Shown here: piece by piece, positions 1 through 64,000 of the stretch
Position numbering within the stretch: position 1 is the stretch's first letter
Layout: the number at the start of each line of letters is the position of its first letter
Notes under the pieces: generated by a model
What the model saw: only the letters and a program-made list of their open reading frames with translations
What the model was told of the DNA's origin: nothing
Databases searched by the model: none
IMG/VR virus record: IMGVR_UViG_3300025413_001239
Length of the DNA stretch: 64,000 nt
Source of the DNA: a virus
Taxonomy: Duplodnaviria; Caudoviricetes
Strand: one strand, 5' to 3'
Translations under genes and position numbers: made by a program

Positions 1-38
1 AACGATGAGTGGTTTACACACGATTACAATTACTGGAA

Positions 39-761
39 ATGAAATATAAAGCTATTATAGTATCTGATTTACACTTAGGTACAAAGGATTCTAAGGCCAA
101 GGAATTTATTGACTTTTTAGATACACATCAAACTGATTTACTAATACTTAATGGTGATATTGTTGATGGTTGGGCTTTAAATAGAGGTGCTAAATGGAGA
201 AAACAACATACAAAGGTTGTATCAAAGATTCTTAAACTCTCCAATAAAACAAAAATAATTTGGATAAGAGGTAACCACGATGAATTTCTTACAGAATTTA
301 TTGGTTCTAGTTTTGGAAATATAGAAATTCGTGAAGATTATAAATTACAATTAGGAGAATTAAGTTATTACGTATTTCATGGTGACGTTATTGATGTATT
401 CATAACAAAGTATAAGTGGCTTGCAAAATTAGGTTCTATTGGTTATGATTTAGCCTTATGGGTTAATAGACTTTATAATCGTTATAGGAAGCTTAGGAAA
501 TTACCATATCAATCAATATCACAGGATATAAAAGCTAAAGTTAAAGCAGCAACTAATTACATTAACGATTTTGAAACCGCTGCAATTAAGTTAGCAAATC
601 AGCATGGTTGTCAAGGAGCAATATGTGGGCATATTCATCAACCAGCAAATACGTTAGTTTCGAACGCACATTATTTAAACTCTGGTGATTGGGTTGAGAA
701 TAGAACCGCAATCATTTTGGATTCTGAAAATACCTTCACTTTATTTACATTCAAAGAATAA
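39..761 (+). CDS. Calcineurin-like metallophosphoesterase (LpxH / UDP-2,3-diacylglucosamine hydrolase-like)
   Basis: Motifs SDLHLG, GDIVD, GNHD, HGD, GHIH in the canonical order. ATG at 39 preferred over the GTG at 9. Confidence 0.85.
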   Translation: MKYKAIIVSDLHLGTKDSKAKEFIDFLDTHQTDLLILNGDIVDGWALNRGAKWRKQHTKVVSKILKLSNKTKIIWIRGNHDEFLTEFIGSSFGNIEIREDYKLQLGELSYYVFHGDVIDVFITKYKWLAKLGSIGYDLALWVNRLYNRYRKLRKLPYQSISQDIKAKVKAATNYINDFETAAIKLANQHGCQGAICGHIHQPANTLVSNAHYLNSGDWVENRTAIILDSENTFTLFTFKE

Positions 762-828
762 AAAAATTTTCTAAAAAATGGTGGAATTAAGTGTGTAGTT
801 GAATAACTCTATAAAGCTAAAATAAATT

Positions 829-857
829 AAAAGCACCATTTTTTGGTGCTTTTTTTA
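829..857 (+). terminator. Rho-independent terminator
   Basis: AAAGCACCA-tttt-TGGTGCTTT hairpin followed by a T run. Confidence 0.8.
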
Positions 858-865
858 TTTTGTTG

Positions 866-873
866 ATATTTAT
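866..873 (+). promoter_or_regulatory. Recurrent ATATTTAT upstream motif, putative late promoter (representative copy)
   Basis: Same 8-mer on the coding strand upstream of 14 genes. Plus strand: 866, 1158, 6944, 13385, 15305, 16057, 19569, 32952. Minus strand: 24071, 28213, 35013, 51329, 58203, 63009. Confidence 0.7.
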
Positions 874-888
874 AATAAAACATAGATT

Positions 889-1140
889 ATGCCATTATTA
901 AATGATATACATTCGATTATTGTACCAGCATCACAAGCAAATTTTTCAGCACATTCATATACTGAAATTTATTCTGGTAACGGTGACTGGACTTACATAA
1001 ATGGGTCTGGCCCAATATTCTTGGGTGGTGGTTCATCGGTTAAAGTTAAATTAGGTAGTTACAGTGCTGCAACATCAAATACGCTTTCCTTTATGGGTGA
1101 AAATGTTAATAACAGAACGGATGGTCCAATATTCTTATAA
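889..1140 (+). CDS. Hypothetical protein
   Basis: 83-aa ORF preceded by a terminator and the ATATTTAT motif. Confidence 0.65.
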   Translation: MPLLNDIHSIIVPASQANFSAHSYTEIYSGNGDWTYINGSGPIFLGGGSSVKVKLGSYSAATSNTLSFMGENVNNRTDGPIFL

Positions 1141-1181
1141 TATTTGGATTTAAGCTAATATTTATTTAAAAACAAAAACAT

Positions 1182-2147
1182 ATGCAAAATAGAATAGTAC
1201 CAGTTGGCCTTAAGGGTAAAGAAATAACTGAACGTATGATACAATTAATGGGTATTACACCTATTAATGAAAACAGAAAAACTTCTGTTGTTGAATTAAC
1301 AAAAAAAGGACCAGATGGTAAAATTTATGGTATCGTAAGAGAAAACCATGAATATTATATCAAAACAACAAATAAGACTAAAGACCTTGTTGTTGAGGAT
1401 TTTACATACATTGGTGGTCTTAAGAATAAAAAATCTGAAGCTTATAGTTCATATGCTAAGGCTATTAAGCAATTAAATCTTAAATTTAAGAGTCTTAATG
1501 AAGCTTACGGTGTATCTGAAAATATTAATGTATTTGAAAGTGATAGACTTCTTAAAGAAGATGTTGCTGGTTTTTATCAACCAACGGGTTCTGGATTTTC
1601 AAATGAAGGAAATATGGAAGGTCATAATATGAGTGAATGTTGCGGTGCACCAATGATGGAAGGTATGTGTTCAGAATGTGGTGGTACAGGTATGTATAAT
1701 GGCATGGGTGGTATGGAAGAAGAATCTATGAAAATGGATGAATTTGACAAGCCAACTATGGATAAATTTAAAGACCAATATGGTGATAAAAGAGGTCAAG
1801 CAGTTTACTACGCTACAGCTAATAAGCAAGACCGTGACCCAGAAACATTTGAAAAGAATGAAGGCTTCGGTATGGAAGATGAAGGTTGGGGTATGGAAGA
1901 AGGTTATGACTTAGATGAAGTTAATCAAGCAGTTCAAGATATGATGGATGAAGAAGAAGAAATGTCAGCAAAAGATAAAGAATTTGCGGCTTTAGCTAAA
2001 CCATACGATAAGATTACATATGCTGATAAGATTGCTGGTGCAAAAATGCATGAAAACAAATTATCGATAGCTAGGTCTATTGAACAAATGGATGATATTA
2101 TTGACTATGTTTTGGGTGGTAAAAAAAAAGTCTATACGTTAAAATAA
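1182..2147 (+). CDS. Acidic hypothetical protein, candidate prohead core component; probably extended by frameshifting
   Basis: 321-aa ORF with upstream motif, D/E/M-rich C-terminal half, ends GGKKKVYTLK over an A9 run. Confidence 0.75.
   Translation: MQNRIVPVGLKGKEITERMIQLMGITPINENRKTSVVELTKKGPDGKIYGIVRENHEYYIKTTNKTKDLVVEDFTYIGGLKNKKSEAYSSYAKAIKQLNLKFKSLNEAYGVSENINVFESDRLLKEDVAGFYQPTGSGFSNEGNMEGHNMSECCGAPMMEGMCSECGGTGMYNGMGGMEEESMKMDEFDKPTMDKFKDQYGDKRGQAVYYATANKQDRDPETFEKNEGFGMEDEGWGMEEGYDLDEVNQAVQDMMDEEEEMSAKDKEFAALAKPYDKITYADKIAGAKMHENKLSIARSIEQMDDIIDYVLGGKKKVYTLK
2121..2130 (+). other. Slippery A9G site (candidate -1 frameshift or transcriptional slippage)
   Basis: AAAAAAAAAG at 2121-2130. 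The -1 frame opens at 2123, directly after a TAA, and stays open to 3115. Confidence 0.6.
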
Positions 2148-3115
2148 ACGAAACAAAATATAAGTTGAAGTTGGGTGGGTCTAAGCCTACCCAAACTCCA
2201 GCTAAAGAATCCCCAATGCCATCAACCGATGATTTAGATTTCGGTGGTGATACTGAAGAAACTCCTGAAGAAACCCCAGAAGAGACTCCAGACCAAACTC
2301 CAGACGCAGCATCCTCTACTGCACCAGAAAAATCTCAAGCACCAAATCCTTTAGACAAAGAACCATTTGACGCTGGTGTTGAGGCTGATGAAGAATCAGA
2401 CCCCAAAAAATACATTGAACAATTAACTGGAAAGTTAGGTCAATCCCTAAGAACTTACACAAAAGACCAAGGTCAACCAGATTTCGAATTAGAGAAATTT
2501 GCGATTAATTCCTTGCTATCCGCAACTCATACCGCTGAAATGGATGATGAAGATAAAAAAGACATCATTAAAAAAGTTGAATCATCTGGAAAAGGTGATG
2601 ATTTTCAATCAGATGAGGAACCAGCTGAAGAACCATCTGAGGAATCTTCTGAAGATGATGATGATGATAATAACATGTTTGAAGATTTAATGGTTTATGA
2701 AAATGAAAACTTTATGTTGGCTAATCCTAAAAAAAATAATATGTTTCAAGAAGGTTCTAACGATATATTAGATGAAACATGTTGGAAGGGTTATAAGCAA
2801 GTTGGTATGAAGGACAAGAATGGTAAAAAAGTTCCTAATTGTATTAAAGAAAGTGAATCATTAAGTGAAAATGATGATAGATGTACTAGAATTGCTAAAA
2901 GAAAATATGATGTTTGGCCATCAGCTTATGCATCAGGTGCTGTTGTAAAGTGTAGACAAGGAAAAATTTGGAAAAACGTTGATGAAAATTACTTAGATGA
3001 GTTGGATAGTTTAAAAGAAAAATGGTCAGCAAAATATAAAAAAAGCATAGATTGTAATAACCCAAAAGGCTTTAGCCAAAGAGCACATTGTCAAGGTAAG
3101 AAAAAAAATGATTAA
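2123..3115 (+). CDS. Acidic plus Cys-module protein; likely the -1 frame extension of 1182..2147
   Basis: Frame is open from 2123 (KKSLYVKINETKYKLKLGG). The ORF-track start is only a TTG at 2165. C-terminal modules CWKGY...PNC, CTRIAKRKY...VKC, KWSAKYKKSIDC...AHC. Confidence 0.7.
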   Translation, partial: KKSLYVKINETKYKLKLGGSKPTQTPAKESPMPSTDDLDFGGDTEETPEETPEETPDQTPDAASSTAPEKSQAPNPLDKEPFDAGVEADEESDPKKYIEQLTGKLGQSLRTYTKDQGQPDFELEKFAINSLLSATHTAEMDDEDKKDIIKKVESSGKGDDFQSDEEPAEEPSEESSEDDDDDNNMFEDLMVYENENFMLANPKKNNMFQEGSNDILDETCWKGYKQVGMKDKNGKKVPNCIKESESLSENDDRCTRIAKRKYDVWPSAYASGAVVKCRQGKIWKNVDENYLDELDSLKEKWSAKYKKSIDCNNPKGFSQRAHCQGKKKND

Positions 3116-4229
3116 TATGAATGAGGTGAATAAAACTGATTTTTCAAAAGAGAAATCACAAGGATTACATGGTTGGTTTGCTAGACAAGGTGGTTCTGGC
3201 AAATCTAAAGGATGGGTTGATTGTAATACATGTAGAAAAGACCCAGAAACTGGTAAAAAAAAGTGTAAATCATGTGGTAGAAAATCTGGCGAAGAACGTT
3301 CAAAATATCCAGCATGTAGACCAACTCCGTCTGCTTGTGGTACAAGCGGTAAGGGTGAAAAATGGGGTAAAAAAACTAATAATGAATCTAAAAATCAAAA
3401 CACAATGAAAGATTTAAAAACAAAAAATCTAACCAAAATTTCTGAGGGAAATATGGGTGAAAGTAATAACTACATGTTCTTTAACAATCTTAAAACAATA
3501 CATGAATCTATTACTAATTTATTAAAAATGGACCAATCAGCGGTTGATGAAATTTTATCTGATGGTCATGGTTGGGCTTTGGACCACATGGCAACGTCTG
3601 CCGATGATATTGAAGAAGTTTACCATTTTTTAAGTGCTACATTAAGTGGTCAGGATGGTTATAACGGTAACACACCTGATGGTTACAATGATGAATATGG
3701 TTCTGTTGAACTAGTAAACATGAATGAAGCTGAATATAAGGGTAAAGAAGTTAGTCTTGGTAAGCCTTCACATGGTGACGTTAAGAAGTTTAAAGTTTAT
3801 GTTAAAAACGATAAGGGTAATGTTGTTAAGGTTAACTTTGGTGACCCTAACATGGAAATCAAGAGAGATAATCCAGAAAGAAGAAAATCGTTTAGAGCTA
3901 GACATAAGTGTAGCCAAGCGCATGATAGAACAACACCTAAATACTGGTCTTGTAAAATGTGGTCAAGTAAACCAGTTTCTGATATTGTTGGTGAGAATTT
4001 GACTCAATCAAAAAAAAGTGGTATATTTGCAGATATGATTAAAAATAAATTAACAGAAGCATTTAACCCTGAAAGTATGGCAGAACCGTTTATTGAACCA
4101 CCAGTTGTTAAACCTGAAACAAAACCTAGTGTTAAACCTAACGAAACACCTAAACCAAAAAGAAGAGATGCACCATTTTTACCGAATGTTGCACCAGGTG
4201 TACAACCACAACCAAAAGCTAAAAAATAA
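3108..4229 (+). CDS. Modular Cys-rich basic hypothetical protein, candidate internal head polyprotein
   Basis: 373 aa. Modules GLHGWF...WVDCNTC...KYPACRPT and EAEYKG...RRKSFRARHKC...YWSCKMW; Pro-rich tail. Confidence 0.75.
   Translation: MINMNEVNKTDFSKEKSQGLHGWFARQGGSGKSKGWVDCNTCRKDPETGKKKCKSCGRKSGEERSKYPACRPTPSACGTSGKGEKWGKKTNNESKNQNTMKDLKTKNLTKISEGNMGESNNYMFFNNLKTIHESITNLLKMDQSAVDEILSDGHGWALDHMATSADDIEEVYHFLSATLSGQDGYNGNTPDGYNDEYGSVELVNMNEAEYKGKEVSLGKPSHGDVKKFKVYVKNDKGNVVKVNFGDPNMEIKRDNPERRKSFRARHKCSQAHDRTTPKYWSCKMWSSKPVSDIVGENLTQSKKSGIFADMIKNKLTEAFNPESMAEPFIEPPVVKPETKPSVKPNETPKPKRRDAPFLPNVAPGVQPQPKAKK
3998..4029 (+). promoter_or_regulatory. Bacteroidota sigma-A-type promoter inside a CDS
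   Basis: TTTG (3998-4001), 20-nt spacer, TATATTTG (4022-4029); in-frame ATG at 4035. Confidence 0.55.
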
Positions 4230-4639
4230 TGAAAGATTTATTTTTGATATATATTAATCATGTTGGGAAAGATTATAAGGGTAATTACATTTACGAATTT
4301 ATTTTTTCTGATTCAACTGATAATGTTGATGGTGATGATTGGGATACATTTCCAGCATCTGGTCGTCCAGAACCACCAAATGAGGTATGTATTAAGAGTG
4401 TTGGAAAGTTAGAATCTGAATTATTTTTAGATGTTGTTCAAAATAGTGATACCTTTGCTGTGTGGGACGCTGTTGACGGTGTTATAGCATTAGCTTGGGA
4501 GAATATAAATTCATATGATTCTTATCCAGAACATAGATTATCATTTAGATTTGGTGAAACAAAAGAAGAAGTTGAATCCAAGCTATATGAAAAAGACCTA
4601 ATACTTACATATAATACTGTAAAAAATGAAAAAAAATAA
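4229..4639 (+). CDS. Hypothetical protein
   Basis: 136-aa ORF whose start overlaps the upstream stop codon. Confidence 0.75.
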   Translation: MKDLFLIYINHVGKDYKGNYIYEFIFSDSTDNVDGDDWDTFPASGRPEPPNEVCIKSVGKLESELFLDVVQNSDTFAVWDAVDGVIALAWENINSYDSYPEHRLSFRFGETKEEVESKLYEKDLILTYNTVKNEKK

Positions 4640-5690
4640 ATTAAAAGAAGGTGCTTTAAATACTGGTATTCAAAGTTACCAAACAAGTTCGGTACAACAA
4701 ACTTCATCATCAAGTGGTAAAAGACCAACCGTAAATATTAAAAAGAATGATTTAAAAACAGTTATCCCACAACTTAAAGGTGACGATATTAATGTTAACG
4801 TTGTTGAGGGTGCTGAAAAACCTAAAAAATACCAATACATATCAGATATTATCGATGAAAACGGTGAATTATCTAAGCCATTTACAATTAACGGTAAAAA
4901 CTATCAAATGGTTAGAGCTTTAAGTCCTAAAAATGAAAAAGTTCTTGGGGTTTATTCATTGGATGAAGTTGATGGGGATGGTGACAATGTTATTCACGAT
5001 GTTAATGAATTTGAAAAAGCACTTAATAAAAAACAATTTCAAAATGAGGAAGGTGTTGTTGAACCAGATGGTCCTGAAATGGATACATTAAATCCAATTG
5101 AATCGGTGGATGAGGAAGCTAAAACAGAGCATCCAAGTTTTGCTGGTCACAAGCATTTTATTGTGAATAAAAAAACTGGTAAAGCTAGAAAGTTTAAAGA
5201 CATTTCTGAATTGGCAAAGGCTCAAATGACACCAGATGAACAATACATGGGTATTAGAGAATTTAAAAAATATGTTGATGAAACTCTTTTTGGTGCTGGT
5301 AGAAAACAAAATGTTGATGAAGTAGCACCTACTGGTGAGGAAAGTGAAGAAGAAATGAGTGTTAAGGCTAAAAAACTTATGAACCTTATTGAAAAAAGAG
5401 TTCCTGCTGGTATATTTAAAACAATTAGAACTCCAGTGGCACAAAGACAAGTTATTGCTGCTTTTGCTGAAATGATTGGTGTACCAAGAGCTGGCCTTAG
5501 TAATCTTATTGCTGGTCTTAAGGATTTAGCACATAATAATATGGCTGGTACTGCTAGTAATCCAGTTAAGGCTCAAAAACAACAAGCTGCTGCAACTCCA
5601 GCTGCCCCAGAAACACAAGCAACTGGTGCAATACAAGAAAGTAAAAAAAGTATTAAGGTTAAAAATGTTAAAATATTAAAAAATGGGTAG
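4626..5690 (+). CDS. Hypothetical protein (head module)
   Basis: 354-aa ORF overlapping both neighbours; Ala/Gln/Pro linker near the C-terminus. Confidence 0.75.
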   Translation: MKKNKLKEGALNTGIQSYQTSSVQQTSSSSGKRPTVNIKKNDLKTVIPQLKGDDINVNVVEGAEKPKKYQYISDIIDENGELSKPFTINGKNYQMVRALSPKNEKVLGVYSLDEVDGDGDNVIHDVNEFEKALNKKQFQNEEGVVEPDGPEMDTLNPIESVDEEAKTEHPSFAGHKHFIVNKKTGKARKFKDISELAKAQMTPDEQYMGIREFKKYVDETLFGAGRKQNVDEVAPTGEESEEEMSVKAKKLMNLIEKRVPAGIFKTIRTPVAQRQVIAAFAEMIGVPRAGLSNLIAGLKDLAHNNMAGTASNPVKAQKQQAAATPAAPETQATGAIQESKKSIKVKNVKILKNG

Positions 5691-6885
5691 TTATAAAAGT
5701 TTAGTTGAGAAAGCCTTGGCCAAGAATGTAAAAATTCAATCCGAAAAAACGTTAAATGAAGGTATTTTATATCCAGAAGGATTAAGTGAAAGAATGCATC
5801 CAGAACTTGAAGAGGATTTAAGGTTGCAAAGACATTCTTTGGGTAAGCATCCAGCTATTCCAGAAGGTGATGAAAATTCATTTGAGCAAAAGATTATGGG
5901 TGAACGTTTTACTGAGGTAGCTAACAGATACAAAAGAGCCTTTGATGTTGATTCTATTGATAAAAACAAACTAATGCGTGAAATGATGCCAATGGTTATG
6001 GAATGTATGCAATTAGAATCTAAAAACAAAAAAGAACTTCAAGATTTGGCCATAAAGATGATTAGAGAAGAATATGACATGGGTGAAGATGTTGTTGAAA
6101 TCGTTGCTGAATTAACACCACAAATTTCCTTAGAAGGTGCAAATAAGAATCCAAAACCAATGCCTGTTGAGGGTATGGAATTTGATTCGCATGACCATAT
6201 TGAGAATGCTAATCAAGAGGTTTATAAGAGAAGACTTTTGAATGCAATGACACAAGGTGCGGCAAAAAAATGTAACCATATGTTTCACATGGTTGATGAT
6301 GAGCTGACAAATATTAATCCAAAATTACCTAACAGATACGCTAAAATGATGGCGGCTGCTGATTATATGTATTATGTAATACCTAAATTAGATAATGGAA
6401 TTAGTGGTGGTGTTGTTAAAGTAGAATTTCCAACTAAGGATAATCCAAAAGCTAAAATACATGCTCAAGCAATGGTATTTCCAGTTTTAATACATGAGAT
6501 TGTTAAGGGTGTAATGGAATTATTATCAGCACATGGTTTACCAAAGGATAAAAAACTAGCTAAATTTGTATTAAATAAAGCAGATTTTCTAGCAGCTGAA
6601 CCATGGGATATGCGACTTGGTCCTGCTATATGGAGTAAGTTTACTGATGCCATAGATGTTGATGATTTCAATTTAAAACATCATATTTATAGTGATTTAG
6701 CTAAACTTCCAGCAAAAGAATTGCACAATAATATGCGAGAAATAATGGCTGGAACGAAAAAGGGCAAGAAGATAATTAAGGATATTGTTGATGCTGTTAG
6801 AAAAGATATACAGTTAGATGAATACGGTGAAGCGATGGGTAATAATGAAGACAACGATGATTTTGATATTGAAGAATTTCTATAA
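5683..6885 (+). CDS. Hypothetical protein upstream of terminase
   Basis: 400-aa ORF with coding-like composition, followed by a terminator. Confidence 0.8.
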   Translation: MGSYKSLVEKALAKNVKIQSEKTLNEGILYPEGLSERMHPELEEDLRLQRHSLGKHPAIPEGDENSFEQKIMGERFTEVANRYKRAFDVDSIDKNKLMREMMPMVMECMQLESKNKKELQDLAIKMIREEYDMGEDVVEIVAELTPQISLEGANKNPKPMPVEGMEFDSHDHIENANQEVYKRRLLNAMTQGAAKKCNHMFHMVDDELTNINPKLPNRYAKMMAAADYMYYVIPKLDNGISGGVVKVEFPTKDNPKAKIHAQAMVFPVLIHEIVKGVMELLSAHGLPKDKKLAKFVLNKADFLAAEPWDMRLGPAIWSKFTDAIDVDDFNLKHHIYSDLAKLPAKELHNNMREIMAGTKKGKKIIKDIVDAVRKDIQLDEYGEAMGNNEDNDDFDIEEFL

Positions 6886-6889
6886 AATT

Positions 6890-6916
6890 AAGGCACTCAA
6901 TTTGAGTGCTTTTTTG
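6890..6916 (+). terminator. Rho-independent terminator
   Basis: GCACTCA / TGAGTGC stem followed by a T run. Confidence 0.7.
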
Positions 6917-6955
6917 TTTTAAGGAATTTTATTATCTATCAGCATATTTATAGGT

Positions 6956-8731
6956 ATGCTTACAAAACAAGAAATATTGTTTGAATATGGGAAATGTTTA
7001 TCAAATCCAATCTATGCTATCGAAACATACTTAGAAACATTCGATAAAACTAGAGAGGGATTTGTTCAATTTAAGTTATTCCCAAGACAAAAAGAAATTA
7101 TTCAATGTTACCAAAAACATAGGTTTAATCTTGTAACTAAACCAAGACAAGCTGGGGTTTCTACAACTACAGCTGCTTATATGTCAATTAAAGTTGGTTT
7201 TGCTGATGAAGATAATCCAGAGGCTATTTTGATTGTTGCAAATAAACAAGAGTTGGCTTTTGAATTCTTAGCTAAAATTAAGGACTTTTTATCACAGTTA
7301 CCTAGATGGGTTTGGGGCTCTGAGTATTACGGTACTAATAAAGCTGAATCTAAGGATATATTCAGTATAAATTCAAAGGGTGAAATTAAATTACCTAATG
7401 GTAGTCGTGTTAAAGCGGTTGCCACATCTAAGGATGCACTTCGTGGTTTTACTCCTACTTATCTTATTATGGATGAGGCTGCATATATTGATAATGGTGC
7501 TGTAGTTTTTGGTGCTGCGTTAACCGCTTTAGGTACTGGTGGTAAAGCAACACTTATTTCAACACCTAACGGTATGGATAAATTGTACTATGAAACATAT
7601 GCACAATCTAAAGCTGGTAAAAATAACTTTAATATCGTTGAAATGAAATGGTATGAGGATTTAAGGTATAATAAGGACCTTAGATGGCTTAAAGATGATA
7701 ATGTTGAATATGAAATTGAATACACATTTGATTCATATAAATTCATGATTTCTCAAGGTTATAAACCAACATCTTCATGGTATGAGGAAATGTGTCGTGG
7801 TATGAATAACGATGCGAGAATGATTGCTCAAGAACTTGATGTATCCTTTATTGGTTCTGGGGGTAATGTAATCAGTGAGGAAGATATTCAAGCACAAGAA
7901 TTACTTAACGTTAAGGACCCAGAATTCTATGGTAATGATAAGGATATATGGATATGGAAAAAACCAGAAGAAGGACATCAGTATATAATGGGTGTCGATG
8001 TATCTAGAGGTGACGGTGAGGACTCATCAACAATGATAATTTATGATTTCACAGCTATGGAACAAGTTGTTGAATATCAAGGTAAAATACGACCAGACCT
8101 TTTAGCACAATTGGTGGAAGAATATGGTGATTTATACAAGGCTTATACTGTCGTGGATATTACTGGTGGTATGGGTGTAACAACTGTTTTAAAATTAATT
8201 GAATTTGATTACAAGCGTTTGCATTACGATACACCTAATGGTAAGATACTTTCAAATAAGAAAAAGCAAATGGAAGCTTATATGAAAGATGATAAAACAC
8301 CAGGTCTACAAGTATCCACCATACGTCTTGCAATGATTGCAAATTTTGAAGAGAAGATTAGGAACAACATCGTTAAAATTAGGTCTATAAGGCTTATTAA
8401 CGAGATGAAAACGTTTGTGTATAAGAATGGTCGTCCAGACCACATGGATGGTTACCACGATGATTTAATTATGGCTTTGGCCATGTGTCTTTGGGTTCTT
8501 GAACATTCATTTAAAAACTTAGAAAAACTTGAAAAACAAACTAAGGCTATGCTTAATAGTTGGGTTGGTAGTTCTAGTAGTGATAATGCTGATGTTAAAG
8601 GAAGCGGATTTGTTTCACAAGCATCAAGAAATAAGGCGGCAATGCCAAAACCTAAATTTAGCCCAGTAGTTGCAAAGAATATGCAAGACCCAACAGGTCA
8701 ATACATGTGGTTATTTAGTGGTACAAAATAA
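6956..8731 (+). CDS. terL: Terminase large subunit (T4 gp17-like)
   Basis: Walker A KPRQAGVST, Walker B LIMDEAA, coupling motif ISTPNG, nuclease motif GVDVSRGDGED, C-terminal HDDL. Confidence 0.95.
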   Translation: MLTKQEILFEYGKCLSNPIYAIETYLETFDKTREGFVQFKLFPRQKEIIQCYQKHRFNLVTKPRQAGVSTTTAAYMSIKVGFADEDNPEAILIVANKQELAFEFLAKIKDFLSQLPRWVWGSEYYGTNKAESKDIFSINSKGEIKLPNGSRVKAVATSKDALRGFTPTYLIMDEAAYIDNGAVVFGAALTALGTGGKATLISTPNGMDKLYYETYAQSKAGKNNFNIVEMKWYEDLRYNKDLRWLKDDNVEYEIEYTFDSYKFMISQGYKPTSSWYEEMCRGMNNDARMIAQELDVSFIGSGGNVISEEDIQAQELLNVKDPEFYGNDKDIWIWKKPEEGHQYIMGVDVSRGDGEDSSTMIIYDFTAMEQVVEYQGKIRPDLLAQLVEEYGDLYKAYTVVDITGGMGVTTVLKLIEFDYKRLHYDTPNGKILSNKKKQMEAYMKDDKTPGLQVSTIRLAMIANFEEKIRNNIVKIRSIRLINEMKTFVYKNGRPDHMDGYHDDLIMALAMCLWVLEHSFKNLEKLEKQTKAMLNSWVGSSSSDNADVKGSGFVSQASRNKAAMPKPKFSPVVAKNMQDPTGQYMWLFSGTK

Positions 8732-8737
8732 TTTATT

Positions 8738-8980
8738 ATGAAAGCATTAGGTAAATACGGAATTAAGGGTTATACACCAATTTTATATACTTGGTCACCA
8801 GATAAAACAAAAATAAAAAATACGAATAAAATAGTAACTAGTCCACCACCAAGTTATTGTACAGCTGTTGCTGGTTCACAAGGTGAGGATTATAAAACAA
8901 CATATGTTTACAATATAATATTAAATTCAAAAAATATATTTGAGAGACTTGCATACGTAGAGTGCGATTATGTGGAGTAA
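8738..8980 (+). CDS. Hypothetical protein
   Basis: 80-aa ORF between terminase and portal. Confidence 0.6.
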   Translation: MKALGKYGIKGYTPILYTWSPDKTKIKNTNKIVTSPPPSYCTAVAGSQGEDYKTTYVYNIILNSKNIFERLAYVECDYVE

Positions 8981-9024
8981 CTATTTATTTTACAAATAAA
9001 AATCATATGTTTTAAAAAAAAATT

Positions 9025-12000
9025 ATGGCTAAACAAAATTTAACAATATTCCAAAAATTGGGTCAAATACTAGGTCCAGAAGGAGTAAAACAAAAACAAC
9101 AATTACCAGCTCAAAATCAACCGCAAAGATACAACATTGGTAAGGATGTCTTATTAAAGACTGATGACAAAAAAGCTTATGAATTAGCTAAACTACAAGC
9201 ACAACAAAATAAGTACTTGGGTCAAGTTTGGAAAAAAGTTGAACACGGACTTTTTCAACAAGCTGTTAACTATGAAACCACACGTATTGGTTCTTATTCT
9301 GATTTTGAATCGATGGAATTTTATCCAGAAATAGCTGCTGCTTTAGACATTATGATGGAAGAATCGACTACACTTAATGGTAATGGTCGTATGGTTAATG
9401 TTTATTCTGATAGTGTTAGGGTTAAGGGTATTATTGAAGACCTTTTATTTAATAGGCTTGATATGCATACATCATTACCAATGTGGACCAGAAATACTCC
9501 AATACGTGAAGATAGTATTATACCATTATTAGATGGTACTGAAATTACTATCAAGGAACTATCTAATAGAGTTAAAAATGGTGAAGAAATATGGTCTTAT
9601 GCAATTCAAGATGTTACCAAGGCAATTGTACCAAGTAAAATAATTTGGTGTGACCTTACTAGAAAGGATAGTGAATTATATCGAGTAACACTTGATGATG
9701 GTTCATATATTGATACAACACCAGACCATGAATATATGCTTAGAGATGGTTCATATAAAAGAGCTGATGAATTAACTGAAGGACAGTCTTTAATGCCTTT
9801 TTATACTAGAAAAAGTGAAAAGAAAAAAGATTGTATTGTAGGTTATGAAAAAATTTATAATCCAAGTACAACTAAATATAAGTTTACTCATTCTTTAGTT
9901 GCACATGAGTTATCAAATTGGAAAAATAGTAAATTTATAGAACAAACCAAAAAAGGTATGACTATAGAAATTACCGATGATTGTTTTGATTATATTTCAA
10001 CTATAATAAAAAATAATGAAAATTATGTTGGTGTAAATAAATTAACTAAATTACTTAGAGCTGATTCTAATTTTATTACGTTGTTTAAAGAAAATTATTC
10101 TTTAAAAAAAGATATTATTAAATCTATTAACCCAACAACATTAACTAAAGTATTATTTAGAAAAACAAATCAGAATTATTTTGATTTTGTTTTATCAATA
10201 AAACCAAGTTTAGTATTAGATAAATCATATATCAAAGCTAAAGCAATTTATTTAGGTAAAACTAAATCAAACGTATTATTAAATCATAAAGTTGTTTCAA
10301 TTATTAAACTTTCAGAGACTTCTGATGTATATTGTTTAGAAGCGGTTGGACCTAATGGCGAACATGATAGACATAATTTTCCAGTGTTAGGTAAAGATGT
10401 AAATGGTTCAGTATCAAGAAGTTCTGGTGTATTTTTAGCCAACTGTAAATACGGTGATAATTTCGTTTATTTAAATATTTCAGATACTAATGGTGTTATA
10501 GGTGCAAAGCAAATGCCTAACTATGAAATGGAACGTAGAGATGGTGGTCTTTTTGATATGATTTCACAAAGAACTGATGAAGATTATAAAACAGATAAAA
10601 CTAAGTATTATTGGAGAGGTCGTGATGTTGAATTTAACTCATGGCAAATAGCACACTTTAGACTTCTTGGTGATGATAGAAGATTACCTTACGGTACATC
10701 GGTGCTAGAAAAAGCTAGAAGAATTTGGAAACAATTATTATTATCTGAAGATGCTATGCTTGTTTATCGTGTTACACGTGCACCTGAGCGTAGAATATAT
10801 AAAATATATGTTGGTAATATTGATGATAAGGACGTTGAAGCATACGTAAATGAAATTGCTAACAGGTTTAAAAGAACCCCAATGGTTGACCCACAAACTG
10901 GGCAAGTTGATTTAAGATATAATCAACTTTCAAATGACCAAGATTACTTTATTCCAGTTAGAAGTGAAGATGCTCCAAGTCCTATCGATACATTACCTGG
11001 TGCTTGTTTATCTTTGGATACGAGGATTCCACTATTAGATGGTAGAATACTTGAACTACAAGAAATTATTTCTGAATGGGATAATGGTAATAAGGACATG
11101 TGGGTTTATTCTGTTGACCCTCAAACTGGTGCATCAACAGTTGGTCCAATCACTTGGGCTGGAGTTACACGTAAAAATACTCAAGTTTTGAAGATAACCC
11201 TTGATAACGGTAAATCAATAACTACAACACCAGACCATAAGTTTGTACATAGAACCAATGGGTTTGTGGAGGCACAAAATCTTGTTATTGGTGATAGTCT
11301 GATGCCGTTTTATACTGATATCGCTAAAATAAAATCAAATTCTAATAATGGTTATCAGAGAATTTGGGATACGGCTACTCAAAAATGGGTTTTTACACAT
11401 AGATTAGTCAAAGAAATTTTATCCAATACTGGGTTAATAAAAGATTTTGAATTTGATACAAAATATATTGGTACTGATAAAAAAATAATACATCATAAGG
11501 ACCATAATAGATTTAATAACGCACCAAACAATTTGGTAATGATGAATGTTGGTGACCATATGAAATATCATCAATCAGTTATTAAAGAAACTATTTGGGC
11601 TAACCCAGAACTTAATAAGGCTAAAATTACACTTGGCGTTAATAAATTCATTTCAAATTTGACTGATGAGGAAAGAGCAATAAGGGCTAAAAAATCAAGA
11701 AATAATTCCGTTACCACAAGAGATAAGGCTAATAAAACGTTTAATGGCAATATTAATAAAGTAGAAATTATTTCAAAAAGAGGTAAGGCTATTGCTGAAG
11801 CAAAGTCAATCCCAGAGTTTAAAGAAAAATTATCTAAGATAGCAGCTAATAATTGGCTAGTTGATGGTTATAAAGAAAGAGTATTCTCAAAAAAACAAAC
11901 ACTTACTTTTTCCGAAAATCTTTATATGATGTTTTTTGAGATGTTTAAACAGCATGGTAAAGCTGATGCTACACTTGCTGAATTAAATCAATCGATTGAG

Positions 12001-13362
12001 TTCATGAACGAATTCACTTCTAGTAATCGAGACATTAGAAGTTCAATTACTAATTTTAATGAATTTACACATAATCATCTTGAAAAGATGTTAAAGAGGA
12101 GAGGATTTAAAAATTATCGTGATTGGTGCAAGGTAACCGCTAAACAACTGGGATACAAGAATGTTAGAGCTTGGAGGTACAGTATAGAAAAAGGCTCTAA
12201 AGTACTTCTATATAATCATAAGATTGTATCAATTGAATGGTTAACTGATTTACAAGATACAGGAACAATCACTGTTGATGGTGAGGAAAAATATCAATCA
12301 ACTCACACATTTGCTTGTGAATCAGGCATTTATGTAAAAAATTCTAATCTAGACCAAATTGCTGATATTGAATACTTACAAAAGAAATTATTTACAGCCT
12401 TAAGGGTACCGAAACCATTCTTAGGTTTTGAAGAAACAACTGGTGATGGTAAGAATTTAGCGTTACAGGATATTCGTTTTTCTAGAACAATCAATAGGAT
12501 TCAACAGGCCATGCTTCAAGAGCTTAATAAGATTGTTATTATACACTTATATTTACTAGGATTTGAAGATGATTTAGATAACTTTACTTTAACACTTAAT
12601 AATCCATCTACACAAGCTGAAATGCTTAAGGTTGAGCATTTACAATTGAAGATGACATTGTTCAAGGATGCTGTATCTGACGCTGGTAATGGCTTTGCTC
12701 CAATGTCAATGACTAGAGCTAAACGAGAAATTCTTGGTTGGGCCGATAATGATATTAAACAAGACCTTCTTGAACAACGTATGGAAAAAGCTGCCGCAGC
12801 TGAATTGGCTAACTCAGCAAATGTTATTAAGCATACTGGTATGTTTGACGTTGTTGATAGACTTTATGGTGATATGAAATTAGCACTTAAGGGTGGTGGA
12901 ACTCCACCAGAAGGTGCTGAAGGTGGTGCTGCTGGTGGTGCTGCTGGTGGTGCCGCTGGCGGTGGAGCTGGTGGCGGCGGTGGATTCGGTGGTGGTGGAA
13001 TTAGCCCAGAAGACTTAGATTTTGGAGCTGAAGGTGGTGAAACGCCAGAAGCTGGTGAGGCTGCTGGTGGTGAGGCTGCTGGTGGTGAAACACCAGCAGC
13101 TGGTGGTGAGGTCGCACCAGAAACGACTGCTGAAGCAATTATTAAAATTGAAAATTTATTAACTGAAAGTAAATCAAAAATTACTAAAAAGTTAAATGAT
13201 AGAACTGAAAAGTATAAAAATAGATTTTTTAATAATTTAATTGATATGGTTGACCATGAGCAAAAACCATTAGATAATGTGAAAATAATTGATAAAAACG
13301 TAAAAATTAATGAAACTGTTAATTCTATGATTAAAGACATTGATGATATGTTAAAAGATTAG
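9025..13362 (+). CDS. Portal protein (T4 gp20-like) containing two inteins; about 684 aa after splicing
   Basis: Portal motifs PYGTSVLEKARRIWKQL, EDAMLVYRVTRAPERRIYKIYVGN, DIEYLQKKLFTALRVPK; position between terL and the protease. Confidence 0.92.
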   Translation: MAKQNLTIFQKLGQILGPEGVKQKQQLPAQNQPQRYNIGKDVLLKTDDKKAYELAKLQAQQNKYLGQVWKKVEHGLFQQAVNYETTRIGSYSDFESMEFYPEIAAALDIMMEESTTLNGNGRMVNVYSDSVRVKGIIEDLLFNRLDMHTSLPMWTRNTPIREDSIIPLLDGTEITIKELSNRVKNGEEIWSYAIQDVTKAIVPSKIIWCDLTRKDSELYRVTLDDGSYIDTTPDHEYMLRDGSYKRADELTEGQSLMPFYTRKSEKKKDCIVGYEKIYNPSTTKYKFTHSLVAHELSNWKNSKFIEQTKKGMTIEITDDCFDYISTIIKNNENYVGVNKLTKLLRADSNFITLFKENYSLKKDIIKSINPTTLTKVLFRKTNQNYFDFVLSIKPSLVLDKSYIKAKAIYLGKTKSNVLLNHKVVSIIKLSETSDVYCLEAVGPNGEHDRHNFPVLGKDVNGSVSRSSGVFLANCKYGDNFVYLNISDTNGVIGAKQMPNYEMERRDGGLFDMISQRTDEDYKTDKTKYYWRGRDVEFNSWQIAHFRLLGDDRRLPYGTSVLEKARRIWKQLLLSEDAMLVYRVTRAPERRIYKIYVGNIDDKDVEAYVNEIANRFKRTPMVDPQTGQVDLRYNQLSNDQDYFIPVRSEDAPSPIDTLPGACLSLDTRIPLLDGRILELQEIISEWDNGNKDMWVYSVDPQTGASTVGPITWAGVTRKNTQVLKITLDNGKSITTTPDHKFVHRTNGFVEAQNLVIGDSLMPFYTDIAKIKSNSNNGYQRIWDTATQKWVFTHRLVKEILSNTGLIKDFEFDTKYIGTDKKIIHHKDHNRFNNAPNNLVMMNVGDHMKYHQSVIKETIWANPELNKAKITLGVNKFISNLTDEERAIRAKKSRNNSVTTRDKANKTFNGNINKVEIISKRGKAIAEAKSIPEFKEKLSKIAANNWLVDGYKERVFSKKQTLTFSENLYMMFFEMFKQHGKADATLAELNQSIEFMNEFTSSNRDIRSSITNFNEFTHNHLEKMLKRRGFKNYRDWCKVTAKQLGYKNVRAWRYSIEKGSKVLLYNHKIVSIEWLTDLQDTGTITVDGEEKYQSTHTFACESGIYVKNSNLDQIADIEYLQKKLFTALRVPKPFLGFEETTGDGKNLALQDIRFSRTINRIQQAMLQELNKIVIIHLYLLGFEDDLDNFTLTLNNPSTQAEMLKVEHLQLKMTLFKDAVSDAGNGFAPMSMTRAKREILGWADNDIKQDLLEQRMEKAAAAELANSANVIKHTGMFDVVDRLYGDMKLALKGGGTPPEGAEGGAAGGAAGGAAGGGAGGGGGFGGGGISPEDLDFGAEGGETPEAGEAAGGEAAGGETPAAGGEVAPETTAEAIIKIENLLTESKSKITKKLNDRTEKYKNRFFNNLIDMVDHEQKPLDNVKIIDKNVKINETVNSMIKDIDDMLKD
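9499..10443 (+). mobile_element. Intein 1 in portal (315 aa): Pro at position 1, class-3-like, endonuclease core missing
   Basis: Block A PIREDSIIPLLDG, block B TTPDH, block F VYCLE...HNF, C-terminus LAN followed by C. Removal restores WTRNT-CKYGD. Confidence 0.85.
11005..12342 (+). mobile_element. Intein 2 in portal (446 aa) with HNH endonuclease
   Basis: Block A CLSLDTRIPLLDG, block B TTPDH, HNH motif IHHKDHNRFNNAPNNL...H, C-terminus VKN followed by S. Removal restores TLPGA-SNLDQI. Confidence 0.92.
12892..13110 (+). repeat. Gly/Ala/Glu low-complexity coding repeat in the portal C-terminal tail
   Basis: Tandem GGTGGTGCTGCT and GCTGCTGGTGGTGAG units encoding GGAA and GGE(A/T)A repeats. Confidence 0.8.
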
Positions 13363-13408
13363 GAGTTTTTTCAAGACAAATAAGATATTTATTATTAAAT
13401 AAAAGAAC

Positions 13409-14179
13409 ATGCAGAATTTTGGTAATATAAAGAATATTTTCAATGATTTGTTAGCTGAGGGCATTTCTAAAAAAGATGTTAAAAGTAAAAAATTATTTAA
13501 AAAATACATTAAGACTATTAAGGAGAGTGAAATTCTAAAGACTCAATTTTTAGTTTATAATAACATTGAAAATAAAGTAGATAATGACGTAATTTCAGCT
13601 AATCTTTTTGTTTCTGAAAATATTAGATTAATGGAAAAATACCCTAAATCAGAAATATTAAAAGAAAACGAAAAATTAGTTAAGTTATTAGGTGAAAATA
13701 TTAACACTAGTGATTATGATTTATCTAAATTACATGAATCATTAACTCAATTAATTTTTACTGAAAGAAAGGCAAAGAATATAGAAAAGATTACATCTGA
13801 GATTAAGAATGTTTCAAATTTTATTGTTTCAAATAAACGTAAAGAAATTAAGGAAAGCATTGATTTACCAATAAGTTTTTTAACCAAATTTATTGTTCAA
13901 AGATACAACGAAAAATACAATACTCTGGACGAATCAGATAAGAAAATGTTAAAAATTATTCTTAATTCAAATTTAGATGAAAAAAAGAAAATCTATGCTG
14001 AAACTGTAAGTGAGTGTATAAGTTTAGTTAATAATTTAATTACTGAATCTGATGAAGAATCAAAGGATAAATTACTTAAGGTTAAGGTTAAACTTGAAGA
14101 AGTTGTTGATATAGACGATAGTAATTTTATTAATAAATTTTCTAAGATAGTTGAACTAAAAAATAATTTAGAAAAGTAA
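13409..14179 (+). CDS. Hypothetical helical protein, candidate prohead core component
   Basis: 256 aa with upstream ATATTTAT; lies between portal and protease. Confidence 0.75.
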   Translation: MQNFGNIKNIFNDLLAEGISKKDVKSKKLFKKYIKTIKESEILKTQFLVYNNIENKVDNDVISANLFVSENIRLMEKYPKSEILKENEKLVKLLGENINTSDYDLSKLHESLTQLIFTERKAKNIEKITSEIKNVSNFIVSNKRKEIKESIDLPISFLTKFIVQRYNEKYNTLDESDKKMLKIILNSNLDEKKKIYAETVSECISLVNNLITESDEESKDKLLKVKVKLEEVVDIDDSNFINKFSKIVELKNNLEK

Positions 14180-14192
14180 ATTAAAAACAATT

Positions 14193-14426
14193 ATGGCTTC
14201 TGAAAACATTTATAAATTGAGGGTATTGGTTGAGGAGCTTTCTAGACAAGATGATGAGAGTTTAAAAAGCGAAGAATACAAAGATATACTTAACAATATT
14301 AAATATGTATTTGATATTGAGACCAGTAAAATTAATAATGAGAATGATAAAGAAGATAGGTTAAGATGTTATGAAAAAATGTGTTCCACAATTCAAATAA
14401 TATTAAATAAAATTAAAATTGCTTAA
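14193..14426 (+). CDS. Hypothetical protein
   Basis: 77-aa ORF in operon context. Confidence 0.65.
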   Translation: MASENIYKLRVLVEELSRQDDESLKSEEYKDILNNIKYVFDIETSKINNENDKEDRLRCYEKMCSTIQIILNKIKIA

Positions 14427-14429
14427 AAA

Positions 14430-14768
14430 ATGCCAAACGAAGAAACATGGGGTGATTACAGCAAGTTAGTGTTAAGGGAACTTGAAAGACTTAATGATAA
14501 CTATGAAAAAATGAGAGAAGATATTGATTCTCGTTTTAAAGAAATGAATACTGTACTTTCAGAATTTAAAAATACTGAAAAAGTTGTAAATGACCATAAA
14601 ATTTGGATTGAAAAAGTTAATGATGTTTGGTCACCAGCTCAAATGAAAGAAGCTAAAGATGAAATATATGCACAAAAGAATAAGTGGGTGGCTACAATTG
14701 CCGTTATGACATTTTTAGAAATATTAATAGGTGTAATTTTATCACTATGGGGTAAAATTAAATTCTAA
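14430..14768 (+). CDS. Coiled-coil protein with one C-terminal transmembrane helix (holin- or XhlA-like topology)
   Basis: Hydrophobic stretch WVATIAVMTFLEILIGVILSLW after a heptad-like region. Confidence 0.55.
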   Translation: MPNEETWGDYSKLVLRELERLNDNYEKMREDIDSRFKEMNTVLSEFKNTEKVVNDHKIWIEKVNDVWSPAQMKEAKDEIYAQKNKWVATIAVMTFLEILIGVILSLWGKIKF

Positions 14769-14774
14769 AATTAC

Positions 14775-14803
14775 TTGACCTATTCAATTTTTTTCACTAT
14801 ACT
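14775..14803 (+). promoter_or_regulatory. Host-sigma (early/middle) promoter
   Basis: TTGACC-N17-TATACT, 18 nt before the ATG at 14822. Confidence 0.65.
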
Positions 14804-14821
14804 TGTATAAAAATACCAGGT

Positions 14822-15262
14822 ATGAAAAAAGGAAAAGAATTAAAGGTTAACACATTTAAAAATTATAATGTATTTTACGGTAGCGTAAATAACAAAGAAC
14901 CCAAAGCATTATATATTAATATATCTGCTTGGGCTCAACCTGAAGAGGATGATGATATAAATTACTTTAGAGTAATAAGAGATTTAGATAAGAAGATTAG
15001 ACAAACAGTTTATAACGAATTATCTCAAAATTACAATTTATTTTTAAAGGAAAGAACAATTGTTGATTTTGATATAAGAGAGTCTGGGGTTAGATATGGT
15101 AAGCGTAGTTTTACAAATTGTGAGATTACATTATTCATGAAATATGAAACCCCAATTAATTCTGAAGAAATAAAATTAATATTAGAAAATTTAATTAAAA
15201 CGATTATTGAAAATAACTTTGATAATTGTGACAAATTTAAATTTCATAAAAAGAAGAAATAA
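14822..15262 (+). CDS. Hypothetical protein
   Basis: 146-aa ORF with its own promoter and terminator. Confidence 0.75.
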   Translation: MKKGKELKVNTFKNYNVFYGSVNNKEPKALYINISAWAQPEEDDDINYFRVIRDLDKKIRQTVYNELSQNYNLFLKERTIVDFDIRESGVRYGKRSFTNCEITLFMKYETPINSEEIKLILENLIKTIIENNFDNCDKFKFHKKKK

Positions 15263-15268
15263 GTAAAG

Positions 15269-15294
15269 AAACCTCAATTTTTGAGGTTTTTTTT
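15269..15294 (+). terminator. Rho-independent terminator
   Basis: AAACCTCA / TGAGGTTT stem followed by a T run. Confidence 0.7.
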
Positions 15295-15328
15295 ATTTAC
15301 AACCATATTTATTGTAATAAGAATAATT

Positions 15329-16018
15329 ATGGATGTAAAAATATTAAAAGCTGGTGAAAGTGGTTTTGGGGTAATGATTGAACATGACGCTGGGTTCATT
15401 TCACCAACTGATGTTAGAAATCAAAATCTTATTAGAGAATTTAAAAATATGGATATTGGTGATGCCAGTACCATTACCGTATATGTTGTTCTTCAAAAAT
15501 ATGGTGTAAAAAATAGAAATGGTAGAATTTATCCAGAACAAATCCTTAAAACACAAAACGAAATTTATCAACAAGCTATTAGAGAAAGAAGAGCTTTAGG
15601 TGAATTAGACCACCCAGAAACATCTATTATTTCTGGTGATAGAATATCACACAACATTATTGAAACATGGTGGGAAGGTCATACTCTTATGGGTAAGATG
15701 GAAATTCCTATGACTAGAGGTTTTGTAAAATTAGGTATCGTATCAACTAAAGGTGATTTAGTCGCACATTACTTAGAGCATAACTATATGATTGGTGTAT
15801 CATCAAGAGGTGTTGGTTCTTTAAAAGAAGTTAAGGGTGATTTTATCGTACAAGATGATTTCGAACTTATTTGTTGGGATATCGTTACGGCACCGAGCAC
15901 TCCAGGGTCATGGATTTTTAAAGATAAAGCAGAAGCTAGACCTTATGTTGAAAATTTCTCAATAAACAAACCAAAACTTAATGAAACTTTAGATAATTTT
16001 TTATCTGATATTATTTAA
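15329..16018 (+). CDS. Prohead core protease (T4 gp21-like)
   Basis: Motifs NRNGRIYP, ALGELDHP, RISH, IGVSSRGVGSL, WDIVTAPSTPGS. ATG at 15329 preferred over the TTG at 15281. Confidence 0.92.
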   Translation: MDVKILKAGESGFGVMIEHDAGFISPTDVRNQNLIREFKNMDIGDASTITVYVVLQKYGVKNRNGRIYPEQILKTQNEIYQQAIRERRALGELDHPETSIISGDRISHNIIETWWEGHTLMGKMEIPMTRGFVKLGIVSTKGDLVAHYLEHNYMIGVSSRGVGSLKEVKGDFIVQDDFELICWDIVTAPSTPGSWIFKDKAEARPYVENFSINKPKLNETLDNFLSDII

Positions 16019-16114
16019 TTTTTTTTTAAAAAAAATGATTTTTTAAATAATTACACATATTTATAATGTAAGTAGGTAACACTACACAATAAAAGTTAAA
16101 ACAACCCAATTAAA

Positions 16115-17545
16115 ATGGCAGAAAAAAAATCAATTTTAGAAGAGGCTTTATTAGATGTTAAAAAAATCCAAGAAGCTTTAGATGCCAACGCCAAAGAAAT
16201 ACTTCGTTCTTTAACGAAAGAAGAAATTGATGGTATGTTGAAAGAATCACTTGAAGATGAGAGTGATTATGAAGAAGAAACTGTTAGCGATGATGATGAA
16301 TCAACTGAACCAGAAGAAGATGAAGAATCAACTGAAGGTGACGAAGATGAAATTGAAATCGGTGACGAAGATTCTGATGATGATGACGAAGAAGATATTG
16401 ACTCCTTAGAGAATGTTGGCGATGACGACCAAGAAGATGAAATGGACATAGATGATATGTCAGATGAGGATGAAATTGACATGACAGATGCATCTGATGA
16501 TGATGTTATCGCTATTTACAAGAAATTGAGTGGTGATGACGAAATTGAAATCGTAGGTGATGAAATTCACATGAACATTTCTCAACCAGGTGAATACATT
16601 GTTAAAAAAGGAGCTTTAGGTGGTGGAGCAGTAGCTGCAACAGCTGAACCAGAATTTGATGATGAATTTGGTGATGAATTAGATGAAGAAATGGATGAGT
16701 CTGAAGAAGATGAGTCTGAAGAAGATGAGTCTGAAGGTTTAACTTACGAAATCGCAATGGATGACGAAGACACTATGACTGAAGAGGAAGAAGAAGACGA
16801 ATCTATGTACGAATCTGAAGAAGATGACGAAGAAGATGAATCTATGAACGAATCTGAGGAAGATGAATCTATGAACGAATCTGAGGAAGATGATGAGGAA
16901 GAAGAAGATGAATCTATGAACGAATCTGAAGATGATGAGGAAGAAGATGAAACTATGACTGAAGAAGAGGAAGAAGAAGATGAAACAATCGAAGAAAAAA
17001 TTGGTGTTGGTATTGGGATGAGTGTGGGTAATCACCGTAATCCAACTGCGAATACAAAAGCTCCAATGAATCCGAAAGCTAAAAACGAATCTACATCAGC
17101 TAAAAAAGTTCTTTCAGAAACTGAAGTTAAGTACAAAAAGTTATTACAAGAGTCTACACAACTTAAGACTGAAAATGAAGAATTTAGAAAAGCTCTTAAG
17201 AAATTTAGAAATATGTTAGTTGAAACTGTAGTGTTCAATTCTAATTTAAGTTATGTAACTAAATTATTCATGGAACATGCAACAACTAAAGAAGAAAAAC
17301 AAACAATTATAAAAAGATTTGATGAGGAAGTAACTAACCTTAAAGAATCTAAAAAGTTATACAAAACTATTGTTAATGAATTAGGTGCAAGAAAACCTAT
17401 GACAGAATCAGTAGACAGAAAAATAAATAATTTGGTTACCACAAGCACTTCAAAACAATTAAATGAAGCAACAGCTTATGTTGACCCTTCTACTCAAAGA
17501 ATTAAGGATTTAATTTCTAGAGTGGAAAATAAGGATAAATACTAA
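16115..17545 (+). CDS. Highly acidic prohead scaffold (T4 gp22-like position)
   Basis: D/E-dominated central region and coiled-coil C-terminus; lies directly between protease and MCP. Confidence 0.75.
   Translation: MAEKKSILEEALLDVKKIQEALDANAKEILRSLTKEEIDGMLKESLEDESDYEEETVSDDDESTEPEEDEESTEGDEDEIEIGDEDSDDDDEEDIDSLENVGDDDQEDEMDIDDMSDEDEIDMTDASDDDVIAIYKKLSGDDEIEIVGDEIHMNISQPGEYIVKKGALGGGAVAATAEPEFDDEFGDELDEEMDESEEDESEEDESEGLTYEIAMDDEDTMTEEEEEDESMYESEEDDEEDESMNESEEDESMNESEEDDEEEEDESMNESEDDEEEDETMTEEEEEEDETIEEKIGVGIGMSVGNHRNPTANTKAPMNPKAKNESTSAKKVLSETEVKYKKLLQESTQLKTENEEFRKALKKFRNMLVETVVFNSNLSYVTKLFMEHATTKEEKQTIIKRFDEEVTNLKESKKLYKTIVNELGARKPMTESVDRKINNLVTTSTSKQLNEATAYVDPSTQRIKDLISRVENKDKY
16690..16990 (+). 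repeat. Acidic coding repeats in the scaffold
   Basis: GATGAGTCTGAA x3 and GAATCTATGAACGAATCTGA x3, encoding DESE and ESMNESE. Confidence 0.8.
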
Positions 17546-17562
17546 AATAAAATTAAAAAACT

Positions 17563-19503
17563 ATGTCATTATTAACATCAGGACAAGTAGGTAACATCGG
17601 CCTTAACCACATGAAGGCTGTACGTCAAGAAACACAAGCAAAATGGAATTCATTAGGTTTCTTGGAAGGTCTTAAAGGCCACGTAAAAGAAAACATCGCT
17701 CAATTGTATGAGAACCAAGCTTCTATGCTTTTAAGCGAATCAACAACTGCAACATCATCAGGTTCTTTCGAAACTGTAGTGTTCCCAATTGTACGTAGAG
17801 TATTCTCTAAATTATTAGCTAATGATGTAGTATCAGTACAAGCTATGAACATGCCAATCGGTAAATTGTTCTATTTCGTACCACAAACATCAATGCGTCA
17901 AGATGGTAGTAACCCAGGTAACTACGGTAGCGATTACGCAACTGCACTAGGTAATGATACTTATTACACCACTTACTCAGCTCACACTGGTCTTAACGGT
18001 GAACACAATGGTGTAATTACCGCTGCTGCAACTCCAGTTGCTGACGTAGCAAACGCTTACCCAATTACCAAATTTGCTAATAAGAATTTGTATGATATAT
18101 TCTACAATGACGGTTTATTTGATAACTCTAAGGGTACAATGGCTATTAGGACTCTTACAGTTTCATCAATTGGACAAATTTTCACATTTGATAACAATGG
18201 TACCCTTAACGGTGTTACTGGTGCTTCACAAACACTTCCATTAGCTACTGACGGTTCACTTAGACACGCAATTATCGGTTTAAGTGGTTTCTCTGGTGGT
18301 GCTGGTTATCAAGGTAGAGAAGTATTAACAGGTCCAGATGGTAACAACATGGATACTGAATCATTCTTAGCTTCATTGCACATTGTTAACGGTTCTAACG
18401 CAATTTTAGATGCTCAAGGTAACACAATTATCGCTGCTTATTCTGAAATACCTTTCCGTTTAGTAACTCAACAATATGGTAAATCAATTGTACAAAATAC
18501 TGCTAACATATCTGTTTCCAACCAATTTGGTGGTTCAGCTGTTAACGTTCCAAACTTGGTACAACCAGGTGGTATCTTATACATCGAATTAGATTTCAGA
18601 CACCCAGTAGGAACAACAGCTGGTGCTGGTGCTGCTATTACAACTGGTACAACTTACGATGGTTATATCGGTGCTAATATTTCAGTTGCTAGTGGTGTTA
18701 CAAATTTCTCACCAGTAGCTGCTTGGGCTGAATACGCTTCATTAGAGCTTGAAACTGAACTTGGTGAGGTTTCTTTCACACTTAACGAAGTTGTAGTTGC
18801 TGTTGAAGAAAGAAAATTAAGAGCAACATGGTCTCCAGAATTGGCTCAAGACGTTAGTGCATTCCACAACATCGATGCTGAAGCTGAATTGACTGCAATG
18901 TTGTCTGAACAAGTTGCTGCTGAAATTGACCGTGAAATCCTTAGAGATTTACGTAAAGCTGCTGCATGGCAATTACGTTGGGATTACAATGGTTGGAGAA
19001 GAGCTTCTTCATCTGCTAGTCCTTACACACAAAAAGACTGGAACCAAACTCTTATCACAAGAGTAAACCAACTTTCTGCTCAAATCCATAAATCAACTCT
19101 TCGTGGTGGTGCTAACTTCATCGTTGTATCTTCTGAAATTTCTGCAATCTTCGATGATTTAGAATATTTCCACGTAAGTGATGCTAATCCAGAGCAAGAC
19201 CAATATAACATGGGTATCGAAAGAATCGGTACATTAGGTGGACGTTATCAAGTATATCGTGACCCTTATGCTCCAGCTTACTCAGCTATTATCGGTCATA
19301 AAGGTAAATCATTGTTAGATACAGGTTATATCTACGCACCATATGTGCCATTGCAATTAACCCCTACAATGTACAATCCTTTTAACTTCGCTCCAGTTAA
19401 AGGTATCATGACAAGGTATGCGAAAAAAGTTGTGAACAATAGGTTCTATGCTCATTTACGTGTAGACGGTGTTGTAACATTCAATACACAAGAATTAAGA
19501 TAA
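17563..19503 (+). CDS. Major capsid protein (T4 gp23-like)
   Basis: Motifs VQAMNMPIGKLFY, RKLRATWSPELAQD, IDREIL, YAPYVPLQ, KGIMTRYA; strongly biased codon usage. Confidence 0.95.
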   Translation: MSLLTSGQVGNIGLNHMKAVRQETQAKWNSLGFLEGLKGHVKENIAQLYENQASMLLSESTTATSSGSFETVVFPIVRRVFSKLLANDVVSVQAMNMPIGKLFYFVPQTSMRQDGSNPGNYGSDYATALGNDTYYTTYSAHTGLNGEHNGVITAAATPVADVANAYPITKFANKNLYDIFYNDGLFDNSKGTMAIRTLTVSSIGQIFTFDNNGTLNGVTGASQTLPLATDGSLRHAIIGLSGFSGGAGYQGREVLTGPDGNNMDTESFLASLHIVNGSNAILDAQGNTIIAAYSEIPFRLVTQQYGKSIVQNTANISVSNQFGGSAVNVPNLVQPGGILYIELDFRHPVGTTAGAGAAITTGTTYDGYIGANISVASGVTNFSPVAAWAEYASLELETELGEVSFTLNEVVVAVEERKLRATWSPELAQDVSAFHNIDAEAELTAMLSEQVAAEIDREILRDLRKAAAWQLRWDYNGWRRASSSASPYTQKDWNQTLITRVNQLSAQIHKSTLRGGANFIVVSSEISAIFDDLEYFHVSDANPEQDQYNMGIERIGTLGGRYQVYRDPYAPAYSAIIGHKGKSLLDTGYIYAPYVPLQLTPTMYNPFNFAPVKGIMTRYAKKVVNNRFYAHLRVDGVVTFNTQELR

Positions 19504-19526
19504 TAAAAATCTTTAAAATAAAACTT

Positions 19527-19556
19527 AAAACCCTGCACTTATGTGTGGGGTTTTTT
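19527..19556 (+). terminator. Rho-independent terminator after MCP
   Basis: AAAACCC-TGCAC-ttat-GTGT-GGGG-TTTTTT. Confidence 0.75.
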
Positions 19557-19580
19557 GTTTTCTGTTGGATATTTATTTAT

Positions 19581-19919
19581 ATGAAAAGTCTAATAAAAAA
19601 ACTACTTAGGGAATCGTTAAGTGATTATCCATCTAAATGGATGGAAGAAAAAGACCAGAATAACCAAAAAAGAGTATTTATTGAAGACGCTTCGTCTAAA
19701 TTAAACACTTATTTTGGTGAGGTTAATGATTTATTTAAGATTAAAAAAATACAAAGTATTTTAGGTATTATCTTTAATTATAAGACAAGTCACAACGATG
19801 AATTTGAAGAGAATAATGAAGAATTAAGAGATTATAAATTACAACTTGGTAAGTACTTTAAAACAAACGATATTTATACGATAACCGTAATAATAGATAA
19901 CACATTTAATGGAGATTAA
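19581..19919 (+). CDS. Small protein with MKSLIKKLLRE leader (candidate internal head protein)
   Basis: ATG at 19581, 4 nt after ATATTTAT; shared leader motif. Confidence 0.7.
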   Translation: MKSLIKKLLRESLSDYPSKWMEEKDQNNQKRVFIEDASSKLNTYFGEVNDLFKIKKIQSILGIIFNYKTSHNDEFEENNEELRDYKLQLGKYFKTNDIYTITVIIDNTFNGD

Positions 19920-19922
19920 TAT

Positions 19923-20423
19923 ATGAAAAACATTATAAAAAAATTACTTAGAGAAACATTTGAGATTGATGAAATGGATTATCAAAGTTATAAGAAAATG
20001 GACGAATTACAATCGGCTTTAAGTCGTGGTCTTATTGTTAGTGTTGTAACAGTTAAGGATGATGGTACCGTAAGACACATGGCCGCTAAAAAATTCTTAA
20101 GTGCTTATCAAGCTAGTACAGCTGAAAAATCTGAAAAACAAAAGTTTATTAAGCCTAACAATGACATAGAAAAGTTTATCGATATAAACATATATAATGA
20201 CTTAGTTAGAAAGACTGGTGATAAAGCTGATGCAGCAAAAAAAGCGTGGAGAATTATACGTCTTGGTAATGTCCTAGCATTCATGGTTAAGGGTCGTTTA
20301 TATGATATGCGTGAAGAAAATAACATAAAGGAAAGATACGGTGAAGAAATTTATAATTCATTAACGAAATCAATGGTTAATGTTATGAATAGAGACATAA
20401 ATCAACCAATAGAAGGAATATGA
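19923..20423 (+). CDS. WYL_2 / SH3-like domain protein with MKNIIKKLLRE leader
   Basis: Pattern VKDDGTVR...FIDIN...AWRII fits the WYL_2-type K-DG-x-R / D / WR signature, judged by eye. Confidence 0.5.
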   Translation: MKNIIKKLLRETFEIDEMDYQSYKKMDELQSALSRGLIVSVVTVKDDGTVRHMAAKKFLSAYQASTAEKSEKQKFIKPNNDIEKFIDINIYNDLVRKTGDKADAAKKAWRIIRLGNVLAFMVKGRLYDMREENNIKERYGEEIYNSLTKSMVNVMNRDINQPIEGI

Positions 20424-21241
20424 AAATAGGTAAAATATTTAATCAATTATTAAAAGAAGAATATAACGGTCATAAATTACTTGGTTATCACGTTACCAGT
20501 GAGGCTAATATTGAATCAATTAGACGCAATGGTTTCTTTGTTGGTAATAGAGCTATGCAAGGTCGTGGTTTTTATTCTTTTTATGAATATGAACGAGCAA
20601 CTGGTTATGGTTGTAAATCTGGTAATTCAACTGCGATTGTTAAATTTTTAGTTACGAGACCAAAATCATTAATATACTTAAATATGGATATTGCTAAACA
20701 AGTTTTAGGTGATAAATACCATTTAATTGACCAAGTAGAAAATTATTATAAATATTATGGTGGGGTTGAATATTTTTTAGAAAATTGTTTAAGTTCTTCA
20801 TATGTTAATGAATACGGTAGAGGTATTGAAAACTTAACTAATTATCTTAATAATATAGAAAATACATACCCTAAACATTTTAGAATTACATTGATTAGTA
20901 GTAGAGAAGATGATAAGTTAAATGTTTTGTATGACGGTGAATATGGTATTGAGATGCGGTTTAATAATGTTAATTTATTAAAACCAATTGGTTTTAATAT
21001 AATTAGTTGTTTAAATGGAAATAATTTAAAAAATGTTGAATTTAGTATATTAGACGATATACCAAATACTGATGAATTTAAACCACTTAGAGATTTTATC
21101 ATCAATCTTAATTTACAAGATGCAACATTTGATATAGTTAAAAATAAACTTGATAAATTGCTTGAAACTATACGTAGCAGTAGGGAATTTAATGAACTAA
21201 ATAAAATATGGGACTTAATATATAAAATAAAAAAAAGCTGA
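20420..21241 (+). CDS. ADP-ribosyltransferase-fold protein with MKIGKIFNQLLKEE leader
   Basis: YHVTS...SIRRNGF...GRGFYS...ATGY matches the YHxT...GF...GxGxY...AxxY pattern of H-Y-type ARTs. Confidence 0.6.
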   Translation: MKIGKIFNQLLKEEYNGHKLLGYHVTSEANIESIRRNGFFVGNRAMQGRGFYSFYEYERATGYGCKSGNSTAIVKFLVTRPKSLIYLNMDIAKQVLGDKYHLIDQVENYYKYYGGVEYFLENCLSSSYVNEYGRGIENLTNYLNNIENTYPKHFRITLISSREDDKLNVLYDGEYGIEMRFNNVNLLKPIGFNIISCLNGNNLKNVEFSILDDIPNTDEFKPLRDFIINLNLQDATFDIVKNKLDKLLETIRSSREFNELNKIWDLIYKIKKS

Positions 21242-21260
21242 GTAAATCTCAGCTTTTTTT
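21231..21260. terminator. Bidirectional terminator between convergent genes
   Basis: AAAAAAGCTGAG-taaat-CTCAGCTTTTTT. Confidence 0.85.
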
Positions 21261-21284
21261 ATTTACGTTAACTCTAGTTATTTT

Positions 21285-22163
21285 TTAGGCTTTCTTGCCG
21301 CAAGATGGGCAAAATTTATTTGTCTTATTAATTTTAGCACCACAATTAGGGCAGTATCTTTTAACATTAATATCATCAGCGGTATTAACCTTTTGTGATA
21401 TTGGAAGTAATTTATATTCTACCGTATGGAATGGGTAATAATTAAATGACTTGTTAACAGTTTGTAATTTTTGGTCTGATTCACTACCAGCTTCAACACG
21501 GCCAGTTTCAACAGTTTTAGAACTTCTAACAATTTTTGAAGTTGCATCGGATGAATAGTTACCAATTGATGATGTGAATGTAGCTGAAGTACTATTTAAA
21601 TACGAATTAGATGAACTAGACCCATTAGCCATACCAGTAAGATTTACAGTGCCACTATAATTAGTATTAGATGTGGTAACTCCCATTGGCGTTGATAACG
21701 TACCGCTATTTGAAAAATAAGTTATTGGGTTACAATAATCATAATAAGTCCAAGTAGGATTATTAGAAATAGTTATTGTTGAATTTAATGGCGTAGTTTC
21801 AGTGTAAAACTCTACTTTAAAGTCACCATTTTTTTCAATAGCCTTTTGTACCTCTTGAGTATTAGATACTTCATAAACGTCAAATTTAAAGCGTTTAGCA
21901 ACATCTATGTAACGGTCAAGAAATACTCTTTCACCAGGTCTAAGCACTAGACCACCTTGTGAGATTATGTTGTTATTAAGATAGATTTTAGCCAACACAG
22001 AATTTGATGTTGGATTAAAGAGTTCAATTTGGAACGAATCACCATTATTCAAAAAAAATGTTGGGTCTGATTCTTTATTATATATTTTTAATCTAGATTT
22101 ATTTATACATATAAACGCACTTGGCATTTCAGTATTTGTGATGTATTTTTTTTCGTTTTTCAT
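21285..22163 (-). CDS. Hypothetical protein with C-terminal zinc ribbon
   Basis: CPNCGAKINKTNKFCPSCG; Ser/Thr-rich linker. Confidence 0.75.
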   Translation of the reverse strand: MKNEKKYITNTEMPSAFICINKSRLKIYNKESDPTFFLNNGDSFQIELFNPTSNSVLAKIYLNNNIISQGGLVLRPGERVFLDRYIDVAKRFKFDVYEVSNTQEVQKAIEKNGDFKVEFYTETTPLNSTITISNNPTWTYYDYCNPITYFSNSGTLSTPMGVTTSNTNYSGTVNLTGMANGSSSSNSYLNSTSATFTSSIGNYSSDATSKIVRSSKTVETGRVEAGSESDQKLQTVNKSFNYYPFHTVEYKLLPISQKVNTADDINVKRYCPNCGAKINKTNKFCPSCGKKA

Positions 22164-22265
22164 TTTTTTAACTTTTAATGTTTTATTATGTACTAATATT
22201 TTTGTTGCCTAGACAACTCTAAAGTCATTTCTGACTCAATACTAATACTTGAGTTAACGTAAATA

Positions 22266-22296
22266 TAAATATATAACTATTTTAAAAATAGTCAAG
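22266..22296 (-). promoter_or_regulatory. Host-sigma promoter for 21285..22163
   Basis: Minus strand reads cTTGACT-N16-TATATTta. Confidence 0.5.
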
Positions 22297-22424
22297 TACT
22301 TTATTGAAATTCTGGACCTTGTTCACAAAGGGTTGATTGTATTGTGGCCCAATAAGTATCAGCTTCATCAGCCATACAATCACCAGTGATGCCATAGGGT
22401 TTTGAAATATGATTACCAAGCATA

Positions 22425-22658
22425 TTAGTATGCTTTATTAATTTCAAAATTAGCTTGTTTAAGCATAGTTAATGGTTTTTGTATTTTAGCACATAATTCT
22501 GGTGCTTCATCCCTAGAACCGATTGCTGCTGTAATTCTACTGATAACCTCATCATAACTATTAACTGAAATTGTATCACATAGTGATTGTAATTGTGGGT
22601 TCATATTCTCACCATCAATTAATTGTTCTCTGAGTAATTTTTTTATAAAACTTTTCAT
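22425..22658 (-). CDS. Small protein with MKSFIKKLLRE leader, possibly frameshifted into 22301..22423
   Basis: Leader motif. A coding-like frame continues past the stop (KHTNMLGNH...EQGPEFQ, stop at 22301). Confidence 0.6.
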   Translation of the reverse strand: MKSFIKKLLREQLIDGENMNPQLQSLCDTISVNSYDEVISRITAAIGSRDEAPELCAKIQKPLTMLKQANFEINKAY

Positions 22659-24058
22659 TATTGTGACATTCTTGAATCTGATTGATTTGTTATATCAAAA
22701 TTAATTACATTTTTAATAGTTGTTACTTCAAGATTTGATTCATAAAGTACATCTAAGTAATATGTATTAGGTATAAGACTATTTGTATCTAATAAGAAGT
22801 AATTGTAATTGGTTGCCATTTCTACTGGGTGATAATCAATTACGGTAACCTCACTTAAACCTTCTTTAACATAAAGTCTATACTTAAGACTAGTTATTTT
22901 TTGTGTTTGATTAACAGTATATGGTACTCTTGCGGATACAATAATTTTTCTTACATCACCACGTTTAATTGTATCTTGTTGACGTATACCAGAAATCGAA
23001 ATTCCGACCTTTTTAGGGCCTATATCGTTCGCTCCTATGTCGTAGTACCCAAGACTATCTTTAAGCTCAAAATTGAGCCTTATATCGGGTCTTGAGACAC
23101 CATTAATTGTGATACCAGTCCATACATCATTATATAAATAACCAGCTGATGCTAAATTTGATGGTATTAGTAAATCTATTGAGTAAACACCTTTGGTTAT
23201 TTGATTAACATCTGAAGAGGTATAAGCTGATATTAAATTTTCACTGTTATCGTATATATTTACGGCAGGGATTGTATCTAAATTAGTTGGGTTACCAGCT
23301 AAATTAACGTAGAGATAAAGTTTATTTGGTTTATCTAAATAAAAGTCATTTCTATCATCAGTTATAAAATTATTATAAATGGTTTCAATATAGGGTTCAT
23401 AGTATGTTTGAGAATTTCTACTGAAGAAACCAACGTATTGTAAATTATTTGTGCTAGTTTTTTCAAACCCAGTATTATAAGCAACACCCATACCATAGTT
23501 TGGGTTACCCATTAATATACTATTAACAAAATCAGTTACATCAATTGAAATATTTTCGTTTCCAGCATCAAAGTGTTGTGTACCGATTACGGTTGGGTCA
23601 CCAGAATAAACACCAGCACCATTATCCCAATAAGAGCCACTTTGTGGATTAATCCAGTTTGATGGCATAACTGATACTGTGGTATTTATGTTTCCAATAT
23701 TAGAAATATTATAATCATAACCAACACCTTCATCCCATGGTTGGTTGATGGGGAATACAATTAAATCGAAGGATGATGTTCTATCAAACGTATCCATTGT
23801 ACCGTTTAATAATCCACTATCAAATGCACCAGTATTCGTCATTTTAAGTGTATGTGTTACTTTTGAAAGGTCGGCTATGGTACCGTTTGTGTAAAGATTA
23901 ACTAAGTTTGTTTCATCAAAATGAAATAAGTAACGACTATAAGAATTTTCACCATTTGGACCACCATAAAATAATTCGGTTATTGGGTTTAGTCCAGTGT
24001 TAATATTACTGTTTACAATTATTGTATTATCCTTATCAAAATATGTTCTAAATACCAT
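22658..24058 (-). CDS. Virion structural protein candidate (baseplate or tail region)
   Basis: 466 aa, beta-rich N/T/G/D composition, upstream ATATTTAT, adjacent to a gp5-like gene. Confidence 0.55.
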   Translation of the reverse strand: MVFRTYFDKDNTIIVNSNINTGLNPITELFYGGPNGENSYSRYLFHFDETNLVNLYTNGTIADLSKVTHTLKMTNTGAFDSGLLNGTMDTFDRTSSFDLIVFPINQPWDEGVGYDYNISNIGNINTTVSVMPSNWINPQSGSYWDNGAGVYSGDPTVIGTQHFDAGNENISIDVTDFVNSILMGNPNYGMGVAYNTGFEKTSTNNLQYVGFFSRNSQTYYEPYIETIYNNFITDDRNDFYLDKPNKLYLYVNLAGNPTNLDTIPAVNIYDNSENLISAYTSSDVNQITKGVYSIDLLIPSNLASAGYLYNDVWTGITINGVSRPDIRLNFELKDSLGYYDIGANDIGPKKVGISISGIRQQDTIKRGDVRKIIVSARVPYTVNQTQKITSLKYRLYVKEGLSEVTVIDYHPVEMATNYNYFLLDTNSLIPNTYYLDVLYESNLEVTTIKNVINFDITNQSDSRMSQ

Positions 24059-24085
24059 TTTCTTTTAATAATAAATATCCAGATA

Positions 24086-25066
24086 TTAGTTAATGTTGAT
24101 ATTTTTTGATAACATGGCATTCTCTAAATTTTCAGCATTATTTTTAAATTCACGAACATTTAGTACATTTCCTTCTGTTGCTAAATCGGTTGGTGGGATT
24201 CCATTATTATTATGAACATGGTTTAAAAAGGCTTTTTTGAGTAATTTTAAATATTGTACTAGTATATCACCAAATGGTAATGGGTGTGCATTTTGTATAA
24301 TATTTAAAATTTCATCATTACTAATTAAATCATTTTGATTGGTTAAATTAAATCTTGGTGAACCATTCTCATGTGTTAATAAATTAATTTTGTTTGCAAC
24401 AATATTAGTAACAGAACCAATTAGTTGTTTTGTGTTTGAATTGGCTTGGGTAATTGGTATATTATTTTTAATTTGTATATAACCTTGCGTAGTTTTATTA
24501 AATTGAAATGGGTATGGGTTACTGTTATTAATTGCTGATTCAACAAATTTACCAGCCCTTAATACGATTTCATTGTGTTTAAATGTTAAGTCGGTATTAT
24601 ATCTTCCTTGAATGGCAATATCATCATTAGATGGAAAAACTCCATCCAATGCTGGAACTCTATTTACATTAGTTTGTGGGGTTAATAAATTAAATGTGAA
24701 TGGGTTTAAACCAGTTGTTTGTATTGGGTCAATATTTAATCTATCAAAACTAGAAATAATTGGACCAAAATATAGTCTATCACTATGTGTTTTTGTTTTA
24801 TCTAGTATCATTACAAAAACACCTTCACCAACTTTTGGTGATGAAAAAAAGAATTTGGGTACCATTGGGTAGGCCCAAGCTAAATCATCTGTTGTTAAAC
24901 CATTGTCACCACCTTTGTGTGTCGGTCCAGGGATTCTAACCTTAATTCTACCCATAGAGGTTGGGTCATCGATACTTTCAACAGAACCAATTTGGATAAT
25001 CCTCATTGAATCTGAAGCTTGTACGACATTACCAAGATTAGTTATATATTGATTATCACCAGCCAT
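24086..25066 (-). CDS. Baseplate hub / central spike protein with gp5-like N-terminal OB-fold
   Basis: IGSVESIDDPTSMGRIKVRI...LAWAYP...PKVGEGVFV. Confidence 0.75.
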   Translation of the reverse strand: MAGDNQYITNLGNVVQASDSMRIIQIGSVESIDDPTSMGRIKVRIPGPTHKGGDNGLTTDDLAWAYPMVPKFFFSSPKVGEGVFVMILDKTKTHSDRLYFGPIISSFDRLNIDPIQTTGLNPFTFNLLTPQTNVNRVPALDGVFPSNDDIAIQGRYNTDLTFKHNEIVLRAGKFVESAINNSNPYPFQFNKTTQGYIQIKNNIPITQANSNTKQLIGSVTNIVANKINLLTHENGSPRFNLTNQNDLISNDEILNIIQNAHPLPFGDILVQYLKLLKKAFLNHVHNNNGIPPTDLATEGNVLNVREFKNNAENLENAMLSKNININ

Positions 25067-25242
25067 TATTTACCCTTTAATCTATTTATAATTATTTCAT
25101 TTGCCTTTGCGAATCTTTCTTCGATTTCAACAAGGGCATCATAATCTTTAACCATTTTTAATTTTAAAGCTTCATGGTCAGCTTCTAATTGCTTTATAAT
25201 AAGCAAGATTTCATTTGAACTTAAATTTTCTAATTCTTTCAT
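25066..25242 (-). CDS. Small coiled-coil hypothetical protein (58 aa, not in the ORF track)
   Basis: MKELENLSSNEILLIIKQLEADHEALK...RLKGK; its TAA overlaps the next ATG. Confidence 0.65.
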   Translation of the reverse strand: MKELENLSSNEILLIIKQLEADHEALKLKMVKDYDALVEIEERFAKANEIIINRLKGK

Positions 25243-25254
25243 ATAACAATATTT

Positions 25255-25704
25255 TTAACGTATTACACCAACACCAACGGCTAAATTTGTTGTAATACCT
25301 TGTGATACAACTGGTGCACCTAAATTACCGACACCAATTGTGGTTACTGTAATTCCAGGTGGAATTACAATTTCTATTTTTGCTTCTGTTAATAAAGCAT
25401 TAACAATTTCTTGAATTCTAATTAACTCCATTGCTTGTGCGGTATTATCACCATCAGCAAACACATTACCAACTGGTAAACCAGCTTCTGATTGTCTTGT
25501 AATAATTCTAGATGTAATATCACTTGCTGTAATTCCTGGTCTTAAATTAGCACCAGTTAATACTAATGGTGGTGGTAAAGGTGTTACAGGCACATTAGGG
25601 ACACTAAATGCAGCATTTATCATATTAATAATACCACTAATTGATGCCATACTAATATTATCATTAGTGGTAGACGATTGTCTATTTGTATTTACATCAC
25701 TCAT
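25255..25704 (-). CDS. Hypothetical structural protein
   Basis: 149 aa, G/V/T/P-rich, within the baseplate cluster. Confidence 0.65.
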   Translation of the reverse strand: MSDVNTNRQSSTTNDNISMASISGIINMINAAFSVPNVPVTPLPPPLVLTGANLRPGITASDITSRIITRQSEAGLPVGNVFADGDNTAQAMELIRIQEIVNALLTEAKIEIVIPPGITVTTIGVGNLGAPVVSQGITTNLAVGVGVIR

Positions 25705-27140
25705 AATAATTTTTTAATTTGTCTTGTGGCATTTGGTGGGATGCCAAGTAAGCTTAATAATTGCGCTTGATTATTTTGACCTTTTTCAAATATTTTTTTA
25801 ATTACAGCTTTAGAAACAAGATTTTCAATTTCTTTTAAAGCTAATTTTAATAAAACGTTTATCACAGCATTACTAATTGACTTGGTAATACTTTGTATAA
25901 GATTTTTATTTTTTTTCATAAAATCAATAGCATCAGTATATACAGCATCTGGACCATAAATTATTTTAAAATTTAATGCAAATAAAGTAATTACTTTTGG
26001 TGATAAAATAATATTTGTAATAACATTTATTAAATTGTTTATAATTTCTTGAATAAAATTTAAACCTATTGCATGGTTATCAGCTGGATTTTTTGAAGGT
26101 GATGATAATTGATTTGAAAATCCGTTTAATGAAGATGTTAAAGCTGTATTTTTTTGTGCTGTTGATTTTGCACTAGAAATGCTTGTATTCATATTGGTAA
26201 CAGATTGTAATGACAACGATGTTTTTATTGTTGATGTTGTGACAATTGACTTAGTACCATTACTCTTAGATATTGCCTCAGCTTGATGTGCTGCGTTTTC
26301 AACATTATTAAATTTAAAATAACTGTTATTAATTATATCGTTACTATTAGAATTAGCAATTTTTTTAATTACTGTGTTTGTTTTGGCTTGATTTTCTAAC
26401 TGACTTAATGATTTACCAGCAGCACTTGAAACAGTTCCAAAAATTGAATCAATAACATTAGTTAATATATTTTCTGTATTGAATAATGTTATACTGTCAA
26501 TGAAATTATTATTTAAATCTGTAAGACTTTTATTATCGTAAGATGAATCAGCTTTTATATTTAAAGTATTATTTGGTTTTTTTCGAGCAATATCACTTGA
26601 ACTAAATTCAAATGTAAGTATATTTGATTGTGTGGTTTGTGAACCCCAAGATTCTGGGGTACCATCGTTTTGAATTGTTTGGTAAAGAAACGTATTAAAA
26701 TCCGTACTCTTAATTAAATCAGATTTTAAATCATTATATAGGAGTTTACCTGCGCTTGAATTAGGGTTAATTAACATTAAGCCAGTAAAATCTATTTGAT
26801 TTACATTTATATTAATACCGTCACCTGTTGATTTAATAAAATATGGTAAAGATGGGTTAGTACCACAATTAACTATTGATTTTAATTCACTTTTTAATGC
26901 AATTTTGATATCTTTTTCAATTTCATGTAAAGAATAAACTAATGTATCATTAATAGTTTCTTGTAATTTTTGATAACCAATAAGAGATTTAATTAAATCG
27001 GTTAAAAATGAAATTGTATTACCATTATTATTAACGGATGGGAATGAAGATGTGGTATTTAACTTAGGCATCCCCTCAGTTAAAGTTTTAGCGGCAGCTA
27101 TTTGCCCAAATATTTGTTTTTTTTGACTTACTACTGACAT
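25701..27140 (-). CDS. Hypothetical protein (baseplate or tail cluster)
   Basis: 479-aa ORF overlapping its neighbour by 4 nt. Confidence 0.7.
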   Translation of the reverse strand: MSVVSQKKQIFGQIAAAKTLTEGMPKLNTTSSFPSVNNNGNTISFLTDLIKSLIGYQKLQETINDTLVYSLHEIEKDIKIALKSELKSIVNCGTNPSLPYFIKSTGDGININVNQIDFTGLMLINPNSSAGKLLYNDLKSDLIKSTDFNTFLYQTIQNDGTPESWGSQTTQSNILTFEFSSSDIARKKPNNTLNIKADSSYDNKSLTDLNNNFIDSITLFNTENILTNVIDSIFGTVSSAAGKSLSQLENQAKTNTVIKKIANSNSNDIINNSYFKFNNVENAAHQAEAISKSNGTKSIVTTSTIKTSLSLQSVTNMNTSISSAKSTAQKNTALTSSLNGFSNQLSSPSKNPADNHAIGLNFIQEIINNLINVITNIILSPKVITLFALNFKIIYGPDAVYTDAIDFMKKNKNLIQSITKSISNAVINVLLKLALKEIENLVSKAVIKKIFEKGQNNQAQLLSLLGIPPNATRQIKKLL

Positions 27141-27142
27141 AA

Positions 27143-27526
27143 TTATTCAAAATCAAGATTAACATCTTTATCGTTTTTAAGCATTTCTCTAATTGATTTA
27201 AAATCATTTTGAGAAACTTTTCCATCAACTCTTTCACTAATAGTGGCATCAACATCACCTCTATTTTTTATTATATCACTTTGTAATTTAGCTAATTCAA
27301 GTTTTATTCTAATAGCTGATTCTTTAACTTTTAGAAGACCACCTTTTTCTTTTGCAATTTTGGTTAGGTCATCAACATCCGTGGGTTCAACACTTACTGA
27401 TAATTCGTTAATTGTTTTTTGTGCATCATTGATTTGTAGACAAGCATCATTATAGGTTTCTTGCATTAGTCCTTCAAGACTATCAACACTATTAACTTTA
27501 ACTTCTTGTTTCTTTTTTCTCGGCAA
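27143..27526 (-). CDS. Hypothetical coiled-coil protein
   Basis: 127 aa with TTG start. Confidence 0.7.
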   Translation of the reverse strand: MPRKKKQEVKVNSVDSLEGLMQETYNDACLQINDAQKTINELSVSVEPTDVDDLTKIAKEKGGLLKVKESAIRIKLELAKLQSDIIKNRGDVDATISERVDGKVSQNDFKSIREMLKNDKDVNLDFE

Positions 27527-27539
27527 AATTTATATTTTT

Positions 27540-28208
27540 TTAGTTAATTATTATTTTATTACTCTTGTTTATATTACCTTCATAAATGACACCATTTATT
27601 CGCCTTGTTGTTGCCCATAGAGGTTGCAAATTAGATAGTGCATTGACAACATTGATTGGAATGGTTTTGTCAAAACTGGATACTGGTTTTATATGGTCTA
27701 TATGCCACTCACCATAATTACCCCAATTCATACCATCTGTAAATAAAGATTCTAAATGTTGCTTAAGTTCTAATGCGGAATATCCTAATAAATCAATTGT
27801 TTTACCTTCTTTAGGTCTACCTAATCTTTTTAAAGTATTATTTAAAAATAAACGCCATTTTAACGTGTATGAATTTTTATTATAGTTATAACGATATTTT
27901 TTACGTTCTTCAGTTTTTTCAATATTTTTATAATATTGAATATTATTATCGTAATATTGTCTTTTTTTCTGTTTAGATTTTAACGTTGAATTATAGATTA
28001 ATTGGTACTCTTTGTTTTTTTCACTATTAGATAATCGATAATCTTTATGATATTTAGTTATTGTATCTAAATTAGCTTCTTTATATGAGATTATGTATTT
28101 TCTGGTACACAATTTACATGTGTTTCTAAAACCGTTAGAGCAAGGTTTACATTTGGTAAACTCATCTAATCGTTTAGGTAAATTACATTTATTACATATT
28201 TTGTCCAT
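27540..28208 (-). CDS. Free-standing HNH homing endonuclease
   Basis: N-terminal CNKC...CKLC zinc motif; C-terminal WHIDHIKP...NALSNLQPLW. Confidence 0.8.
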   Translation of the reverse strand: MDKICNKCNLPKRLDEFTKCKPCSNGFRNTCKLCTRKYIISYKEANLDTITKYHKDYRLSNSEKNKEYQLIYNSTLKSKQKKRQYYDNNIQYYKNIEKTEERKKYRYNYNKNSYTLKWRLFLNNTLKRLGRPKEGKTIDLLGYSALELKQHLESLFTDGMNWGNYGEWHIDHIKPVSSFDKTIPINVVNALSNLQPLWATTRRINGVIYEGNINKSNKIIIN

Positions 28209-28333
28209 AATAATAAATATTAGTATTTTTATTATTATATTTATTTTGGAGTCACTTAATGCTTTTTTCTCACTTAAATTAGTTTCAGTTAGATAGTTTA
28301 TATATAAATACCTATTAAAGTATTTTTTATTAA

Positions 28334-29059
28334 CTATTCTTGATTCTTTATAAGGTCATAAAGGTCTTTGAATCTTTTTATAGCTAACCTAATATCTTTC
28401 GTTGATAAATTTGTGTAATTGCGCATTGTTTCCAATATGGCATTTTTATTATACTTACTACCACTATTTAATGATGTGAAGGATGTTTGCCAATTTTCAA
28501 GAATTTCTATTAATGCTTGACCAACTTTACGTTCGTTTTCGTTTAATTTTTTCTTTTGAGGTAGATTTTCATCGTTTAATTCAGCTTTAATATTATTTAC
28601 AAGTTTTTTAAAAAAAGAATCCATATCGAATTCATCTTCATCTATTACATAACTAAATTTTTCATTTTCTTCAATATCTGAAGAAATGTCTTCATAAGAA
28701 GCTGTTTGCCTCATATATTTTTCATCTTTAATAAGAAGCCCTAAAATATAGTGTTTGCAAATTGTACCATAATAAGAATAAGCCTTTTTACCTCTACCAT
28801 GTTCAAATTTATGAGCTTTGGTCATTAGAAATGAAAGGGTGTCGCCATGTAAATCTTCAAAGCTCTCACCCTTTCTATATAATTTATATTTTCTAATTAT
28901 TGATTCTATCATTTTGTCCAACGGTTCTTTGAGCCATTGGTTGTAAATTAAGTTTCTCTCTTTATCATTTGTTGAGGCTAAATAATCGTTAACAGCTTTT
29001 TCTTCATCAGGGCCAAAATAGACTTCATTTTTTCTCTTTCGTCCTCTTCTGTTAACCAT
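28334..29059 (-). CDS. Sigma-factor-like protein (T4 gp55 late-sigma-like)
   Basis: EDLHGDTLSFLMTKAHKFEHGRGKKAYSYYGTICKHYI resembles sigma region 2 (EDL...KFD..RG.KF.TY). Confidence 0.55.
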   Translation of the reverse strand: MVNRRGRKRKNEVYFGPDEEKAVNDYLASTNDKERNLIYNQWLKEPLDKMIESIIRKYKLYRKGESFEDLHGDTLSFLMTKAHKFEHGRGKKAYSYYGTICKHYILGLLIKDEKYMRQTASYEDISSDIEENEKFSYVIDEDEFDMDSFFKKLVNNIKAELNDENLPQKKKLNENERKVGQALIEILENWQTSFTSLNSGSKYNKNAILETMRNYTNLSTKDIRLAIKRFKDLYDLIKNQE

Positions 29060-29851
29060 TTAAACCGTTTGTGTTTCATATGTTATTTTTCTGTCCTTAT
29101 CAAAATAATATTCTTTTTTAGCTTGAGCTAACCACCACCTTGCTTCAGTAGGGTCCATTGTTTCTTTGTATGAAGCAAACAATGAATCAGGTCTTTGATT
29201 GACGTGCTTGTAACCAAATTTAGGGATAACCATAATCCTAACATCTTTAAATGCCATTCTTAATAAGAATTCATAAATAAAGGTTAATTTAATTGTTGAT
29301 TTAAAACCACCATATTCTTCATAAATTGACTTCTTAATTACAATACCATCAATATTAAAGTTTTGGTAAGCTAAAAGAGCGTTAAGGTCTAAAATACCTA
29401 ATTCATCAGAAAAGCTAGTGGCCCATACAGCTTCATTGGTAAAGCCATTGAACACACCCTCAGCATTAACATCAATAACAATTGGCATAAATAGGTCAAC
29501 GTTTGTATGTGCTGCTCTATATTCAACAACATTCTTAAACCAGATGTTAGCATATTCATCATCATATTCTAGGAATGAAACCCATTCAGATTTAGCATTA
29601 GCAACACCTAAGTTTACTTGGCTTGCAAAGTCTGTTTCACCATCATTTTCTACGATGGTAACTATATCTTTAATTTCAGCAAAATCATAAGCCTTTACAT
29701 AAGCACTTACTTCACTGTCTTTAGGTACAACAATTACCAATTCATCTGGTAATGTTTTTTGTAATTCAACACTCTTAACTGCATTTGCAAAAAGTGGTTT
29801 TGTGGTATCATCTAATTGATGAACTGGTAGTATAACTGAGATTTGTGTCAT
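29060..29851 (-). CDS. GT2-family (GT-A) glycosyltransferase
   Basis: ISVILPVH, acidic motif LEYDDE, FIYEFLLR. Confidence 0.75.
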   Translation of the reverse strand: MTQISVILPVHQLDDTTKPLFANAVKSVELQKTLPDELVIVVPKDSEVSAYVKAYDFAEIKDIVTIVENDGETDFASQVNLGVANAKSEWVSFLEYDDEYANIWFKNVVEYRAAHTNVDLFMPIVIDVNAEGVFNGFTNEAVWATSFSDELGILDLNALLAYQNFNIDGIVIKKSIYEEYGGFKSTIKLTFIYEFLLRMAFKDVRIMVIPKFGYKHVNQRPDSLFASYKETMDPTEARWWLAQAKKEYYFDKDRKITYETQTV

Positions 29852-29868
29852 ATTGTTTTAATTTTTAA

Positions 29869-30990
29869 TTAAGCTTCTGTGTTAGTCAATTGACCTAACA
29901 TGTTATTAAATTCTTGTTTTCTTTCATCAACTAAAGCAGCGTAAACGTTTGAAAGAATTTGTTTTTGATTTTCTGGTGTATATTGTCCAGTTGATTCTTT
30001 AATACTTTCAGTTAATTCTGTTGGTACTGAATCTTCTAACCAAACTTTCATATAGGTTGCAATTAATTCTGGGATATTAATTGTTGTATTAGTCCAAACA
30101 CCGTTATTCTTAATTGTTGGATTACCATTTTCATCTTTTCCTTCAAGCCATTCTGGAACTAGATTTGGGATTTTACCAATAATTGGTGTACCACATTCCA
30201 TTGCTTCAATTGGGAAAGTACCGAAACCAGCACTATCATCAACCCAAACAGCCAAACATGATTTGCTTAATTCATCAGCAAATTGTTGTCTTGAAAGACC
30301 TCTTAATTCCTTAAATGTAATCCACTTATAAATTGGGAATTGCAAATAGAAAGATTTAGCGATTTTAGCTGCATCACCTTGGTTTCTAGTAAGGATACTT
30401 ACAACTGGGATTTTAGGTTTATCACTAGGTTTAAAATAGGTTGGGATTGATACTGGAACTACTGAAGTTTTAAGTGCTGGGAAAATAGTTTTAAGGTAAT
30501 TAGCTTGTCTTTCACTTGTTGTAATTGCGTGTGTGAAACCATAATCACTATCCCATCTTTTACCAATTGGTAATAATTCCAAAAGATAATCATAACTTTG
30601 ACTTAAAACAACTTTTCTACATGGAAAAGCTTTAACTTGGTCCATAATAGTTGCAAATACTTCTGGTATGATAATGAAATCAGCTGGGTTAATATTAAGG
30701 TTTTGGCTTTCAATTGAAGCGTGCGGCAAAGCAGCATATTCTTCACCCAGCCAATCTGAAATACCCATACCACTTTCATCACCGATTAGTTTGTAATCAT
30801 TTTTTTCGTGTAAAATAAATGCATTATAACCTAATTCGTTAAGTAACTTAACATGTTCGTAAATGTTTGCGATACCAGCTGTTGGGTTACCCTTTGTGTC
30901 TAACGTGAAAAAATACAGACTAAAGTTTTTTGTGTCTAATTTTTCAATAATCTCATTGATTTGTTCAATTTGTTTTTTTTGTTCTTCCAT
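29869..30990 (-). CDS. GT-B (GT4-like) glycosyltransferase
   Basis: GFGTFPIEAMECGTPII. Confidence 0.75.
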   Translation of the reverse strand: MEEQKKQIEQINEIIEKLDTKNFSLYFFTLDTKGNPTAGIANIYEHVKLLNELGYNAFILHEKNDYKLIGDESGMGISDWLGEEYAALPHASIESQNLNINPADFIIIPEVFATIMDQVKAFPCRKVVLSQSYDYLLELLPIGKRWDSDYGFTHAITTSERQANYLKTIFPALKTSVVPVSIPTYFKPSDKPKIPVVSILTRNQGDAAKIAKSFYLQFPIYKWITFKELRGLSRQQFADELSKSCLAVWVDDSAGFGTFPIEAMECGTPIIGKIPNLVPEWLEGKDENGNPTIKNNGVWTNTTINIPELIATYMKVWLEDSVPTELTESIKESTGQYTPENQKQILSNVYAALVDERKQEFNNMLGQLTNTEA

Positions 30991-31013
30991 TTTTGTTTTT
31001 TGTTTGTAAAACG

Positions 31014-31364
31014 TTATTCTTTTTCTTTTATTATACCTTCTTTATAAAGTGTATTAAAAACCATTTTATATCCGAATGAAGCTTCTTGAAATGCTCTTTC
31101 GGCACCTAAAGCATCATCAGTGATTTCTTCACTATCAATAATATACTCAATAAATGTTTTAAGTAAATCATATTTAGCACCATCAATTTCTTTATTTTTA
31201 GGTGTTGTTCTTTCGTAATTTTCAACCGTTGTATTACCATCATGTGTGGTGGTTGTTTTACACTCTTTTTCAATAGATGTTTTATCCTTACCATCTGTAA
31301 GTGTAATTGCTTTATCAAAAGCCTTAAGGTCTATGTAATAGACTGAGTCTCCAAATTCAATCAT
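31014..31364 (-). CDS. Hypothetical protein
   Basis: 116-aa ORF in operon context. Confidence 0.7.
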   Translation of the reverse strand: MIEFGDSVYYIDLKAFDKAITLTDGKDKTSIEKECKTTTTHDGNTTVENYERTTPKNKEIDGAKYDLLKTFIEYIIDSEEITDDALGAERAFQEASFGYKMVFNTLYKEGIIKEKE

Positions 31365-31366
31365 AA

Positions 31367-31972
31367 TTAAATTTCTTCGTAAGTTGTTATTTTATTTGTT
31401 AAGATTCTTTCTCTTAGAGATTCATCTTTTATAAATTCTAGTATTGAATCTAATTCGTAATCGGATGGAGCATCTGAATTATAACTTGCTTTTATCTTTA
31501 CACTTATTTTACCAGATGGTTTATTTTTAAGTGCGTCTGGGTTAGCGGTAACTAAGATATCAACACCATCCCATTCCTTAGCTGAATCTTGAATAAAATT
31601 CACTTTTTCAATTCTACAACCAGTCTTAGATAAAAAAAAGAACGTTGAGGGAATACTCTTATTAGCTTCTTTACTAACAAGAATTATCTCGTGTTCTTCA
31701 TCATCTTTAATATCGGATAAGAATTGATTAAGGTGGGTCATTAATCCGTCAGATGTTTGGTCTGCGTGACCAAATATTTCTAGCGGTGCCTCTAAATACA
31801 AAAATTGATTTAATTCTGTTAAGTTTTTAAAATTAAAGTGGTCAAGCAGATTAAAGCTTGTAATATCACTTTCTTTAATTGTAGTTGGACCAATATACTT
31901 GCTATAAGTATAAACGAATTGAAATAAGAAGTCACGCAAGACTTCGTTAATTGATATTCCGATAACTGCCAT
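31367..31972 (-). CDS. NT5C/HAD-like protein with degenerate motif I
   Basis: GISINEVLRDF replaces DxDGVL; downstream pattern DILVTANP...KIKASYN. Confidence 0.5.
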   Translation of the reverse strand: MAVIGISINEVLRDFLFQFVYTYSKYIGPTTIKESDITSFNLLDHFNFKNLTELNQFLYLEAPLEIFGHADQTSDGLMTHLNQFLSDIKDDEEHEIILVSKEANKSIPSTFFFLSKTGCRIEKVNFIQDSAKEWDGVDILVTANPDALKNKPSGKISVKIKASYNSDAPSDYELDSILEFIKDESLRERILTNKITTYEEI

Positions 31973-31975
31973 AAA

Positions 31976-32869
31976 TTAAATATTTTCGATTTTTATTTTA
32001 CCGTTTAATTTTTTTTCGGTAATTATTGTGTATTTTGGATTAATCTTTATTTCATCGGTAATATTGCTAGAATTTTCGTGGATTAAAATAAAAGGTTGTT
32101 CAAAATTAGGGTTATAATATGTTTTAATGTCATCACCAAAATTATCACATTTAACTAATATTACATTTTCTTTAATTGAGTTATCGACTTCAACTAAATA
32201 CTTTTCACCAATCATTTTAGTTTTAAAGTTATAAAATTCTAAATCGTTAATTAATTTTAAAAATAAATTAGAGTTTAATATTACTTTATTAGCTTCATGA
32301 AAACATGTTTTATGTATTTGGGCTGAAATTTGGTTGATTTTTGTAATTAGAGTTTGATTCCAATCATATTGTGTATACTCTGTAACTTTATCAGTTACAT
32401 TATGTCCTAAATAATCCCAACTTGTATTCCACGCTGGCATATATAATTCTTTGATTTTATTATTTTCGGATTCAACATAAAGTTCACAAAATAATTTGAT
32501 TAGATTAGCCTCAACATCAACATCTTTATGGAAACTGTGTACATTATATGTGTGTGAATTTATACAATCATCAATTGCATATATAAATTGAAGCATTTTT
32601 TCTTCAGTGAATTCAAATCGTTCATTTATAATTAATTCACTATCAATCTTATAAAGTGTGGATATTGCTGAAAAGGTTACAGTATCAGTTAATCTATTAT
32701 TAATTCTAACATATTTATTTCTAAATAAATAAACTGCTAATTGCATAGCATTGGCTACTTTTTCTTTAAACGGTTCTTTAACATAATCAAGAAATCCAAT
32801 TTTATCCCATCTTGTTAAAACGTCTAGTGATTCATCTATTATGTAATCACTGTTTACTAATATACTCAT
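31976..32869 (-). CDS. Truncated, divergent paralog of the major capsid protein
   Basis: YTQYDWNQTLITKINQISAQIHK versus MCP YTQKDWNQTLITRVNQLSAQIHK (19/23 identical), plus collinear N-terminal similarity. Confidence 0.75.
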   Translation of the reverse strand: MSILVNSDYIIDESLDVLTRWDKIGFLDYVKEPFKEKVANAMQLAVYLFRNKYVRINNRLTDTVTFSAISTLYKIDSELIINERFEFTEEKMLQFIYAIDDCINSHTYNVHSFHKDVDVEANLIKLFCELYVESENNKIKELYMPAWNTSWDYLGHNVTDKVTEYTQYDWNQTLITKINQISAQIHKTCFHEANKVILNSNLFLKLINDLEFYNFKTKMIGEKYLVEVDNSIKENVILVKCDNFGDDIKTYYNPNFEQPFILIHENSSNITDEIKINPKYTIITEKKLNGKIKIENI

Positions 32870-32892
32870 AATTTTATAGTTTTATAGAAACC

Positions 32893-32921
32893 ATAATAAT
32901 TATAAAAAACTATAAAGTCAA
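32893..32921 (-). promoter_or_regulatory. Host-sigma promoter for the capsid paralog
   Basis: TTGACT-N17-TATTAT on the minus strand. Confidence 0.6.
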
Positions 32922-32976
32922 GTAATTATTTACTTTTTATGAAAAATTCGGATATTTATTGTTAAACGTTAAAAAT

Positions 32977-34164
32977 ATGGTACGATTTAATTGGTCATTA
33001 AAAAATGACAAAATACTAACCGAAATTTATTCTAATAATATAAATAAAATAATTGCTGAAAAATTAGGGACTAGTGTAAGCTCTATTGAAAATAGGGCAT
33101 ACCGATTAGGCCTAAAAAAAGACGTTAATTTTATTAAAAATTTTAAAAGTAATCAGCTTATAAAATTGAACAAAATAAATGGTAGGGATTTAAGTGATGA
33201 GGTCTTAAAAGGTATAGCATTAAAATATAAAACTAAGGTTGAGTTTCAGAAAAAAGATTCTTCAGCATACAATACAGCAATTAAACGAGGTATTATAAAT
33301 AATATTTGCTCACACATGTTAAACATTAGTTACAGTATACCACAGCTAATATTAAAAAATTTGATGGATAAACTATTATGTTGTGATGGAATATACAATA
33401 CAAGAAAAATAATAAAACCATATGAAATTGATTTATATTATCCAAAGTTTAATTTGGCTTTTGAATATCAAGGTAAATTATGGCACACAGAAGATTATAA
33501 TAAAAATAGGGATATTGATAAATTGAAAAGTATAAATGAAAAATTGATAAATATAATTTACATTGTTGAAAATAATCGTAAATATGAGGACGACATAAAA
33601 AATCAAATAATTAATAATTTAGATAATATAAACAAAATATGCAATACTAAATTAACTAAAGAGAATGTATTGGAGTGTATAATTGATAATATATTTGACG
33701 AGTTATATAACAAAAATGAATTAATTTTAATAGCAAAAAAATATGAATCATTTAAAGTTTTTATAAAGGAACAGAAAGATGTTTATAATAAATTAAAAAA
33801 ATTAAAATTACATATTGTTGCAACATCACATATGTTAGATAAAAAAAATAAACATAACGAGATTGAAGTGATTAAAAAATTAGAAAAATATTCAAAGATT
33901 TCAGACTTAATTAAAAATGATTATGGATTATATCAATACATTAAAAGAAATAAATTGAATGAATTATTAATAAAGTTAGAAAACAAGAATAAGCAAATTG
34001 ATTTAACTATAACTGAAATAACTGAAATTATATCAAAGTACACATATAAATGTGATTTTATTAATAATAATAAATCAATTTATTCTTATTTAAAAAAACG
34101 AAGATTAACTAATTTATTTTCCAAACTTAAAAATTGTACTGGTTTTAAAAAAATTAAAAATTAA
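32977..34164 (+). CDS. Homing-endonuclease-like protein (PD-(D/E)XK / Vsr-like domain plus repeated DNA-binding units)
   Basis: EIDLYYPKFNLAFEYQGKLWH; repeated KY..K..F.......Y units; N-terminal HTH-like segment; opposite strand to its neighbours; ATG 17 nt after ATATTTAT. Confidence 0.65.
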   Translation: MVRFNWSLKNDKILTEIYSNNINKIIAEKLGTSVSSIENRAYRLGLKKDVNFIKNFKSNQLIKLNKINGRDLSDEVLKGIALKYKTKVEFQKKDSSAYNTAIKRGIINNICSHMLNISYSIPQLILKNLMDKLLCCDGIYNTRKIIKPYEIDLYYPKFNLAFEYQGKLWHTEDYNKNRDIDKLKSINEKLINIIYIVENNRKYEDDIKNQIINNLDNINKICNTKLTKENVLECIIDNIFDELYNKNELILIAKKYESFKVFIKEQKDVYNKLKKLKLHIVATSHMLDKKNKHNEIEVIKKLEKYSKISDLIKNDYGLYQYIKRNKLNELLIKLENKNKQIDLTITEITEIISKYTYKCDFINNNKSIYSYLKKRRLTNLFSKLKNCTGFKKIKN

Positions 34165-35001
34165 GTCTTTAATTTTAGTTATTTTATTTTTTTTAGGTTC
34201 GATTCTTATAGAGGTTATTTTATTAGTATCTTGTTTTATCTCATCTTTAAAAATATTAATAAAATAACTAGTTAGTCTATGTCTTACAATTTCGTCTTCA
34301 TTAAACTCAATAATTCCTATACCAATCATTGGATTTAATTTAACTTTTTTCGCAAAATATGCTAATGAACTATTTCGTTTGTTTTTAATATCAATTTGTT
34401 CTGGGTCACCTAATAAAACAATTTTAGCGTTTTCTGATAATCTAGTAAGAATTGTTTTTAAATTATCTTTTGATATGTTTTGAACCTCATCAACAATGAC
34501 TATTGTGTTAGATAAGTCTCGGCCTCTTAATGAGCCAATTACACCAAAATTTATATATTTAGAATTAATTAAATCACCAGTATTTTTTTCGCCAATTAAT
34601 TTAACTAATGAATCAATGAAGGACATATTTTGAAAATACATCTTTTCCATGGCATCACCAGGTAATGCTGGTAACATTTCATCGTTAAGCTGGGTAATTG
34701 ACTTCAATAATAAAATACTCTCAAATTTATTATTTGATTTTAATAAATTTAAAGTTGCGGATAAAGATGTTATTGATTTACCAGTACCAGCTGGTCCAAT
34801 GCAAACAGTTACATCATTATTTTCAATTGATTTAACTAAGTCTTTTTGTGTTTTGTTTTTACACTTAAACGGACCGTGAAAGTTTATTAATTGGTTTAGG
34901 TCTGATTTAGGTGTTGTGTTTACTAAAGATTCAGATATTTCAAATGTTGAATCGTCTTTTCTTTTAGGTCTTGGTTTTCTTTCTGATGGCTTTTTATTCA
35001 T
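34114..35001 (-). CDS. phoH: PhoH-family ATPase
   Basis: GPAGTGKS, RGRDL, IVDEVQN, GDPEQID, VRH. Confidence 0.9.
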   Translation of the reverse strand: MNKKPSERKPRPKRKDDSTFEISESLVNTTPKSDLNQLINFHGPFKCKNKTQKDLVKSIENNDVTVCIGPAGTGKSITSLSATLNLLKSNNKFESILLLKSITQLNDEMLPALPGDAMEKMYFQNMSFIDSLVKLIGEKNTGDLINSKYINFGVIGSLRGRDLSNTIVIVDEVQNISKDNLKTILTRLSENAKIVLLGDPEQIDIKNKRNSSLAYFAKKVKLNPMIGIGIIEFNEDEIVRHRLTSYFINIFKDEIKQDTNKITSIRIEPKKNKITKIKDLIFNFFKTSTIFKFGK

Positions 35002-35020
35002 GCAGTTTTATTATAAATAT

Positions 35021-36592
35021 CTATATGTTTATCTTATTAAAATAATCTTTCCAATAATTATAAGTTTTATAATCATTAGGGGTACCCCAGCAAATATAGT
35101 TTTCAACTTCAAATACTTTAACTTTTAAACCAGATTTTATATTTTGATTTAACACATCATCAACGTAAAATTCATTATTTGTTCTAATATTTTCTAAATA
35201 GTTAGCTTTTAAACCATCAATAAAGTATTTTGCCTTTCTAAAAAACATTGTACCTATAATTGCATGCGTTGTTAATGGGTTATCATAGATAAATTTCTTA
35301 CATGAAACATGCTTGATACAATTATTACCATCAACGTCCAACCAAGCGTATGCATTAGGATTTGTTTTACTAGCTTGATTGTTCCTAAACGACCAAACTA
35401 TTATATCAATAGATTCATCATTAATTAACTCTAAATATTTTTTATTATCATAATACACTCCATTATCACAGGCTGAAATTTGAATAGGTGATTCTAAGTC
35501 TATATTATTTTCAATTACACCTATTTCACTCGTACATGCTTGACCTTCAGTTACTTTATCTATTGTCGTGATATTTGTGTTAGGGTAATATTCTTTTAAG
35601 ATATTATCGATACCAAATTCATCAACATGATTTTTTAAACAAACAAAAACATTATTATCACATTTTGGTATTGAATCAACCGCTTGAATAATCATTGGTT
35701 TCCCATCAACATTTATGAGTGGTTTAGGACTTTCATAACCCTCCTCCTGAAATCTTTTACCCATACCAGCCATGGGTAAAATTAAAGTGGTATTTTTTGG
35801 GTTTTTAACGTTTTCTTTTTTGTTTTTTATATTTGAAAAATAACTAGACCAAGATTTATAATTTTCCAAATCATATGGTGTACCCCATTGTAGCATATTT
35901 TCTATTAAAAAAGTTGATACACGCAGGTTATCATTTATCATTAAATTATAGACTAAACTTACATAGAATTCATTATTAACTGAATGGTTTAATTCAACTA
36001 ATTTTTTAAAGTATTTCTTAACGATTTCACCATTTTTAAAATAATATGTCCCATTAGATGCTAACTCTAACATCTTATCATTTGTGAATGGTTTTTTTTC
36101 TTGTATTTTTACAGCTTTATCACCATCCATTTTTACAAAGGCGTAATTATCAGAACCTAACATATGCGGATGAAAACCAGTATAACATGCTATGGCACCA
36201 TCTGAGTTTGAATTTCTTGTATCAGTTAAGAATTTTTCATAATCCCAATAAGTACCATAATCACAGTAACTAACAATAATCTCTTTATTGTTCTTAATAT
36301 GGTCACTTATTGATAACACAGCATCCACTGGACCTCTTCTATTTTCATTTGGTACTTGAATTATCTTACAATTTGGTGAGATTCGTTTTAGTACCAAAGC
36401 CATATTAGTTGATAGAATGTGAATTTCATTACAGATGAATATTACATCATCAGGTTTACCAAAAAGATTTACAACATGTTCAATTATCGGTAACCCATCA
36501 ACTTCAATAAGTGGCTTAGGGTCTTCATAACCAGCATCAATAAAACGTTTACCTATACCAGACATAGGTATGATTAATTGTATATTATTCAT
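35021..36592 (-). CDS. Tandem double sugar-nucleotidyltransferase-like protein
   Basis: Two domains, IPMSGIGKRF...PKPLI and LPMAGMGKRF...PKPLI, each ending WGTP. Confidence 0.85.
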   Translation of the reverse strand: MNNIQLIIPMSGIGKRFIDAGYEDPKPLIEVDGLPIIEHVVNLFGKPDDVIFICNEIHILSTNMALVLKRISPNCKIIQVPNENRRGPVDAVLSISDHIKNNKEIIVSYCDYGTYWDYEKFLTDTRNSNSDGAIACYTGFHPHMLGSDNYAFVKMDGDKAVKIQEKKPFTNDKMLELASNGTYYFKNGEIVKKYFKKLVELNHSVNNEFYVSLVYNLMINDNLRVSTFLIENMLQWGTPYDLENYKSWSSYFSNIKNKKENVKNPKNTTLILPMAGMGKRFQEEGYESPKPLINVDGKPMIIQAVDSIPKCDNNVFVCLKNHVDEFGIDNILKEYYPNTNITTIDKVTEGQACTSEIGVIENNIDLESPIQISACDNGVYYDNKKYLELINDESIDIIVWSFRNNQASKTNPNAYAWLDVDGNNCIKHVSCKKFIYDNPLTTHAIIGTMFFRKAKYFIDGLKANYLENIRTNNEFYVDDVLNQNIKSGLKVKVFEVENYICWGTPNDYKTYNYWKDYFNKINI

Positions 36593-37445
36593 TTTTATTT
36601 AAATTTTCAATTTTATTTTTTAAATTGTTAATATAATCATCATAGGTATAATGTAAATTTATATTTTTGTTTATATGTTTAAAATTATGCTCTTTGTATT
36701 GATGAAAATGGTTGTCATCTTCGTATTTAACACCTAAAATATTTTCAGAAAAAAATAAACATATCGTTCTAATACCGCTAAAAGATAATAATATATTTAA
36801 ATCACCTTTATTAATAATTTCAAAAGAGTTTAATAATTCAATTAGGTTATTATTTTCTTCACTATTATCAATGGTGTAATCTATTATATTATTTAAAATT
36901 TTTATATCATTATAAATTGAAAATGTGTCTAGCTTGTCATATTCAGCACAATATTTTATTTTTCTCTCACCTAATAAAATTATAGTTCCAGAATATTTTT
37001 TTAAAGTTTCTAAAAAAATATTTGAATATTTTTCATACATACTTTTACCGAAATATTGGTTATCTCTTAATGATAGTACTTTAGTGTGAACGGTTATAAA
37101 ATTCTTAGGCAATTCTAATTTATTAGTTATTAAATCTTCCCTTATTTTAAAAATAATTTCTTTATTGTAATCAACACATAGTTTATTTGATGATATTAAT
37201 GTATAATCTTGGTTGTTTGTTATAATTATTCGTTCATCATTAAAAATATATTTCATTATTATATAATATTTTTCTTTAAATGTGTTAATATCATAAGTGT
37301 CCCTACAATTTTTCAAGGTAATTTCACATATTGAGACATGTATTTCATCAAAAGTTTTATCGTTTAATAATTGCTTGAATATATTATCCAATTTTAATAT
37401 CTCTTCAATTCCAAATAACGTTTTTATTTTTAAAATATTATTCAT
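36585..37445 (-). CDS. Hypothetical protein (glycan island)
   Basis: 286-aa ORF overlapping its neighbours. Confidence 0.65.
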   Translation of the reverse strand: MNNILKIKTLFGIEEILKLDNIFKQLLNDKTFDEIHVSICEITLKNCRDTYDINTFKEKYYIIMKYIFNDERIIITNNQDYTLISSNKLCVDYNKEIIFKIREDLITNKLELPKNFITVHTKVLSLRDNQYFGKSMYEKYSNIFLETLKKYSGTIILLGERKIKYCAEYDKLDTFSIYNDIKILNNIIDYTIDNSEENNNLIELLNSFEIINKGDLNILLSFSGIRTICLFFSENILGVKYEDDNHFHQYKEHNFKHINKNINLHYTYDDYINNLKNKIENLNKNE

Positions 37446-37891
37446 TTGATAGAGTTTACAAAATCAGTACACACAGCATATGGTGTCTTATTATTATCGT
37501 ATTTTTCAATATCTTGTTCTGATAAAAGAGGTATAACGCATTTATCATCAATTTTACCACTTAAATCATGAACCCAAAGATACCCATTGTTTGTACATAC
37601 ATAAGAATCATTCGTATGACAAAAGAAGTTATAACCATTTAATTTTGCTAATTCTAAAGCTGAATCAATATCTTTACAATGGAACCAGAGCATTTCTTTT
37701 CTTGGCTCCATCCAAGATAATTCTATTTTATATTGTGCAAAATCATGACCTAACCAGAATTCATTATTTACATATCTTAAATCAACCTCAACATCATACC
37801 CTAATTGTATTGCTGAATCGATATAAGATGGTCTATTTTCTTTTTCTATTACTGGGCCGCATATATTACCCCTATGTGATATTATTTTCAT
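37442..37891 (-). CDS. GDPD / PLC-like phosphodiesterase-fold protein
   Basis: IISHRGN, GYDVEVDL, LGHD, WFHCK. Confidence 0.7.
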   Translation of the reverse strand: MKIISHRGNICGPVIEKENRPSYIDSAIQLGYDVEVDLRYVNNEFWLGHDFAQYKIELSWMEPRKEMLWFHCKDIDSALELAKLNGYNFFCHTNDSYVCTNNGYLWVHDLSGKIDDKCVIPLLSEQDIEKYDNNKTPYAVCTDFVNSIK

Positions 37892-37895
37892 AAAT

Positions 37896-38795
37896 TTAAA
37901 ATATAAAATTCCAGTTATTTAATCTTGGCTCATCCATCATCTTCCATGCTGAATCTAACATCATGTTAGGTACCGCCCAATGTCTATCTCGTAAATTGAT
38001 ATGGAAATTAATTACACCAGAATAGTTAAAAATACCCTTATACTGTGAATGGTAGAAGAAATTAACATTATTACCTTCGATAAAATGTATTTCTTTTGCA
38101 CCTTCAACTAATAAGGATAATTCACCAATACATGTTGAGAGGTTGCTTACATTTATTATCGGTAGTTGACTGTTTATACGGGCTGAAATATTAGTACCAA
38201 TCGGGTCGTTAATTATAATATAATCACCAGTAATATTACTTCGTGATAATATGGTATTCTTTATTTCTAACTCTTTTTCATAATTTCTAATGTAATTAAA
38301 AAAATCCATTCTAACACTATTATTTAAACCAACTAATTCATAATAAAGTTTATGATTTGTTGTTAATATTGTGTTTGGTAAGTGTTTATTCGGTTTACAT
38401 AAGTATTTTTCATCAATATCTAATTTATTATATAATGGGTTTAAGTCATTAAAATAATATTCTTTATTAACATTTTCTAAATCGTAAAAATTAAACTGGG
38501 CCTTATCCCAACCAGCTGTTAAGGTATTACAAATATCGTATTCACCAAACGTACCATTGTTTATTAATTCTTCTGGTCTATTGGCAATAAAAAGCCTTTT
38601 GTTAAATAGTGGCTCATTCTCAAAGTAAGCGGCATAATATCTTTTTAAATAATCTCGATTATCATTATTATAACCTTTAAAAAGATATAGGTATACATTC
38701 TCATAATGACTTAATAAAAAGTAATATAAACTGATTACAGATAAAGTATCACCATATGTATAACATGGTGGTATTAAAATTATATTTTTTCTCAT
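37896..38795 (-). CDS. Hypothetical protein, possibly glycosyltransferase-related
   Basis: 299 aa; N-terminal GD motif; island context. Confidence 0.6.
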   Translation of the reverse strand: MRKNIILIPPCYTYGDTLSVISLYYFLLSHYENVYLYLFKGYNNDNRDYLKRYYAAYFENEPLFNKRLFIANRPEELINNGTFGEYDICNTLTAGWDKAQFNFYDLENVNKEYYFNDLNPLYNKLDIDEKYLCKPNKHLPNTILTTNHKLYYELVGLNNSVRMDFFNYIRNYEKELEIKNTILSRSNITGDYIIINDPIGTNISARINSQLPIINVSNLSTCIGELSLLVEGAKEIHFIEGNNVNFFYHSQYKGIFNYSGVINFHINLRDRHWAVPNMMLDSAWKMMDEPRLNNWNFIF

Positions 38796-39094
38796 TTTAT
38801 TTCTTCAATTCTTAAAGTTTTATCATCAATAAACAAATCATAATATGGCTTATCAACTCTTAATTCGTGGAATTTTGCACCCCACTCATTTAATTGAGCA
38901 AAGGTAACATCGTACCAATTTATTTGTTTCCTACTACCTCTGGATGTCCAATATACAATTGTATTTCCGTCCTCATATAGTTTATTTATTTTTTCTATAT
39001 TTTCAAGAATAGGTATTGCTAATTTATAATCCCTAGTCTTAGGTGATATACAGATTGTTTCATCTATGTCTACGTAAATTACTCTTTTTCTCAT
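38792..39094 (-). CDS. Small HAD-family phosphatase (capsule-biosynthesis phosphatase-like)
   Basis: YVDIDETIC, WTSRG, KPYYDLFIDDK. Confidence 0.8.
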   Translation of the reverse strand: MRKRVIYVDIDETICISPKTRDYKLAIPILENIEKINKLYEDGNTIVYWTSRGSRKQINWYDVTFAQLNEWGAKFHELRVDKPYYDLFIDDKTLRIEEIK

Positions 39095-39807
39095 ATCATG
39101 ATAATATTTTCATTAATCTCACCAAATTGAACATTAAATTCAGAGTTAAATCTGACGAATTCGTTAGGTTGATTTTCTTCGGTTATATTCATATATTTTA
39201 AATAATGTGTCTCATAATTTACACCACCATTTCTTGAGACATCATATAAATGACCAATATTGTTTTGAGTATAATCACAAACACAATGTATTTTAAAATT
39301 TAAATTGGGGTACTTTGCTTTAATTATTTCGGATAATTCTAACGGTACTGAATTATATCTAACTAAGACAAAATTGATGAAATCACAGGACTCTATATAT
39401 TGTCTAAAATTATTAATTCTATTAGTGTATCTTTCTATAAATTTTTCAAAATTATTATCCACAAAGTGATATGGGCTTGACCATCTTTCATTTAAATAAA
39501 GATTACCATGAAAAGGTGCCTCATGATTAAATACAAAATTGTAATATGTGTTATAAATCCACATTTCATTTTCTTTTTGATTTGGGATATATTTTAACAT
39601 ATCTGGTGCTGGTCTTAATTCTAAATAATTAAGGTCACAAAAGTATTTAAAATCATCATCGATACATTTACAAATACCAATATAATTTGTAATCATCAAA
39701 TCAAAGGGGCATGTATTATACCCGTTACTTTTTACATTTCGTAAATTCAACCTTAATGCATCTTGTGCAGCTGAACAATTCCAACCTAAACCTATTCCTT
39801 CAATCAT
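39091..39807 (-). CDS. DUF1796-like (papain-like) protein
   Basis: GLGWNCSAA...LR...CPFDLM. Confidence 0.5.
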   Translation of the reverse strand: MIEGIGLGWNCSAAQDALRLNLRNVKSNGYNTCPFDLMITNYIGICKCIDDDFKYFCDLNYLELRPAPDMLKYIPNQKENEMWIYNTYYNFVFNHEAPFHGNLYLNERWSSPYHFVDNNFEKFIERYTNRINNFRQYIESCDFINFVLVRYNSVPLELSEIIKAKYPNLNFKIHCVCDYTQNNIGHLYDVSRNGGVNYETHYLKYMNITEENQPNEFVRFNSEFNVQFGEINENIIMI

Positions 39808-40463
39808 AATAATTGTTTTCTATATTTTTCTTTATTATCAGTAATTAATTCATCGATTTGCTCATCCGTTAAAAATATTGTATTACCTAGTGCTATAGTA
39901 CCTAAAAATATTTCAGCCGCTTTTTCACAAATATCAGAAATTATAATACATTCATCAATTGATTTTCCACATGCAATTATACCATGATTTTTTAATAAAA
40001 TCAAGTTTGGAAAATAATTATTTTCCAACATAAAATTATTAATTGATTGATTGATAGTGTTATTTAAATTGTTACCTGGTTTTGAGTACGGAACTAAGCA
40101 CGATTTTTTATTATTAAATATAACTTGGTCTGGAAATAATCTACAAGTAGAAAACTTTTCAGCATAATCAGTACAAAGAATTTTTAATGTATTCGAAGGG
40201 TGTGTATGTGCAATAAAGTTTATCCCATCTTTTTTAAGTAATGATAAATGGAATCCTAATTCCATACTACCTTTTTTGGTAAAATTGTCTAATTGTTCAC
40301 CATTGAAATTAAAAAATACTAAATCATCTTGAGTTAACCTATTTAATTTGGCACCGCTGGCTTTTATAGCTATTTTAGAATCTTTTTTACCTGAGATATT
40401 ACCTTCCATTCCGACACAATATTTTGAAACACTTTTAGATAATTTTATTAATTCATTAACCAT
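39804..40463 (-). CDS. Class II aldolase/adducin-family enzyme
   Basis: EGNISG, IKASG, SMELGFH, HTHP, LLKNHGIIACG. Confidence 0.88.
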   Translation of the reverse strand: MVNELIKLSKSVSKYCVGMEGNISGKKDSKIAIKASGAKLNRLTQDDLVFFNFNGEQLDNFTKKGSMELGFHLSLLKKDGINFIAHTHPSNTLKILCTDYAEKFSTCRLFPDQVIFNNKKSCLVPYSKPGNNLNNTINQSINNFMLENNYFPNLILLKNHGIIACGKSIDECIIISDICEKAAEIFLGTIALGNTIFLTDEQIDELITDNKEKYRKQLL

Positions 40464-40472
40464 ATTTTTTAT

Positions 40473-41933
40473 TTAATTAATGTTCAATATAACAAATAAT
40501 ATATAATCGTAAAGACTATTTGTTGTTGGGATGCGTTCATTATTTAAGTTATTAACTTTTTGATATTCCGTAAATATTAATTTGTTAAAATTTACAACAT
40601 TACTAATTTGATAATTAATACCACGTTTTGTTAACTCATTTAGAATGTTATTAATATTTATATCAGACCTTATTGACAGTTCCAAATTAATTTTAACATC
40701 TTGCTGTAAATCATTAAAATCAATTTCATCATGAGTAAAAAATCTAATGATTAAGTCAGCATTATTTTTTTGAGGTTCAATAAATTCTTTAAAATCTAAT
40801 TGTCGTTTTTCAATACTAGTTAAAACTTTATCAATTGAATATCCACGTTCTTTAACATCACGTATGATTTTCCATTTCTTTTTTAAATTGTCATCAGTAT
40901 CCATATATATTTTTAAATTATACGGTATATCATTATCTAAATTTGGGTCATGATATAAACTATGTAACCCACAGACTATTAAATTATTTGAAGGGTTAAT
41001 CAATTGTTTTTCAGTAAATTTACCAGTATGATGGTCATAATCAACTTGATAAATATCATTACCAACTTTTAAGTTAAAAATGTCTTCTTTCATCTTGGTG
41101 ATAAAATTAGCATTCGGATTTAAATGAGTAACTTTATCCCAATTTTCATTATTACGTTCCCATTTATGGTATCTATCACACTCCAATTTAAATGAATCTG
41201 TAAACGTATTCATTAGTAAATTGCTAAGCGTTGATTTACCAGAACCAGAATCACCACATATTGCAAAAACATTACATTTTGAAAGAATAAAGCTATAATC
41301 AATATCCACCAGTTTATATTTAATATCATAAGCAGTTAAATATTCGAATAAAATAGTTTCCGACACATAACCATATTTTTCAATTAAACTATTAATATTA
41401 ACATGTATGTCAAAATATTTATCCATGTTTTCAGAATTACCATACGCTATGGCATCACAAATGTAATTATCGTTAATGTTAATTAATTTAGTTTTATCAA
41501 TTTTACTATCACTAGGTATTAAAATAAATTCGTCAGTATTAAGCGTGAAGAAATTTTTACTTTTTATTGAAAGGTCTGGCCGATACCTGATGACTAAATC
41601 ATATTTTTCACCAACTGAATACTCGTTAATCTTTTTAATTTGATTAAGTTTGTAGAGTTTACCCCAATGATTTAATGTATTATTAGTTCGTTTATTATCA
41701 CTATATAAGATATTATTTTCAATCATTACTAAAAATGGGTTTAATTTTTGTGTTATTTCTTCAATATCACAATCATTAATTTGATTGAAGTATTTATCTT
41801 CGGAGCTTTCGTTTTTAGTTATATGTAAATATACATCAACATGTTTAAATTTATTTAAGATTTCAGCCCTAATAAAATCAATATTTTCCTTATAATTTCT
41901 TAAGTATCCAGCAATCAATAAAGCTACTTTCAT
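40473..41933 (-). CDS. Fusion of a glycan-locus N-terminal domain with a phosphoribulokinase/uridine-kinase-like domain
   Basis: N-terminal KVALLIAGYLRNY...RYRPD; C-terminal GDSGSGKST, DRYH, YDHHTG, GLHSLY, WKIIRDVKERG, IEPQK..AD. Confidence 0.8.
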   Translation of the reverse strand: MKVALLIAGYLRNYKENIDFIRAEILNKFKHVDVYLHITKNESSEDKYFNQINDCDIEEITQKLNPFLVMIENNILYSDNKRTNNTLNHWGKLYKLNQIKKINEYSVGEKYDLVIRYRPDLSIKSKNFFTLNTDEFILIPSDSKIDKTKLININDNYICDAIAYGNSENMDKYFDIHVNINSLIEKYGYVSETILFEYLTAYDIKYKLVDIDYSFILSKCNVFAICGDSGSGKSTLSNLLMNTFTDSFKLECDRYHKWERNNENWDKVTHLNPNANFITKMKEDIFNLKVGNDIYQVDYDHHTGKFTEKQLINPSNNLIVCGLHSLYHDPNLDNDIPYNLKIYMDTDDNLKKKWKIIRDVKERGYSIDKVLTSIEKRQLDFKEFIEPQKNNADLIIRFFTHDEIDFNDLQQDVKINLELSIRSDININNILNELTKRGINYQISNVVNFNKLIFTEYQKVNNLNNERIPTTNSLYDYILFVILNIN

Positions 41934-42823
41934 ATTTTTATATTGTTTAGATTTGTAATGTTATTTTTTATCATATCATTTAATATGTTTTTAAGATTAC
42001 CTTCAACAAAAAATTTATTATAATAGTATTCATAATTATTATATACTTCTAGTGTCTTTTTTGGGATATCATCATAGTCTGACCAGACTATATAATCACT
42101 GTATTGAATTACATTTTTTAATGGTGATTCTTCACTAACAATAACCACACCATTTAATAAAGCTGGTAATACTCTAAGCTCTTCAAATGTATGGTGATGG
42201 TCCGTTTGATGAACGTTAACCATAATCTTTGTTTTATCATATAAAGCTAAAAGACATTCTTTTGTAAAACAAGTTTCAATCGTATTATTTGGTACCTTAA
42301 GTTCATTTAAACACCTTAAGATATTATCACGCCTTATATTACCATTATTCGCAAATAAAGTAATAATATCAGTCTTATTTTCTTTTGCAAAATTTATATC
42401 AAAAATAATAGGGGCGATATAAATAAGCTTATTATAAAAATCATTAAATTTACCACTAGATGAGATATTGAATATATTAGCTAAGCTATAATCAATTACA
42501 ACATCTAACGAATTGAAATAATTATATTTATCGATTCTAACTAGATAATAACCGTCAGTATGTTTAACGTTACCATAAATTAATTCATTCACTGAGCGGC
42601 CACCTTCTTTAACTAATGTATGCTCACATTGAATATCGACTTTGATTGTTTTATTAGTATTGTTAAAATTAATATTATAATTACCAATAACAACATTTAA
42701 ATTTTGTTTATTGGATAACCAAGACTTAAACATGATTACAATATAATCATAATATTCCTTTGTGTGTATAACATGATTGTTGTTATACCCAATAAAATTT
42801 GAATTAATTTGTTCAATTATCAT
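41930..42823 (-). CDS. Putative glycosyltransferase (GT-B C-terminal-like)
   Basis: KIMVNVHQ...EELRVLPALLNGVVIVSE. Confidence 0.55.
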   Translation of the reverse strand: MIIEQINSNFIGYNNNHVIHTKEYYDYIVIMFKSWLSNKQNLNVVIGNYNINFNNTNKTIKVDIQCEHTLVKEGGRSVNELIYGNVKHTDGYYLVRIDKYNYFNSLDVVIDYSLANIFNISSSGKFNDFYNKLIYIAPIIFDINFAKENKTDIITLFANNGNIRRDNILRCLNELKVPNNTIETCFTKECLLALYDKTKIMVNVHQTDHHHTFEELRVLPALLNGVVIVSEESPLKNVIQYSDYIVWSDYDDIPKKTLEVYNNYEYYYNKFFVEGNLKNILNDMIKNNITNLNNIKI

Positions 42824-43611
42824 CTATCTTGAGTTGTTTCAGTTTTATGTTGAGTTCTTTTAACAAAAAACGTTGTTATACTATTATCGTAAGGATTTAC
42901 AGAATGACAATCATATTTAGGTGTTAAATTTAAAAATGAATTCCATCCAGGCCACAAACTTCTTTTATCACCGTCAATATCATTATTTTTATAATTATTT
43001 AACTCCCATAAAATTCTAGCTAAATATCTTTCACCAGCACAACTTTCTATTCTAACAGTAATTATAATATCTTTGATATATTCATATAGTTGTACACATT
43101 TTTCAGTGGCAATGATAAAACTTGAACACCAACAGAATGTTATTTTATCTAAATTATTTAATAACCCAATACTAGTTAAAATATTATTTGAAATGTCTTG
43201 AAAATCACCATCTTGATGATATGAGTTTATAGGGCATGCGGTGATTTCTTGTTCGTGTAAGGTATTAAAATCAATTCTATTTTTTATAATAAAATTATCT
43301 TGTGATAAAACAATATAATTATAGTTATTAACTAAATTATTATCCATTAGATATTTTATACCTATCTGATAAGCACCTATTTCAAATTTAGACGGCCCAT
43401 TATTGTCAAGTAAAATAACGTTAGTGTATTTTTTTAAATTATTAAAAATTTCATCCTTATATACTGAATTATTATCAACTACTAGTACTAATGAATCTTG
43501 GTAGAAACGTTGTATGTTTTGTATATAATATTCCACATAAGATTCGTAACCTCTAAAGTATTTATGAGCAATTATAAATATTACCTTATTTTTATCATTT
43601 ATCCTATCCAT
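42820..43611 (-). CDS. Putative GT-A-like glycan-synthesis protein
   Basis: LVVDNNS, FEIGAY, LSQDN; island context. Confidence 0.5.
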   Translation of the reverse strand: MDRINDKNKVIFIIAHKYFRGYESYVEYYIQNIQRFYQDSLVLVVDNNSVYKDEIFNNLKKYTNVILLDNNGPSKFEIGAYQIGIKYLMDNNLVNNYNYIVLSQDNFIIKNRIDFNTLHEQEITACPINSYHQDGDFQDISNNILTSIGLLNNLDKITFCWCSSFIIATEKCVQLYEYIKDIIITVRIESCAGERYLARILWELNNYKNNDIDGDKRSLWPGWNSFLNLTPKYDCHSVNPYDNSITTFFVKRTQHKTETTQDR

Positions 43612-44423
43612 TTGTTTGAGTTTTTTAAATTGTATTTATTTATTATTTCAATATACACATCCTGTATATCAGTATATGAACCATTAGGTAAATTATTAAA
43701 CGATAGTAATTTTTGTGAATGTGTAATGTGTAAATATCTAAATGGTTCCAAACAAATAAAATAACCACAACGATAAACTTTTTTTGAAAATAACTTAAAT
43801 ATATCGTAGCGCAAACAAAATTTTTGAACATCTGGATGTTCTATAGTTCTATAATCCCTATAACCATGATTAACTAGAATTTCAATTAATGCTTCTCGTT
43901 TCCATATTGATGGATTAACGTTATATATGTAACCATTAGCTGTTGTGTCCGTATTCGATGATTTGATTAAATATAAATCATCATCATTAATTTTATCTTT
44001 ATGAGCTCTATCAAAATCATAAGCTAATTGAAAATCAATCCTGTCAAAATTGTTATTTTTAAGGAATGACAATAATTCTAATAACCTTTCATTGTCAGCA
44101 TGATAAACTATATCGTTATCATGGACCAGAAGAAAGTAGTCATAATCAATTTGTTTAATACAGCTTAGTAGTTTATTACCATAACTAAGGTTATCATCAT
44201 AAAAGACCACCTTATCATACTTTGAATAGATTTCTGTTAAATCCGAATCATTATCGTTAATAAATAAGGTTAAATGGCCTCTACCAGAAATGTAATCAGT
44301 TTGTATTTGTAATATGTCTAAGAACGAAGAATGACTATAGATTACATAGTTAATCATAGTTTCAGGGTAATCGTTTTTATTAACATGCTTAATGACTTTA
44401 TATTCAATCATATTATTTAACAT
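43599..44423 (-). CDS. Putative glycosyltransferase, paralog of 45334..46140
   Basis: INYVIY...QTDY, LLVHDND, YIYNVNPSIWKR. Confidence 0.6.
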   Translation of the reverse strand: MLNNMIEYKVIKHVNKNDYPETMINYVIYSHSSFLDILQIQTDYISGRGHLTLFINDNDSDLTEIYSKYDKVVFYDDNLSYGNKLLSCIKQIDYDYFLLVHDNDIVYHADNERLLELLSFLKNNNFDRIDFQLAYDFDRAHKDKINDDDLYLIKSSNTDTTANGYIYNVNPSIWKREALIEILVNHGYRDYRTIEHPDVQKFCLRYDIFKLFSKKVYRCGYFICLEPFRYLHITHSQKLLSFNNLPNGSYTDIQDVYIEIINKYNLKNSNKWIG

Positions 44424-45327
44424 TTTTAATTTTATTTACCCAGTAATTTAATGTAATTTTATCATAATTAAAGGTTTTATTTTTAAAATCTTCTATTGTA
44501 TTTAATAATAATTTTTCATTTATTTCGGACCAATCATCGACAATTAACACTGGCAATTCTTCATACAGACTATCCAATTCAGATTTTTTAACAATTACAA
44601 TACAACCTAACATAAGAGCTTCCCAAGTTCTATGACAGTCCATACCATGGCCCATTGGTGACAAAACGAACGCAAATTCGGATTGATTCTTCCAAGTTTC
44701 TATTCTTGGAATAAATGATGGTTCATAAAATACTAAATCAGATTGGATTTTATTTATAGCATCTTTCCTAGGGTTGCCAAATTCGTTATAGGTAACAAAA
44801 TGAAAGTTAGAATAACATTTTGGTTTTCTATCAAAAAATAAAGGAGATGAAGCTTTAATTTCATCAATAATATTTTCTTGTTCAATTGGTGTTTGAGCTG
44901 AATGATGCCAACCGCAAAATTCACCAAAACTTAATGAATGAAAATTAACACCAATTGGAAATAAACTTAATTTAGGGTGAATGCTTTCAATACAATTAAC
45001 AGAATACCAATGTATAATATTCTCGTTATTTATAAACCCATTAAATGCATCAGCATTAAACATGTCGTAAGGCATTGTTTCATCACCGTCTCCAGTAACT
45101 AAAATAAATTTATATTTAATGTGTGGTAGTACGTTATACATGAATTCACTTAAAAAAGCAAACTTAACGTATATTGTACAACCATCATAACCATTTAAAA
45201 TATTATTGAAGTTATGTCTGATTCTATTAGGTTCCTTAGTATAAGTTATAATATTTAACTCATCTAATGACATTAGCATTCCTACGCTGCTGATGTACTT
45301 ACAATTTTTTATTTGTTCTAAACTCAT
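44413..45327 (-). CDS. Exostosin/GT47-like glycosyltransferase
   Basis: FVLSPMGHGMDCHRTWEALMLGCIVIV. Confidence 0.7.
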   Translation of the reverse strand: MSLEQIKNCKYISSVGMLMSLDELNIITYTKEPNRIRHNFNNILNGYDGCTIYVKFAFLSEFMYNVLPHIKYKFILVTGDGDETMPYDMFNADAFNGFINNENIIHWYSVNCIESIHPKLSLFPIGVNFHSLSFGEFCGWHHSAQTPIEQENIIDEIKASSPLFFDRKPKCYSNFHFVTYNEFGNPRKDAINKIQSDLVFYEPSFIPRIETWKNQSEFAFVLSPMGHGMDCHRTWEALMLGCIVIVKKSELDSLYEELPVLIVDDWSEINEKLLLNTIEDFKNKTFNYDKITLNYWVNKIKNVK

Positions 45328-45333
45328 ATTTTT

Positions 45334-46140
45334 TTAATTTATCCATTTGTTTGATTTTTTTAAATCATACTTATTAACAATCTTTATATACTCCTCACTT
45401 ATATCAGAATAGGATTGACCATATACTGATTTGAAGTTATTATTTAAAGGTAAAAATTTACCATTATGACTTATGTGTAAAAAAGTAAAAATATCTAAAC
45501 AATTAAAATACCCACACTCTAATTTAGATTTTGAATACAACTTAAACACATTAAATTGTGCTGCAAATATTTGAACATCGAGGTCTTCAATATTTCGATA
45601 ATTTTTATAATTAAAGGTATTTAGTAATTCTAAAAATGCTTTACGTTTCCATATAGATGGATTAACATTATAGATGTAATCCTTAGGGTCATCCTGTTTA
45701 ACTAAATAAACACTTTCATTAAGTGTATTTTTATTAATCTTGACCCATTCATTAACTTCAAGATTTATATCAGCGGAAATTAATGAAGAGTATTCAATAT
45801 TATCTGTATATTTTAAGTCAATTCTATCAAAATTGTTTTGAATTAAAAAATCAAAAAACTTTTGAATGTGTTTATCATTAACATTTAATAATATGTCGAT
45901 GTCGTGTATAAATAAAAAATAATCCAGATTTACTTGTTGAAGAGAGGTTAGTAACCTAGTTGCGTATGTGTCATTATTATTGTAAAAGATTACATTATCA
46001 TACTTGGAGTACAATTCACTCAATTCTAAGCTATTTAAGTTGATTAATAGTGTTAAATTGCCACGGTCTTCCATATAATCGGTTTGGATTCTTAATACCT
46101 CTAAATAGTCTGTATTACCATATATTACATAATTAATCAT
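45334..46140 (-). CDS. Putative glycosyltransferase, paralog of 43599..44423
   Basis: INYVIY...QTDY, FIHDID, YIYNVNPSIWKR. Confidence 0.6.
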   Translation of the reverse strand: MINYVIYGNTDYLEVLRIQTDYMEDRGNLTLLINLNSLELSELYSKYDNVIFYNNNDTYATRLLTSLQQVNLDYFLFIHDIDILLNVNDKHIQKFFDFLIQNNFDRIDLKYTDNIEYSSLISADINLEVNEWVKINKNTLNESVYLVKQDDPKDYIYNVNPSIWKRKAFLELLNTFNYKNYRNIEDLDVQIFAAQFNVFKLYSKSKLECGYFNCLDIFTFLHISHNGKFLPLNNNFKSVYGQSYSDISEEYIKIVNKYDLKKSNKWIN

Positions 46141-47393
46141 AAATGATTTTTTAATTTATTCAAATCTATTTCCCAAGATGAATTTAACCCATCATCTAGT
46201 TTAATACACTCATTATTCTTTATTGTTTTCGTATTATAAGTTACATCATTATTCCACCCAGCAACTTTAGTATTGCTATAAGCGACAATAATATCATCAT
46301 TTATAACATCAATAATTTCGCCAACAAAATTATCAAATTTAACTCGCATATATTTTTTAAAATCCGTGGTTTCAGTGTGTTTAGTATCGTTAAAATATAA
46401 CGTATTAACATTTTTAAATGAATACTTAAAACGTTCATTAATTTTTAAAAAATATGGTGAAACTAACGCAATTAAATTAGTTTCTTTTGGTGAAAATAAA
46501 ACATTACATAAACCACCACCAATTGCTCCAATTACTTTTTCAGCATTAGCAAATAACAAGATTTTTTCAACGGTTGACATTGTTTCAGTGAATACCTCAA
46601 CATAACCCATATCATTTAAAATATTGACCAACTCATCTTCGTTTACTAATTTACGTCTGCTAGTGTAATTGGTCCCGATATTCGCTAAATTACCATGTAT
46701 CCAGCTTCGTCTTGAAATGTATATCTTTTTTGGTGTGTTAATATTCTGATATTGAGATTTAACCAAATTTACAATGTTATTATAAAATTCATAAATTTCA
46801 TTTCTTGGTGGCAAATTTGAATCAAAATCATGAGTATATGAGGTTGAAATATACACATCTTTATAACAAGCTGTATTATCAATTATTTCAATATCATTAA
46901 GTGTAATACCAAGTATCGATAAAAACTCAAGAACAAATGTATAATGGTTAAATTTATTTGGATTTGGGTAATTCATTAACAACTTAAGATTCGGTATTGT
47001 TTTTCTTTGTTCAATATATGAAATAAGATAAGGTAACGAATCATATATAAAATGATAGTAATTATCAGTATTATAAATAAAAAAGAACATCGGAGTTTCG
47101 ATTTCTTTACTATGTGTTAACCTGTTAAAATTAATTGATACTTCATCACTTATTTTTTTAAGTGACATTGTATTTTCTTTAATTGGTTTTATAACACTTG
47201 AACCAAAAACCTCGTAAAATAATACATTTGGATAATATAACGTTTCACCTGTTGGTATTACATTAGATATTTTGTAGATACTAATTTCTCTTTTATTAAT
47301 ATCTTCGTTAAACAGTTGTTTAACTTTAATTAAATTGTCAAAATTAATAACCATGCTAAAGTTTATTTTTATTAACCCTAAAAAATATTTCAT
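46137..47393 (-). CDS. GT61 / DUF563-like glycosyltransferase
   Basis: NYYHF, IYISRR, RKLVNEDEL, F.NAEKVIGAIGGGLCNVLF. Confidence 0.75.
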   Translation of the reverse strand: MKYFLGLIKINFSMVINFDNLIKVKQLFNEDINKREISIYKISNVIPTGETLYYPNVLFYEVFGSSVIKPIKENTMSLKKISDEVSINFNRLTHSKEIETPMFFFIYNTDNYYHFIYDSLPYLISYIEQRKTIPNLKLLMNYPNPNKFNHYTFVLEFLSILGITLNDIEIIDNTACYKDVYISTSYTHDFDSNLPPRNEIYEFYNNIVNLVKSQYQNINTPKKIYISRRSWIHGNLANIGTNYTSRRKLVNEDELVNILNDMGYVEVFTETMSTVEKILLFANAEKVIGAIGGGLCNVLFSPKETNLIALVSPYFLKINERFKYSFKNVNTLYFNDTKHTETTDFKKYMRVKFDNFVGEIIDVINDDIIVAYSNTKVAGWNNDVTYNTKTIKNNECIKLDDGLNSSWEIDLNKLKNHL

Positions 47394-48102
47394 TAGGGTA
47401 TTGATTTAAATCAAGCAATATTTGTTCCATTGGGGTATCAAACATACCCTTATAGTTGGAGTCTTTATTCTTTTTATATTTTTCACTATAAATAAATTCA
47501 CGATTAAAGCTAGAATATTTACCTATACCTGATTTAATATGGTCGTGTCTAGTATCAGATACTATGTTAATAATACCATTAGTAAATAAGTCATTAACGT
47601 AAATATTTTCTTTAAGTAATCTAAAAGTAATATCACCATCTTCCTCACCAAAACCTAATAATCTTTCATCAAAATAACCAATTTTATCAATAATTATTTT
47701 ATTAACTATGAAATGTGAGAACGACCCATTAAATTTTGTTAAACCAGTAAATTTATTTGTATTTATATGTGCATACGTTTTATCAAAAATTTCTGAAGTG
47801 TGGATTTCTATATCATCATTAAGAATTAATAAATTATCTTTATCAGAGTTAACAATTATTGTATTCCATAGTTTAGATAAGCCTCGTGTTTCTATGAAAA
47901 ATATCGGATAAACGTTAGTATACTTAGAACATAGATTCAAAATTTTTAACCTATATTCATCATCAAATAATCCATCTTTTTCACCATTGATAATTAGTAG
48001 GATTTTACTATTATCGTGTACCCTAATTTGTGGGATTAATTTTTCAATATAACCATACCTTTTTGAAAAGGTTGTTATACCAATAACAAATTTATTTATC
48101 AT
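47356..48102 (-). CDS. GT2-like glycosyltransferase
   Basis: IGITTF, LNDDI, GYFDERL.GFGEEDGD. Confidence 0.75.
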   Translation of the reverse strand: MINKFVIGITTFSKRYGYIEKLIPQIRVHDNSKILLIINGEKDGLFDDEYRLKILNLCSKYTNVYPIFFIETRGLSKLWNTIIVNSDKDNLLILNDDIEIHTSEIFDKTYAHINTNKFTGLTKFNGSFSHFIVNKIIIDKIGYFDERLLGFGEEDGDITFRLLKENIYVNDLFTNGIINIVSDTRHDHIKSGIGKYSSFNREFIYSEKYKKNKDSNYKGMFDTPMEQILLDLNQYPNEIFFRVNKNKL

Positions 48103-48926
48103 AAGTAATTTTTTCCAAATGTTATTAGTTTTTCATTATAATTTTGATGTATAAAATCTAAATACCCCTTTTCTATTTCTAGTCCATCGAAAATGCTTGC
48201 ATCTATATTTATACCTCTTATTAAAGATTCATCAATTTTTTGTGGGTTAAAATTCAAATTATTAACGACACCATCATATCGATTATTAATCATCTCAACA
48301 CTATGGTTATAATTAACGAATTCGTAGTGTTTATACCACAACTGTTTTATAACATAGTATTTAGTATTTATCGATTGTAAATGAATAACACCATATTTTT
48401 TACTAAAATCTTTTGGTAGAAAAACATTTGGTGTTCTAGGGGTATGATATTTAAATTCTTTCGTATTTAGTCTGCCGATATTATTAGTTGGTAATACAAA
48501 ACTCCTATAATTATTTACGTAGGATGGGTCATTTCTATAAAATTCTATAGAATAATTTACACTATTATACCAAAACAGTTGAGTATCTTTTACTTTGTAA
48601 GACATTAAAAATTCATCCCAATCATCAATAATGGATGATGTTAGAAGTTCATCAGCATCCATTGAAAATATTATATCAACATCATTCATAATACTAACAT
48701 CTATCATTTTTTGTCTTTGATAACCTTCATTAAAACTTGGTAATAAATCATTTATTATCATATACCTTTCAGGTGGTAATAATGATTTAATAACCTCAAG
48801 TGAGTTATCTGTAGAGTTATCATCATAAAAAACAAATAGGTCAACTTTATATGTTGACCATATTGGTAAAATTGCCGACAATAATTTAGATTCATTTTTT
48901 AACATTGTGTTAAAGGCTACTTTCAT
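48099..48926 (-). CDS. GT2-like glycosyltransferase
   Basis: MLKNES, YDDNSTD, MDADE. Confidence 0.7.
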   Translation of the reverse strand: MKVAFNTMLKNESKLLSAILPIWSTYKVDLFVFYDDNSTDNSLEVIKSLLPPERYMIINDLLPSFNEGYQRQKMIDVSIMNDVDIIFSMDADELLTSSIIDDWDEFLMSYKVKDTQLFWYNSVNYSIEFYRNDPSYVNNYRSFVLPTNNIGRLNTKEFKYHTPRTPNVFLPKDFSKKYGVIHLQSINTKYYVIKQLWYKHYEFVNYNHSVEMINNRYDGVVNNLNFNPQKIDESLIRGINIDASIFDGLEIEKGYLDFIHQNYNEKLITFGKNYL

Positions 48927-49582
48927 ATATTAAAATTTATTAACTTTCTTTTATTATATACACTGAAATCGTGTTGTAAATTTAATTGATTCGTTTGATG
49001 AATAATATCGTTAGTACCATAGCCCCAGTCTGGGTGTTCGTGCTTTATTATCACATCTGAAAAGTATGTTTGCTTTTTCAGAAAATTACCAACCTCCATA
49101 AATTCATTATCACAATATACCGATTTATATTCTGGGTAATAAATGTACCCAAATCTATCATAATATTTTTTACCAATTATTGATAGTGTATTTAATTTTT
49201 CACCAGAGAATCCATCATTAAACCATAAAATCCCATCGGTATCTGGATAAACCTCACGCATCTTATTTTTAATTATTGTATCAAAACCTTTAACTGATGG
49301 TATCATATCATCCGAAGCTAGTAATAATATATCAAATTCAACATTACTTAAATCAGCATTTACAGCCTCAATTTTTGTTTTATTATCACCATAAAAAACT
49401 TTAACGTTACTATATTGTGATATAAATTCTCGCATATCATCGTTATTCATAGATGTATCGTTTAAATCACATGTTACAATTATCTCATTTGATTTATCAT
49501 CCATAAACCTAACATATTTGTCCAGAGTTTTTGCAAATTTCTGTGGTCGGTTTCTAGTTGGAAATTTGATTATTAATTTCAT
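48923..49582 (-). CDS. GT2-like glycosyltransferase
   Basis: FPTRNRP, ASDDMIP, YCDNEF, IKHEHP. Confidence 0.7.
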   Translation of the reverse strand: MKLIIKFPTRNRPQKFAKTLDKYVRFMDDKSNEIIVTCDLNDTSMNNDDMREFISQYSNVKVFYGDNKTKIEAVNADLSNVEFDILLLASDDMIPSVKGFDTIIKNKMREVYPDTDGILWFNDGFSGEKLNTLSIIGKKYYDRFGYIYYPEYKSVYCDNEFMEVGNFLKKQTYFSDVIIKHEHPDWGYGTNDIIHQTNQLNLQHDFSVYNKRKLINFNI

Positions 49583-49588
49583 ATTAGT

Positions 49589-50545
49589 TTAATTTTTAAC
49601 TTTTTTATTTTTATATTTTTCATCTAAATCTTCTTCGATAAAATCAGATAAAATATCAATACCATTACTAACCACTTTAGCTTTGAATTTAATAACGTAA
49701 TTTCCATCAAATTCAATAATTTTATCAACTTTTAAAATTTCATAGTAATAGTATAAAAAATCTTCGCTACCTAGAGTATTATGTGTAATAAATTCAACAC
49801 CTTTAATATCAAACATATCCATTCCAACAAACCCAGAACCAAGAGCTGTACTCATTTTTTTTACAAAGACTCTTGATGTTGGCTTAAGTTCTTCAGGATA
49901 CTTACTAACATAAAATTCAAGAAGTCGTTCTTCATCATTTATTTTCCTAATATTTAATTTCTTCGTAAAGTTTTCAATAAAGAATCTAGGAAAAAAATCA
50001 CGATTAATTTTTATAGGTCTTTCACCCTTTATTGTTGCAAAGTATTCATTAGCATTTATTTCACCATGCGTAGCAACATGGTCACCATCTTCGTTAATAC
50101 TCTTCTTAACATCGTCATAAACGACTAAATTTTTACTACTCATTGCGTCAGCACTATCCATAGCTACTTCTGAATTATCAAGAACCATTTCTAATTCATA
50201 ATCATCAAACGTATCTAATTTAACTTTATTTAATAGTACCCTATCTTCAGTATTCTTAGTTGCGTTATAATGTGAATCACCATCTGAATCAACAGTTTTA
50301 AGGGTTAATCGTAGATTTTGACTGGCCTTTAAGACCTTGTATGTACGCCAGCGTAAATCACGAACTTCACTATTTATAACCCCTTTGTTTAAGCCGTCTA
50401 ACAAAGTTCCAGTATTTTTATCTTGTTCAATCGAATTGTTAGCTTTTAATAAATTAGAATTTTGGGTTAGTAAATTTTTAGAAACATTACTAATAGCAAT
50501 AGAAAATGCAACAATTTGTCTTTTAAACCATTTTTTAAATTTCAT
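49589..50545 (-). CDS. Hypothetical protein whose first 64 codons duplicate the orphan 51324..51542
   Basis: 318 aa; the N-terminal 64 aa are 33/64 identical to the orphan. Confidence 0.75.
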   Translation of the reverse strand: MKFKKWFKRQIVAFSIAISNVSKNLLTQNSNLLKANNSIEQDKNTGTLLDGLNKGVINSEVRDLRWRTYKVLKASQNLRLTLKTVDSDGDSHYNATKNTEDRVLLNKVKLDTFDDYELEMVLDNSEVAMDSADAMSSKNLVVYDDVKKSINEDGDHVATHGEINANEYFATIKGERPIKINRDFFPRFFIENFTKKLNIRKINDEERLLEFYVSKYPEELKPTSRVFVKKMSTALGSGFVGMDMFDIKGVEFITHNTLGSEDFLYYYYEILKVDKIIEFDGNYVIKFKAKVVSNGIDILSDFIEEDLDEKYKNKKVKN

Positions 50546-50547
50546 AA

Positions 50548-51315
50548 TTAATTTTTATCTTTTTCATAAACCCATTTAAACCCACCAGCTGTTTTTCTAT
50601 TTTTTTTACAAACAGCCGAAATAGCTCCAGTTCTTATATTTAATTCACGTTCAGCTTCACCAGCATAATCCCATAATTTTATTATATTATCATCTAAATC
50701 TAATTGATAAACTTTAAGTCTTTTTTTTGACGGTAAACCAATTTTAGCTTTAGACATTTTATTTTTAGATTCATCTGAATGATTTCTACCAGTTTGTATT
50801 ATACGCATTTTTTCTTTAAAACTATTATTTCGTTTAATACCTGTTAATCTTTCTGAAATTTTCTTTTTTGTTGTTTCACTAATTATTCTATTTTTACAAT
50901 ATATTTTCATTCTTTCAGATATTGCCTTAGAATGTAATTTAGCTGATTCTGACATTTTTAACTTACTAGCTTCTGTATGTTTATACCCTAAAATACTACC
51001 AGCTATTTTAGCTTTATTATAACCAATTTTAGGGTTTGTTGCATCTAATACATCAATATAATATTGTTCACGTTCTAAGATTTTTAATTTACCAGTTAAT
51101 TCTTCTAATATTTCAAATTTAAACATTTGTGAACCATATTTAACCCAAGCGGACTGTAAATGTTTATTATAATGCTCACCTCTGTCTAATAATCTAATAT
51201 GTGTTTTTATTCTATCTTTAAAACCATCCTTTGTACTGGTTGAACTACCAATATAAATTTTATTATTTTTTAAATTTGTAATTTTATAAACACCAGTTTT
51301 TTTACTATTTATCAT
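50548..51315 (-). CDS. GIY-YIG homing endonuclease with NUMOD3 and NUMOD1 domains
   Basis: GVYKITN...IYIGSS, EREQYYI, YKHTEASKLKMS, VYQLDLD...AGGFKW. Confidence 0.9.
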   Translation of the reverse strand: MINSKKTGVYKITNLKNNKIYIGSSTSTKDGFKDRIKTHIRLLDRGEHYNKHLQSAWVKYGSQMFKFEILEELTGKLKILEREQYYIDVLDATNPKIGYNKAKIAGSILGYKHTEASKLKMSESAKLHSKAISERMKIYCKNRIISETTKKKISERLTGIKRNNSFKEKMRIIQTGRNHSDESKNKMSKAKIGLPSKKRLKVYQLDLDDNIIKLWDYAGEAERELNIRTGAISAVCKKNRKTAGGFKWVYEKDKN

Positions 51316-51323
51316 AAATTATT

Positions 51324-51542
51324 TTATAATAAATATAACAAAAAATTGGAAAGGTCCTTAACTTCTTGGTTGATTTCTTTGTGTTTTAAAGCGTATAATA
51401 ACGTACCGTAATCTTTTTCTGTTACTTTGTCGTGTGACTTTTCAAGCGTTTCACCTTTCTGAGAAACAAGATTATTACTAACATTAGATGTAGCTATCGA
51501 TATGGCAACTAATTGTCGCTTAAACCATTTTTTTAATGACAT
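51324..51542 (-). pseudogene. Orphaned original 5' end of gene 49589..50545
   Basis: Homology stops at EVKDL (51351), directly before the endonuclease promoter region. Confidence 0.75.
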
Positions 51543-53194
51543 TATTCAAGAATATTTTTATAGATTTCTATTATTTGATTAACAACATTAGTGTTGTTAA
51601 ATTTATCAATATCCGCTGGAATATCATGTAATTTTTTAGATAGAATATTACCTGAAGAATCAACCTCATAAATCCAACCTTTTTTACCACATAACCAACC
51701 TTCAATTGTAGTTCTACCCAACAAAATACCAGCGGTTTCATCACATTCATGAATGTATTTCTCAATTGAGAATGAAGGTTCGAAATACTTTACATGTTCT
51801 TGCCCGTCAATCATTGAGTTTAAATACACGTCATTCTTTTTACCAACAATCCATAATTCTTCATTATTCTCTTTAGTAGTATTAATTAAATCTTGGATTG
51901 TATTTTTACGCAAATAATCTATGGTTCCAACGAACAATACTCGTTTTTTATCACGCTTTTTAGTACTTTGAACAGGCTTAAATCTTGACACATCAAATGG
52001 GTTATAAATAACACTTATATCACTATCAGTAACATTAAAATTTTTAACAATATAGTCTTTAATCTCAGGTCTAATTGCAATGTATTTTTTAATTTGTTCT
52101 GAAATTACGGGTTCTTCTAAACTAATAACTTCAGAATGAATTCCACATATTACTGGTGTATCTGGGTATAATCGCAAAAGGTGTTCAACAACTGGTTTAT
52201 GACTTAAGTGAATAACATCAAATTTAGTTTCGGATAATTTATAGAGAGTATTTGGTTGTGAAAGAATCGAACCTTGTGGACTATTTAAAGTCCATTTTCC
52301 ATCACCAAGTTTAAAACCTGGTGGTTCTTTTAAATCGTAGAGTTTAACACCATATTTTTTAACCATACTAGCAAGAGGCTCACCAATATTTGAACAGATG
52401 GTAACATCACAATTTAATTTAGTAAGAGTTTTAGCTAGTTCAAAAGTATATAATTCAGAACCCGTAAAATGATTAAAATTAAGACATCCTAATAGGATAT
52501 TTAATCGCTCATTTTTTCTTAGTTGTCTTTTGATAGTAATAGGTAGTTTATCTTTAAACATTTCAGAAAATTGTATTCGATTCTTTTCCCATTCTTCATT
52601 AGTTATACCGATTGACCTATGATTAACTAATATTAGGGTTGTAACCCCAACTTTAACACCTTTCAAGTAATTTTCGAAACAAAAATTTACATCGTAAAAG
52701 TGAAACCCATTAACATCTTCATTGAATGTTGTTTTAATTCTTGTTTTATCGATAGCAAAAAATAAACCGTCAACGATAACAACTTCTTCTAAGACATTAT
52801 CTAACTTGTCACTATATTTTGAAACCCAAGATTTACCTTCATGTGTATGCATAACTTGACCATACATCTTTTTAGGTTTTTCCCACCATTTACCACTATC
52901 AGCTAAGTGTTTTGTACCAGCAACACCAATAATTCCAAACTCAGGATTTTCATTGAAAAGTTTAATTAACTTATTACCCCAGTTACCATTATCAAATTCA
53001 ATATCGTGATGAATAAAAACAACGATGTCATTTTTAGCCTCTTTTAAACCCCTATTATAAATTTCAGTTAATGAAAATTCACCTTTATTCTCATAACCTA
53101 AAAATTCTATTTTTTTATGTAAACCAGATGTTTTTATAACATGTTGTTTAAAATTATCTAACGAATGTTGTGATGAACACACTACAGTTACCAT
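51542..53194 (-). CDS. Two-domain glycosyltransferase (GT2-like plus GT-B-like)
   Basis: N-terminal FIHHD...FHFYDV; C-terminal TGSELY, LFVGTID, GRTTIEGWLCG. Confidence 0.8.
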   Translation of the reverse strand: MVTVVCSSQHSLDNFKQHVIKTSGLHKKIEFLGYENKGEFSLTEIYNRGLKEAKNDIVVFIHHDIEFDNGNWGNKLIKLFNENPEFGIIGVAGTKHLADSGKWWEKPKKMYGQVMHTHEGKSWVSKYSDKLDNVLEEVVIVDGLFFAIDKTRIKTTFNEDVNGFHFYDVNFCFENYLKGVKVGVTTLILVNHRSIGITNEEWEKNRIQFSEMFKDKLPITIKRQLRKNERLNILLGCLNFNHFTGSELYTFELAKTLTKLNCDVTICSNIGEPLASMVKKYGVKLYDLKEPPGFKLGDGKWTLNSPQGSILSQPNTLYKLSETKFDVIHLSHKPVVEHLLRLYPDTPVICGIHSEVISLEEPVISEQIKKYIAIRPEIKDYIVKNFNVTDSDISVIYNPFDVSRFKPVQSTKKRDKKRVLFVGTIDYLRKNTIQDLINTTKENNEELWIVGKKNDVYLNSMIDGQEHVKYFEPSFSIEKYIHECDETAGILLGRTTIEGWLCGKKGWIYEVDSSGNILSKKLHDIPADIDKFNNTNVVNQIIEIYKNILE

Positions 53195-53454
53195 ATTTTC
53201 TTTTTTTGTTTTAAATATTTAATTTTATTATATATTGAAGTTAAAGTTTTATTTAATATTAAAGCACATTTTTCACCACCTATCTTATCATAATTTTTAA
53301 CTAAAAATTCAATATCTTCTTCACGCCAAAATAGTTTTTCTTTATTTTTAATATAAGAAACAACATCCAAATATTTCTCATATTTTCTACTAAAACCTAT
53401 GTGTTCGGTGTGTTTAGGGTTTGATTCCCTTGTACAATATACTACTGTTATCAT
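53188..53454 (-). pseudogene. Probable orphaned 5' end of the glycosyltransferase fused to an HTH-like endonuclease remnant
   Basis: MITVVYC...EHI parallels MVTVVCS...QHV; followed by WREEDIEFL...LNKTLTSIYNK. Confidence 0.5.
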
Positions 53455-54110
53455 TTATTAAAACGTTTATATGAATTTTCACTTATATCTATAAAATTAG
53501 CTTGACCAATAAAATCCTTAAGGGTTAAGGCACCAGAATAACTCATGGCTGAACGAAGATAATCTTCAAAATTTTCAACCCATTTATCTAAACGGTATTC
53601 AACCTTTCTAAATCTAACAACACCTTCAGATGTCTTAAATTTTTTAGCACCCCATTTCTTTTGAACTTCCTTAGTTGACATACCTCTAAATTTCTTATAT
53701 ACTGGAATACCTATCTTATAAGCCATTTCAGCGATGTCAGTATCGACTTTTATCTTTTTCCAAAGATACATATCACCAGCCGATTCAAAGGCCTTATTCA
53801 GGATGCTACCTAGCATTACGTAGTCAGCACCTAATCCTAAAGCTTTGATGATATCACTATAATCCTTCATACCACCATCAGCAACGATTTTAGCAGGTTT
53901 TTTTAGCTTCAGTGACTCTTTATAACATTCGTCAATTAGAGAGGCCATAGGGTATCCTACACCTGTATTTTGAGTGGTTAGACAACCACAATTATGAACT
54001 ATTACATCATTAACACAATACGAATTATCGGTATCAATAGATAAATCATTTATATAACCATCAAAATTTATTTTACATATGGTATTTATTTCTTTAAATT
54101 TATATTTCAT
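53451..54110 (-). CDS. C-terminal half of IMPDH/GMP reductase preceded by a 40-aa C-intein (53991..54110)
   Basis: MKYKFKEI...VIVHN then CGCLTT; ADGG, GADYVMLGS, FRGMS, LRSAMSY. Confidence 0.9.
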   Translation of the reverse strand: MKYKFKEINTICKINFDGYINDLSIDTDNSYCVNDVIVHNCGCLTTQNTGVGYPMASLIDECYKESLKLKKPAKIVADGGMKDYSDIIKALGLGADYVMLGSILNKAFESAGDMYLWKKIKVDTDIAEMAYKIGIPVYKKFRGMSTKEVQKKWGAKKFKTSEGVVRFRKVEYRLDKWVENFEDYLRSAMSYSGALTLKDFIGQANFIDISENSYKRFNK

Positions 54111-55201
54111 TATATAATATTTTTTAAAAATTCATCTTCAAAACCTTCTTTTATTATTTTAAAATCACAATTTAAATGTAATTTTATTTCATTTTCACGT
54201 ATTAAATCTCGCTCTATTTTTTTATTATGTTCATGTTCATAGTATTCATAAACAACATTATTTTTTTCATCATAACCATCAACCCAATAACCTAAATCTT
54301 TAATATAGAATTCACCACCATTCAAAGCATGTTGAATATTAACATTTTTAAGTTCAGATATTTTATCAAAAAGTCCACAAGCATAAATATTAAAATGAGG
54401 AACCATTTTATTACCATTTAATGTTAGTTTTTTAGATATATAATTAAGTTGACTTATTCTAAGATTTTTACGATGTTCATCAGTAACTAACCTATTTTTT
54501 AATGATTTAGAAATTTTTTCTTTTATTATATTACCGTTTTCACCTTGATAAAGACTATTTAATGAACTTTTAATATTCAAAATCCATTTATCATATAAAT
54601 TATTAGCCTCTTCAATACCGTATTTCTCAACCCAAATATCTAAAACAGATTTACCATACATGGAATTCTTTTCACCAGAAGACATTAATTTTTGTTTTTC
54701 AACCATCTTTTCAAATCTTTTTAAAGCGTCATCAATACCATATTTTTTAATCCAAATATCTAAAACAGATTTACCGTACATTGGGTTATTTTTACCACTA
54801 TACATACCAACTTTAGATTGTGATTGTTTATATTTACTTAAATCAGAATGTTTTTTACCATAAAAATGATTATTTTCACCTGAATTTATTTTAATTAATT
54901 TTAAAATCGTTTCTGGTTTATGTTTTTTATTATACATTCCATTATTTACACCGAATGAGCGACAAGAACGACATAAATATGGTTTATTCAAAGAAATTAA
55001 TTGTTGTAAATTTTTAAGCTTAGTTTCACAGTTACATTTTTCACATCCAATAACCATTAAACAATTTTTTGAAATAAATCTCATATTTCTATCTACACCA
55101 TTAATTGAAAATAAAAAACCAGATTTAGTCTTTTCATATTTTTTTATTATATTATTATCAATTTTTAATTTAAAATTAATCATTTTCATTAGTTTTATCA
55201 A
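54110..55201 (-). CDS. Homing endonuclease (Vsr-like domain plus NUMOD3 repeats) between the split-intein halves
   Basis: NGMYNKKH, NHFYGKKH, NPMYGKS repeats; GGEFYI...GYWVDGYD...YEYYEHEH. Confidence 0.8.
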   Translation of the reverse strand: MIKLMKMINFKLKIDNNIIKKYEKTKSGFLFSINGVDRNMRFISKNCLMVIGCEKCNCETKLKNLQQLISLNKPYLCRSCRSFGVNNGMYNKKHKPETILKLIKINSGENNHFYGKKHSDLSKYKQSQSKVGMYSGKNNPMYGKSVLDIWIKKYGIDDALKRFEKMVEKQKLMSSGEKNSMYGKSVLDIWVEKYGIEEANNLYDKWILNIKSSLNSLYQGENGNIIKEKISKSLKNRLVTDEHRKNLRISQLNYISKKLTLNGNKMVPHFNIYACGLFDKISELKNVNIQHALNGGEFYIKDLGYWVDGYDEKNNVVYEYYEHEHNKKIERDLIRENEIKLHLNCDFKIIKEGFEDEFLKNII

Positions 55202-55970
55202 TAAAGTTATTATGCTCTATTAATAAATATTCTGGATTTTCTAGAAGTTCCAATGCCGATACCCATTCACAAAAAATATCTATGTTTTCATCATTAATAA
55301 TGTCTAAATATTTTTTATTTAACACATAAAATTCATGGTCTGGTGTACAAGTGATATCATCATTAATCACAATTAATTTACCACTATACGGTATTTTTTT
55401 TGTTTCTAAAACATCCCGATACTCACCAGTATGTGTTAATACTTTTTCACCAATTGTTATATTCTCAATTGATTTTTTTGTTGTTATAGTTGTAACTAAA
55501 GTACCATCAATAAAACAGCCGTTACCAATACCAACCCTGATATAATCAGCACCAGCTTCTGAAAGTAGAGTATATGTTTTAGGGTTAGCAATATTACCAA
55601 CCATAAGAGACATATAAGGATACTTTAATTTAAGTTGTGTTGTAATATTAAGAATATTATCCATATGACCATTAGCAACATCTATTAGATACTTACCATA
55701 TGGTTCAATCGCATCATTATCAAATAATGTTTTAATGTCAGTATATGAATATGAATTAAAACCTAATTCACAATATTCATATCTTGGGGTGCAGATGTGT
55801 ATTTTATTATAGTAATAATTGATTAGATTATATTTATTAATAACGGTATCCATTGGAGCCGTAATTAACGGTAAAAAACCTTCATTATCTAATGGGTTTA
55901 TTGCCGTTCTAGAATTTACCTTAGTTATTTCTTTTGGGACTATTAATAAGTCGTTGAAGTCTAATTTCAT
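55176..55970 (-). CDS. N-terminal half of IMPDH/GMP reductase followed by a 113-aa N-intein (55179..55517)
   Basis: APMDTV, IDVANGH, GNIA, GADYIRVGIGNG then CFIDGTLV...CTPDHEF. ATG at 55970 preferred. Confidence 0.9.
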   Translation of the reverse strand: MKLDFNDLLIVPKEITKVNSRTAINPLDNEGFLPLITAPMDTVINKYNLINYYYNKIHICTPRYEYCELGFNSYSYTDIKTLFDNDAIEPYGKYLIDVANGHMDNILNITTQLKLKYPYMSLMVGNIANPKTYTLLSEAGADYIRVGIGNGCFIDGTLVTTITTKKSIENITIGEKVLTHTGEYRDVLETKKIPYSGKLIVINDDITCTPDHEFYVLNKKYLDIINDENIDIFCEWVSALELLENPEYLLIEHNNFIDKTNEND

Positions 55971-55981
55971 AATTATTTTAT

Positions 55982-56218
55982 TTATAGATAAAATTGTTTG
56001 CTGCACATGATATTACCCTCATAATATGAGGTCCAAGGGCCAATTTGTTGGTTATTTAAACATAAACCAATTAAACATAAATCACCATTACCATGATAAA
56101 ATTTCCATAAACCATCTTGTGAGTTGTTTATATAATTACCTTCAGCTCTTAATTTATCAGAATTACTCCAATAATGTTGGAAAAACCCATGTTTTTTACC
56201 ATTAATAAATTTATTCAT
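55982..56218 (-). CDS. MORN-variant repeat protein
   Basis: NGKKHGFFQHYW...EGNYIN..QDGLWKFYH.NG. Confidence 0.65.
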   Translation of the reverse strand: MNKFINGKKHGFFQHYWSNSDKLRAEGNYINNSQDGLWKFYHGNGDLCLIGLCLNNQQIGPWTSYYEGNIMCSKQFYL

Positions 56219-56237
56219 TTTTTAATTTATTCATTTT

Positions 56238-56807
56238 TTAATTTATTCCAGTTGAACCAAAACCATTAGAATTTCTTTCAGTTTTAGTTAAGATTTTATC
56301 AACTTGTAATAAATTAATCACCGATTTACTTATTACTTGTGTTAATACAGCTTGAGCTATTCTATCACCATTATTAATGGTAAAGGGTTCATCACCATGA
56401 TTTATTAAAATCACTTTAATTTCACCAGTATAATCTGCATCAATGGTTCCTGGACTATTTAATACAACAACACCATTCTTTGCTGCAAGTCCACTTCTTG
56501 ACCTAATAGTAATTTCAAAATTATCTGGAATTTGGAAAAATAAGCCCGTAGGGACGATAGTTCGTTGTCCAGCTGGTAATGTTATTACTTCCGTTAAAGA
56601 AGCCCTTAAATCGAACCCTGAGGCCCCAGCAGTAGCATATTCAGGATTAGGGTTTGTAGAAGTATTCACAAAATTAACACCGAGCTTAAAATTCTCAGTG
56701 TTAATATTTGTGTTACTAAATTCTTTATTGAAATCTTCTTGAGTATAATCAACATCAGGATTGATAATATCCATTACCCTTTCTTTCATTTTATCAATTA
56801 GACTCAT
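56238..56807 (-). CDS. dut: Trimeric dUTPase
   Basis: GFDLRA, RSGLA, NSPGTIDADYTGE, GDRIAQ, RNSNGFGSTG. Confidence 0.95.
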   Translation of the reverse strand: MSLIDKMKERVMDIINPDVDYTQEDFNKEFSNTNINTENFKLGVNFVNTSTNPNPEYATAGASGFDLRASLTEVITLPAGQRTIVPTGLFFQIPDNFEITIRSRSGLAAKNGVVVLNSPGTIDADYTGEIKVILINHGDEPFTINNGDRIAQAVLTQVISKSVINLLQVDKILTKTERNSNGFGSTGIN

Positions 56808-57054
56808 TTGTTAACATTTTTTCTTCAATTATTTCAAAACTATCTCTTCTAGCTGGTCTAGGAACGTCAACAGTGTTAATTTTTATAAAATATAAAGGTT
56901 CTGCTTCTGTCAATGTAAACGGGTCGATTAAACCAGACATTACCGATACAATTTCACCAATAGCATTATTCCACGGTGAAATTTTAATAATTGGTTCTTC
57001 AGTTAAAATTTTAACTTTATCACCAACTTTAGGAATTTTTTTCATTTTTTTCAT
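56794..57054 (-). CDS. Hypothetical small (KOW/SH3-like) protein
   Basis: KVGDKVKIL...GEIV. Confidence 0.55.
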   Translation of the reverse strand: MKKMKKIPKVGDKVKILTEEPIIKISPWNNAIGEIVSVMSGLIDPFTLTEAEPLYFIKINTVDVPRPARRDSFEIIEEKMLTNESN

Positions 57055-57075
57055 TTTTTTTTTTTATTTTTTTTT

Positions 57076-58187
57076 TTAATTATTATACCAACTCCATTCA
57101 TACCCACCAGCAGATTTTCTTTCTTTATTGCATACTTTTGTTATATTTCCAATTTGAATTCCTAAATGTTTATAAATATAGTTATTGAATTCCACGTATT
57201 GATAATAATACCGTTTTTAGATTGAATAACTTTTTTACCTTTACTAGCTTTATATGTGGTATCTATTAGATTTTTTTTATTTTCAGTTGTTAATTTAACC
57301 TTTAAATTATATTTATCAAGTAATATATTCAATAATTTTTCATCATAATTTTCAAGATAAAACCAAAATTTATTAAGACAAACACTATTTTTAATTATTG
57401 ATTGACTTATAGCGGAAGTTGAAACACCATAAAATTTATTAGCCTCTGACAATGAGTGCCACTCTTTAGTAGTTTTTTTATTTATATCATATTCAATAAT
57501 TTTTTTATTATTTGTTTTACCATTTATGCTACGAATATTATAAGTTCTTTCATGATATTTAGAAATAAAATCTTGAAGATTGGATATGTTTTCAATATCA
57601 TCCGAGTATCGCCAAATAAAATTATTTAAAGAAAATCTTTTTAATCTACAAACATCAGTTATTGAACCATAACCGAATTCTTTTTTCACCAAATCAATAG
57701 ATTCCCATTCTTTAATAAACTCACCATTTAGTGAAAATTGTTTAACCTTTACTTTTTTAGTATCTAAAAAATCATCACTAAATTTATACCCAGATATACC
57801 ATCACCACCATTTGTTAAATTAGTTAAAGGACCTAAACCTAAATCATTTCTACCAATTAATCTAATTAATTCAACCTCTAAATTAAACGCATCATTTTCG
57901 AGCAAGTTTTTTTTAACTCTAATAATGATAGGTGATAAATTTTCAGATAGAATTTTTTTAATTTTATTGTTTTTATAACTAGATATAAAATTTAAATTAT
58001 ATTCGTTTAAATGACATTTATCTCTAAATCCAGAACCTTTACCAACATAAAAAGGTTCAAAATCAAATTCAAATTCACCATATTTATAATTTGATTTTTT
58101 TCTAGGGTCTAAGTAAACGTAAACATAAAATTTATTTTTCTTTTTGTTGTATTTCTTAGAATATTCAACTTGTTTTTTATTACTCAT
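57076..58187 (-). CDS. GIY-YIG-like homing endonuclease with NUMOD1 repeats; frameshift in the last repeat
   Basis: FYVYVY...FYVGKGSG.R, NLTNGGDG. ORF stops at 57162, but KHLGIQIGNITKVCNKERKSAGGYEW continues in another frame to 57076. Confidence 0.8.
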
Positions 58188-58233
58188 AATTTGTATTTAA
58201 TAATAAATATAACAAAAAGAAAAATAAATTAAA

Positions 58234-58815
58234 CTATGACAAAAATAATTCTTTTTCTTCTTTGATAGCCATTATATTAGCAAATTTAAGTAATTCACCT
58301 AATACAGAATTATGATATTTTGATTGCTTATCAGAGTCATCTTTATCATGATTAATAATTGCCGCATATTCCACGTCAGTTAGAATAACACCATTTGAAA
58401 GTGCATAAAAAGCTGAACGTTCACCAACACGCATAGAAACTTCTTCATTTCTAAATTCGTACATCTTGCCTTGGTTTTTAATATGCCATTCAGATGTGCA
58501 AGGTGTATAAAGATGCGCTTTACCAATTTGGTACAAAAAACAAACCTTTATAATTTCTTCCTTAGGTAATCTAAGCTTCTCTGGTAACGCAGCATTAAAA
58601 GAAACAGCAAATTTTGTTGTTCTTAATAAATGGTCAATTAAACCACCCTCAAACGCATTGTTAAGGTCTTTGTTTGTTGACGCTGGTGCGGCCATGAAAT
58701 CTTGACCTAAAAAAGCTGTAAGACTTTCAGTCATGAAAGGTTCAGCTGTTTCAAAATACTTTTTAGTATTCTTAATAATTTTGTCTTTATCTAACATATT
58801 TTTTAATTTACGCAA
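58234..58815 (-). CDS. HD-domain-like protein with degenerate HD motif
   Basis: APAS...NAFEGGLIDHLL, LYQIGK in place of LHDIGK, INHD. Confidence 0.6.
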   Translation of the reverse strand: MRKLKNMLDKDKIIKNTKKYFETAEPFMTESLTAFLGQDFMAAPASTNKDLNNAFEGGLIDHLLRTTKFAVSFNAALPEKLRLPKEEIIKVCFLYQIGKAHLYTPCTSEWHIKNQGKMYEFRNEEVSMRVGERSAFYALSNGVILTDVEYAAIINHDKDDSDKQSKYHNSVLGELLKFANIMAIKEEKELFLS

Positions 58816-58844
58816 ATATACAAAAAATATTTTAATAAAGCAAA
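58813..58844 (-). promoter_or_regulatory. Bacteroidota sigma-A-type promoter
   Basis: TTTG (58844-58841), 20-nt spacer, TATATTTG (58820-58813). It implies that the downstream ATG near 58796 is the real start. Confidence 0.65.
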
Positions 58845-59087
58845 TTAACGATTCATAATTTTTATTGCTGATACACCATTTTCATAATCACCTAAATCAT
58901 CCCATAACCCATTACTACTGTTAGGTATAAATTTACCATATTTTTTGTCAATAATATTTAATATCCCATTAAAGGTATCTTCAGTTATTAACTTCTCAAC
59001 ATTTTCTTTGGTTACAGGAATAGGTTCATTTTGATTTTCAATATTATCCATGATTATCATCAATTGAATTAATTCTTTCTTCTTCAC
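58845..59087 (-). CDS. Hypothetical protein
   Basis: 80-aa ORF; start uncertain. Confidence 0.5.
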   Translation of the reverse strand: MKKKELIQLMIIMDNIENQNEPIPVTKENVEKLITEDTFNGILNIIDKKYGKFIPNSSNGLWDDLGDYENGVSAIKIMNR

Positions 59088-59739
59088 TTTTCATTCTACC
59101 AAAAAAACTTTCATGTGTTTCATTTTTATCAACCTTAATCATAACTTCTTTTGCTTTTTCTAATTTAGGTTTTAACCTATTAACATCAAGTGTTGATGGT
59201 TTTTTTATTTGTAAAGCATCTAATTTAACTTTTTGTCTTTTTAATGAATTATAAGCAAAATCGTTCTCTTGTTTTATTAAAATATTTAATTCTGGACCTT
59301 TAATATCCTCTAACGATTCATTATGAATATCAACAATTTCTGGCACATAAAATATTGGTGAAGAGTTACCGTCATAACCATGTAATGTTGCTTCAACGTG
59401 TGGTTTGCGCAACTCATCCATGTAGTTAAGTATTTCCTTAACCCTTTCAGTTTTTATATTCCATTCATTTTTTAATATTAATTCATCTGTATTGGGCTTA
59501 AAAATTTTTACTTGTTCAAAATAAGATGGTAAAGGCTTATTAATCATAACCTTTTTTATAGAATACTGTAAATTCGACTTACGAATTCTTGTAAGTCTTT
59601 CATATTCTTTCATAGTACCTCTTTTACTCTTGATACTAAGATAAACTATCAAGACTTTTAATTTTAAATCTTGAATAAATTCGTTAAATTGTCTTTTAAT
59701 TTTTTGAAATTTCTTTTTCATTTTATTTCTTTTTTTCAT
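59044..59739 (-). CDS. Hypothetical protein
   Basis: 231-aa ORF. Confidence 0.6.
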   Translation of the reverse strand: MKKRNKMKKKFQKIKRQFNEFIQDLKLKVLIVYLSIKSKRGTMKEYERLTRIRKSNLQYSIKKVMINKPLPSYFEQVKIFKPNTDELILKNEWNIKTERVKEILNYMDELRKPHVEATLHGYDGNSSPIFYVPEIVDIHNESLEDIKGPELNILIKQENDFAYNSLKRQKVKLDALQIKKPSTLDVNRLKPKLEKAKEVMIKVDKNETHESFFGRMKSEEERINSIDDNHG

Positions 59740-62133
59740 TTACCAGTTTAAGGTATAGGTTTTTTCTATCTTCAGTTACCTTATCCATAGAATACGTATC
59801 CTTAACTGTGTTATATAAGTTTTCACTAAGTTGTGTTACTAATTCTGGTTGTTGAATTAATTTCTTAATTGCTTTAACCCAATCTTTGGTTTGATGTTTA
59901 CTTGGTTTAATCAAAATACCATTCGCATTAGTATCCCAATTACCACCAAATTGTATAGCGTTAGTCACATCAATTTGATATGGACCAAAATCCTGAGCTA
60001 TAATAGCCTTTTTATGGAATCCAGCTTCGATGACTTTTAATTGACTCTTAACCTCATTAAAAATATTATCTTCAATTGGTGCCAATGATACATCAAATAA
60101 ATTATAATTTGATGCGTATGTACTAATTGGCTTAGTCCAAACTCTTCTATAAGGTTCGTTAGCTACATTAGGATATTCTTCGTTCTTAAACTTCAATAAG
60201 AAATCCTTATACTCTGGACTTACAGTTGAATAGTTATCGGTAAATATTTTTTCATACTGATACCAAACGCTTTCAGTTGGCTTGATGGGTCTTTGAGTTT
60301 GTTGTTTAGTTTGCTCATCAATAATTGTCATAGTACCTCTAAGGTCATATCCACATAGTACAAATTGTACTTTATCTATAAGACCTTCACGATTAATGGT
60401 TCCAACCACATCGTTAATAAGTTCTAAGTCTTTAAGGTGACTATTGCCAATCCACATTGCTTTGCCGTTTCTTCTGACATAGATAATATGATTTTTAACT
60501 TCAACACAATAAACATTACCTTTATAATATCTATTATATTGATTTTCTGTTTTAATTAGAGGGGTATTTTTATTATGCTTACTAGTACTATGATGTTTGG
60601 TAAAATTAACCACCAATGAATCATATTGTGACTTTATTCCTCTTCCTTTAATTTCACTAGTTCGTTTACCTCGATTTGTTATTGTCGCTGAAATACCTAT
60701 TTTTAAAGCAATTTCTTGTAAATTATTTGCTAACGAAGGTGAGCAAGTAAATGCTCTGGTTCTTGTATATTTATTATTTTCAATATGGCCGTCACCTTTA
60801 ATAAACCAATCTAAAAATATTGTTAATTGTCTTGGTGATAAATTTAATATTTCTTCAGGTACAAATTTATCATATGCATTACCAAAATTTGATAAGTATT
60901 CCCATAACATTTTATCAAAAACCCTAACTTGTTTTTTGTCTTTAGTATACGTTGGTTTGAAACCCATTTTAATTAATAATTCATACATATATGATAAATA
61001 CCCATTATCTTTTGTTTGTGCTATACCTACTTGATGTAACCCATTTGTTTTAGTAGTCCACCCTTCAGCCATCCAAAAACCAAAAAATTGTAACCAATTA
61101 TCCATATCGATATTTTTATCATAACCATATTTTTCGGATAATCCATTATAACGTTTTTTTGATATTAATTTATCAATATAGTTTTCGTTTTCTTCAAATT
61201 CAGCGTATTCATTTAGCATTGGTAAAACAAAATATTTTTCTTTTTTACCAACCCATACTGCATCTTTTTTAACATGGAAATTTTTACCATGTATTTTTTC
61301 AGATTGGATTAATTCTAAATCAAGTTTTTTATGTGTTAATGATTTGGCCACAGAGGCATACATATTGTGGTTTGGTGTAACTTCGTATTCAACTAAACCA
61401 TTTTTACAACAATTTAATTCACCTTCAAATGGTTCACATATGTAACCTGTTGGTTTGTGGTACTCTAATTCATTTGTATTTGGATTTAATGTTGCAACCA
61501 TTTCGGTTTGATTTAAAGCGTCAAATCTTTTCCAACCTTCATCAGTCAGAATTTCGGTATCTGGTGTCATACAACTACCACCTAACCAACCAATTCTAAG
61601 TCTCTCAGATGGTTCTACATTTGGTGTAAATTGTTTTTCGGTTGGGTCTACAGCATTTGGAAGTACGAATACGTTTTTATTAAATTTTTTAATTTCATCA
61701 GCAAATATGGGTGTTGTTGTTGTAACATTTCTTGAAATCTTAATGTTATTAAGAATTAACTTATCAAGACCATGATTTTTTATAAGTAAAAAAGCTGGGT
61801 GATGTGGTCCTGGGGACCAATAGTCATCTAAGTCCATTATTGTAACAATACCTAAATTGTCAAGTCTTTCAAGGAGTGCTGGTAATGCGCTATATTCACC
61901 AAGGGTTCTATGATAATGTATAATATCATATTGTTTAAGCCATTCATCATTATCTAATTGTGGTTCATAATCAATATCAATTGAGAACTCATCTGGGTAA
62001 TTTTGTTCTAGGGCAATATGTGGCTTAGAACTTCTAAAGTAGCTTGTCAGCTGACCCCAGTTCTGTCACTAGGTACTACTAATACCTTTACTTTGCGACT
62101 AACTGGGGTCAGATTAATAATGTTTGTTGTCAT
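59723..62133 (-). CDS. GT-B glycosyltransferase with an intein; needs recoding at 62042-62052 to join its N-terminus
   Basis: Main frame is open 62065 to 59723 (SYFRSSKPH...MDLDDYW...IGWLGG...KSQLKVIEAG), with no ATG, GTG or TTG before 61837. The N-terminal 28 codons (62133-62050) lie in another frame. Confidence 0.8.
60443..61573 (-). mobile_element. LAGLIDADG intein (377 aa) in the glycosyltransferase
   Basis: WLGGS then CMTPDTEILT; VTPNH; FFGFWMAEG; WFIKGDG; VYCVEV..H; IGN followed by SHLKD. Confidence 0.92.
62041..62112 (-). other. Candidate ribosomal bypass or frameshift element: 62-nt hairpin plus AGC-UGA-CA-AGC
   Basis: 12-bp perfect inverted repeat (62051-62062 / 62101-62112) with inner stems; matched Ser codons at 62052-50 and 62044-42 flank a stop. 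Confidence 0.55.
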
Positions 62134-63003
62134 TTTGTGAAATTAATTCTCTTATTATATTTTTATTTTTTTTGTAATCCGATTCCCAGATTACAATACA
62201 ATTATAATTATATTTTTTAGCTAAGTCAAGCTTATTCTTATCATATTCCCATATTTCTTTAGCTGTTTTACTCTTTTTTTTATTATAATACATTGAATCA
62301 TATTTTTTAGGGTTACAATGCCAGTAATCACCATTATACTCAATAAGTAAATTTAGCTCAGGAATATAAATATCAAAAATTTTTGATTCAATAATAAAAT
62401 TAGGTTCGACTTTTAAATTTATGCTCTCAAGATATTTAATAATTTCAAACTCTGGTTTTGAGCGATTAAAAGATTTTAACTCTCCGTTAGCAATTCTATT
62501 TTTCATAAGAATACTTAACTTGGTTCTAGTCTCTTCCATTTTACCACTTTTCCAACGTTCTTTAGCCATAATACTAAACATGTCTTTGTATTCTTGTTTA
62601 GACATATGGTCACTAGTTTTAACACCAATTTTTTTATCTGAAATTGTTTTTTTTGTAGTATTTGAATGAGTTTTTTTAAAAAACGGATTCCCCCCCCAAC
62701 TTGTTTTTTTAAAGAACATTTTTTACATTCATGTTTATTTTTTAAATTTCTATTTAGTAAAGATTTATTGTTTACTGAAAATTTTATTTTTTTATTACAT
62801 GTAATACAAGTATAATGCCCACACCACATATTACCCTCTTGCCAAAAATTTTTATAGAAAGACTCGCCAAGCAATCTATTTCTAGTTAAATTTTTGTCTT
62901 TTAATATTTTTAAAACTTGATTTTTTGTAATGTTAGGTATTAATTTACATATTTTAGTTGACCCAATACCGCTTAAATATAATTCAATTATTTTTTCTTC
63001 CAT
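62114..63003 (-). CDS. Homing endonuclease (NUMOD3 plus Vsr/PD-(D/E)XK domain) split by a G8 tract
   Basis: ORFs 62515..63003 and 62114..62719 join at C8 (62690-62697); FDIYIPELNLLIEYNGDYWHC. Confidence 0.75.
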
Positions 63004-63006
63004 ATA

Positions 63007-63102
63007 TTATAAATATACAGAAAATAAAAATAAGTCTAAAAAGCTAACCCCAGTTCTGTCTGATGCTACTACTAAAACTTTAATTTTTTTGTTTTTTGTC
63101 AT
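63007..63102 (-). pseudogene. Orphaned original 5' end of the glycosyltransferase (31 aa)
   Basis: MTKNKKIKVLVVASDRTGVS-FLDLF...; homology ends exactly at the Ser AGC codon (63045-63043). Confidence 0.75.
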
Positions 63103-63132
63103 TATTTTTATTTTTAAAACGTTATTTTGATT

Positions 63133-63160
63133 AATATACTAAACATAAAATATTAGTCAA
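63133..63160 (-). promoter_or_regulatory. Host-sigma promoter for the glycosyltransferase operon
   Basis: TTGACT-N16-TATATT, directly after a terminator. Confidence 0.5.
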
Positions 63161-63161
63161 T

Positions 63162-63190
63162 AAAAAAGGCCCTATAAGGGCCTTTTTTTT
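63162..63190 (-). terminator. Rho-independent terminator (symmetric)
   Basis: AAAAAAGGCCC-tataa-GGGCCTTTTTT. Confidence 0.85.
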
Positions 63191-63208
63191 ATTATAAATA
63201 ATTTTAAT

Positions 63209-63856
63209 TTAAATAGATTTTCTCTTTGGTGTTACTTTTGGTGTAATTTTACCTTCTTTAATAAGGGTTGTTATTGTAGCCTTTACGGTTTCTTGTGTAA
63301 CCATTTTATTATAGCTTTTAGTAAAGTACTCAAGAAGTTTTTTCTCAACCATACTATTAACCATTTCATTTAATTGAGATTTGCTAACTGTAATTGTGTC
63401 ACCTTGATTAACTGGTCTTTTGATATTTTCACTTAATTGTTGTTTAGAACCCTTTAATGGTATACCAGCAACTTTAGCAATATCTTCAGCTGTAAATTTG
63501 GATGGTGGTGCTGCAAATTTTGGAACTCTTTTTTCCATCATTACTTTTTTAATACTATCTGGTAATTTAGAATTCATAACTTGTTCATCACTATAATTAT
63601 AAACGTTTGATGGTCCAGAAGGTACGTAATTGTCAAAACTCATTTCTCGTTCATCACTTTCGCTATACATTTCAGCTGGTCTTGATGATTGCCTTTTTGG
63701 TGGTGTTTCAACATAATCAAAATTATCTTCGTAACTTTCTTGAATTTGACCGCTTTGTTTTTTAGGGTTTTCTTTTTCTACTTTATTCATTACAGCAGCA
63801 GCTTTACCTAAAATACTACCTAACCTACTAAGGTCTACTGGTGGTGGTGTTGTCAT
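63209..63856 (-). CDS. Hypothetical protein
   Basis: 215-aa ORF followed by a terminator. Confidence 0.75.
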   Translation of the reverse strand: MTTPPPVDLSRLGSILGKAAAVMNKVEKENPKKQSGQIQESYEDNFDYVETPPKRQSSRPAEMYSESDEREMSFDNYVPSGPSNVYNYSDEQVMNSKLPDSIKKVMMEKRVPKFAAPPSKFTAEDIAKVAGIPLKGSKQQLSENIKRPVNQGDTITVSKSQLNEMVNSMVEKKLLEYFTKSYNKMVTQETVKATITTLIKEGKITPKVTPKRKSI

Positions 63857-64000
63857 TTGTGTTTGTTTTTAAGTTGTTATTATTTTTTTGTTTCAACTTT
63901 TGTTGTAAACGTTTTTTTAATTCTTTTTCTTTTTCAATCTTAGCACGAAGTTTTTCTTGTCTAGCTTGTTGTTCTTTTTCTTTTTTTGCTAAATAAGCTT
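63828..64000 (-). CDS. 3' end of a coiled-coil protein truncated by the window edge
   Basis: Open frame AYLAKKEKEQQARQEKLRAK... to TAG at 63828-63830. Confidence 0.5.
   Translation of the reverse strand, partial: AYLAKKEKEQQARQEKLRAKIEKEKELKKRLQQKLKQKNNNNLKTNTNDNTTTSRP

Follow-up and report, generated by a model that had tools for sequence, protein, structure and literature searches.

An 11-residue N-terminal peptide, MKxxIKKLLRE, is common to otherwise unrelated proteins of an uncultured giant phage whose head is of the T4 type, and it is probably a targeting propeptide resembling the capsid targeting sequence (CTS) of T4, cut after Glu11. The sequence-only reading had proposed that such a packaging leader loads effector proteins into the head, and this proposal is supported, as all computational tests able to speak against it came out favourably. 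The evidence consists of a T4-type head module, the L-x-E ending of the leader, its restriction to N-termini, its presence on at least 56 cargo families, and its placement after the gene for the major capsid protein (MCP). The predicted functions of the cargo, including ADP-ribosyltransferase (ART), ArdA, GNAT, and NUDIX, are by analogy of a kind known or predicted to be injected (PMC5512222).

The window, i.e., the whole 64,000-nucleotide stretch of DNA that was analysed, contains four leader genes and an open reading frame (ORF) related to the last of them:

19581..19919, plus strand: leader gene 1, 112 aa, MKSLIKKLLRE, leader at 19581-19613; orphan cargo of ~12 kDa, pI 4.9
19923..20423, plus strand: leader gene 2, 166 aa, MKNIIKKLLRE, leader at 19923-19955
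20420..21241, plus strand: leader gene 3, 273 aa, diverged leader MKIGKIFNQLLKE at 20420-20458; cargo of predicted ART fold
22425..22658, minus strand: leader gene 4, 77 aa, MKSFIKKLLRE, leader at 22658-22626; end of the tail operon
22301..22447, minus strand: +1-frame ORF that encodes the C-terminal part conserved in the 112-aa family of leader gene 4 (..DEADTYW..IQST.CE.GP.FQ)

In the six-frame translation of the 64 kb, the string KKLLRE occurs three times, each time at the start of an ORF (19581, 19923, and 22658 on the minus strand). The leader codons are ATG AAA AGT CTA ATA AAA AAA CTA CTT AGG GAA in gene 1, ATG AAA AAC ATT ATA AAA AAA TTA CTT AGA GAA in gene 2, and ATG AAA AGT TTT ATA AAA AAA TTA CTC AGA GAA in gene 4, so the synonymous differences noted earlier (CTA/TTA, CTT/CTC, and AGG/AGA) are real and come from the three exact copies. 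The leader at 20420 does belong to the set as first supposed, with the correction that it is a diverged copy; the canonical form, MKGIIKKLLRE, is found in one ortholog of the 273-aa protein (P0007), and two others have LIKQLLRE. When the leaders were removed and the four cargo proteins compared with each other, BLASTP gave no match even at E ≤ 10, in agreement with the claim that the proteins diverge completely after the leader. All four genes had also been placed directly downstream of the MCP gene. This holds for those at 19581, 19923, and 20420, whereas the gene at 22658 lies outside the MCP-downstream operon and is the last gene of a convergent minus-strand tail operon, with ~3.1 kb separating it from the end of the MCP gene. 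The stop of a 466-aa gene (24058-22658, minus strand) overlaps with its start, and it looks like the 5′ part of a gene of its 112-aa family, with the 3′ part in the +1 frame. Judging from these reading frames, leader gene 4 is split or frameshifted in the window, and identical 77 + 40 aa gene calls are present in three other assemblies (L199, L200, and L202).

The leader is short, basic (net charge +3), and amphipathic, with hydrophobic residues at positions 4, 5, 8, and 9 and basic residues at positions 2, 6, 7, and 10. A signal-peptide or lipoprotein reading was rejected because the leader has no hydrophobic core. A literature search over ~8.4 million papers found no instance of the string “KKLLRE”. 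Pfam and PHROG searches with the four window cargos gave no firm family match, and three of the four have no recognisable function by these searches. No homolog of the gene 1 cargo was found among ~200 related loci. The 166-aa cargo of gene 2 has a weak WYL_2/Sm-like match and a match to phrog_2267, and in the Atlas WYL_2 leads were sub-threshold only.

In a scan of IMG/VR with a degenerate DNA pattern of the leader, at least 118 stretches were matched. From the matches listed, 145 distinct ORFs with the leader were obtained, which BLASTP groups into at least 56 clusters; with a gene-level filter, the figures are 128 ORFs and 59 clusters. Cargo families that carry the leader include ADP-ribosyltransferases, GNATs, NUDIX proteins, poly(A) polymerase-like enzymes/nucleotidyltransferases, kinases, ArdA, and many orphans, and Pfam domains start only 4-19 residues past the Glu (ArdA in L051, ART-PolyVal in L103, NUDIX in L087, and AAA_33 in L094). 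The leader ends in L-R-E or L-K-E, its Glu is invariant in 126 aligned proteins, and the next residue is G/N/S/E/A/Q in ~93% of the 145 proteins. A sister clade has two other leader classes, the endings of which are likewise Φ-x-E. When the same DNA pattern was applied to prokaryote genomes (596 Gb), only 10 stretches were matched and four of them encode the exact peptide, among which the only long ORF is on a probably mis-binned phage contig (L227). The prokaryote matches, being at chance level apart from this contig, therefore give no host lead.

The genome-wide motif scan suggested in the sequence-only reading, when applied to the window and to a complete 362-kb relative (G006), indicates that N-terminal placement predominates: in the 108,846 residues of the relative, the leader was matched six times at an N-terminus and twice internally. 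At 79 loci found via the MCP alone, 18 leader ORFs are located within 3.3 kb downstream of the MCP gene and one upstream. The leader genes of G006, however, are dispersed (at 15, 43, 211, 240, 246, and 299 kb) and not confined to the head module, and this scatter counts against the capsid-targeting reading.

The head genes of the window (TerL, portal, small core ORFs, S77 protease, scaffold, and gp23-like MCP) are in the same order as in T4, and four of them bear on the leader:

13409..14179, plus strand: conserved protein of the head module (256 aa), encoded between the portal and protease genes, at the place of gp67/gp68 in T4
15329..16018, plus strand: prohead protease of the gp21/S77 family, the presumed leader-removing enzyme (Pfam Peptidase_S77, 1.3e-22; phrog_207)
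16115..17545, plus strand: scaffold/core protein, 476 aa, with 171 Asp+Glu and a pI of 4.05
17563..19503, plus strand: major capsid protein, gp23 family (Pfam Gp23, 8.4e-71)

The protease matches T4 gp21 (BLASTP E 7e-20), with the GELDHP and GVSSRGVGSL blocks, which hold the catalytic His and Ser, aligned, and has a conserved G-x-G-x-[LM]-[IV]-E18 close to its own N-terminus. The scaffold contains 21 [LIVM]-x-E sites, including a repeated M-N-E followed by S, and is presumably the docking partner of the basic leader. In the MCP, a putative maturation site was positioned relative to that of T4 gp23 (LTE65 before A) at L57-S58-E59 before S60, encoded at 17731-17739. The matching L-S-E59 described earlier is thus present, and L-[LI]-x-E at this site is invariant in 95 distinct homologs. 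As a separate observation, an MCP site of the form L-I-N-E and a leader of the form V-[LI]-N-E were found in one and the same clade, a hint of covariation. Among cultured phages, Flavobacterium phage immuto has the most similar MCP (39% identity), and in its annotation the arrangement around the MCP differs and no counterpart of the leader operon is annotated. Our search found no cultured member of the clade and no virion proteome; the contigs come from lakes (JGI samples 3300025401 and 3300025789).

The cargo of leader gene 3 is the one window cargo for which a function could be proposed. Its AF2 model has a pLDDT of 75.5, with residues 1-17 below 50. Using Foldseek, the best 50 PDB entries were all ART-fold proteins, with weak E-values (≥0.04), and VIA-align against ART structures gave Z of 9.5-7 over model residues ~15-210. 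Residues H24, Y52, Y55, and E178 are invariant in the sequence alignment of the seven members of the family. Pfam gave no match to the window protein at E ≤ 0.1, a PARP match was found in three of the seven members (best E 4e-4), and a profile of the family against PDB sequences found nothing. Fold comparison and the weak PARP match support an ART fold for this cargo, which is a candidate member of the H-Y-E (PARP/diphtheria-toxin/Tpt1-like) clade.

Two promoter-like boxes are placed ahead of the operons that contain leader genes:

19569..19576, plus strand: ATATTTAT box, 4 nt upstream of the leader gene 1 ATG, after a T-rich terminator-like stretch that follows the MCP gene
24071..24078, minus strand: ATATTTAT box upstream of the 466-aa gene, in the operon ending in leader gene 4

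The same box precedes the protease, the scaffold, TerL, and the tail operon, and also genes that are not obviously structural. Its 36 copies in the window are close to an estimate of the base-composition expectation, and it is informative only by its placement upstream of gene starts: 46% of leader genes have a copy in the 40 nt before their start, compared with 21% of other genes (p = 2e-9). Gene starts in the window showed no association with the T4 late-promoter consensus TATAAATA. Late timing of the leader genes is suggested by one feature, the promoter-like box that is common to head genes.

It is worth considering whether the block is conserved as nucleic acid, either as a recombination cassette of promoter plus 5′ coding sequence or as an A-rich translation-initiation enhancer for Shine-Dalgarno-poor messages. 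The block is indeed rich in A, with AAA at codons 2, 6, and 7, and in many cases it begins 4-25 nt past a ATATTTAT box, and conserved 5′ ends could aid cargo exchange in what is a hypervariable cargo island. However, the DNA upstream of the leader copies in the window is dissimilar, two of these leader genes are operon-internal and have no ATATTTAT box of their own, and the Leu and Arg codons vary across every synonymous family, with hardly any change in the amino acids. At 126 distinct loci, L8 is encoded by TTA (83), CTA (19), or TTG (10), L9 by CTT (57), TTA (43), or CTA (15), and R10 by AGA (84), AGG (30), CGA (6), or CGT (4). By this codon evidence the leader is under selection at the peptide level, and we regard the nucleic-acid explanation as very improbable, although recombination may help the leader to spread without replacing the function of the peptide.

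Among the explanations that place the function in the peptide, the leader might be a protease-processed propeptide of head-assembly (core) proteins, with the cargo acting in assembly or being degraded there instead of being delivered. The 13409 head-module protein has a related N-terminus (MQNFGNIKNIFNDLLAE followed by G), similar to the leader of gene 3, and its Φ-Φ-x-E before G/S is kept in 22/22 orthologs listed (of 50). The T4 core proteins gp67 and gp68 are also substrates of gp21 (PMC5694885), and the three window cargos without recognisable function would fit as well. Many cargos, though, are enzymes that have no plausible role in assembly and have precedents as injected effectors (ART, ArdA, GNAT, NUDIX, kinases, and poly(A) polymerase-like), and the cargo set is hypervariable between close relatives, in contrast to the conserved assembly genes; on balance we consider a purely assembly-related role unlikely. 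A different doubt concerns cleavage itself. The residue two past the leader Glu is also conserved (Leu/Ile), so the helix may run through the proposed cut site and the peptide could stay unremoved. Together with the cationic, amphipathic character of the leader and an AF2 helix predicted with low confidence over residues 3-14, this fits an uncleaved helix for some other localisation or docking (to membrane, DNA, a phage or host partner, or a chaperone) instead of capsid loading. Such a helix would leave unexplained the invariant Glu followed by G/N/S/A, a leader end near-identical to the propeptide that is removed from T4 gp24, the 18:1 bias towards positions just downstream of the MCP gene, and the parallel Φ-x-E endings of the two sister-clade leader classes, and this alternative also seems to us unlikely.

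In the preferred reading of a capsid-targeting propeptide, we infer that the leader proteins bind the scaffold, are cleaved, are present in the virion, and are injected. The basic amphipathic leader helix would dock newly made cargo onto the prohead core before the gp23-like shell closes, with the extremely acidic scaffold as the probable docking site. The gp21-type S77 protease, which would also trim the MCP at L-S-E59 and chop the scaffold, would then cleave after Glu11 (L-R-E before G/N/S), freeing the mature cargo within the head, where it would be packed alongside the DNA and from where it would enter the host with the DNA. The set delivered by the window phage would comprise the PARP-like ADP-ribosyltransferase and three small proteins, and in relatives ArdA, GNATs, NUDIX proteins, nucleotidyltransferases, and kinases.

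To our knowledge, the phage proteins that are carried in the capsid and delivered first are known for only a few model phages and normally cannot be read from sequence. If the leader is a loading-and-cleavage tag, an N-terminal motif would reveal the injected proteins of uncultured jumbo phages from metagenomes, and ~56-59 cargo families (ARTs, ArdA, GNATs, NUDIX, nucleotidyltransferases, kinases, and many orphans among them) would become candidates for effectors of anti-defence or takeover. For packaging foreign proteins into T4-type heads, a second tag of distinct sequence would become available. T4 gp21 may accept the leader, because the propeptide of T4 gp24 ends in LLRE, and this would make a laboratory test straightforward. 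A more far-reaching view, which we put forward tentatively and hold to be slightly more doubtful than not, is that the leader is a portable address label marking the whole virion-delivered protein set of widespread uncultured low-GC jumbo phages with T4-type heads. The label would be a basic helix acting on a hyper-acidic scaffold, with a chemistry unlike that of the T4 CTS, and at least two further interchangeable labels ending in Φ-x-E would serve the sister clades; the metagenomes would then hold a catalogue of dozens of first-wave takeover and anti-defence proteins, most without a known family.

The CTS of T4 internal proteins (IPs) was reportedly described by Mullaney and Black in 1996, and the idea advanced here is, by analogy, a direct counterpart of it. 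In T4, the CTS is borne by IPI, IPII, IPIII, and Alt (reviewed in PMC9026906, PMC3012670), and gp21 cleaves after Glu (PMC5694885, PMC9026906), taking 10 residues off gp24 and 65 off gp23 (PMC9958956). The removed peptides are MAKINELLRE before S in gp24, a peptide ending in FLTE before A in gp23, and the CTS MKTYQEFIAE before A in IPII/IPIII. Similar to the leader, the IP CTS is a short N-terminal peptide on unrelated proteins, with an MK start, hydrophobic residues at i, i+3, and i+4, and a Φ-x-E ending before a small residue. In both phages, a gp21-family protease, a scaffold core, and a gp23-type shell are encoded in one gene order, and in both the cargo varies between related phages and includes an ADP-ribosyltransferase, the 273-aa cargo of predicted ART fold paralleling Alt. 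By contrast, the leader is one residue longer and has a net charge of +3, vs. −1 for MKTYQEFIAE, and with a basic leader in place of a neutral to acidic IP CTS, the docking chemistry may differ from that of T4. The number of cargo families is also far larger for the leader (at least 56, with many enzymes among them), the leader genes are clustered just after the MCP gene, the scaffold is hyper-acidic, and the system is known here from sequence alone. What the leader and the IP CTS have in common is limited to the MK start, the hydrophobic spacing, and the terminal E, and peptides of this length are too short to establish homology. The gp24 propeptide MAKINELLRE is closer: with a one-residue gap introduced, 6/10 of its residues (M, I, L, L, R, and E) match the leader. 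Since both end in LLRE before S, the exact P4-P1 string of the leader is a proven gp21 site, but in T4 the string belongs to a shell protein and is not known to serve as a portable tag, whereas here the same ending is on soluble cargo.

In the phiKZ-like giant phages, gp53 and gp54 of SPN3US share the N-terminal propeptide MANFVKSKLARESVE, which is present on ejection/inner-body proteins (PMC5694885). Like the window phage, these phages are giant and have head-internal proteins, paralogous or unrelated, that share a basic N-terminal peptide; theirs is cut after Glu by a gp21-related protease, as is predicted for the leader. They differ in that their protease is of the S80 family, with the logo A/S/G-x-E, and their capsid belongs to another lineage, whereas the window phage has an S77 protease and L-x-E sites. 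The polyvalent, virion-packaged effectors (Iyer et al., 2017, PMC5512222) contain the same domains as the leader cargo (ART-PolyVal, NUDIX, GNAT, and anti-restriction), and both are predicted to be delivered together with the DNA. Polyvalent proteins, however, join many domains in one giant polypeptide, often with a MuF/portal-associated anchor, whereas the leader cargo consists of separate small proteins, each with its own leader.

The sequence-only reading had described a shared N-terminal leader on otherwise unrelated proteins, and all four ORFs were present with the N-termini it gave (at 19581, 19923, 20420 and, on the minus strand, 22658) in the ORF listing:

19581-19919, plus strand: leader gene 1, 112 aa, MKSLIKKLLRE
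19923-20423, plus strand: leader gene 2, 166 aa, MKNIIKKLLRE
20420-21241, plus strand: leader gene 3, 273 aa, MKIGKIFNQLLKE
22658-22425, minus strand: leader gene 4, 77 aa, MKSFIKKLLRE

Its placement of all four genes directly downstream of the major capsid protein (MCP) holds for the first three, which form a tight operon after the MCP, but not for the fourth, the last gene of a convergent tail operon. In the six-frame translation of the 64 kb, KKLLRE occurs three times, each at a leader-gene start. The proteins diverge after the leader, as claimed: without it, the window cargos have no mutual BLASTP match even at E<=10. The 77-aa gene corresponds to no more than the N-terminal two thirds of a 112-aa family (22301-22658, minus strand), whose conserved C-terminal block (..DEADTYW..IQST.CE.GP.FQ) sits in the +1 frame at 22447-22301. 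Gene calls in three other assemblies (L199, L200, L202) show this split too, which may reflect a frameshifted pseudogene, a division into two genes or a site of recoding.

The leader genes lie beside a T4-type head module, whose plus-strand genes match the T4 order 17, 20, 67, 68, 21, 22, 23:

6956-8731, plus strand: TerL (Pfam/PHROG searches, gene order)
9025-13362, plus strand: T4-like portal, 1445 aa, with intein and HNH insertions (Portal_T4, 6e-62)
13409-15262, plus strand: four small ORFs between portal and protease
15329-16018, plus strand: prohead protease (Peptidase_S77, 1.3e-22; phrog_207)
16115-17545, plus strand: scaffold, 476 aa, 171 Asp+Glu, pI 4.05
17563-19503, plus strand: gp23-family MCP (Pfam, 8.4e-71)

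A direct alignment of the protease with T4 gp21 (E 7e-20) includes the paired blocks GELDHP/GELNHP and GVSSRGVGSL/GVSSRGLGSL. In the portal ORF, Portal_T4 is interrupted by an HNH endonuclease motif and by intein splicing domains, which matched in two stretches. The scaffold is 36% Asp+Glu, with tandem ESMNESEEDDEE-like repeats each holding an M-N-E|S site, and from their sequence they look as if built for chopping into small acidic peptides. A 297-aa ORF (31976-32869, minus strand), for which a Pfam search gave no match, starts with MSILVNSDYIIDES..WDKIGFLD, resembling the MCP N-terminal region, and is possibly a vertex protein or a shortened paralog of the MCP. A window protein recurs on contigs of up to 343 kb, and MCP relatives sit on complete IMG/VR genomes of 320-363 kb; we therefore place the source of the window, which is low in GC (~29%), among uncultured jumbo phages.

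We searched IMG/VR and prokaryote genomes with a DNA pattern covering the degenerate codons of MKxxIKKLLRE. It matches at least 118 stretches in IMG/VR, against only 10 in 596 Gb of prokaryote genomes, where 4 of the 10 encode the exact peptide: three are chance ORFs of 13-32 codons, and the fourth encodes a 679-aa protein homologous to one from phage. The latter (MKDLIKKLLRE; PLXT01000115.1, a 170-kb contig of a Methanobacterium MAG) is homologous to the leader protein at 42974 of G006, a complete 362-kb relative, and its contig is probably of phage origin and mis-binned. Among the matches listed, 145 distinct ORFs (median 197 aa, maximum 726 aa) begin with the leader and fall into at least 56 clusters by BLASTP, or 128 ORFs in 59 clusters after gene-level filtering; in most of the 145 the leader Glu is followed by G, N, S, E, A or Q, and an alignment of 126 proteins has only MKxLIKKLLRExL in common. 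The motif proved restricted to N-termini, the core motif in G006 being N-terminal six times versus twice internal in 108,846 residues; a seventh leader copy heads a 37-codon ORF. In 79 loci chosen via the MCP alone, with similar amounts of DNA on both sides, the first 3.3 kb downstream of the MCP hold 18 leader ORFs, and the upstream side holds one. Homologs of two orphan window cargos were sought in ~200 related loci and none was found, so the region after the MCP is a hypervariable cargo island.

A promoter-like box, ATATTTAT, often preceded by a T-rich terminator-like stretch, lies 4 nt upstream of the ATG at 19581. Further copies stand before TerL, the protease, the scaffold, several other genes and a 466-aa tail gene, the operon of which has leader gene 4 at its end:

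866, 1158, 6944, 13385, 15305, 16057, 19569, 32952, plus strand: ATATTTAT octamer, 4-58 nt upstream of gene starts
63016, 58210, 51336, 35020, 28220, 24078, minus strand: ATATTTAT octamer, 4-58 nt upstream of gene starts

In viral loci the box lies within 40 nt upstream of 46% of leader genes and of 21% of the remaining genes (Fisher p = 2e-9), which supports co-regulation of leader genes with head genes, not timing. It is probably the phage group's own promoter element, and transcripts of genes whose ATG follows within just 4-6 nt may practically lack a 5' leader. For the T4 late consensus TATAAATA, no comparable placement at gene starts was seen in the window. The leader is linked both physically and regulatorily to the head module.

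It was previously reported that T4 gp21 cleaves C-terminal to Glu (PMC5694885, PMC9026906), shortening gp23 by 65 residues and gp24 by 10 (PMC9958956), and that internal proteins bind the core via a 10-19 residue N-terminal capsid targeting sequence (CTS) that gp21 then removes; in IPIII, CTS residues 4 and 7 serve targeting and 8 and 10 processing (PMC9026906). In sequence records the T4 sites are MKTYQEFIAE|A (IPII and IPIII), MAKINELLRE|S (gp24), ...FLTE65|A (gp23) and ...LLIE9 (gp21), the bar marking the cut. The window leader follows the same plan (MK start, hydrophobic position 4, I5, L8, L9, any residue at 10, E11), although it is one residue longer; position 4 is L/F/I/V in ~110 of 126 loci among the matches listed. 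It shares its final four residues with the peptide removed from gp24, an ending that is a proven gp21 site. The matching MCP site, L57-S58-E59, is indeed present, between conserved ENQ and VRR motifs and in the same region as the T4 gp23 site, and L-[LI]-x-E followed by S/A/G/T is invariant in 95 distinct homologs. A conserved G-x-G-x-[LM]-[IV]-E18 occurs in the protease too, and the scaffold has 21 [LIVM]-x-E sites, including the repeated M-N-E|S. The conserved 256-aa protein at 13409, in the place of the T4 core proteins gp67 and gp68, begins MQNFGNIKNIFNDLLAE|G, similar to the variant leader of the 273-aa protein; it has 50 orthologs, and every one of the 22 listed retains Phi-Phi-x-E|G/S (Phi, hydrophobic). 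A conserved 112-aa head-module protein (14430-14768, plus strand) has YSKLVL[KR]E|LERLN at residues 10-22 in ~19 of 20 orthologs found; its K-L-V-L-R-E resembles the leader end but is internal.

The cargo is effector-like. Pfam matches among the 126 leader proteins (matches listed) include ART-PolyVal (8), GNAT (6), poly(A) polymerase head domain (3), NUDIX (3), AAA_33 kinase-like (2), ArdA (1) and a weak protein-kinase match, plus others; Iyer et al. assign such domain types to virion-delivered effectors (PMC5512222). In the examples checked, the domain starts 4-19 residues past the leader Glu:

L051: ArdA (2.5e-30) after leader
L103: ART-PolyVal after leader
L087: NUDIX after leader
L094: AAA_33 after leader

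Pfam and PDB sequence searches gave no match for the window 273-aa protein itself. Three of seven relatives match Pfam PARP (best E 4e-4), and orthologs carry the canonical MKGIIKKLLRE (one) or LIKQLLRE (two). In its AF2 model (mean pLDDT 75.5) residues 1-17 are disordered; the best 50 PDB entries are all ART-fold, with weak Foldseek E (>=0.04) and VIA Z up to 9.5 over residues ~15-210, and H24, Y52/Y55 and E178 are invariant in the family. On these results we call it an ART-fold, PARP-like enzyme, a putative functional counterpart of T4 Alt.

We propose that the leader, a predicted basic amphipathic helix of net charge +3, would dock on the hyper-acidic scaffold or core, that the S77 protease would cleave after Glu11, and that the cargo would stay in the head and then be injected. 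The chief caveats to this reading are that Leu/Ile is conserved at the second position past the leader Glu, which could mean that the peptide is not removed, and that the leader genes are scattered over G006 and not confined to the head module. An uncleaved localisation helix or a propeptide serving assembly only explains fewer of the observations than loading, cleavage and injection, and so does a cassette acting at the nucleic-acid level. The three exact window leaders differ synonymously (CTA/TTA, CTT/CTC, AGG/AGA), as had been noted, their upstream DNA showed no likeness when compared, and codon tables give free synonymous variation at Leu8, Leu9, Arg10 and Ile5, so the peptide is the target of selection. 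The leader is a modular, strictly N-terminal peptide.

Sister MCP clades carry two further recurrent N-terminal leaders on unrelated proteins, which suggests interchangeable labels. One, MKKV-IKLTESDL..VKRVL-x-E (pattern MKK[VI][VI][KR]L[TN]ES.L..[LI]VK[KR]V[LI].E), ends in Phi-x-E and heads 5 cargo clusters; the other, ...EEKNRILNLHE (pattern ...[ST]EE[ED]KNRILNLHE[SGN]ATK.QYL), ends mostly in L-H-E, in some copies L-H-K, and heads 10. Extending past the Glu, the latter may be a small domain, not a propeptide. The MCP site in the sister-leader clade is L-I-N-E|A, and sister-leader genes lie downstream of the MCP in L042, L045, L047, L053, L055, L065, L066, L069 and other loci.

A literature text search for KKLLRE found no occurrence in the papers covered. 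The shared-CTS principle is not new, because diverse internal proteins of T-even phages are known to have a conserved CTS as their sole common part (PMC3012670, PMC9026906); what is new is the leader sequence itself, the combination of a basic leader with an acidic scaffold, the occurrence in uncultured jumbo phages and the breadth of cargo. The T4 CTS appears to work alike: the window leader too is a short N-terminal peptide on otherwise unrelated proteins, ends in L-x-E and comes with a gp21-family protease, a scaffold and a gp23-type shell, with cleavage and packaging presumed by analogy.

Follow-up and report, generated by a model that had tools for sequence, protein, structure and literature searches.

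Near the 5' end of a glycosyltransferase gene carried by an uncultured, T4-like jumbo phage, the reading frame is closed by a stop codon and resumes a few bases later in a different frame, which raises the question of whether, and how, a complete enzyme is made from it. The gene lies on the minus strand of a 64,000 nt stretch of DNA (the window). Its first part, ORF1 (62047..62133), starts at an ATG (62133-62131) and has 28 codons, the last sense codon being AGC (Ser, 62052-62050), followed by TGA (62049-62047). After the bases CA, a second AGC (62044-62042) opens a frame of 773 codons plus stop that runs to 59723, and this ORF2 (59723..62044) encodes the remainder of a GT4 (GT-B fold) glycosyltransferase. 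The two AGC are termed here the take-off (62050..62052) and landing (62042..62044) codons, and the intervening TGACA (62045..62049), with the stop codon at its start, the gap; that the gap is untranslated is an inference, under which decoding would restart at TAC (62041-62039). ORF2 has no start codon close to its 5' end, its first in-frame Met being 69 codons past the landing codon, and the public gene call begins these 69 codons too late. On the GT-B/GT4 fold, ORF1 encodes strand beta1 and the following loop of the N-terminal Rossmann domain, and helix alpha1 begins at the break. ORF2 also contains a LAGLIDADG intein of 377 aa (60443..61573, minus strand; Cys1 ... Gly-Asn/Ser), a second selfish element in the same gene, and relatives free of the intein are 392-413 aa long.

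The interruption does not appear to be an assembly error, a possibility raised when the site was first noticed, since a JGI metagenome contig and a Logan assembly from a different run carry an identical stretch of 5115 nt that includes the gap-bearing junction; identity across independent assemblies serves here as a proxy for raw reads. The glycosyltransferase protein was found on 16 contigs. Searches of a phage collection by megablast gave no match, and by tblastn only distant matches to the glycosyltransferase and intein. The window contains no tRNA genes and hence gives no hint of a suppressor tRNA. The features reported from sequence alone in the original prediction, namely ORF1, the TGACA gap, the matched AGC codons, a hairpin, the palindrome GTCAGCTGAC at the take-off codon and stop, an orphan copy of the N-terminus and the late start of ORF2, were confirmed in every detail.

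The same break was found in 56 distinct GT4 glycosyltransferase alleles, all at the same codon (54 from a first collection, and L167 and L184 from a second, protein-based scan). These are related by descent, and allele counts should not be read as numbers of independent events. In all of them the take-off codon, which reads AGY (Ser) or GGY (Gly), has TGA or TAA directly behind it (36/54 and 18/54, respectively), and the first ORF has 26-30 codons. Most were found with a DNA pattern that required GGGG, RGY and TRA, so that these three features are unbiased only in the 12 distinct broken alleles of the protein-based samples; in each of the 12 the Gly codon is GGG, the take-off codon is RGY and TGA or TAA comes directly after it, compared with GGG in 7/51 and RGY in 21/51 intact alleles. 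Gaps of 2, 3, 4, 5, 6, 7 and 8 nt occur, and ORF2 therefore stands in every frame relation to ORF1, being in frame with the stop in only 16/54 alleles; in the window, the 5 nt gap places it in the -1/+2 frame. Even close relatives of one clade may differ, as do L134 (TGACG) and L107 (TGAC), which are separated by a single nucleotide of gap length while both keep 402-codon ORFs.

The codon at which the frame is restored is the first triplet, in any frame, cognate to the take-off codon in 35/54 alleles, and L167 and L184 are also matched, giving 37/56. In the other 19/54, two of three bases match, always including the middle G (AGY to GGC, AGC to AGA, GGY to GGA and GGC to AGC). Serine landing codons comprise 14 AGY and no TCN, whereas intact genes have 10 AGY and 18 TCN at this position; in L014 the landing codon is AGT, against TCG in its near-identical intact relative L016.

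Comparison of alleles shows how the break arose. The endonuclease gene, an N-terminal extension, a replacement first strand, the stop, the gap and the landing codon together form a mobile cassette that has invaded intact alleles at the same codon. Its borders are clean, and the new N-terminus comes from it along with the gap and the landing codon, ORF1 of the window being made up of the cassette-encoded extension MTTNIINLTPVSR, a replacement copy of the conserved KVKVLVVPSDRTGVS and TGA. Between L014 and L016 the flanks are ~95-97% identical and the replacement region ~70%, with the divergence ending at the landing codon. Broken alleles are scattered over the gene tree, which calls for no fewer than 8 and as many as 23 gains or losses. 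The homing-endonuclease gene (62114..63003, minus strand) encodes an HTH, a NUMOD3 motif and an IEYNGDYWH nuclease motif, and overlaps ORF1 by 20 nt; in Pfam it matches NUMOD3 and, weakly, REase_MTES_1575 but no HNH domain, and it matches a PHROG family labelled HNH endonuclease. In the window it is present as two overlapping frames, split at a run of 8 G (62690-62697). Among relatives it may be intact (an ORF of ~297-311 aa, e.g., L001, L119 and L129), decayed or lost, and it is missing in ~23/51 alleles. Beyond it lies the orphan original 5' end of the glycosyltransferase gene (63007..63102, minus strand), which reads M..KIKVLVVASDRTGVS and then passes into cassette sequence. An equivalent orphan, broken after TGV[S/G](Y), occurs in 10 distinct cassette-bearing alleles, the window included, while most alleles have no recognisable orphan copy. 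The gap would spoil the endonuclease's own target site while leaving the protein unchanged, but such site protection is only inferred.

ORF1 also carries a conserved RNA hairpin (62051..62112, minus strand), consisting of a perfect 12 bp outer helix (5' arm 62112-62101, 3' arm 62062-62051), a middle helix and an apical stem. It lies 5' of the take-off codon and its 3' arm ends within that codon; there is no stem-loop within the gap, which is just 2-8 nt. In the window its predicted energy is -34.5 kcal/mol, against -20.7 +/- 2.95 for shuffled sequences (z = -4.7; 0/200 shuffles as good), and the mean folding energy is -31.4 kcal/mol for gap alleles against -7.4 for intact alleles, from which the hairpin is absent. 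It is kept in alleles that lack the endonuclease. Covariation was tested on a hand-written structure taken from the fold of the window: 84.9% of alignment cells pair, compared with 33-47% in slid controls, compensatory changes are seen at 10 pairs, and the observed covariation score was reached by none of 500 shuffles. Three alleles with a shifted 5' arm (L100, L105 and L117) are misaligned in this region and were retained and scored as broken pairs; RNAalifold on the MAFFT alignment returned almost no structure. A search of Rfam gave no match to the hairpin and only sub-threshold matches, on the upstream terminator. A stem-loop downstream (~62040-62025), suggested by the fold of the window, is not conserved in relatives. 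The original prediction had held that hairpin and matched codons should be conserved and covary among homologues, and this is borne out, with the reservation that a third of the landing codons are near-cognate.

Sequence comparison shows purifying selection on both ORFs. In 39/41 judgeable alleles ORF2 has its full length, the exceptions being L103 (which contains Ns) and L145, even though its synonymous divergence is near saturation (pS 0.67), and median dN/dS is ~0.18 over the 50 codons past the landing codon, a stretch that precedes any Met. Across alleles ORF1 has a pN/pS of 0.34 and its peptide is conserved; the sequence, which a nascent-peptide signal acting in the exit tunnel might constrain, is also constrained by enzyme function and by pairing in the hairpin. 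Relaxed selection, which would have counted against a functional element, is thus contradicted.

The reading that best accommodates these observations is that ribosomes decode the gene by a short, programmed hop and that this hop is carried by the homing-endonuclease cassette. This is considered likely (probability about 0.7) on comparative evidence only, as there are no protein, reporter, ribosome-profiling or RNA data; the product has never been observed, and the support is therefore comparative and not experimental. That one polypeptide is made from two ORFs with an untranslated gap between them is inferred from the purifying selection on both, the lack of a start codon in ORF2 and the freedom of the gap to vary in length. 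An independent endonuclease-plus-recoding cassette, with matched codons, a stop after take-off and a hairpin, had been proposed for the window, and it gains comparative support because 56 alleles share these features at gaps of 2-8 nt, covariation is seen in the hairpin, a mobile cassette brings in the landing codon, and selection on both ORFs is purifying.

Under the hop model, the ribosome would pause after the 28 codons of ORF1, its P site holding peptidyl-tRNA-Ser paired with AGC and its A site holding UGA. The peptidyl-tRNA would then release the take-off codon, the mRNA would slide by 8 nt, and the tRNA would re-pair with the next AGC, so that decoding restarts at UAC and yields an enzyme of normal length (...DRTGVS-YFRS...). 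Forward movement would probably be driven by refolding of the strong 5' hairpin, the 3' arm of which would be inside the ribosome at take-off and could zip only once the mRNA is pulled from the exit channel; assuming that 12 nt are held in the ribosome, zipping would gain -7.4 kcal/mol on average, a figure offered only as an illustration. The GGGG run 2 nt upstream of the take-off codon may act in a Shine-Dalgarno-like manner, as in prfB, and because it overlaps the hairpin the roles of the two cannot be separated. Several points count against a hop. Unprogrammed short hops in E. coli are inefficient, the landing codons of 19/54 alleles are merely near-cognate, and L096 has, one base ahead of its landing codon, an AGG whose match is as good as that of the AGA landings found elsewhere. 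A bolder reading, towards which the evidence tips only slightly, is that these alleles represent an independently evolved and naturally diversified family of programmed hops of 5-11 nt (take-off to landing), driven by co-translational refolding of a dedicated 5' hairpin and spread by an endonuclease whose untranslated spacer immunises its own target.

The rival that survives best, although it is unlikely, is that each allele uses a different conventional recoding event: a -1 shift for gaps of 5 or 2 nt, a prfB-like +1 shift at RGY-UGA-N with GGGG as stimulator for gaps of 4 or 7 nt, and readthrough for gaps of 3 or 6 nt, giving products with 1-3 extra residues. In its favour, the GGGG placed 2 nt before the take-off codon, the UGA and the C that often follows resemble the prfB site, and a clade with AGY-TGAC-GGC lacks a cognate landing codon, where a +1 shift would read S-D-G. 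Against it, three mechanisms would be required for one conserved element, the frames differ between close relatives, and the window has no slippery heptamer for a -1 shift. The additional residues would sit where helix alpha1 begins, after a loop of constant length in 51 intact alleles, and within one clade the landing position would hold Arg in some alleles and Ser or Gly in others. The avoidance of TCN serine codons at the landing position would also be pointless if this codon were simply decoded. No single fixed event fits either: stop-codon readthrough is excluded by the 5 nt gap of the window and by the minority of alleles that are in frame, and a fixed +1 frameshift of the prfB type by the -1/+2 relation of the window and the occurrence of all three relations across alleles. 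A -1 slip on the GGGG, an alternative offered in the original prediction, is disfavoured, and is rejected as a general mechanism because the gaps of relatives put ORF2 in the 0 or +1 frame. A second alternative offered there, pairing of the 5' arm with the orphan copy, is also disfavoured and cannot be general, given that most alleles have no recognisable orphan and ~23/51 lack the endonuclease as well, yet keep the hairpin.

It is very unlikely that the gene is split, with the 28-aa peptide and the large fragment made separately by termination-reinitiation, and with either non-covalent assembly of the two or an N-terminal strand that is dispensable. There is precedent in T4 gene 39/60 and Aeh1 nrdA, phage genes that homing endonucleases have divided into two functional parts (preprint 10.1101/2022.08.31.505936), and in L121 an in-frame ATG overlaps the stop (TGATGAGC), so that at least one allele could use termination-reinitiation. 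In 46/54 alleles, however, the ORF2 frame lacks ATG, GTG and TTG close to the landing codon, and on this ground reinitiation is rejected as a general mechanism; the first Met lies 9-83 codons downstream, yet the codons before it are under purifying selection, and no role would be left for the matched codons and the hairpin.

Also very unlikely is the possibility that the gap is removed from the RNA by an unknown, hairpin-guided step of cleavage and ligation or of editing, or is missing from a subpopulation of genomes, with conventional translation thereafter. The hairpin does end exactly at the gap, and RNA repair enzymes are encoded by T4-like phages; on the other hand, no bacterial or phage system is known to excise 2-8 nt, no Rfam family matches, the gap is present in all independent assemblies, and splicing would not need a matched-codon rule. 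Lastly, that these are dead genes, left scarred by imprecise repair of endonuclease cuts, or mere errors of assembly, finds some support in the frameshifted endonuclease of the window and the two truncated ORF2, but it is all but excluded, being already contradicted by the selection analysis (ORF2 intact in 39/41 at such divergence, with a low dN/dS), by an element that is conserved and covarying, and by identical sequence in independent assemblies.

No published description of a short-hop family in glycosyltransferases was found in the literature searched. For bacteria, T4 gene 60 with its homologues is essentially the only known case of efficient programmed bypassing, and a 2022 survey considered the gene 60 cassette still unique and its function a puzzle (bioRxiv 10.1101/2022.08.31.505936). 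If the hop is real, it would be a second natural counterpart of gene 60 bypassing, unrelated and much shorter, and the pairing of endonuclease with bypass would be a general evolutionary strategy of phages and not a one-off, in which a selfish endonuclease breaks its own recognition site in a conserved codon with the host protein unharmed. The family, with its dozens of alleles that differ naturally in gap length, codon pair, stop and stem, would provide a ready mutational series for release, slide and landing, and a direct test of the idea that pairing of mRNA exiting the ribosome drives forward sliding (bioRxiv 10.1101/2024.12.09.627546). It would also be a warning for annotation, as such 'frameshifted' phage genes would not be pseudogenes.

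Among known systems, the short hops of E. coli (Weiss 1987; O'Connor 1989; Kane 1992) share with the proposed event detachment of the peptidyl-tRNA at a slow A-site codon and its re-pairing, independent of frame, a few bases downstream with a codon that matches. They are unprogrammed or artificial, low-level and seen in reporters or overexpressed genes, whereas the glycosyltransferase site is natural, conserved over dozens of phages, needed for the product and equipped with a dedicated hairpin. The +1 frameshift of prfB (RF2) has in common an in-frame UGA in the A site, often followed by C, and a G-rich Shine-Dalgarno-like run 2-3 nt upstream of the P-site codon; at the glycosyltransferase site the frame is not fixed at +1, there is no re-pairing of the CUU-U type, and a matched downstream codon and 5' hairpin are conserved. 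The 'byp' elements of Magnusiomyces mitochondria (Lang 2014) reportedly also comprise many natural, mobile gaps with matched flanking codons, but are reported to be hairpin inserts of 27-55 nt in yeast mitochondria, with a different translation system and no endonuclease cassette.

The closest parallel is T4 gene 60 and its endonuclease MobA (Huang 1988; Bonocora 2011, as cited in Manning & Atkins, bioRxiv 10.1101/2022.08.31.505936). The differences are considerable. MobA/gene 60 elements occur exclusively in Topo2L (Manning & Atkins, bioRxiv 10.1101/2022.08.31.505936), and the present target is a GT4 glycosyltransferase and not a topoisomerase; the endonuclease has NUMOD3 and an IEYNGDYWH-type motif in place of the HNH of MobA. 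With such a host gene and no Pfam HNH domain, membership in that homologous family is not met. The gap is 2-8 nt, against 20-50 nt in the gene 60 family (50 nt in T4), and take-off is from AGY or GGY before UGA or UAA instead of GGA before UAG. The take-off stem-loop of the gene 60 class, formed by the take-off codon and the 5' part of the gap, has no equivalent here, where the main RNA signal is the covarying hairpin 5' of take-off; the 5' stem-loop of gene 60 is not conserved. Insertion near the 5' end leaves a 20-codon orphan instead of the two functional halves of the gene 60 system. What is shared is the design. Both have matched take-off and landing codons with a stop directly after take-off; in both, the cassette encodes an N-terminal extension, which the endonuclease ORF overlaps in another frame, and behind this extension comes a replacement copy of the target gene that has diverged (HomR); and in both the insertions are recent and scattered in the host-gene tree, with the endonuclease often decayed or lost and the bypass remaining. 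The full architecture of endonuclease, N-terminal extension, replacement homology region and (here, inferred) bypass is therefore met as architecture and not as homology, and the glycosyltransferase cassette is best viewed as an analogue of T4 mobA/gene 60, with no sign of relatedness between the two.

On the minus strand, ORF1 begins with the ATG at 62133 and runs for 28 codons to AGC-TGA at 62052-62047, and five bases past this first Ser codon a second AGC (62044-62042, minus) opens ORF2, a 773-codon frame extending to 59723 whose earliest Met lies 69 codons in. The ORF2 product is a GT4-type glycosyltransferase with a 377-aa LAGLIDADG intein inside it (60443-61573, minus). Upstream of ORF1 there is an endonuclease gene, and also the gene's original 5' end, left as an orphan copy (63102-63007, minus). 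The original prediction had described ORF1, its AGC-TGA end, the second AGC, a hairpin and the orphan copy, all correctly, and had interpreted them as an endonuclease cassette decoded by a short ribosomal bypass, that is, a hop from the last sense codon of ORF1 (take-off) to the first triplet of ORF2 (landing). Comparative evidence supports this interpretation, and a programmed hop is considered the likely means of decoding the gene (probability about 0.7); what the evidence chiefly lacks is an observed product.

The window further encodes a T4-type portal protein with an intein, a gp23 capsid protein and a large terminase, which mark it as part of a T4-like jumbo phage whose genes bacterial ribosomes translate, and the glycosyltransferase protein is also present on contigs of up to 343 kb. 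The portal gene (gp20; 9025-13362, plus strand) has 1445 codons and includes an HNH-like segment as well as an intein splicing domain. Downstream of the glycosyltransferase gene, at a distance of about 1.5 kb and with two ORFs in between, lies a free-standing GIY-YIG endonuclease gene (57162-58187, minus), which adds to the very high homing-element load of the window. The glycosyltransferase intein terminates in Gly-Asn where His-Asn is usual. Both broken genes (those split into ORF1 and ORF2) and intact ones include alleles that carry the intein and alleles that do not, so this gene is independently targeted by two selfish elements.

A protein-based scan of viral contigs returned 80 loci, the majority intact (M-x-K-I-K-V-L-V-V-P-S-D-R-T-G-V-[S/G]-[Y/F]-[Y/F]-R-S) and 12 split precisely at the S/G codon (8 distinct sequences; 9 counting the window). 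A DNA pattern built from these broken loci gave 20 viral and 60 metagenome matches, and in total there were 54 distinct broken alleles of the glycosyltransferase gene, with four chance matches in other places. A second unbiased protein scan added two alleles of a divergent clade that the pattern had not seen, L167 (AGT/TA/AGT) and L184 (GGT/TAACTAAA/GGT). Common to all broken alleles are an extended N-terminus, AGC, AGT, GGT or GGC as the take-off codon, an RGN landing codon and a gap of 2-8 nt, counting from the stop. Directly 3' of the take-off codon is TGA (36 of the 54) or TAA (18, and both added alleles); TAG was not found there in any broken allele. Gap lengths among the 54 were 5 nt (19 alleles), 4 nt (16), 3 nt (13), 6 nt (3), 2 nt (2) and 7 nt (1), placing ORF2 in frame -1, +1 or 0 depending on the allele, and close relatives within one clade differ by a single gap base (TGACG vs TGAC) with 402-codon ORFs in both. 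On comparative grounds, and without a product having been seen, a hop to the next matching codon could serve all of them; the inferred product, deduced from sequence alone, would be of exactly wild-type length in every allele, irrespective of gap length.

When all frames are scanned for triplets cognate to the take-off tRNA, the first to appear is the frame-restoring codon in 35 of 54 alleles. In the remaining 19 the landing codon matches at two of three bases, always including the middle G, the near-cognate pairs being AGY to GGC (where a first-position G-U pair is possible), AGC to AGA, GGY to GGA and, in one allele, GGC to AGC. Landing codons for Ser comprise 14 AGY and no TCN, whereas intact genes have 10 AGY and 18 TCN at this position (p = 4e-5, uncorrected for relatedness). 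The broken allele L014 has AGT as its landing codon where the otherwise near-identical intact allele L016 has TCG, showing that the insert supplies a landing codon fitting its own take-off codon. One clade has landing triplets of three kinds, AGC, AGA and GGC (Ser, Arg and Gly as residues); of 51 intact alleles, 50 have S or G at this position and one has Phe. Such variation makes more sense for a triplet that is paired and not decoded. Wobble-base mismatches between take-off and landing codons are frequent (GGT/GGC 9, GGC/GGT 8). The least regular allele, L096:522-595 (= L163), reads AGT-TAA-GGC with an in-frame stop, and has an AGG one base ahead of the landing codon whose match to the take-off tRNA is as good as that of the AGA landings in other alleles.

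The 62 nt ahead of the stop in the window fold into a long hairpin with a 12 bp outer helix, a 5 bp middle helix and a 7 bp apical stem (-34.5 kcal/mol; z = -4.7 relative to shuffles). The same three-helix hairpin occurs in all broken alleles (-31.4 +/- 3.0 kcal/mol for the 73 nt up to the take-off codon), compared with -7.4 +/- 2.6 kcal/mol for the equivalent stretch of 51 intact alleles. In a 39-sequence alignment, 84.9% of cells are paired, against 33-47% when partners are slid by 1-3 columns; compensatory double changes occur in ten pairs (71 cells), and the covariation score is 0.25 vs 0.14 when shuffled, with none of 500 shuffles equally high. The 5' arm follows the synonymous codons used in the 3' arm (Arg AGA/AGG/CGT, Thr ACT/ACA/TCT, Val GTN), and it is located in the N-terminal extension, which is confined to broken alleles. 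The hairpin is retained in alleles lacking the endonuclease, and so is not an endonuclease expression signal; no matching family was found in Rfam. Conservation of the hairpin and of the matched codons in homologues supports the original prediction. The proposed driver of the hop is zipping of this hairpin as its 3' arm exits the ribosome, a proposal that fits the idea of exiting-mRNA pairing as a force for forward bypassing (bioRxiv 10.1101/2024.12.09.627546). As an illustration only, with 12 nt assumed to be held by the ribosome, a hop would release a mean folding energy of -7.4 kcal/mol (-7.6 in the window). The Gly codon is GGG in 12/12 unbiased broken alleles (those from protein-based scans) vs 7/51 intact ones, and the GGGG run, 2 nt ahead of the take-off codon, could act like the Shine-Dalgarno-like element of prfB. 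The roles of hairpin and GGGG cannot be separated with comparative data.

Among alternatives to the hop, termination-reinitiation is conceivable in at least one allele: in L121:4019-4116 (GGC-TGATG-AGC) an ATG overlaps the stop in frame with ORF2, and this allele may use reinitiation instead of, or alongside, hopping. ATG, GTG and TTG are absent from the ORF2 frame, from its opening to 10 codons past landing, in 46 of 54 alleles. That the gene is a pseudogene under relaxed selection was not borne out, since 39 of 41 judgeable alleles have a full-length ORF2 that ends in a stop (the exceptions being L103, which has Ns, and L145) and the median dN/dS is 0.18 over the 50 codons past landing, a stretch upstream of any Met in most alleles; synonymous sites are near saturation (pS 0.67), and pN/pS is 0.34 in the conserved part of ORF1. 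The AlphaFold model of intact L016 (pLDDT 89, pTM 0.88) has a GT-B/GT4 fold, nearest to GlgM, MshA and BshA, in which ORF1 corresponds to strand beta1 (residues 4-9) and the loop after it, and the break separates residues 17 and 18, where helix alpha1 begins. Selection, ORF2 length, the lack of starts and the fold are the basis for regarding the gene as alive and both ORFs as needed. An assembly error is countered by a 5115 nt stretch of the window, including the junction with its gap, that recurs unchanged in a JGI metagenome contig and in a Logan assembly from another run. A single frameshift or readthrough event common to all alleles is ruled out by the occurrence of ORF2 in all three frames.

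The cassette is mobile: broken alleles are dispersed across the gene tree (23 changes by parsimony, at least 8 of them forced by well-supported branches), and in two pairwise comparisons, L014 vs L016 and L129 vs L009, flanks about 95-97% identical enclose a sharply bounded insert. Besides an endonuclease gene, which is optional, the insert comprises a new start with the N-terminal extension, a replacement copy of KVLVVPSDRTGV that has diverged (~70% identity), and the stop, gap and landing codon. Present in ~28 of 51 judgeable alleles and missing from ~23, the endonuclease combines an HTH and a NUMOD3 motif with an IEYNGDYWH motif that is invariant and at fixed spacing, with a weak match to REase_MTES_1575 and matches to PHROG homing-endonuclease families. 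It is mostly intact (295-310 aa), and truncated or frameshifted in several alleles, including that of the window, where it is split into two overlapping frames at an 8-G run (62690-62697, minus); in the closest relative, L119, as in many others, the ORF is unbroken at ~297-310 aa. Two independent assemblies give an identical run, and the split could come from decay of the gene or from a difference in homopolymer length. Ten distinct cassette-bearing alleles, the window among them, keep the original 5' end as an orphan, which breaks off after TGV[S/G](Y), so the insertion point is the codon holding the gap, as originally predicted. By inference, without cleavage data, the endonuclease would cut at this codon, in which case the orphan and the gap-bearing copy would both be immune. 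In the broken allele L106, the orphan, ~1046 nt upstream of the take-off site, bears its own N-terminal extension resembling that of an older cassette (MSDIVTNPFGRKLKVLVV...), suggesting repeated invasion of an already invaded allele.

Manning and Atkins (bioRxiv 10.1101/2022.08.31.505936) described the MobA/gene 60 cassette as exclusive to Topo2L and wrote that it 'remains unique', and no description of the glycosyltransferase hop family was found in the full-text literature searched. Like that element, the present one has an N-terminal extension overlapped by the endonuclease ORF, then a homology-replacement region followed by the bypass, and a bypass that stays where the endonuclease is often lost. 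However, it sits in another host gene, Pfam shows no HNH domain in its endonuclease, and the gap is 2-8 nt without an internal stem-loop, in contrast to the 20-50 nt of the gene 60 type; strong conservation marks its 5' hairpin but not the 5' stem-loop of gene 60. Given a hop that is itself likely and has yet to be seen as a product, the glycosyltransferase family would resemble gene 60 in its working; it does not belong to the gene 60 family.

Follow-up and report, generated by a model that had tools for sequence, protein, structure and literature searches.

In a 64,000-nucleotide stretch of DNA from an uncultured phage (hereafter the window; IMG/VR record IMGVR_UViG_3300025413_001239), a glycosyltransferase gene is interrupted near its 5' end by a homing endonuclease cassette that appears to have brought programmed translational bypassing with it. 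Judging from the sequences, we consider it probable (roughly 0.7) that ribosomes hop over a short coding gap borne by this mobile cassette, in a manner analogous to mobA/gene 60 of phage T4 and independent of it. We also lean toward the broader view that this is a second, independently evolved natural bypass family, in which re-zipping of a hairpin and a stop codon in the A site would together move the peptidyl-tRNA 5-13 nt to a matched codon, and a Vsr-like endonuclease would thereby break its own target with the protein unchanged. The locus is laid out as follows (positions are those of the window):

63162-63188, minus strand: bidirectional terminator hairpin of the upstream gene (consensus scan only)
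63160-63133, minus strand: sigma-70-like promoter match TTGACT-16-TATATT ahead of the orphan start (consensus scan only)
63102-63007, minus strand: ORF beginning with the original glycosyltransferase 5' end, now orphaned, MTKNKKIKVLVVASDRTGVS (63102-63043), and continuing in unrelated codons to the stop
63003-62114, minus strand: free-standing homing endonuclease gene, with a frameshift in a G8 run (62697-62690)
62133-62050, minus strand: cassette-borne replacement ORF with ATG 62133, leader MTTNIINLTPVSRK, copy of the host N-terminus VKVLVVPSDRTGVS and putative take-off codon AGC (62052-62050)
62110-62053, minus strand: three-tier RNA hairpin of 58 nt (predicted fold and covariation)
62049-62042, minus strand: proposed coding gap, made up of TGA (62049-62047), spacer CA (62046-62045) and putative landing codon AGC (62044-62042)
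62041-59723, minus strand: GT-B (GT4-like) glycosyltransferase body, YFRSSKPH..., from TAC 62041 to the stop at 59725-59723
61573-60443, minus strand: LAGLIDADG intein of 377 aa inside the body, between GGS and SHLKD

A sequence-only reading of this DNA had described a gene whose original N-terminus was broken off at a Ser codon and followed by a second one, and both observations are borne out. The orphan comprises 20 codons, homology to the gene being lost directly past the Ser codon 63045-63043, and it aligns with uninterrupted (plain) alleles to that codon, possibly for ~10 nt more (AGCTTTTT-AGA). In a second orphan-bearing relative (L047/L087) the break falls one codon later; the breakpoints of these two independent orphans lie 1-4 codons or less from where the gap is. 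The second N-terminus reads KVLVVPSDRTGVS from ATG 62133, which lies 17-19 nt inside the 3' end of the endonuclease gene (stop codon 62116-62114). That reading took it for a working replacement start, which does not hold: it ends in AGC-TGA and stands 8 nt out of register with the body, the two frames not being joined, so that conventional translation from it cannot yield the protein. The key feature, a stop and gap flanked by matched codons and preceded by a conserved hairpin, was absent from the earlier reading. As for transcription, promoter matches were not enriched over shuffled sequences (10 versus 8.9 expected), and a further match, TTGACT-17-TATAAT at 62229-62201 within the endonuclease 3' end, is noted as a lead only.

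We hypothesized that the cassette, consisting of the Vsr-like endonuclease gene and a module (leader, copy of the host N-terminus, stop and a few spacer bases), took the place of codons 1-20 in the glycosyltransferase gene. Translation would start at ATG 62133 and run through 28 codons to Ser AGC, which would bring UGA into the A site. Instead of termination, the peptidyl-tRNA-Ser(GCU) would leave AGC, the mRNA would slip 8 nt, the tRNA would re-pair with the second AGC and decoding would restart at UAC, giving a product ...DRTGVS-YFRSS... exactly colinear with uninterrupted homologues. The 58-nt hairpin extends as far as the take-off codon; by zipping up again behind the ribosome, it probably powers forward slippage or biases slippage in that direction. 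The likely endonuclease target, the highly conserved sequence coding for GV(S/G)|(Y/F/K)FRS, is where the gap lies, and the gap would give cassette-bearing genomes immunity to cleavage while leaving the protein unchanged. We infer the hop, as well as its efficiency, from the comparisons described below. It weighs against this reading that the landing codon is also simply the host gene's own Ser or Gly codon.

The interrupted gene encodes a glycosyltransferase of the GT4 type. Foldseek searches with an AlphaFold model of the plain allele L004 (pLDDT 89.8; strand E4-9, helix H15-31) returned the GT4 enzymes GlgM, PglA, MshA and BshA with E values of 1e-13 to 1e-11, and the Pfam Glyco_transf_4 match was weak (E 0.003, below cutoff). 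The piece displaced by the cassette corresponds, in the Rossmann domain, to the beta-1 strand and the loop leading into helix alpha-1; with these missing, the model suggests that the body alone should not fold.

The endonuclease gene reported between the two N-termini is present, in two overlapping frames (63003-62515 and 62719-62114) rather than as the single ORF described earlier. As the gene is frameshifted, the window copy may be an ageing element. The protein combines an N-terminal HTH and a Zn-finger/NUMOD3 DNA-binding region with a C-terminal Vsr-like (EDxHD-type) nuclease, and the motif IEYxGDYWHCNP is invariant in all ten endonuclease sequences. A profile search matched the I-TevI Zn finger/NUMOD3 (E 4e-4) and PHROG homing endonuclease families. 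In a Foldseek search with a model of pLDDT 73 (E 2e-3), the best hit was 3r3p, the catalytic domain of I-Bth0305I (TM 0.71-0.73 at 21-25% identity), followed by 1vsr. Pfam gave no match to either window endonuclease ORF, and phmmer with the intact L001 endonuclease against the PDB found only a weak resolvase HTH. More distant members of the endonuclease family lie upstream of an uninterrupted copy of the glycosyltransferase gene. The enzyme is predicted to cleave cassette-free alleles site-specifically at or near the gap site and to home; the scatter of the module over the host-gene tree, the mosaic identity profiles and the breakpoints of the two orphans point to this indirectly.

A total of 44 distinct versions of the module were found among IMG/VR contigs of uncultured phages, which argues against a chance arrangement. 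We found no published description of this family, and a blastn comparison of the region with 50,697 phage records gave no match. A tblastn search with the N-domain found only glycosyltransferases of ~35% identity (in phi92-like, Campylobacter and huge phages), so the module has no counterpart among cultured relatives.

The same cassette ORF of 26-29 codons is present in all 44 versions. A stop codon always follows directly after the take-off codon (TGA in 24, TAA in 19 and TAG in one), and the take-off codon itself is invariably AGY where it encodes Ser (9/9) and GGY where it encodes Gly (35/35). In 43 of the 44, the codon preceding the body begins with the same two bases as the take-off codon; in 36 both can be read by the same tRNA (GGY/GGY or AGY/AGY, with AGC...AGC in the window), a match that partly reflects linkage, as codons 2-10 nt apart would be co-inherited. 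The exceptions to the latter rule are L121 (AGT then GGC), L082 (AGC then AGA) and six versions with GGY then GGA. Plain alleles use TCN for 20 of 30 Ser and GGR for 22 of 35 Gly codons; the take-off codons differ from this choice with Fisher p values of 4e-4 (Ser) and 3e-9 (Gly), for sequences that are not independent.

The distance from take-off to landing codon varies, with offsets of 5, 6, 7, 8, 9, 10, 11, 12 and 13 nt and all three frames represented; 27 of the 44 offsets are multiples of three and 17 are out of frame. Where the offset is 5 nt (three cases), the final base of the stop doubles as the first of the landing codon: AGC-TG[A-GC], AGT-TG[A-GC] and GGT-TA[G-GT]. The only TAG of the family is the 5-nt case that needs a G for its landing GGT. 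When joined across the gap, the ORFs are colinear with uninterrupted homologues (GVS|YFRSS compared with ...DRTGVSYFRST... in plain alleles). Given such offsets, no single frameshift or readthrough event suffices, whereas a hop would yield the exact plain-allele protein each time.

A mixture of conventional recoding events might instead be at work, with readthrough at in-frame offsets (6, 9 or 12 nt) and +1 or -1 frameshifting near the stop at the others, and no true hop. Readthrough could serve the 27 versions whose offset is a multiple of three. Just 5' of the stop there is a Shine-Dalgarno-like GGGG(U) run that recalls the prfB +1 site, and stop codons are known as "shifty" sites. However, a tRNA on AGC or GGY before U could not re-pair at +1 or -1, further stops occupy the intermediate frames of the 8- and 11-nt versions, and the +1 frame past AGC in the window reads GAC AAG CUA CUU UAG. 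Readthrough would moreover insert 2-4 residues in the beta1-alpha1 loop, and several unrelated mechanisms would be needed within one homologous element. We regard such a mixture as quite unlikely. Suppressor tRNAs or an alternative genetic code were rejected: the window holds no tRNA gene, neighboring ORFs terminate as expected under table 11, and TGA, TAA and TAG are each found among the modules.

All modules have the hairpin (~60 nt) and plain alleles lack it; the folding energies are -30.0 ± 2.9 and -9.3 ± 3.5 kcal/mol, respectively (-32.7 kcal/mol, z -4.65, in the window). In its lower stem, 62110-62101 pairs with 62062-62053, and the pairing can be extended to 62112/62051; the 3' strand of this stem forms the DRTGV codons, and the hairpin ends at the take-off codon. 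For the analysis we used per-sequence folds anchored on the take-off codon together with covariance-model alignment, RNAalifold on a plain MAFFT alignment having given a poor consensus (10 pairs, -7.6 kcal/mol) with the two subfamilies out of register. Compensatory changes were found in 11 of the 22 hairpin pairs, some of them altering amino acids (P to A together with V to L in L001). The covariation score was 0.198 compared with 0.122 ± 0.007 in shuffled alignments, none of 500 of which reached it. The many G-U pairs indicate that it is the sense RNA that folds. Inside the gap there is no conserved stem-loop, a 4-bp AGCU/AGCU mini-hairpin occurring in some versions only.

The bodies behind the gap are intact. 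All complete ones form open frames of 377-423 codons, or ~770 with an intein (772 codons in the window), and neither frameshifts nor stops were seen in any of the 44 versions. Another way to use such a body would be as a split gene, in which reinitiation after termination yields the body as a polypeptide separate from the 28-residue peptide, and the two associate non-covalently. Phage genes that free-standing endonucleases have divided into two functional polypeptides are known (nrdA of Aeh1, T4 genes 39/60), and the stop codon would terminate the first piece. Against this, 42 of 45 modules have no body-frame ATG, GTG or TTG at or before the second codon, the window has none for 68 codons, and a ribosome-binding motif is not apparent; this model would also give no role to codon matching or to the varying offsets. 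We consider separate pieces very unlikely, and an internal start of the body was rejected on the same start-codon scan.

The cassette might also simply inactivate a dispensable or redundant glycosyltransferase gene, the intact bodies then reflecting recent and repeated selfish invasions. The modules are indeed mobile. They are scattered over the host-gene tree with at least 12 changes. Identity profiles show mosaic loci in which the module is far better conserved than its flanks, which indicates horizontal movement. Phages whose bodies have diverged to saturation at synonymous sites carry almost the same module, and L015 differs from L017 almost wholly by the module, so that insertions can be very recent. 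Further glycosyltransferase genes lie near the locus on the window phage. For a knockout, however, a matched landing codon would be superfluous, as would a stop exactly behind the Ser or Gly codon, the restriction to AGY and GGY, a compensated hairpin and a TAG exactly where the landing GGT requires a G. Endonuclease-less modules, furthermore, persist across several lineages, and the bodies are without lesions. Inactivation is in our view unlikely. Within the all-module clade omega is 0.07-0.24, a value we downgraded as proof of expression, since the module outconserves its flanks and the loci are mosaic; much of the purifying selection on the body may predate the arrival of the module, which makes omega weaker evidence than its face value.

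At least 9 of the 22 modules examined have neither endonuclease nor orphan and 2 further ones retain only a 3' endonuclease remnant; the module is kept in all. Versions L015, L036, L058, L063, L082 and others retain the cassette N-terminus and have lost both the endonuclease and the orphan. These relatives bear on RNA-level repair, in which splicing or cleavage and ligation would remove either 8 nt or the 1001 nt from the orphan AGC to the landing AGC. Loss of 63042-62042 (equivalently 63045-62045) would restore the plain allele exactly, a strong conserved RNA structure adjoins the gap, and Vsr-like endonucleases are known within group I introns (PMC2677866). Yet most relatives have no orphan and hence no 5' exon, so splicing cannot explain the family, and repair of the RNA would require neither a stop in the A site nor tRNA-matched codons. 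We know of no enzyme that excises 5-13 nt. As the sequence-only reading had pointed out, only ~40 nt (from orphan to endonuclease ATG, 63003) and ~70 nt flank the endonuclease ORF, and an Rfam search of 59000-64000 (E ≤ 1) returned no group I intron, ribozyme or other family, with weak chance terminator matches only; a group I intron was rejected on these grounds and on the lack of an upstream exon in most members. RNA-level repair is, in sum, highly improbable. The earlier proposal of an intron-less invasion of the 5' end by a homing endonuclease cassette carrying its own N-terminus copy is upheld by the same observations, and endonuclease-less relatives have the cassette copy only, not the duplication.

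The proposed bypass has much in common with T4 gene 60 and MobA (Huang 1988; Bonocora 2011). In each case a mobile endonuclease cassette has entered a conserved phage gene, bringing along a start codon and a diverged duplicate of the neighboring host segment. Both have a gap, untranslated in T4 and putatively so here, with codons for one tRNA at its ends and a stop directly after take-off, and in both the bypass, or the module that would confer it, outlasts endonuclease decay. In T4 gene 60 bypassing was kept after loss of the endonuclease and the gap protects against self-cleavage (10.1101/2022.08.31.505936), a protection shown for T4 that we infer for the module.

The two systems differ in the host gene (GT4 glycosyltransferase versus topoisomerase II), the nuclease (Vsr-like/EDxHD versus the HNH enzyme MobA), the length of the gap (5-13 nt versus ~50) and the take-off codon (Ser AGY or Gly GGY versus Gly GGA or Asp). 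Unlike T4 gene 60, the module has no take-off stem-loop within the gap and no gap Shine-Dalgarno sequence; its dominant RNA element is the 5' hairpin, which is conserved and ends at take-off, whereas the 5' stem-loop of the gene 60 family is not conserved. Descent from T4 MobA/gene 60 was rejected by description of the two, the host gene being a GT4 glycosyltransferase and not a Topo2L Toprim domain, and the window gap being 8 nt against ~50. According to the preprint by Manning and Atkins, all gene 60 cassette cases lie in Topo2L, some metagenomic ones carry VSR nucleases, and the cassette "remains unique" (10.1101/2022.08.31.505936).

Other parallels are more partial. Mitochondrial byps of Magnusiomyces capitatus (Lang et al. 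2014) are described as inserts of 27-55 nt that fold into a take-off hairpin (PMC7026636). They share with the module many natural gaps, matched take-off and landing codons and tolerance of wobble or near matches; unlike the module, they lie within mitochondrial genes and have no known link to endonuclease genes. Vsr-like endonucleases have been found between split-intein halves, in group I introns or splitting genes (Dassa et al. 2009; PMC2677866). Published Vsr-like/EDxHD members have in common with that of the window the catalytic fold, the E..D..H motif, a modular N-terminal NUMOD3 region and a free-standing position in or beside phage genes, and a re-supplied N-terminus together with a coding gap is reported for none of those members. 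MobE in nrdA of Aeh1 and the endonuclease of T4 genes 39/60 likewise live in a gene without intron or intein. There, two polypeptides reassemble, whereas the second piece of the module-bearing gene is start-less and apparently joined by translation. Ribosomes in E. coli reporters reportedly hop over stops, as described by Weiss et al. in 1987 and by Herr, Atkins and Gesteland in 2000. In those hops, as is proposed for the module, the peptidyl-tRNA moves +5/+6 nt or a few more from a stop-followed codon to a match. They are of low efficiency and occur in synthetic or chance contexts, in contrast to the module, which is natural and conserved, has its own dedicated hairpin and sits in a gene that appears functional.

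To our knowledge, efficient programmed bypassing is known essentially from T4 gene 60 with its homologues and from yeast mitochondrial byps, and the origin and purpose of the T4 gene 60 bypass are still debated. If the proposed hop is real, the coupling of an endonuclease to a coding gap would be a recurrent evolutionary solution rather than a one-off, found here in a different gene, with every gap length from 5 to 13 nt and with an RNA element that occupies another place and is clearly subject to selection. Such a system would offer a direct test of the proposal that folding of the exiting mRNA drives forward sliding, with at least 44 natural variants as a ready-made mutational series on ribosome sliding. 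Annotators would also be warned that genes of this kind, which gene callers will truncate or call broken, are not pseudogenes.

The locus documents an intron-less and intein-less route for endonucleases into the 5' ends of conserved phage genes. Elsewhere in the window, a GIY-YIG gene at 51542-49589 shows the same layout of orphan, endonuclease and re-supplied start.

The phage behind the window is large, AT-rich and tailed, carries genes for terminase, portal and major head protein, and is dense in inteins and endonuclease genes over this stretch. At the glycosyltransferase locus, we located the following features:

63188-63162, minus strand: terminator of the upstream gene
63102, minus strand: ATG of the orphan (the cut-off original 5' end), reading MTKNKKIKVLVVASDRTGVS, a normal glycosyltransferase gene start
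63003-62114, minus strand: endonuclease gene, downstream of the orphan
62133, minus strand: ATG of a second N-terminus, within the last endonuclease codons, reading MTTNIINLTPVSRKVKVLVVPSDRTGVS

Homology in the orphan ends just past the Ser codon 63045-63043, and its frame stops at 63007 (minus strand). The second N-terminus terminates in AGC-TGA (62052-62047), while the long glycosyltransferase frame is open from 62065 only, lacks a start codon for 68 codons, and resumes the conserved protein at TAC 62041, immediately 3' of a second AGC (62044-62042). The replacement start is thus 8 nt out of register. The sequence-only reading, in which the cassette re-supplies the gene's 5' end, was right about the second copy at ATG 62133 but missed the 8-nt displacement. 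The body itself (772 codons) is intact and contains a 377-aa LAGLIDADG intein.

This intein (61573-60443) is a full LAGLIDADG element ending in Gly-Asn rather than the usual His-Asn; its insertion point (GGS|C...N|SH) is filled in many relatives, and the bodies of L002 and L012 (~1140 aa) carry two inserts. The region's best sigma-70-like match (62229-62201, minus strand; TTGACT-17-TATAAT, 11/12) lies within the endonuclease 3' end, ~70 nt 5' of the second ATG, and judging from this match might serve the glycosyltransferase as an internal promoter.

Of 206 relatives found by an N-domain search of IMG/VR, 80 were retrieved. Most of these are uninterrupted (M(K)KIKVLVVPSDRTGV(S/G)(Y/F/K)FRS...; plain alleles), and 12 of the 80 (9 distinct) are built like the window. 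Pattern searches and an endonuclease-protein search raised the distinct versions of this module to 44, all with the same order: ATG, 6-9 leader codons, a (K)VLVVPSDRTGV copy, a Ser (AGC/AGT) or Gly (GGT/GGC) take-off codon and, immediately 3', a stop (TGA 24, TAA 19, TAG 1). A landing codon follows 0-7 bases past the stop, sharing its first two bases with the take-off codon in 43/44, and the body then starts. With take-off joined to landing codon, every module encodes precisely the protein of plain alleles. A ribosome hop between the two codons is the best reading, with a probability of roughly 0.7.

Module versions by offset
5 nt: 3; 6 nt: 24; 7 nt: 3
8 nt: 5; 9 nt: 1; 10 nt: 1
11 nt: 4; 12 nt: 2; 13 nt: 1

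Of the 44 offsets, 27 are in frame, as stop readthrough would need, and 17 are out of frame; frameshifting or readthrough would require a separate mechanism for each offset. In the three 5-nt modules, the last base of the stop serves the landing codon (AGC-TG[A-GC], AGT-TG[A-GC], GGT-TA[G-GT]), and the sole TAG of the family occurs in exactly the module where the landing codon requires G. Take-off codons are AGY or GGY only, whereas the equivalent position of plain alleles (n=66) is TCN in 20/30 Ser and GGR in 22/35 Gly cases. Similarly, the upstream Gly and Asp are GGG and GAC in 22/22 modules each and mixed in plain alleles. The apparent co-variation of take-off and landing codons is inflated by their close linkage, and the exact match fails in L121, L082 and six GGY-GGA modules. 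In L121 (2369-2461) take-off AGT is followed by TAA and landing GGC; L082 (3908-4008) reads AGC...AGA. Mismatched modules could be decaying copies or a gauge of the mismatch tolerated on landing.

At the DNA level, the leader is reverse-complementary to the DRTGV codons, and 62110-62053 folds (-32.7 kcal/mol, z -4.65) into a three-tier hairpin ending at the take-off codon. All modules fold alike (-30.0±2.9 kcal/mol, versus -9.3±3.5 over the corresponding 84 nt in 52 plain alleles). Covariation falls on silent sites in the Thr/Ser, Val and Arg codons and on base one of the take-off codon. When all modules are aligned by covariance model, double-sided changes affect 11 of 22 pairs. The covariation score of 0.198 was reached by 0/500 shuffles (0.122±0.007), and slid partners scored 0.055-0.087. 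The frequency of G-U pairs suggests that the sense RNA is the strand that folds. In the upper stem of L001, Pro-to-Ala and Val-to-Leu changes compensate each other, and the leader peptides differ by subfamily (TPVGRK vs SPLNGRE) with pairing retained; the target of selection is thus the RNA and not the leader peptide. The covariance model recovered 44/44 modules (46-104 bits) and plain alleles only faintly (24-26 bits).

If the cassette-bearing gene were a pseudogene, none of these codon, stop and hairpin rules would be predicted; nor is any body among the modules damaged. Were the body translated separately from the replacement N-terminus, it would have to initiate without a start codon and would lack 20 residues that a structural model and fold search assign to strand beta-1 plus the loop that precedes alpha-1 in the GT-B Rossmann domain. 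For the hop, the position of the hairpin points to a putative driver: the lower stem, closing behind the ribosome, could pull the mRNA forward, much as Wills et al. (10.1101/2024.12.09.627546) propose.

The modules share with phage T4 gene 60, whose coding gap is bypassed, wobble-tolerant matched codons, an A-site stop, a host-derived copied segment and persistence after endonuclease loss (PMC7026636; Manning & Atkins, 10.1101/2022.08.31.505936). According to the 2022 preprint of Manning & Atkins, the cassette of gene 60 'remains unique' and is confined to topoisomerase genes; full-text literature searches found no published description of bypass in a glycosyltransferase or over a gap this short.

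The intact endonuclease (L001, 305 aa) comprises an HTH, an I-TevI-like Zn-finger/NUMOD3 region and a C-terminal nuclease whose best structural matches are I-Bth0305I (3r3p) and Vsr; it is a member of the Vsr-like family (Dassa et al. 2009, PMC2677866). Aligned with intact relatives, the window's copy is two overlapping frames broken at a G8 run (62697-62690), where adding one G or removing two restores the relatives' QVGG(G)NPFFKKTH; pseudogenisation, sequencing error or slippage could account for the break. Where present, the gene always ends on or just beyond the module ATG, and in L001 it directly follows a terminator and promoter. The first 22 modules examined comprise 11 with the gene, 2 with a 3' remnant and 9 with neither. 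The orphan is retained only in the window and L047/L087, so splicing from it to restore the transcript is impossible in most relatives, and an Rfam scan of 59000-64000 detected no ribozyme at the locus. Two orphans break 1-4 codons beyond the Ser/Gly codon, at the gap position, which suggests a cleavage or insertion site there. In L047 (2950-3000), the orphan ends GVGY, followed by TGATAA, a hairpin that resembles a terminator (AAGTCAACC-ATAA-GGTTGACTT with a run of T) and the endonuclease gene; its Gly codon is GGT as in plain alleles, versus GGG in the cassette.

Modules are scattered on the tree of the host gene, with at least 12 changes, and identity profiles form a mosaic in which the module stands out as a sharp peak; L015 and L017 have 96% identical flanks and differ in their first ~60 nt. 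Because of this horizontal spread, low body omega is unclean evidence of post-insertion selection. Distant endonuclease relatives (33-40% identity; L159, L160, L164-L167, L171, L173, L174, L181, L183-L187, L193) immediately precede the same glycosyltransferase gene, with an overlap at its ATG; the N-terminus there is uninterrupted, and both leader hairpin and stop are lacking. The association of endonuclease and 5' end therefore predates the gap, and this arrangement is possibly the cassette's ancestral state.

The same architecture of orphan, endonuclease and full gene recurs at 51542-49589 (minus strand) with a different nuclease:

51542-51324, minus strand: orphan N-terminus, 72 aa
51315-50548, minus strand: GIY-YIG endonuclease gene
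50545-49589, minus strand: full gene following the endonuclease

Over its first ~65 residues, this full gene repeats the orphan in frame and in diverged form, with no stop and no gap. An 88-aa ORF at 53454-53188 (minus strand) starts MITVVYCTRES, resembling the start (MVTVVCSSQHS) of the adjacent two-domain glycosyltransferase (53194-51542), and is otherwise HTH-like; on this resemblance it may represent a further orphaned 5' end together with the relic of an endonuclease. Within the portal gene (9025-13362, 1445 aa), an internal region matches HNH endonuclease families and is probably an intein or other inserted element.
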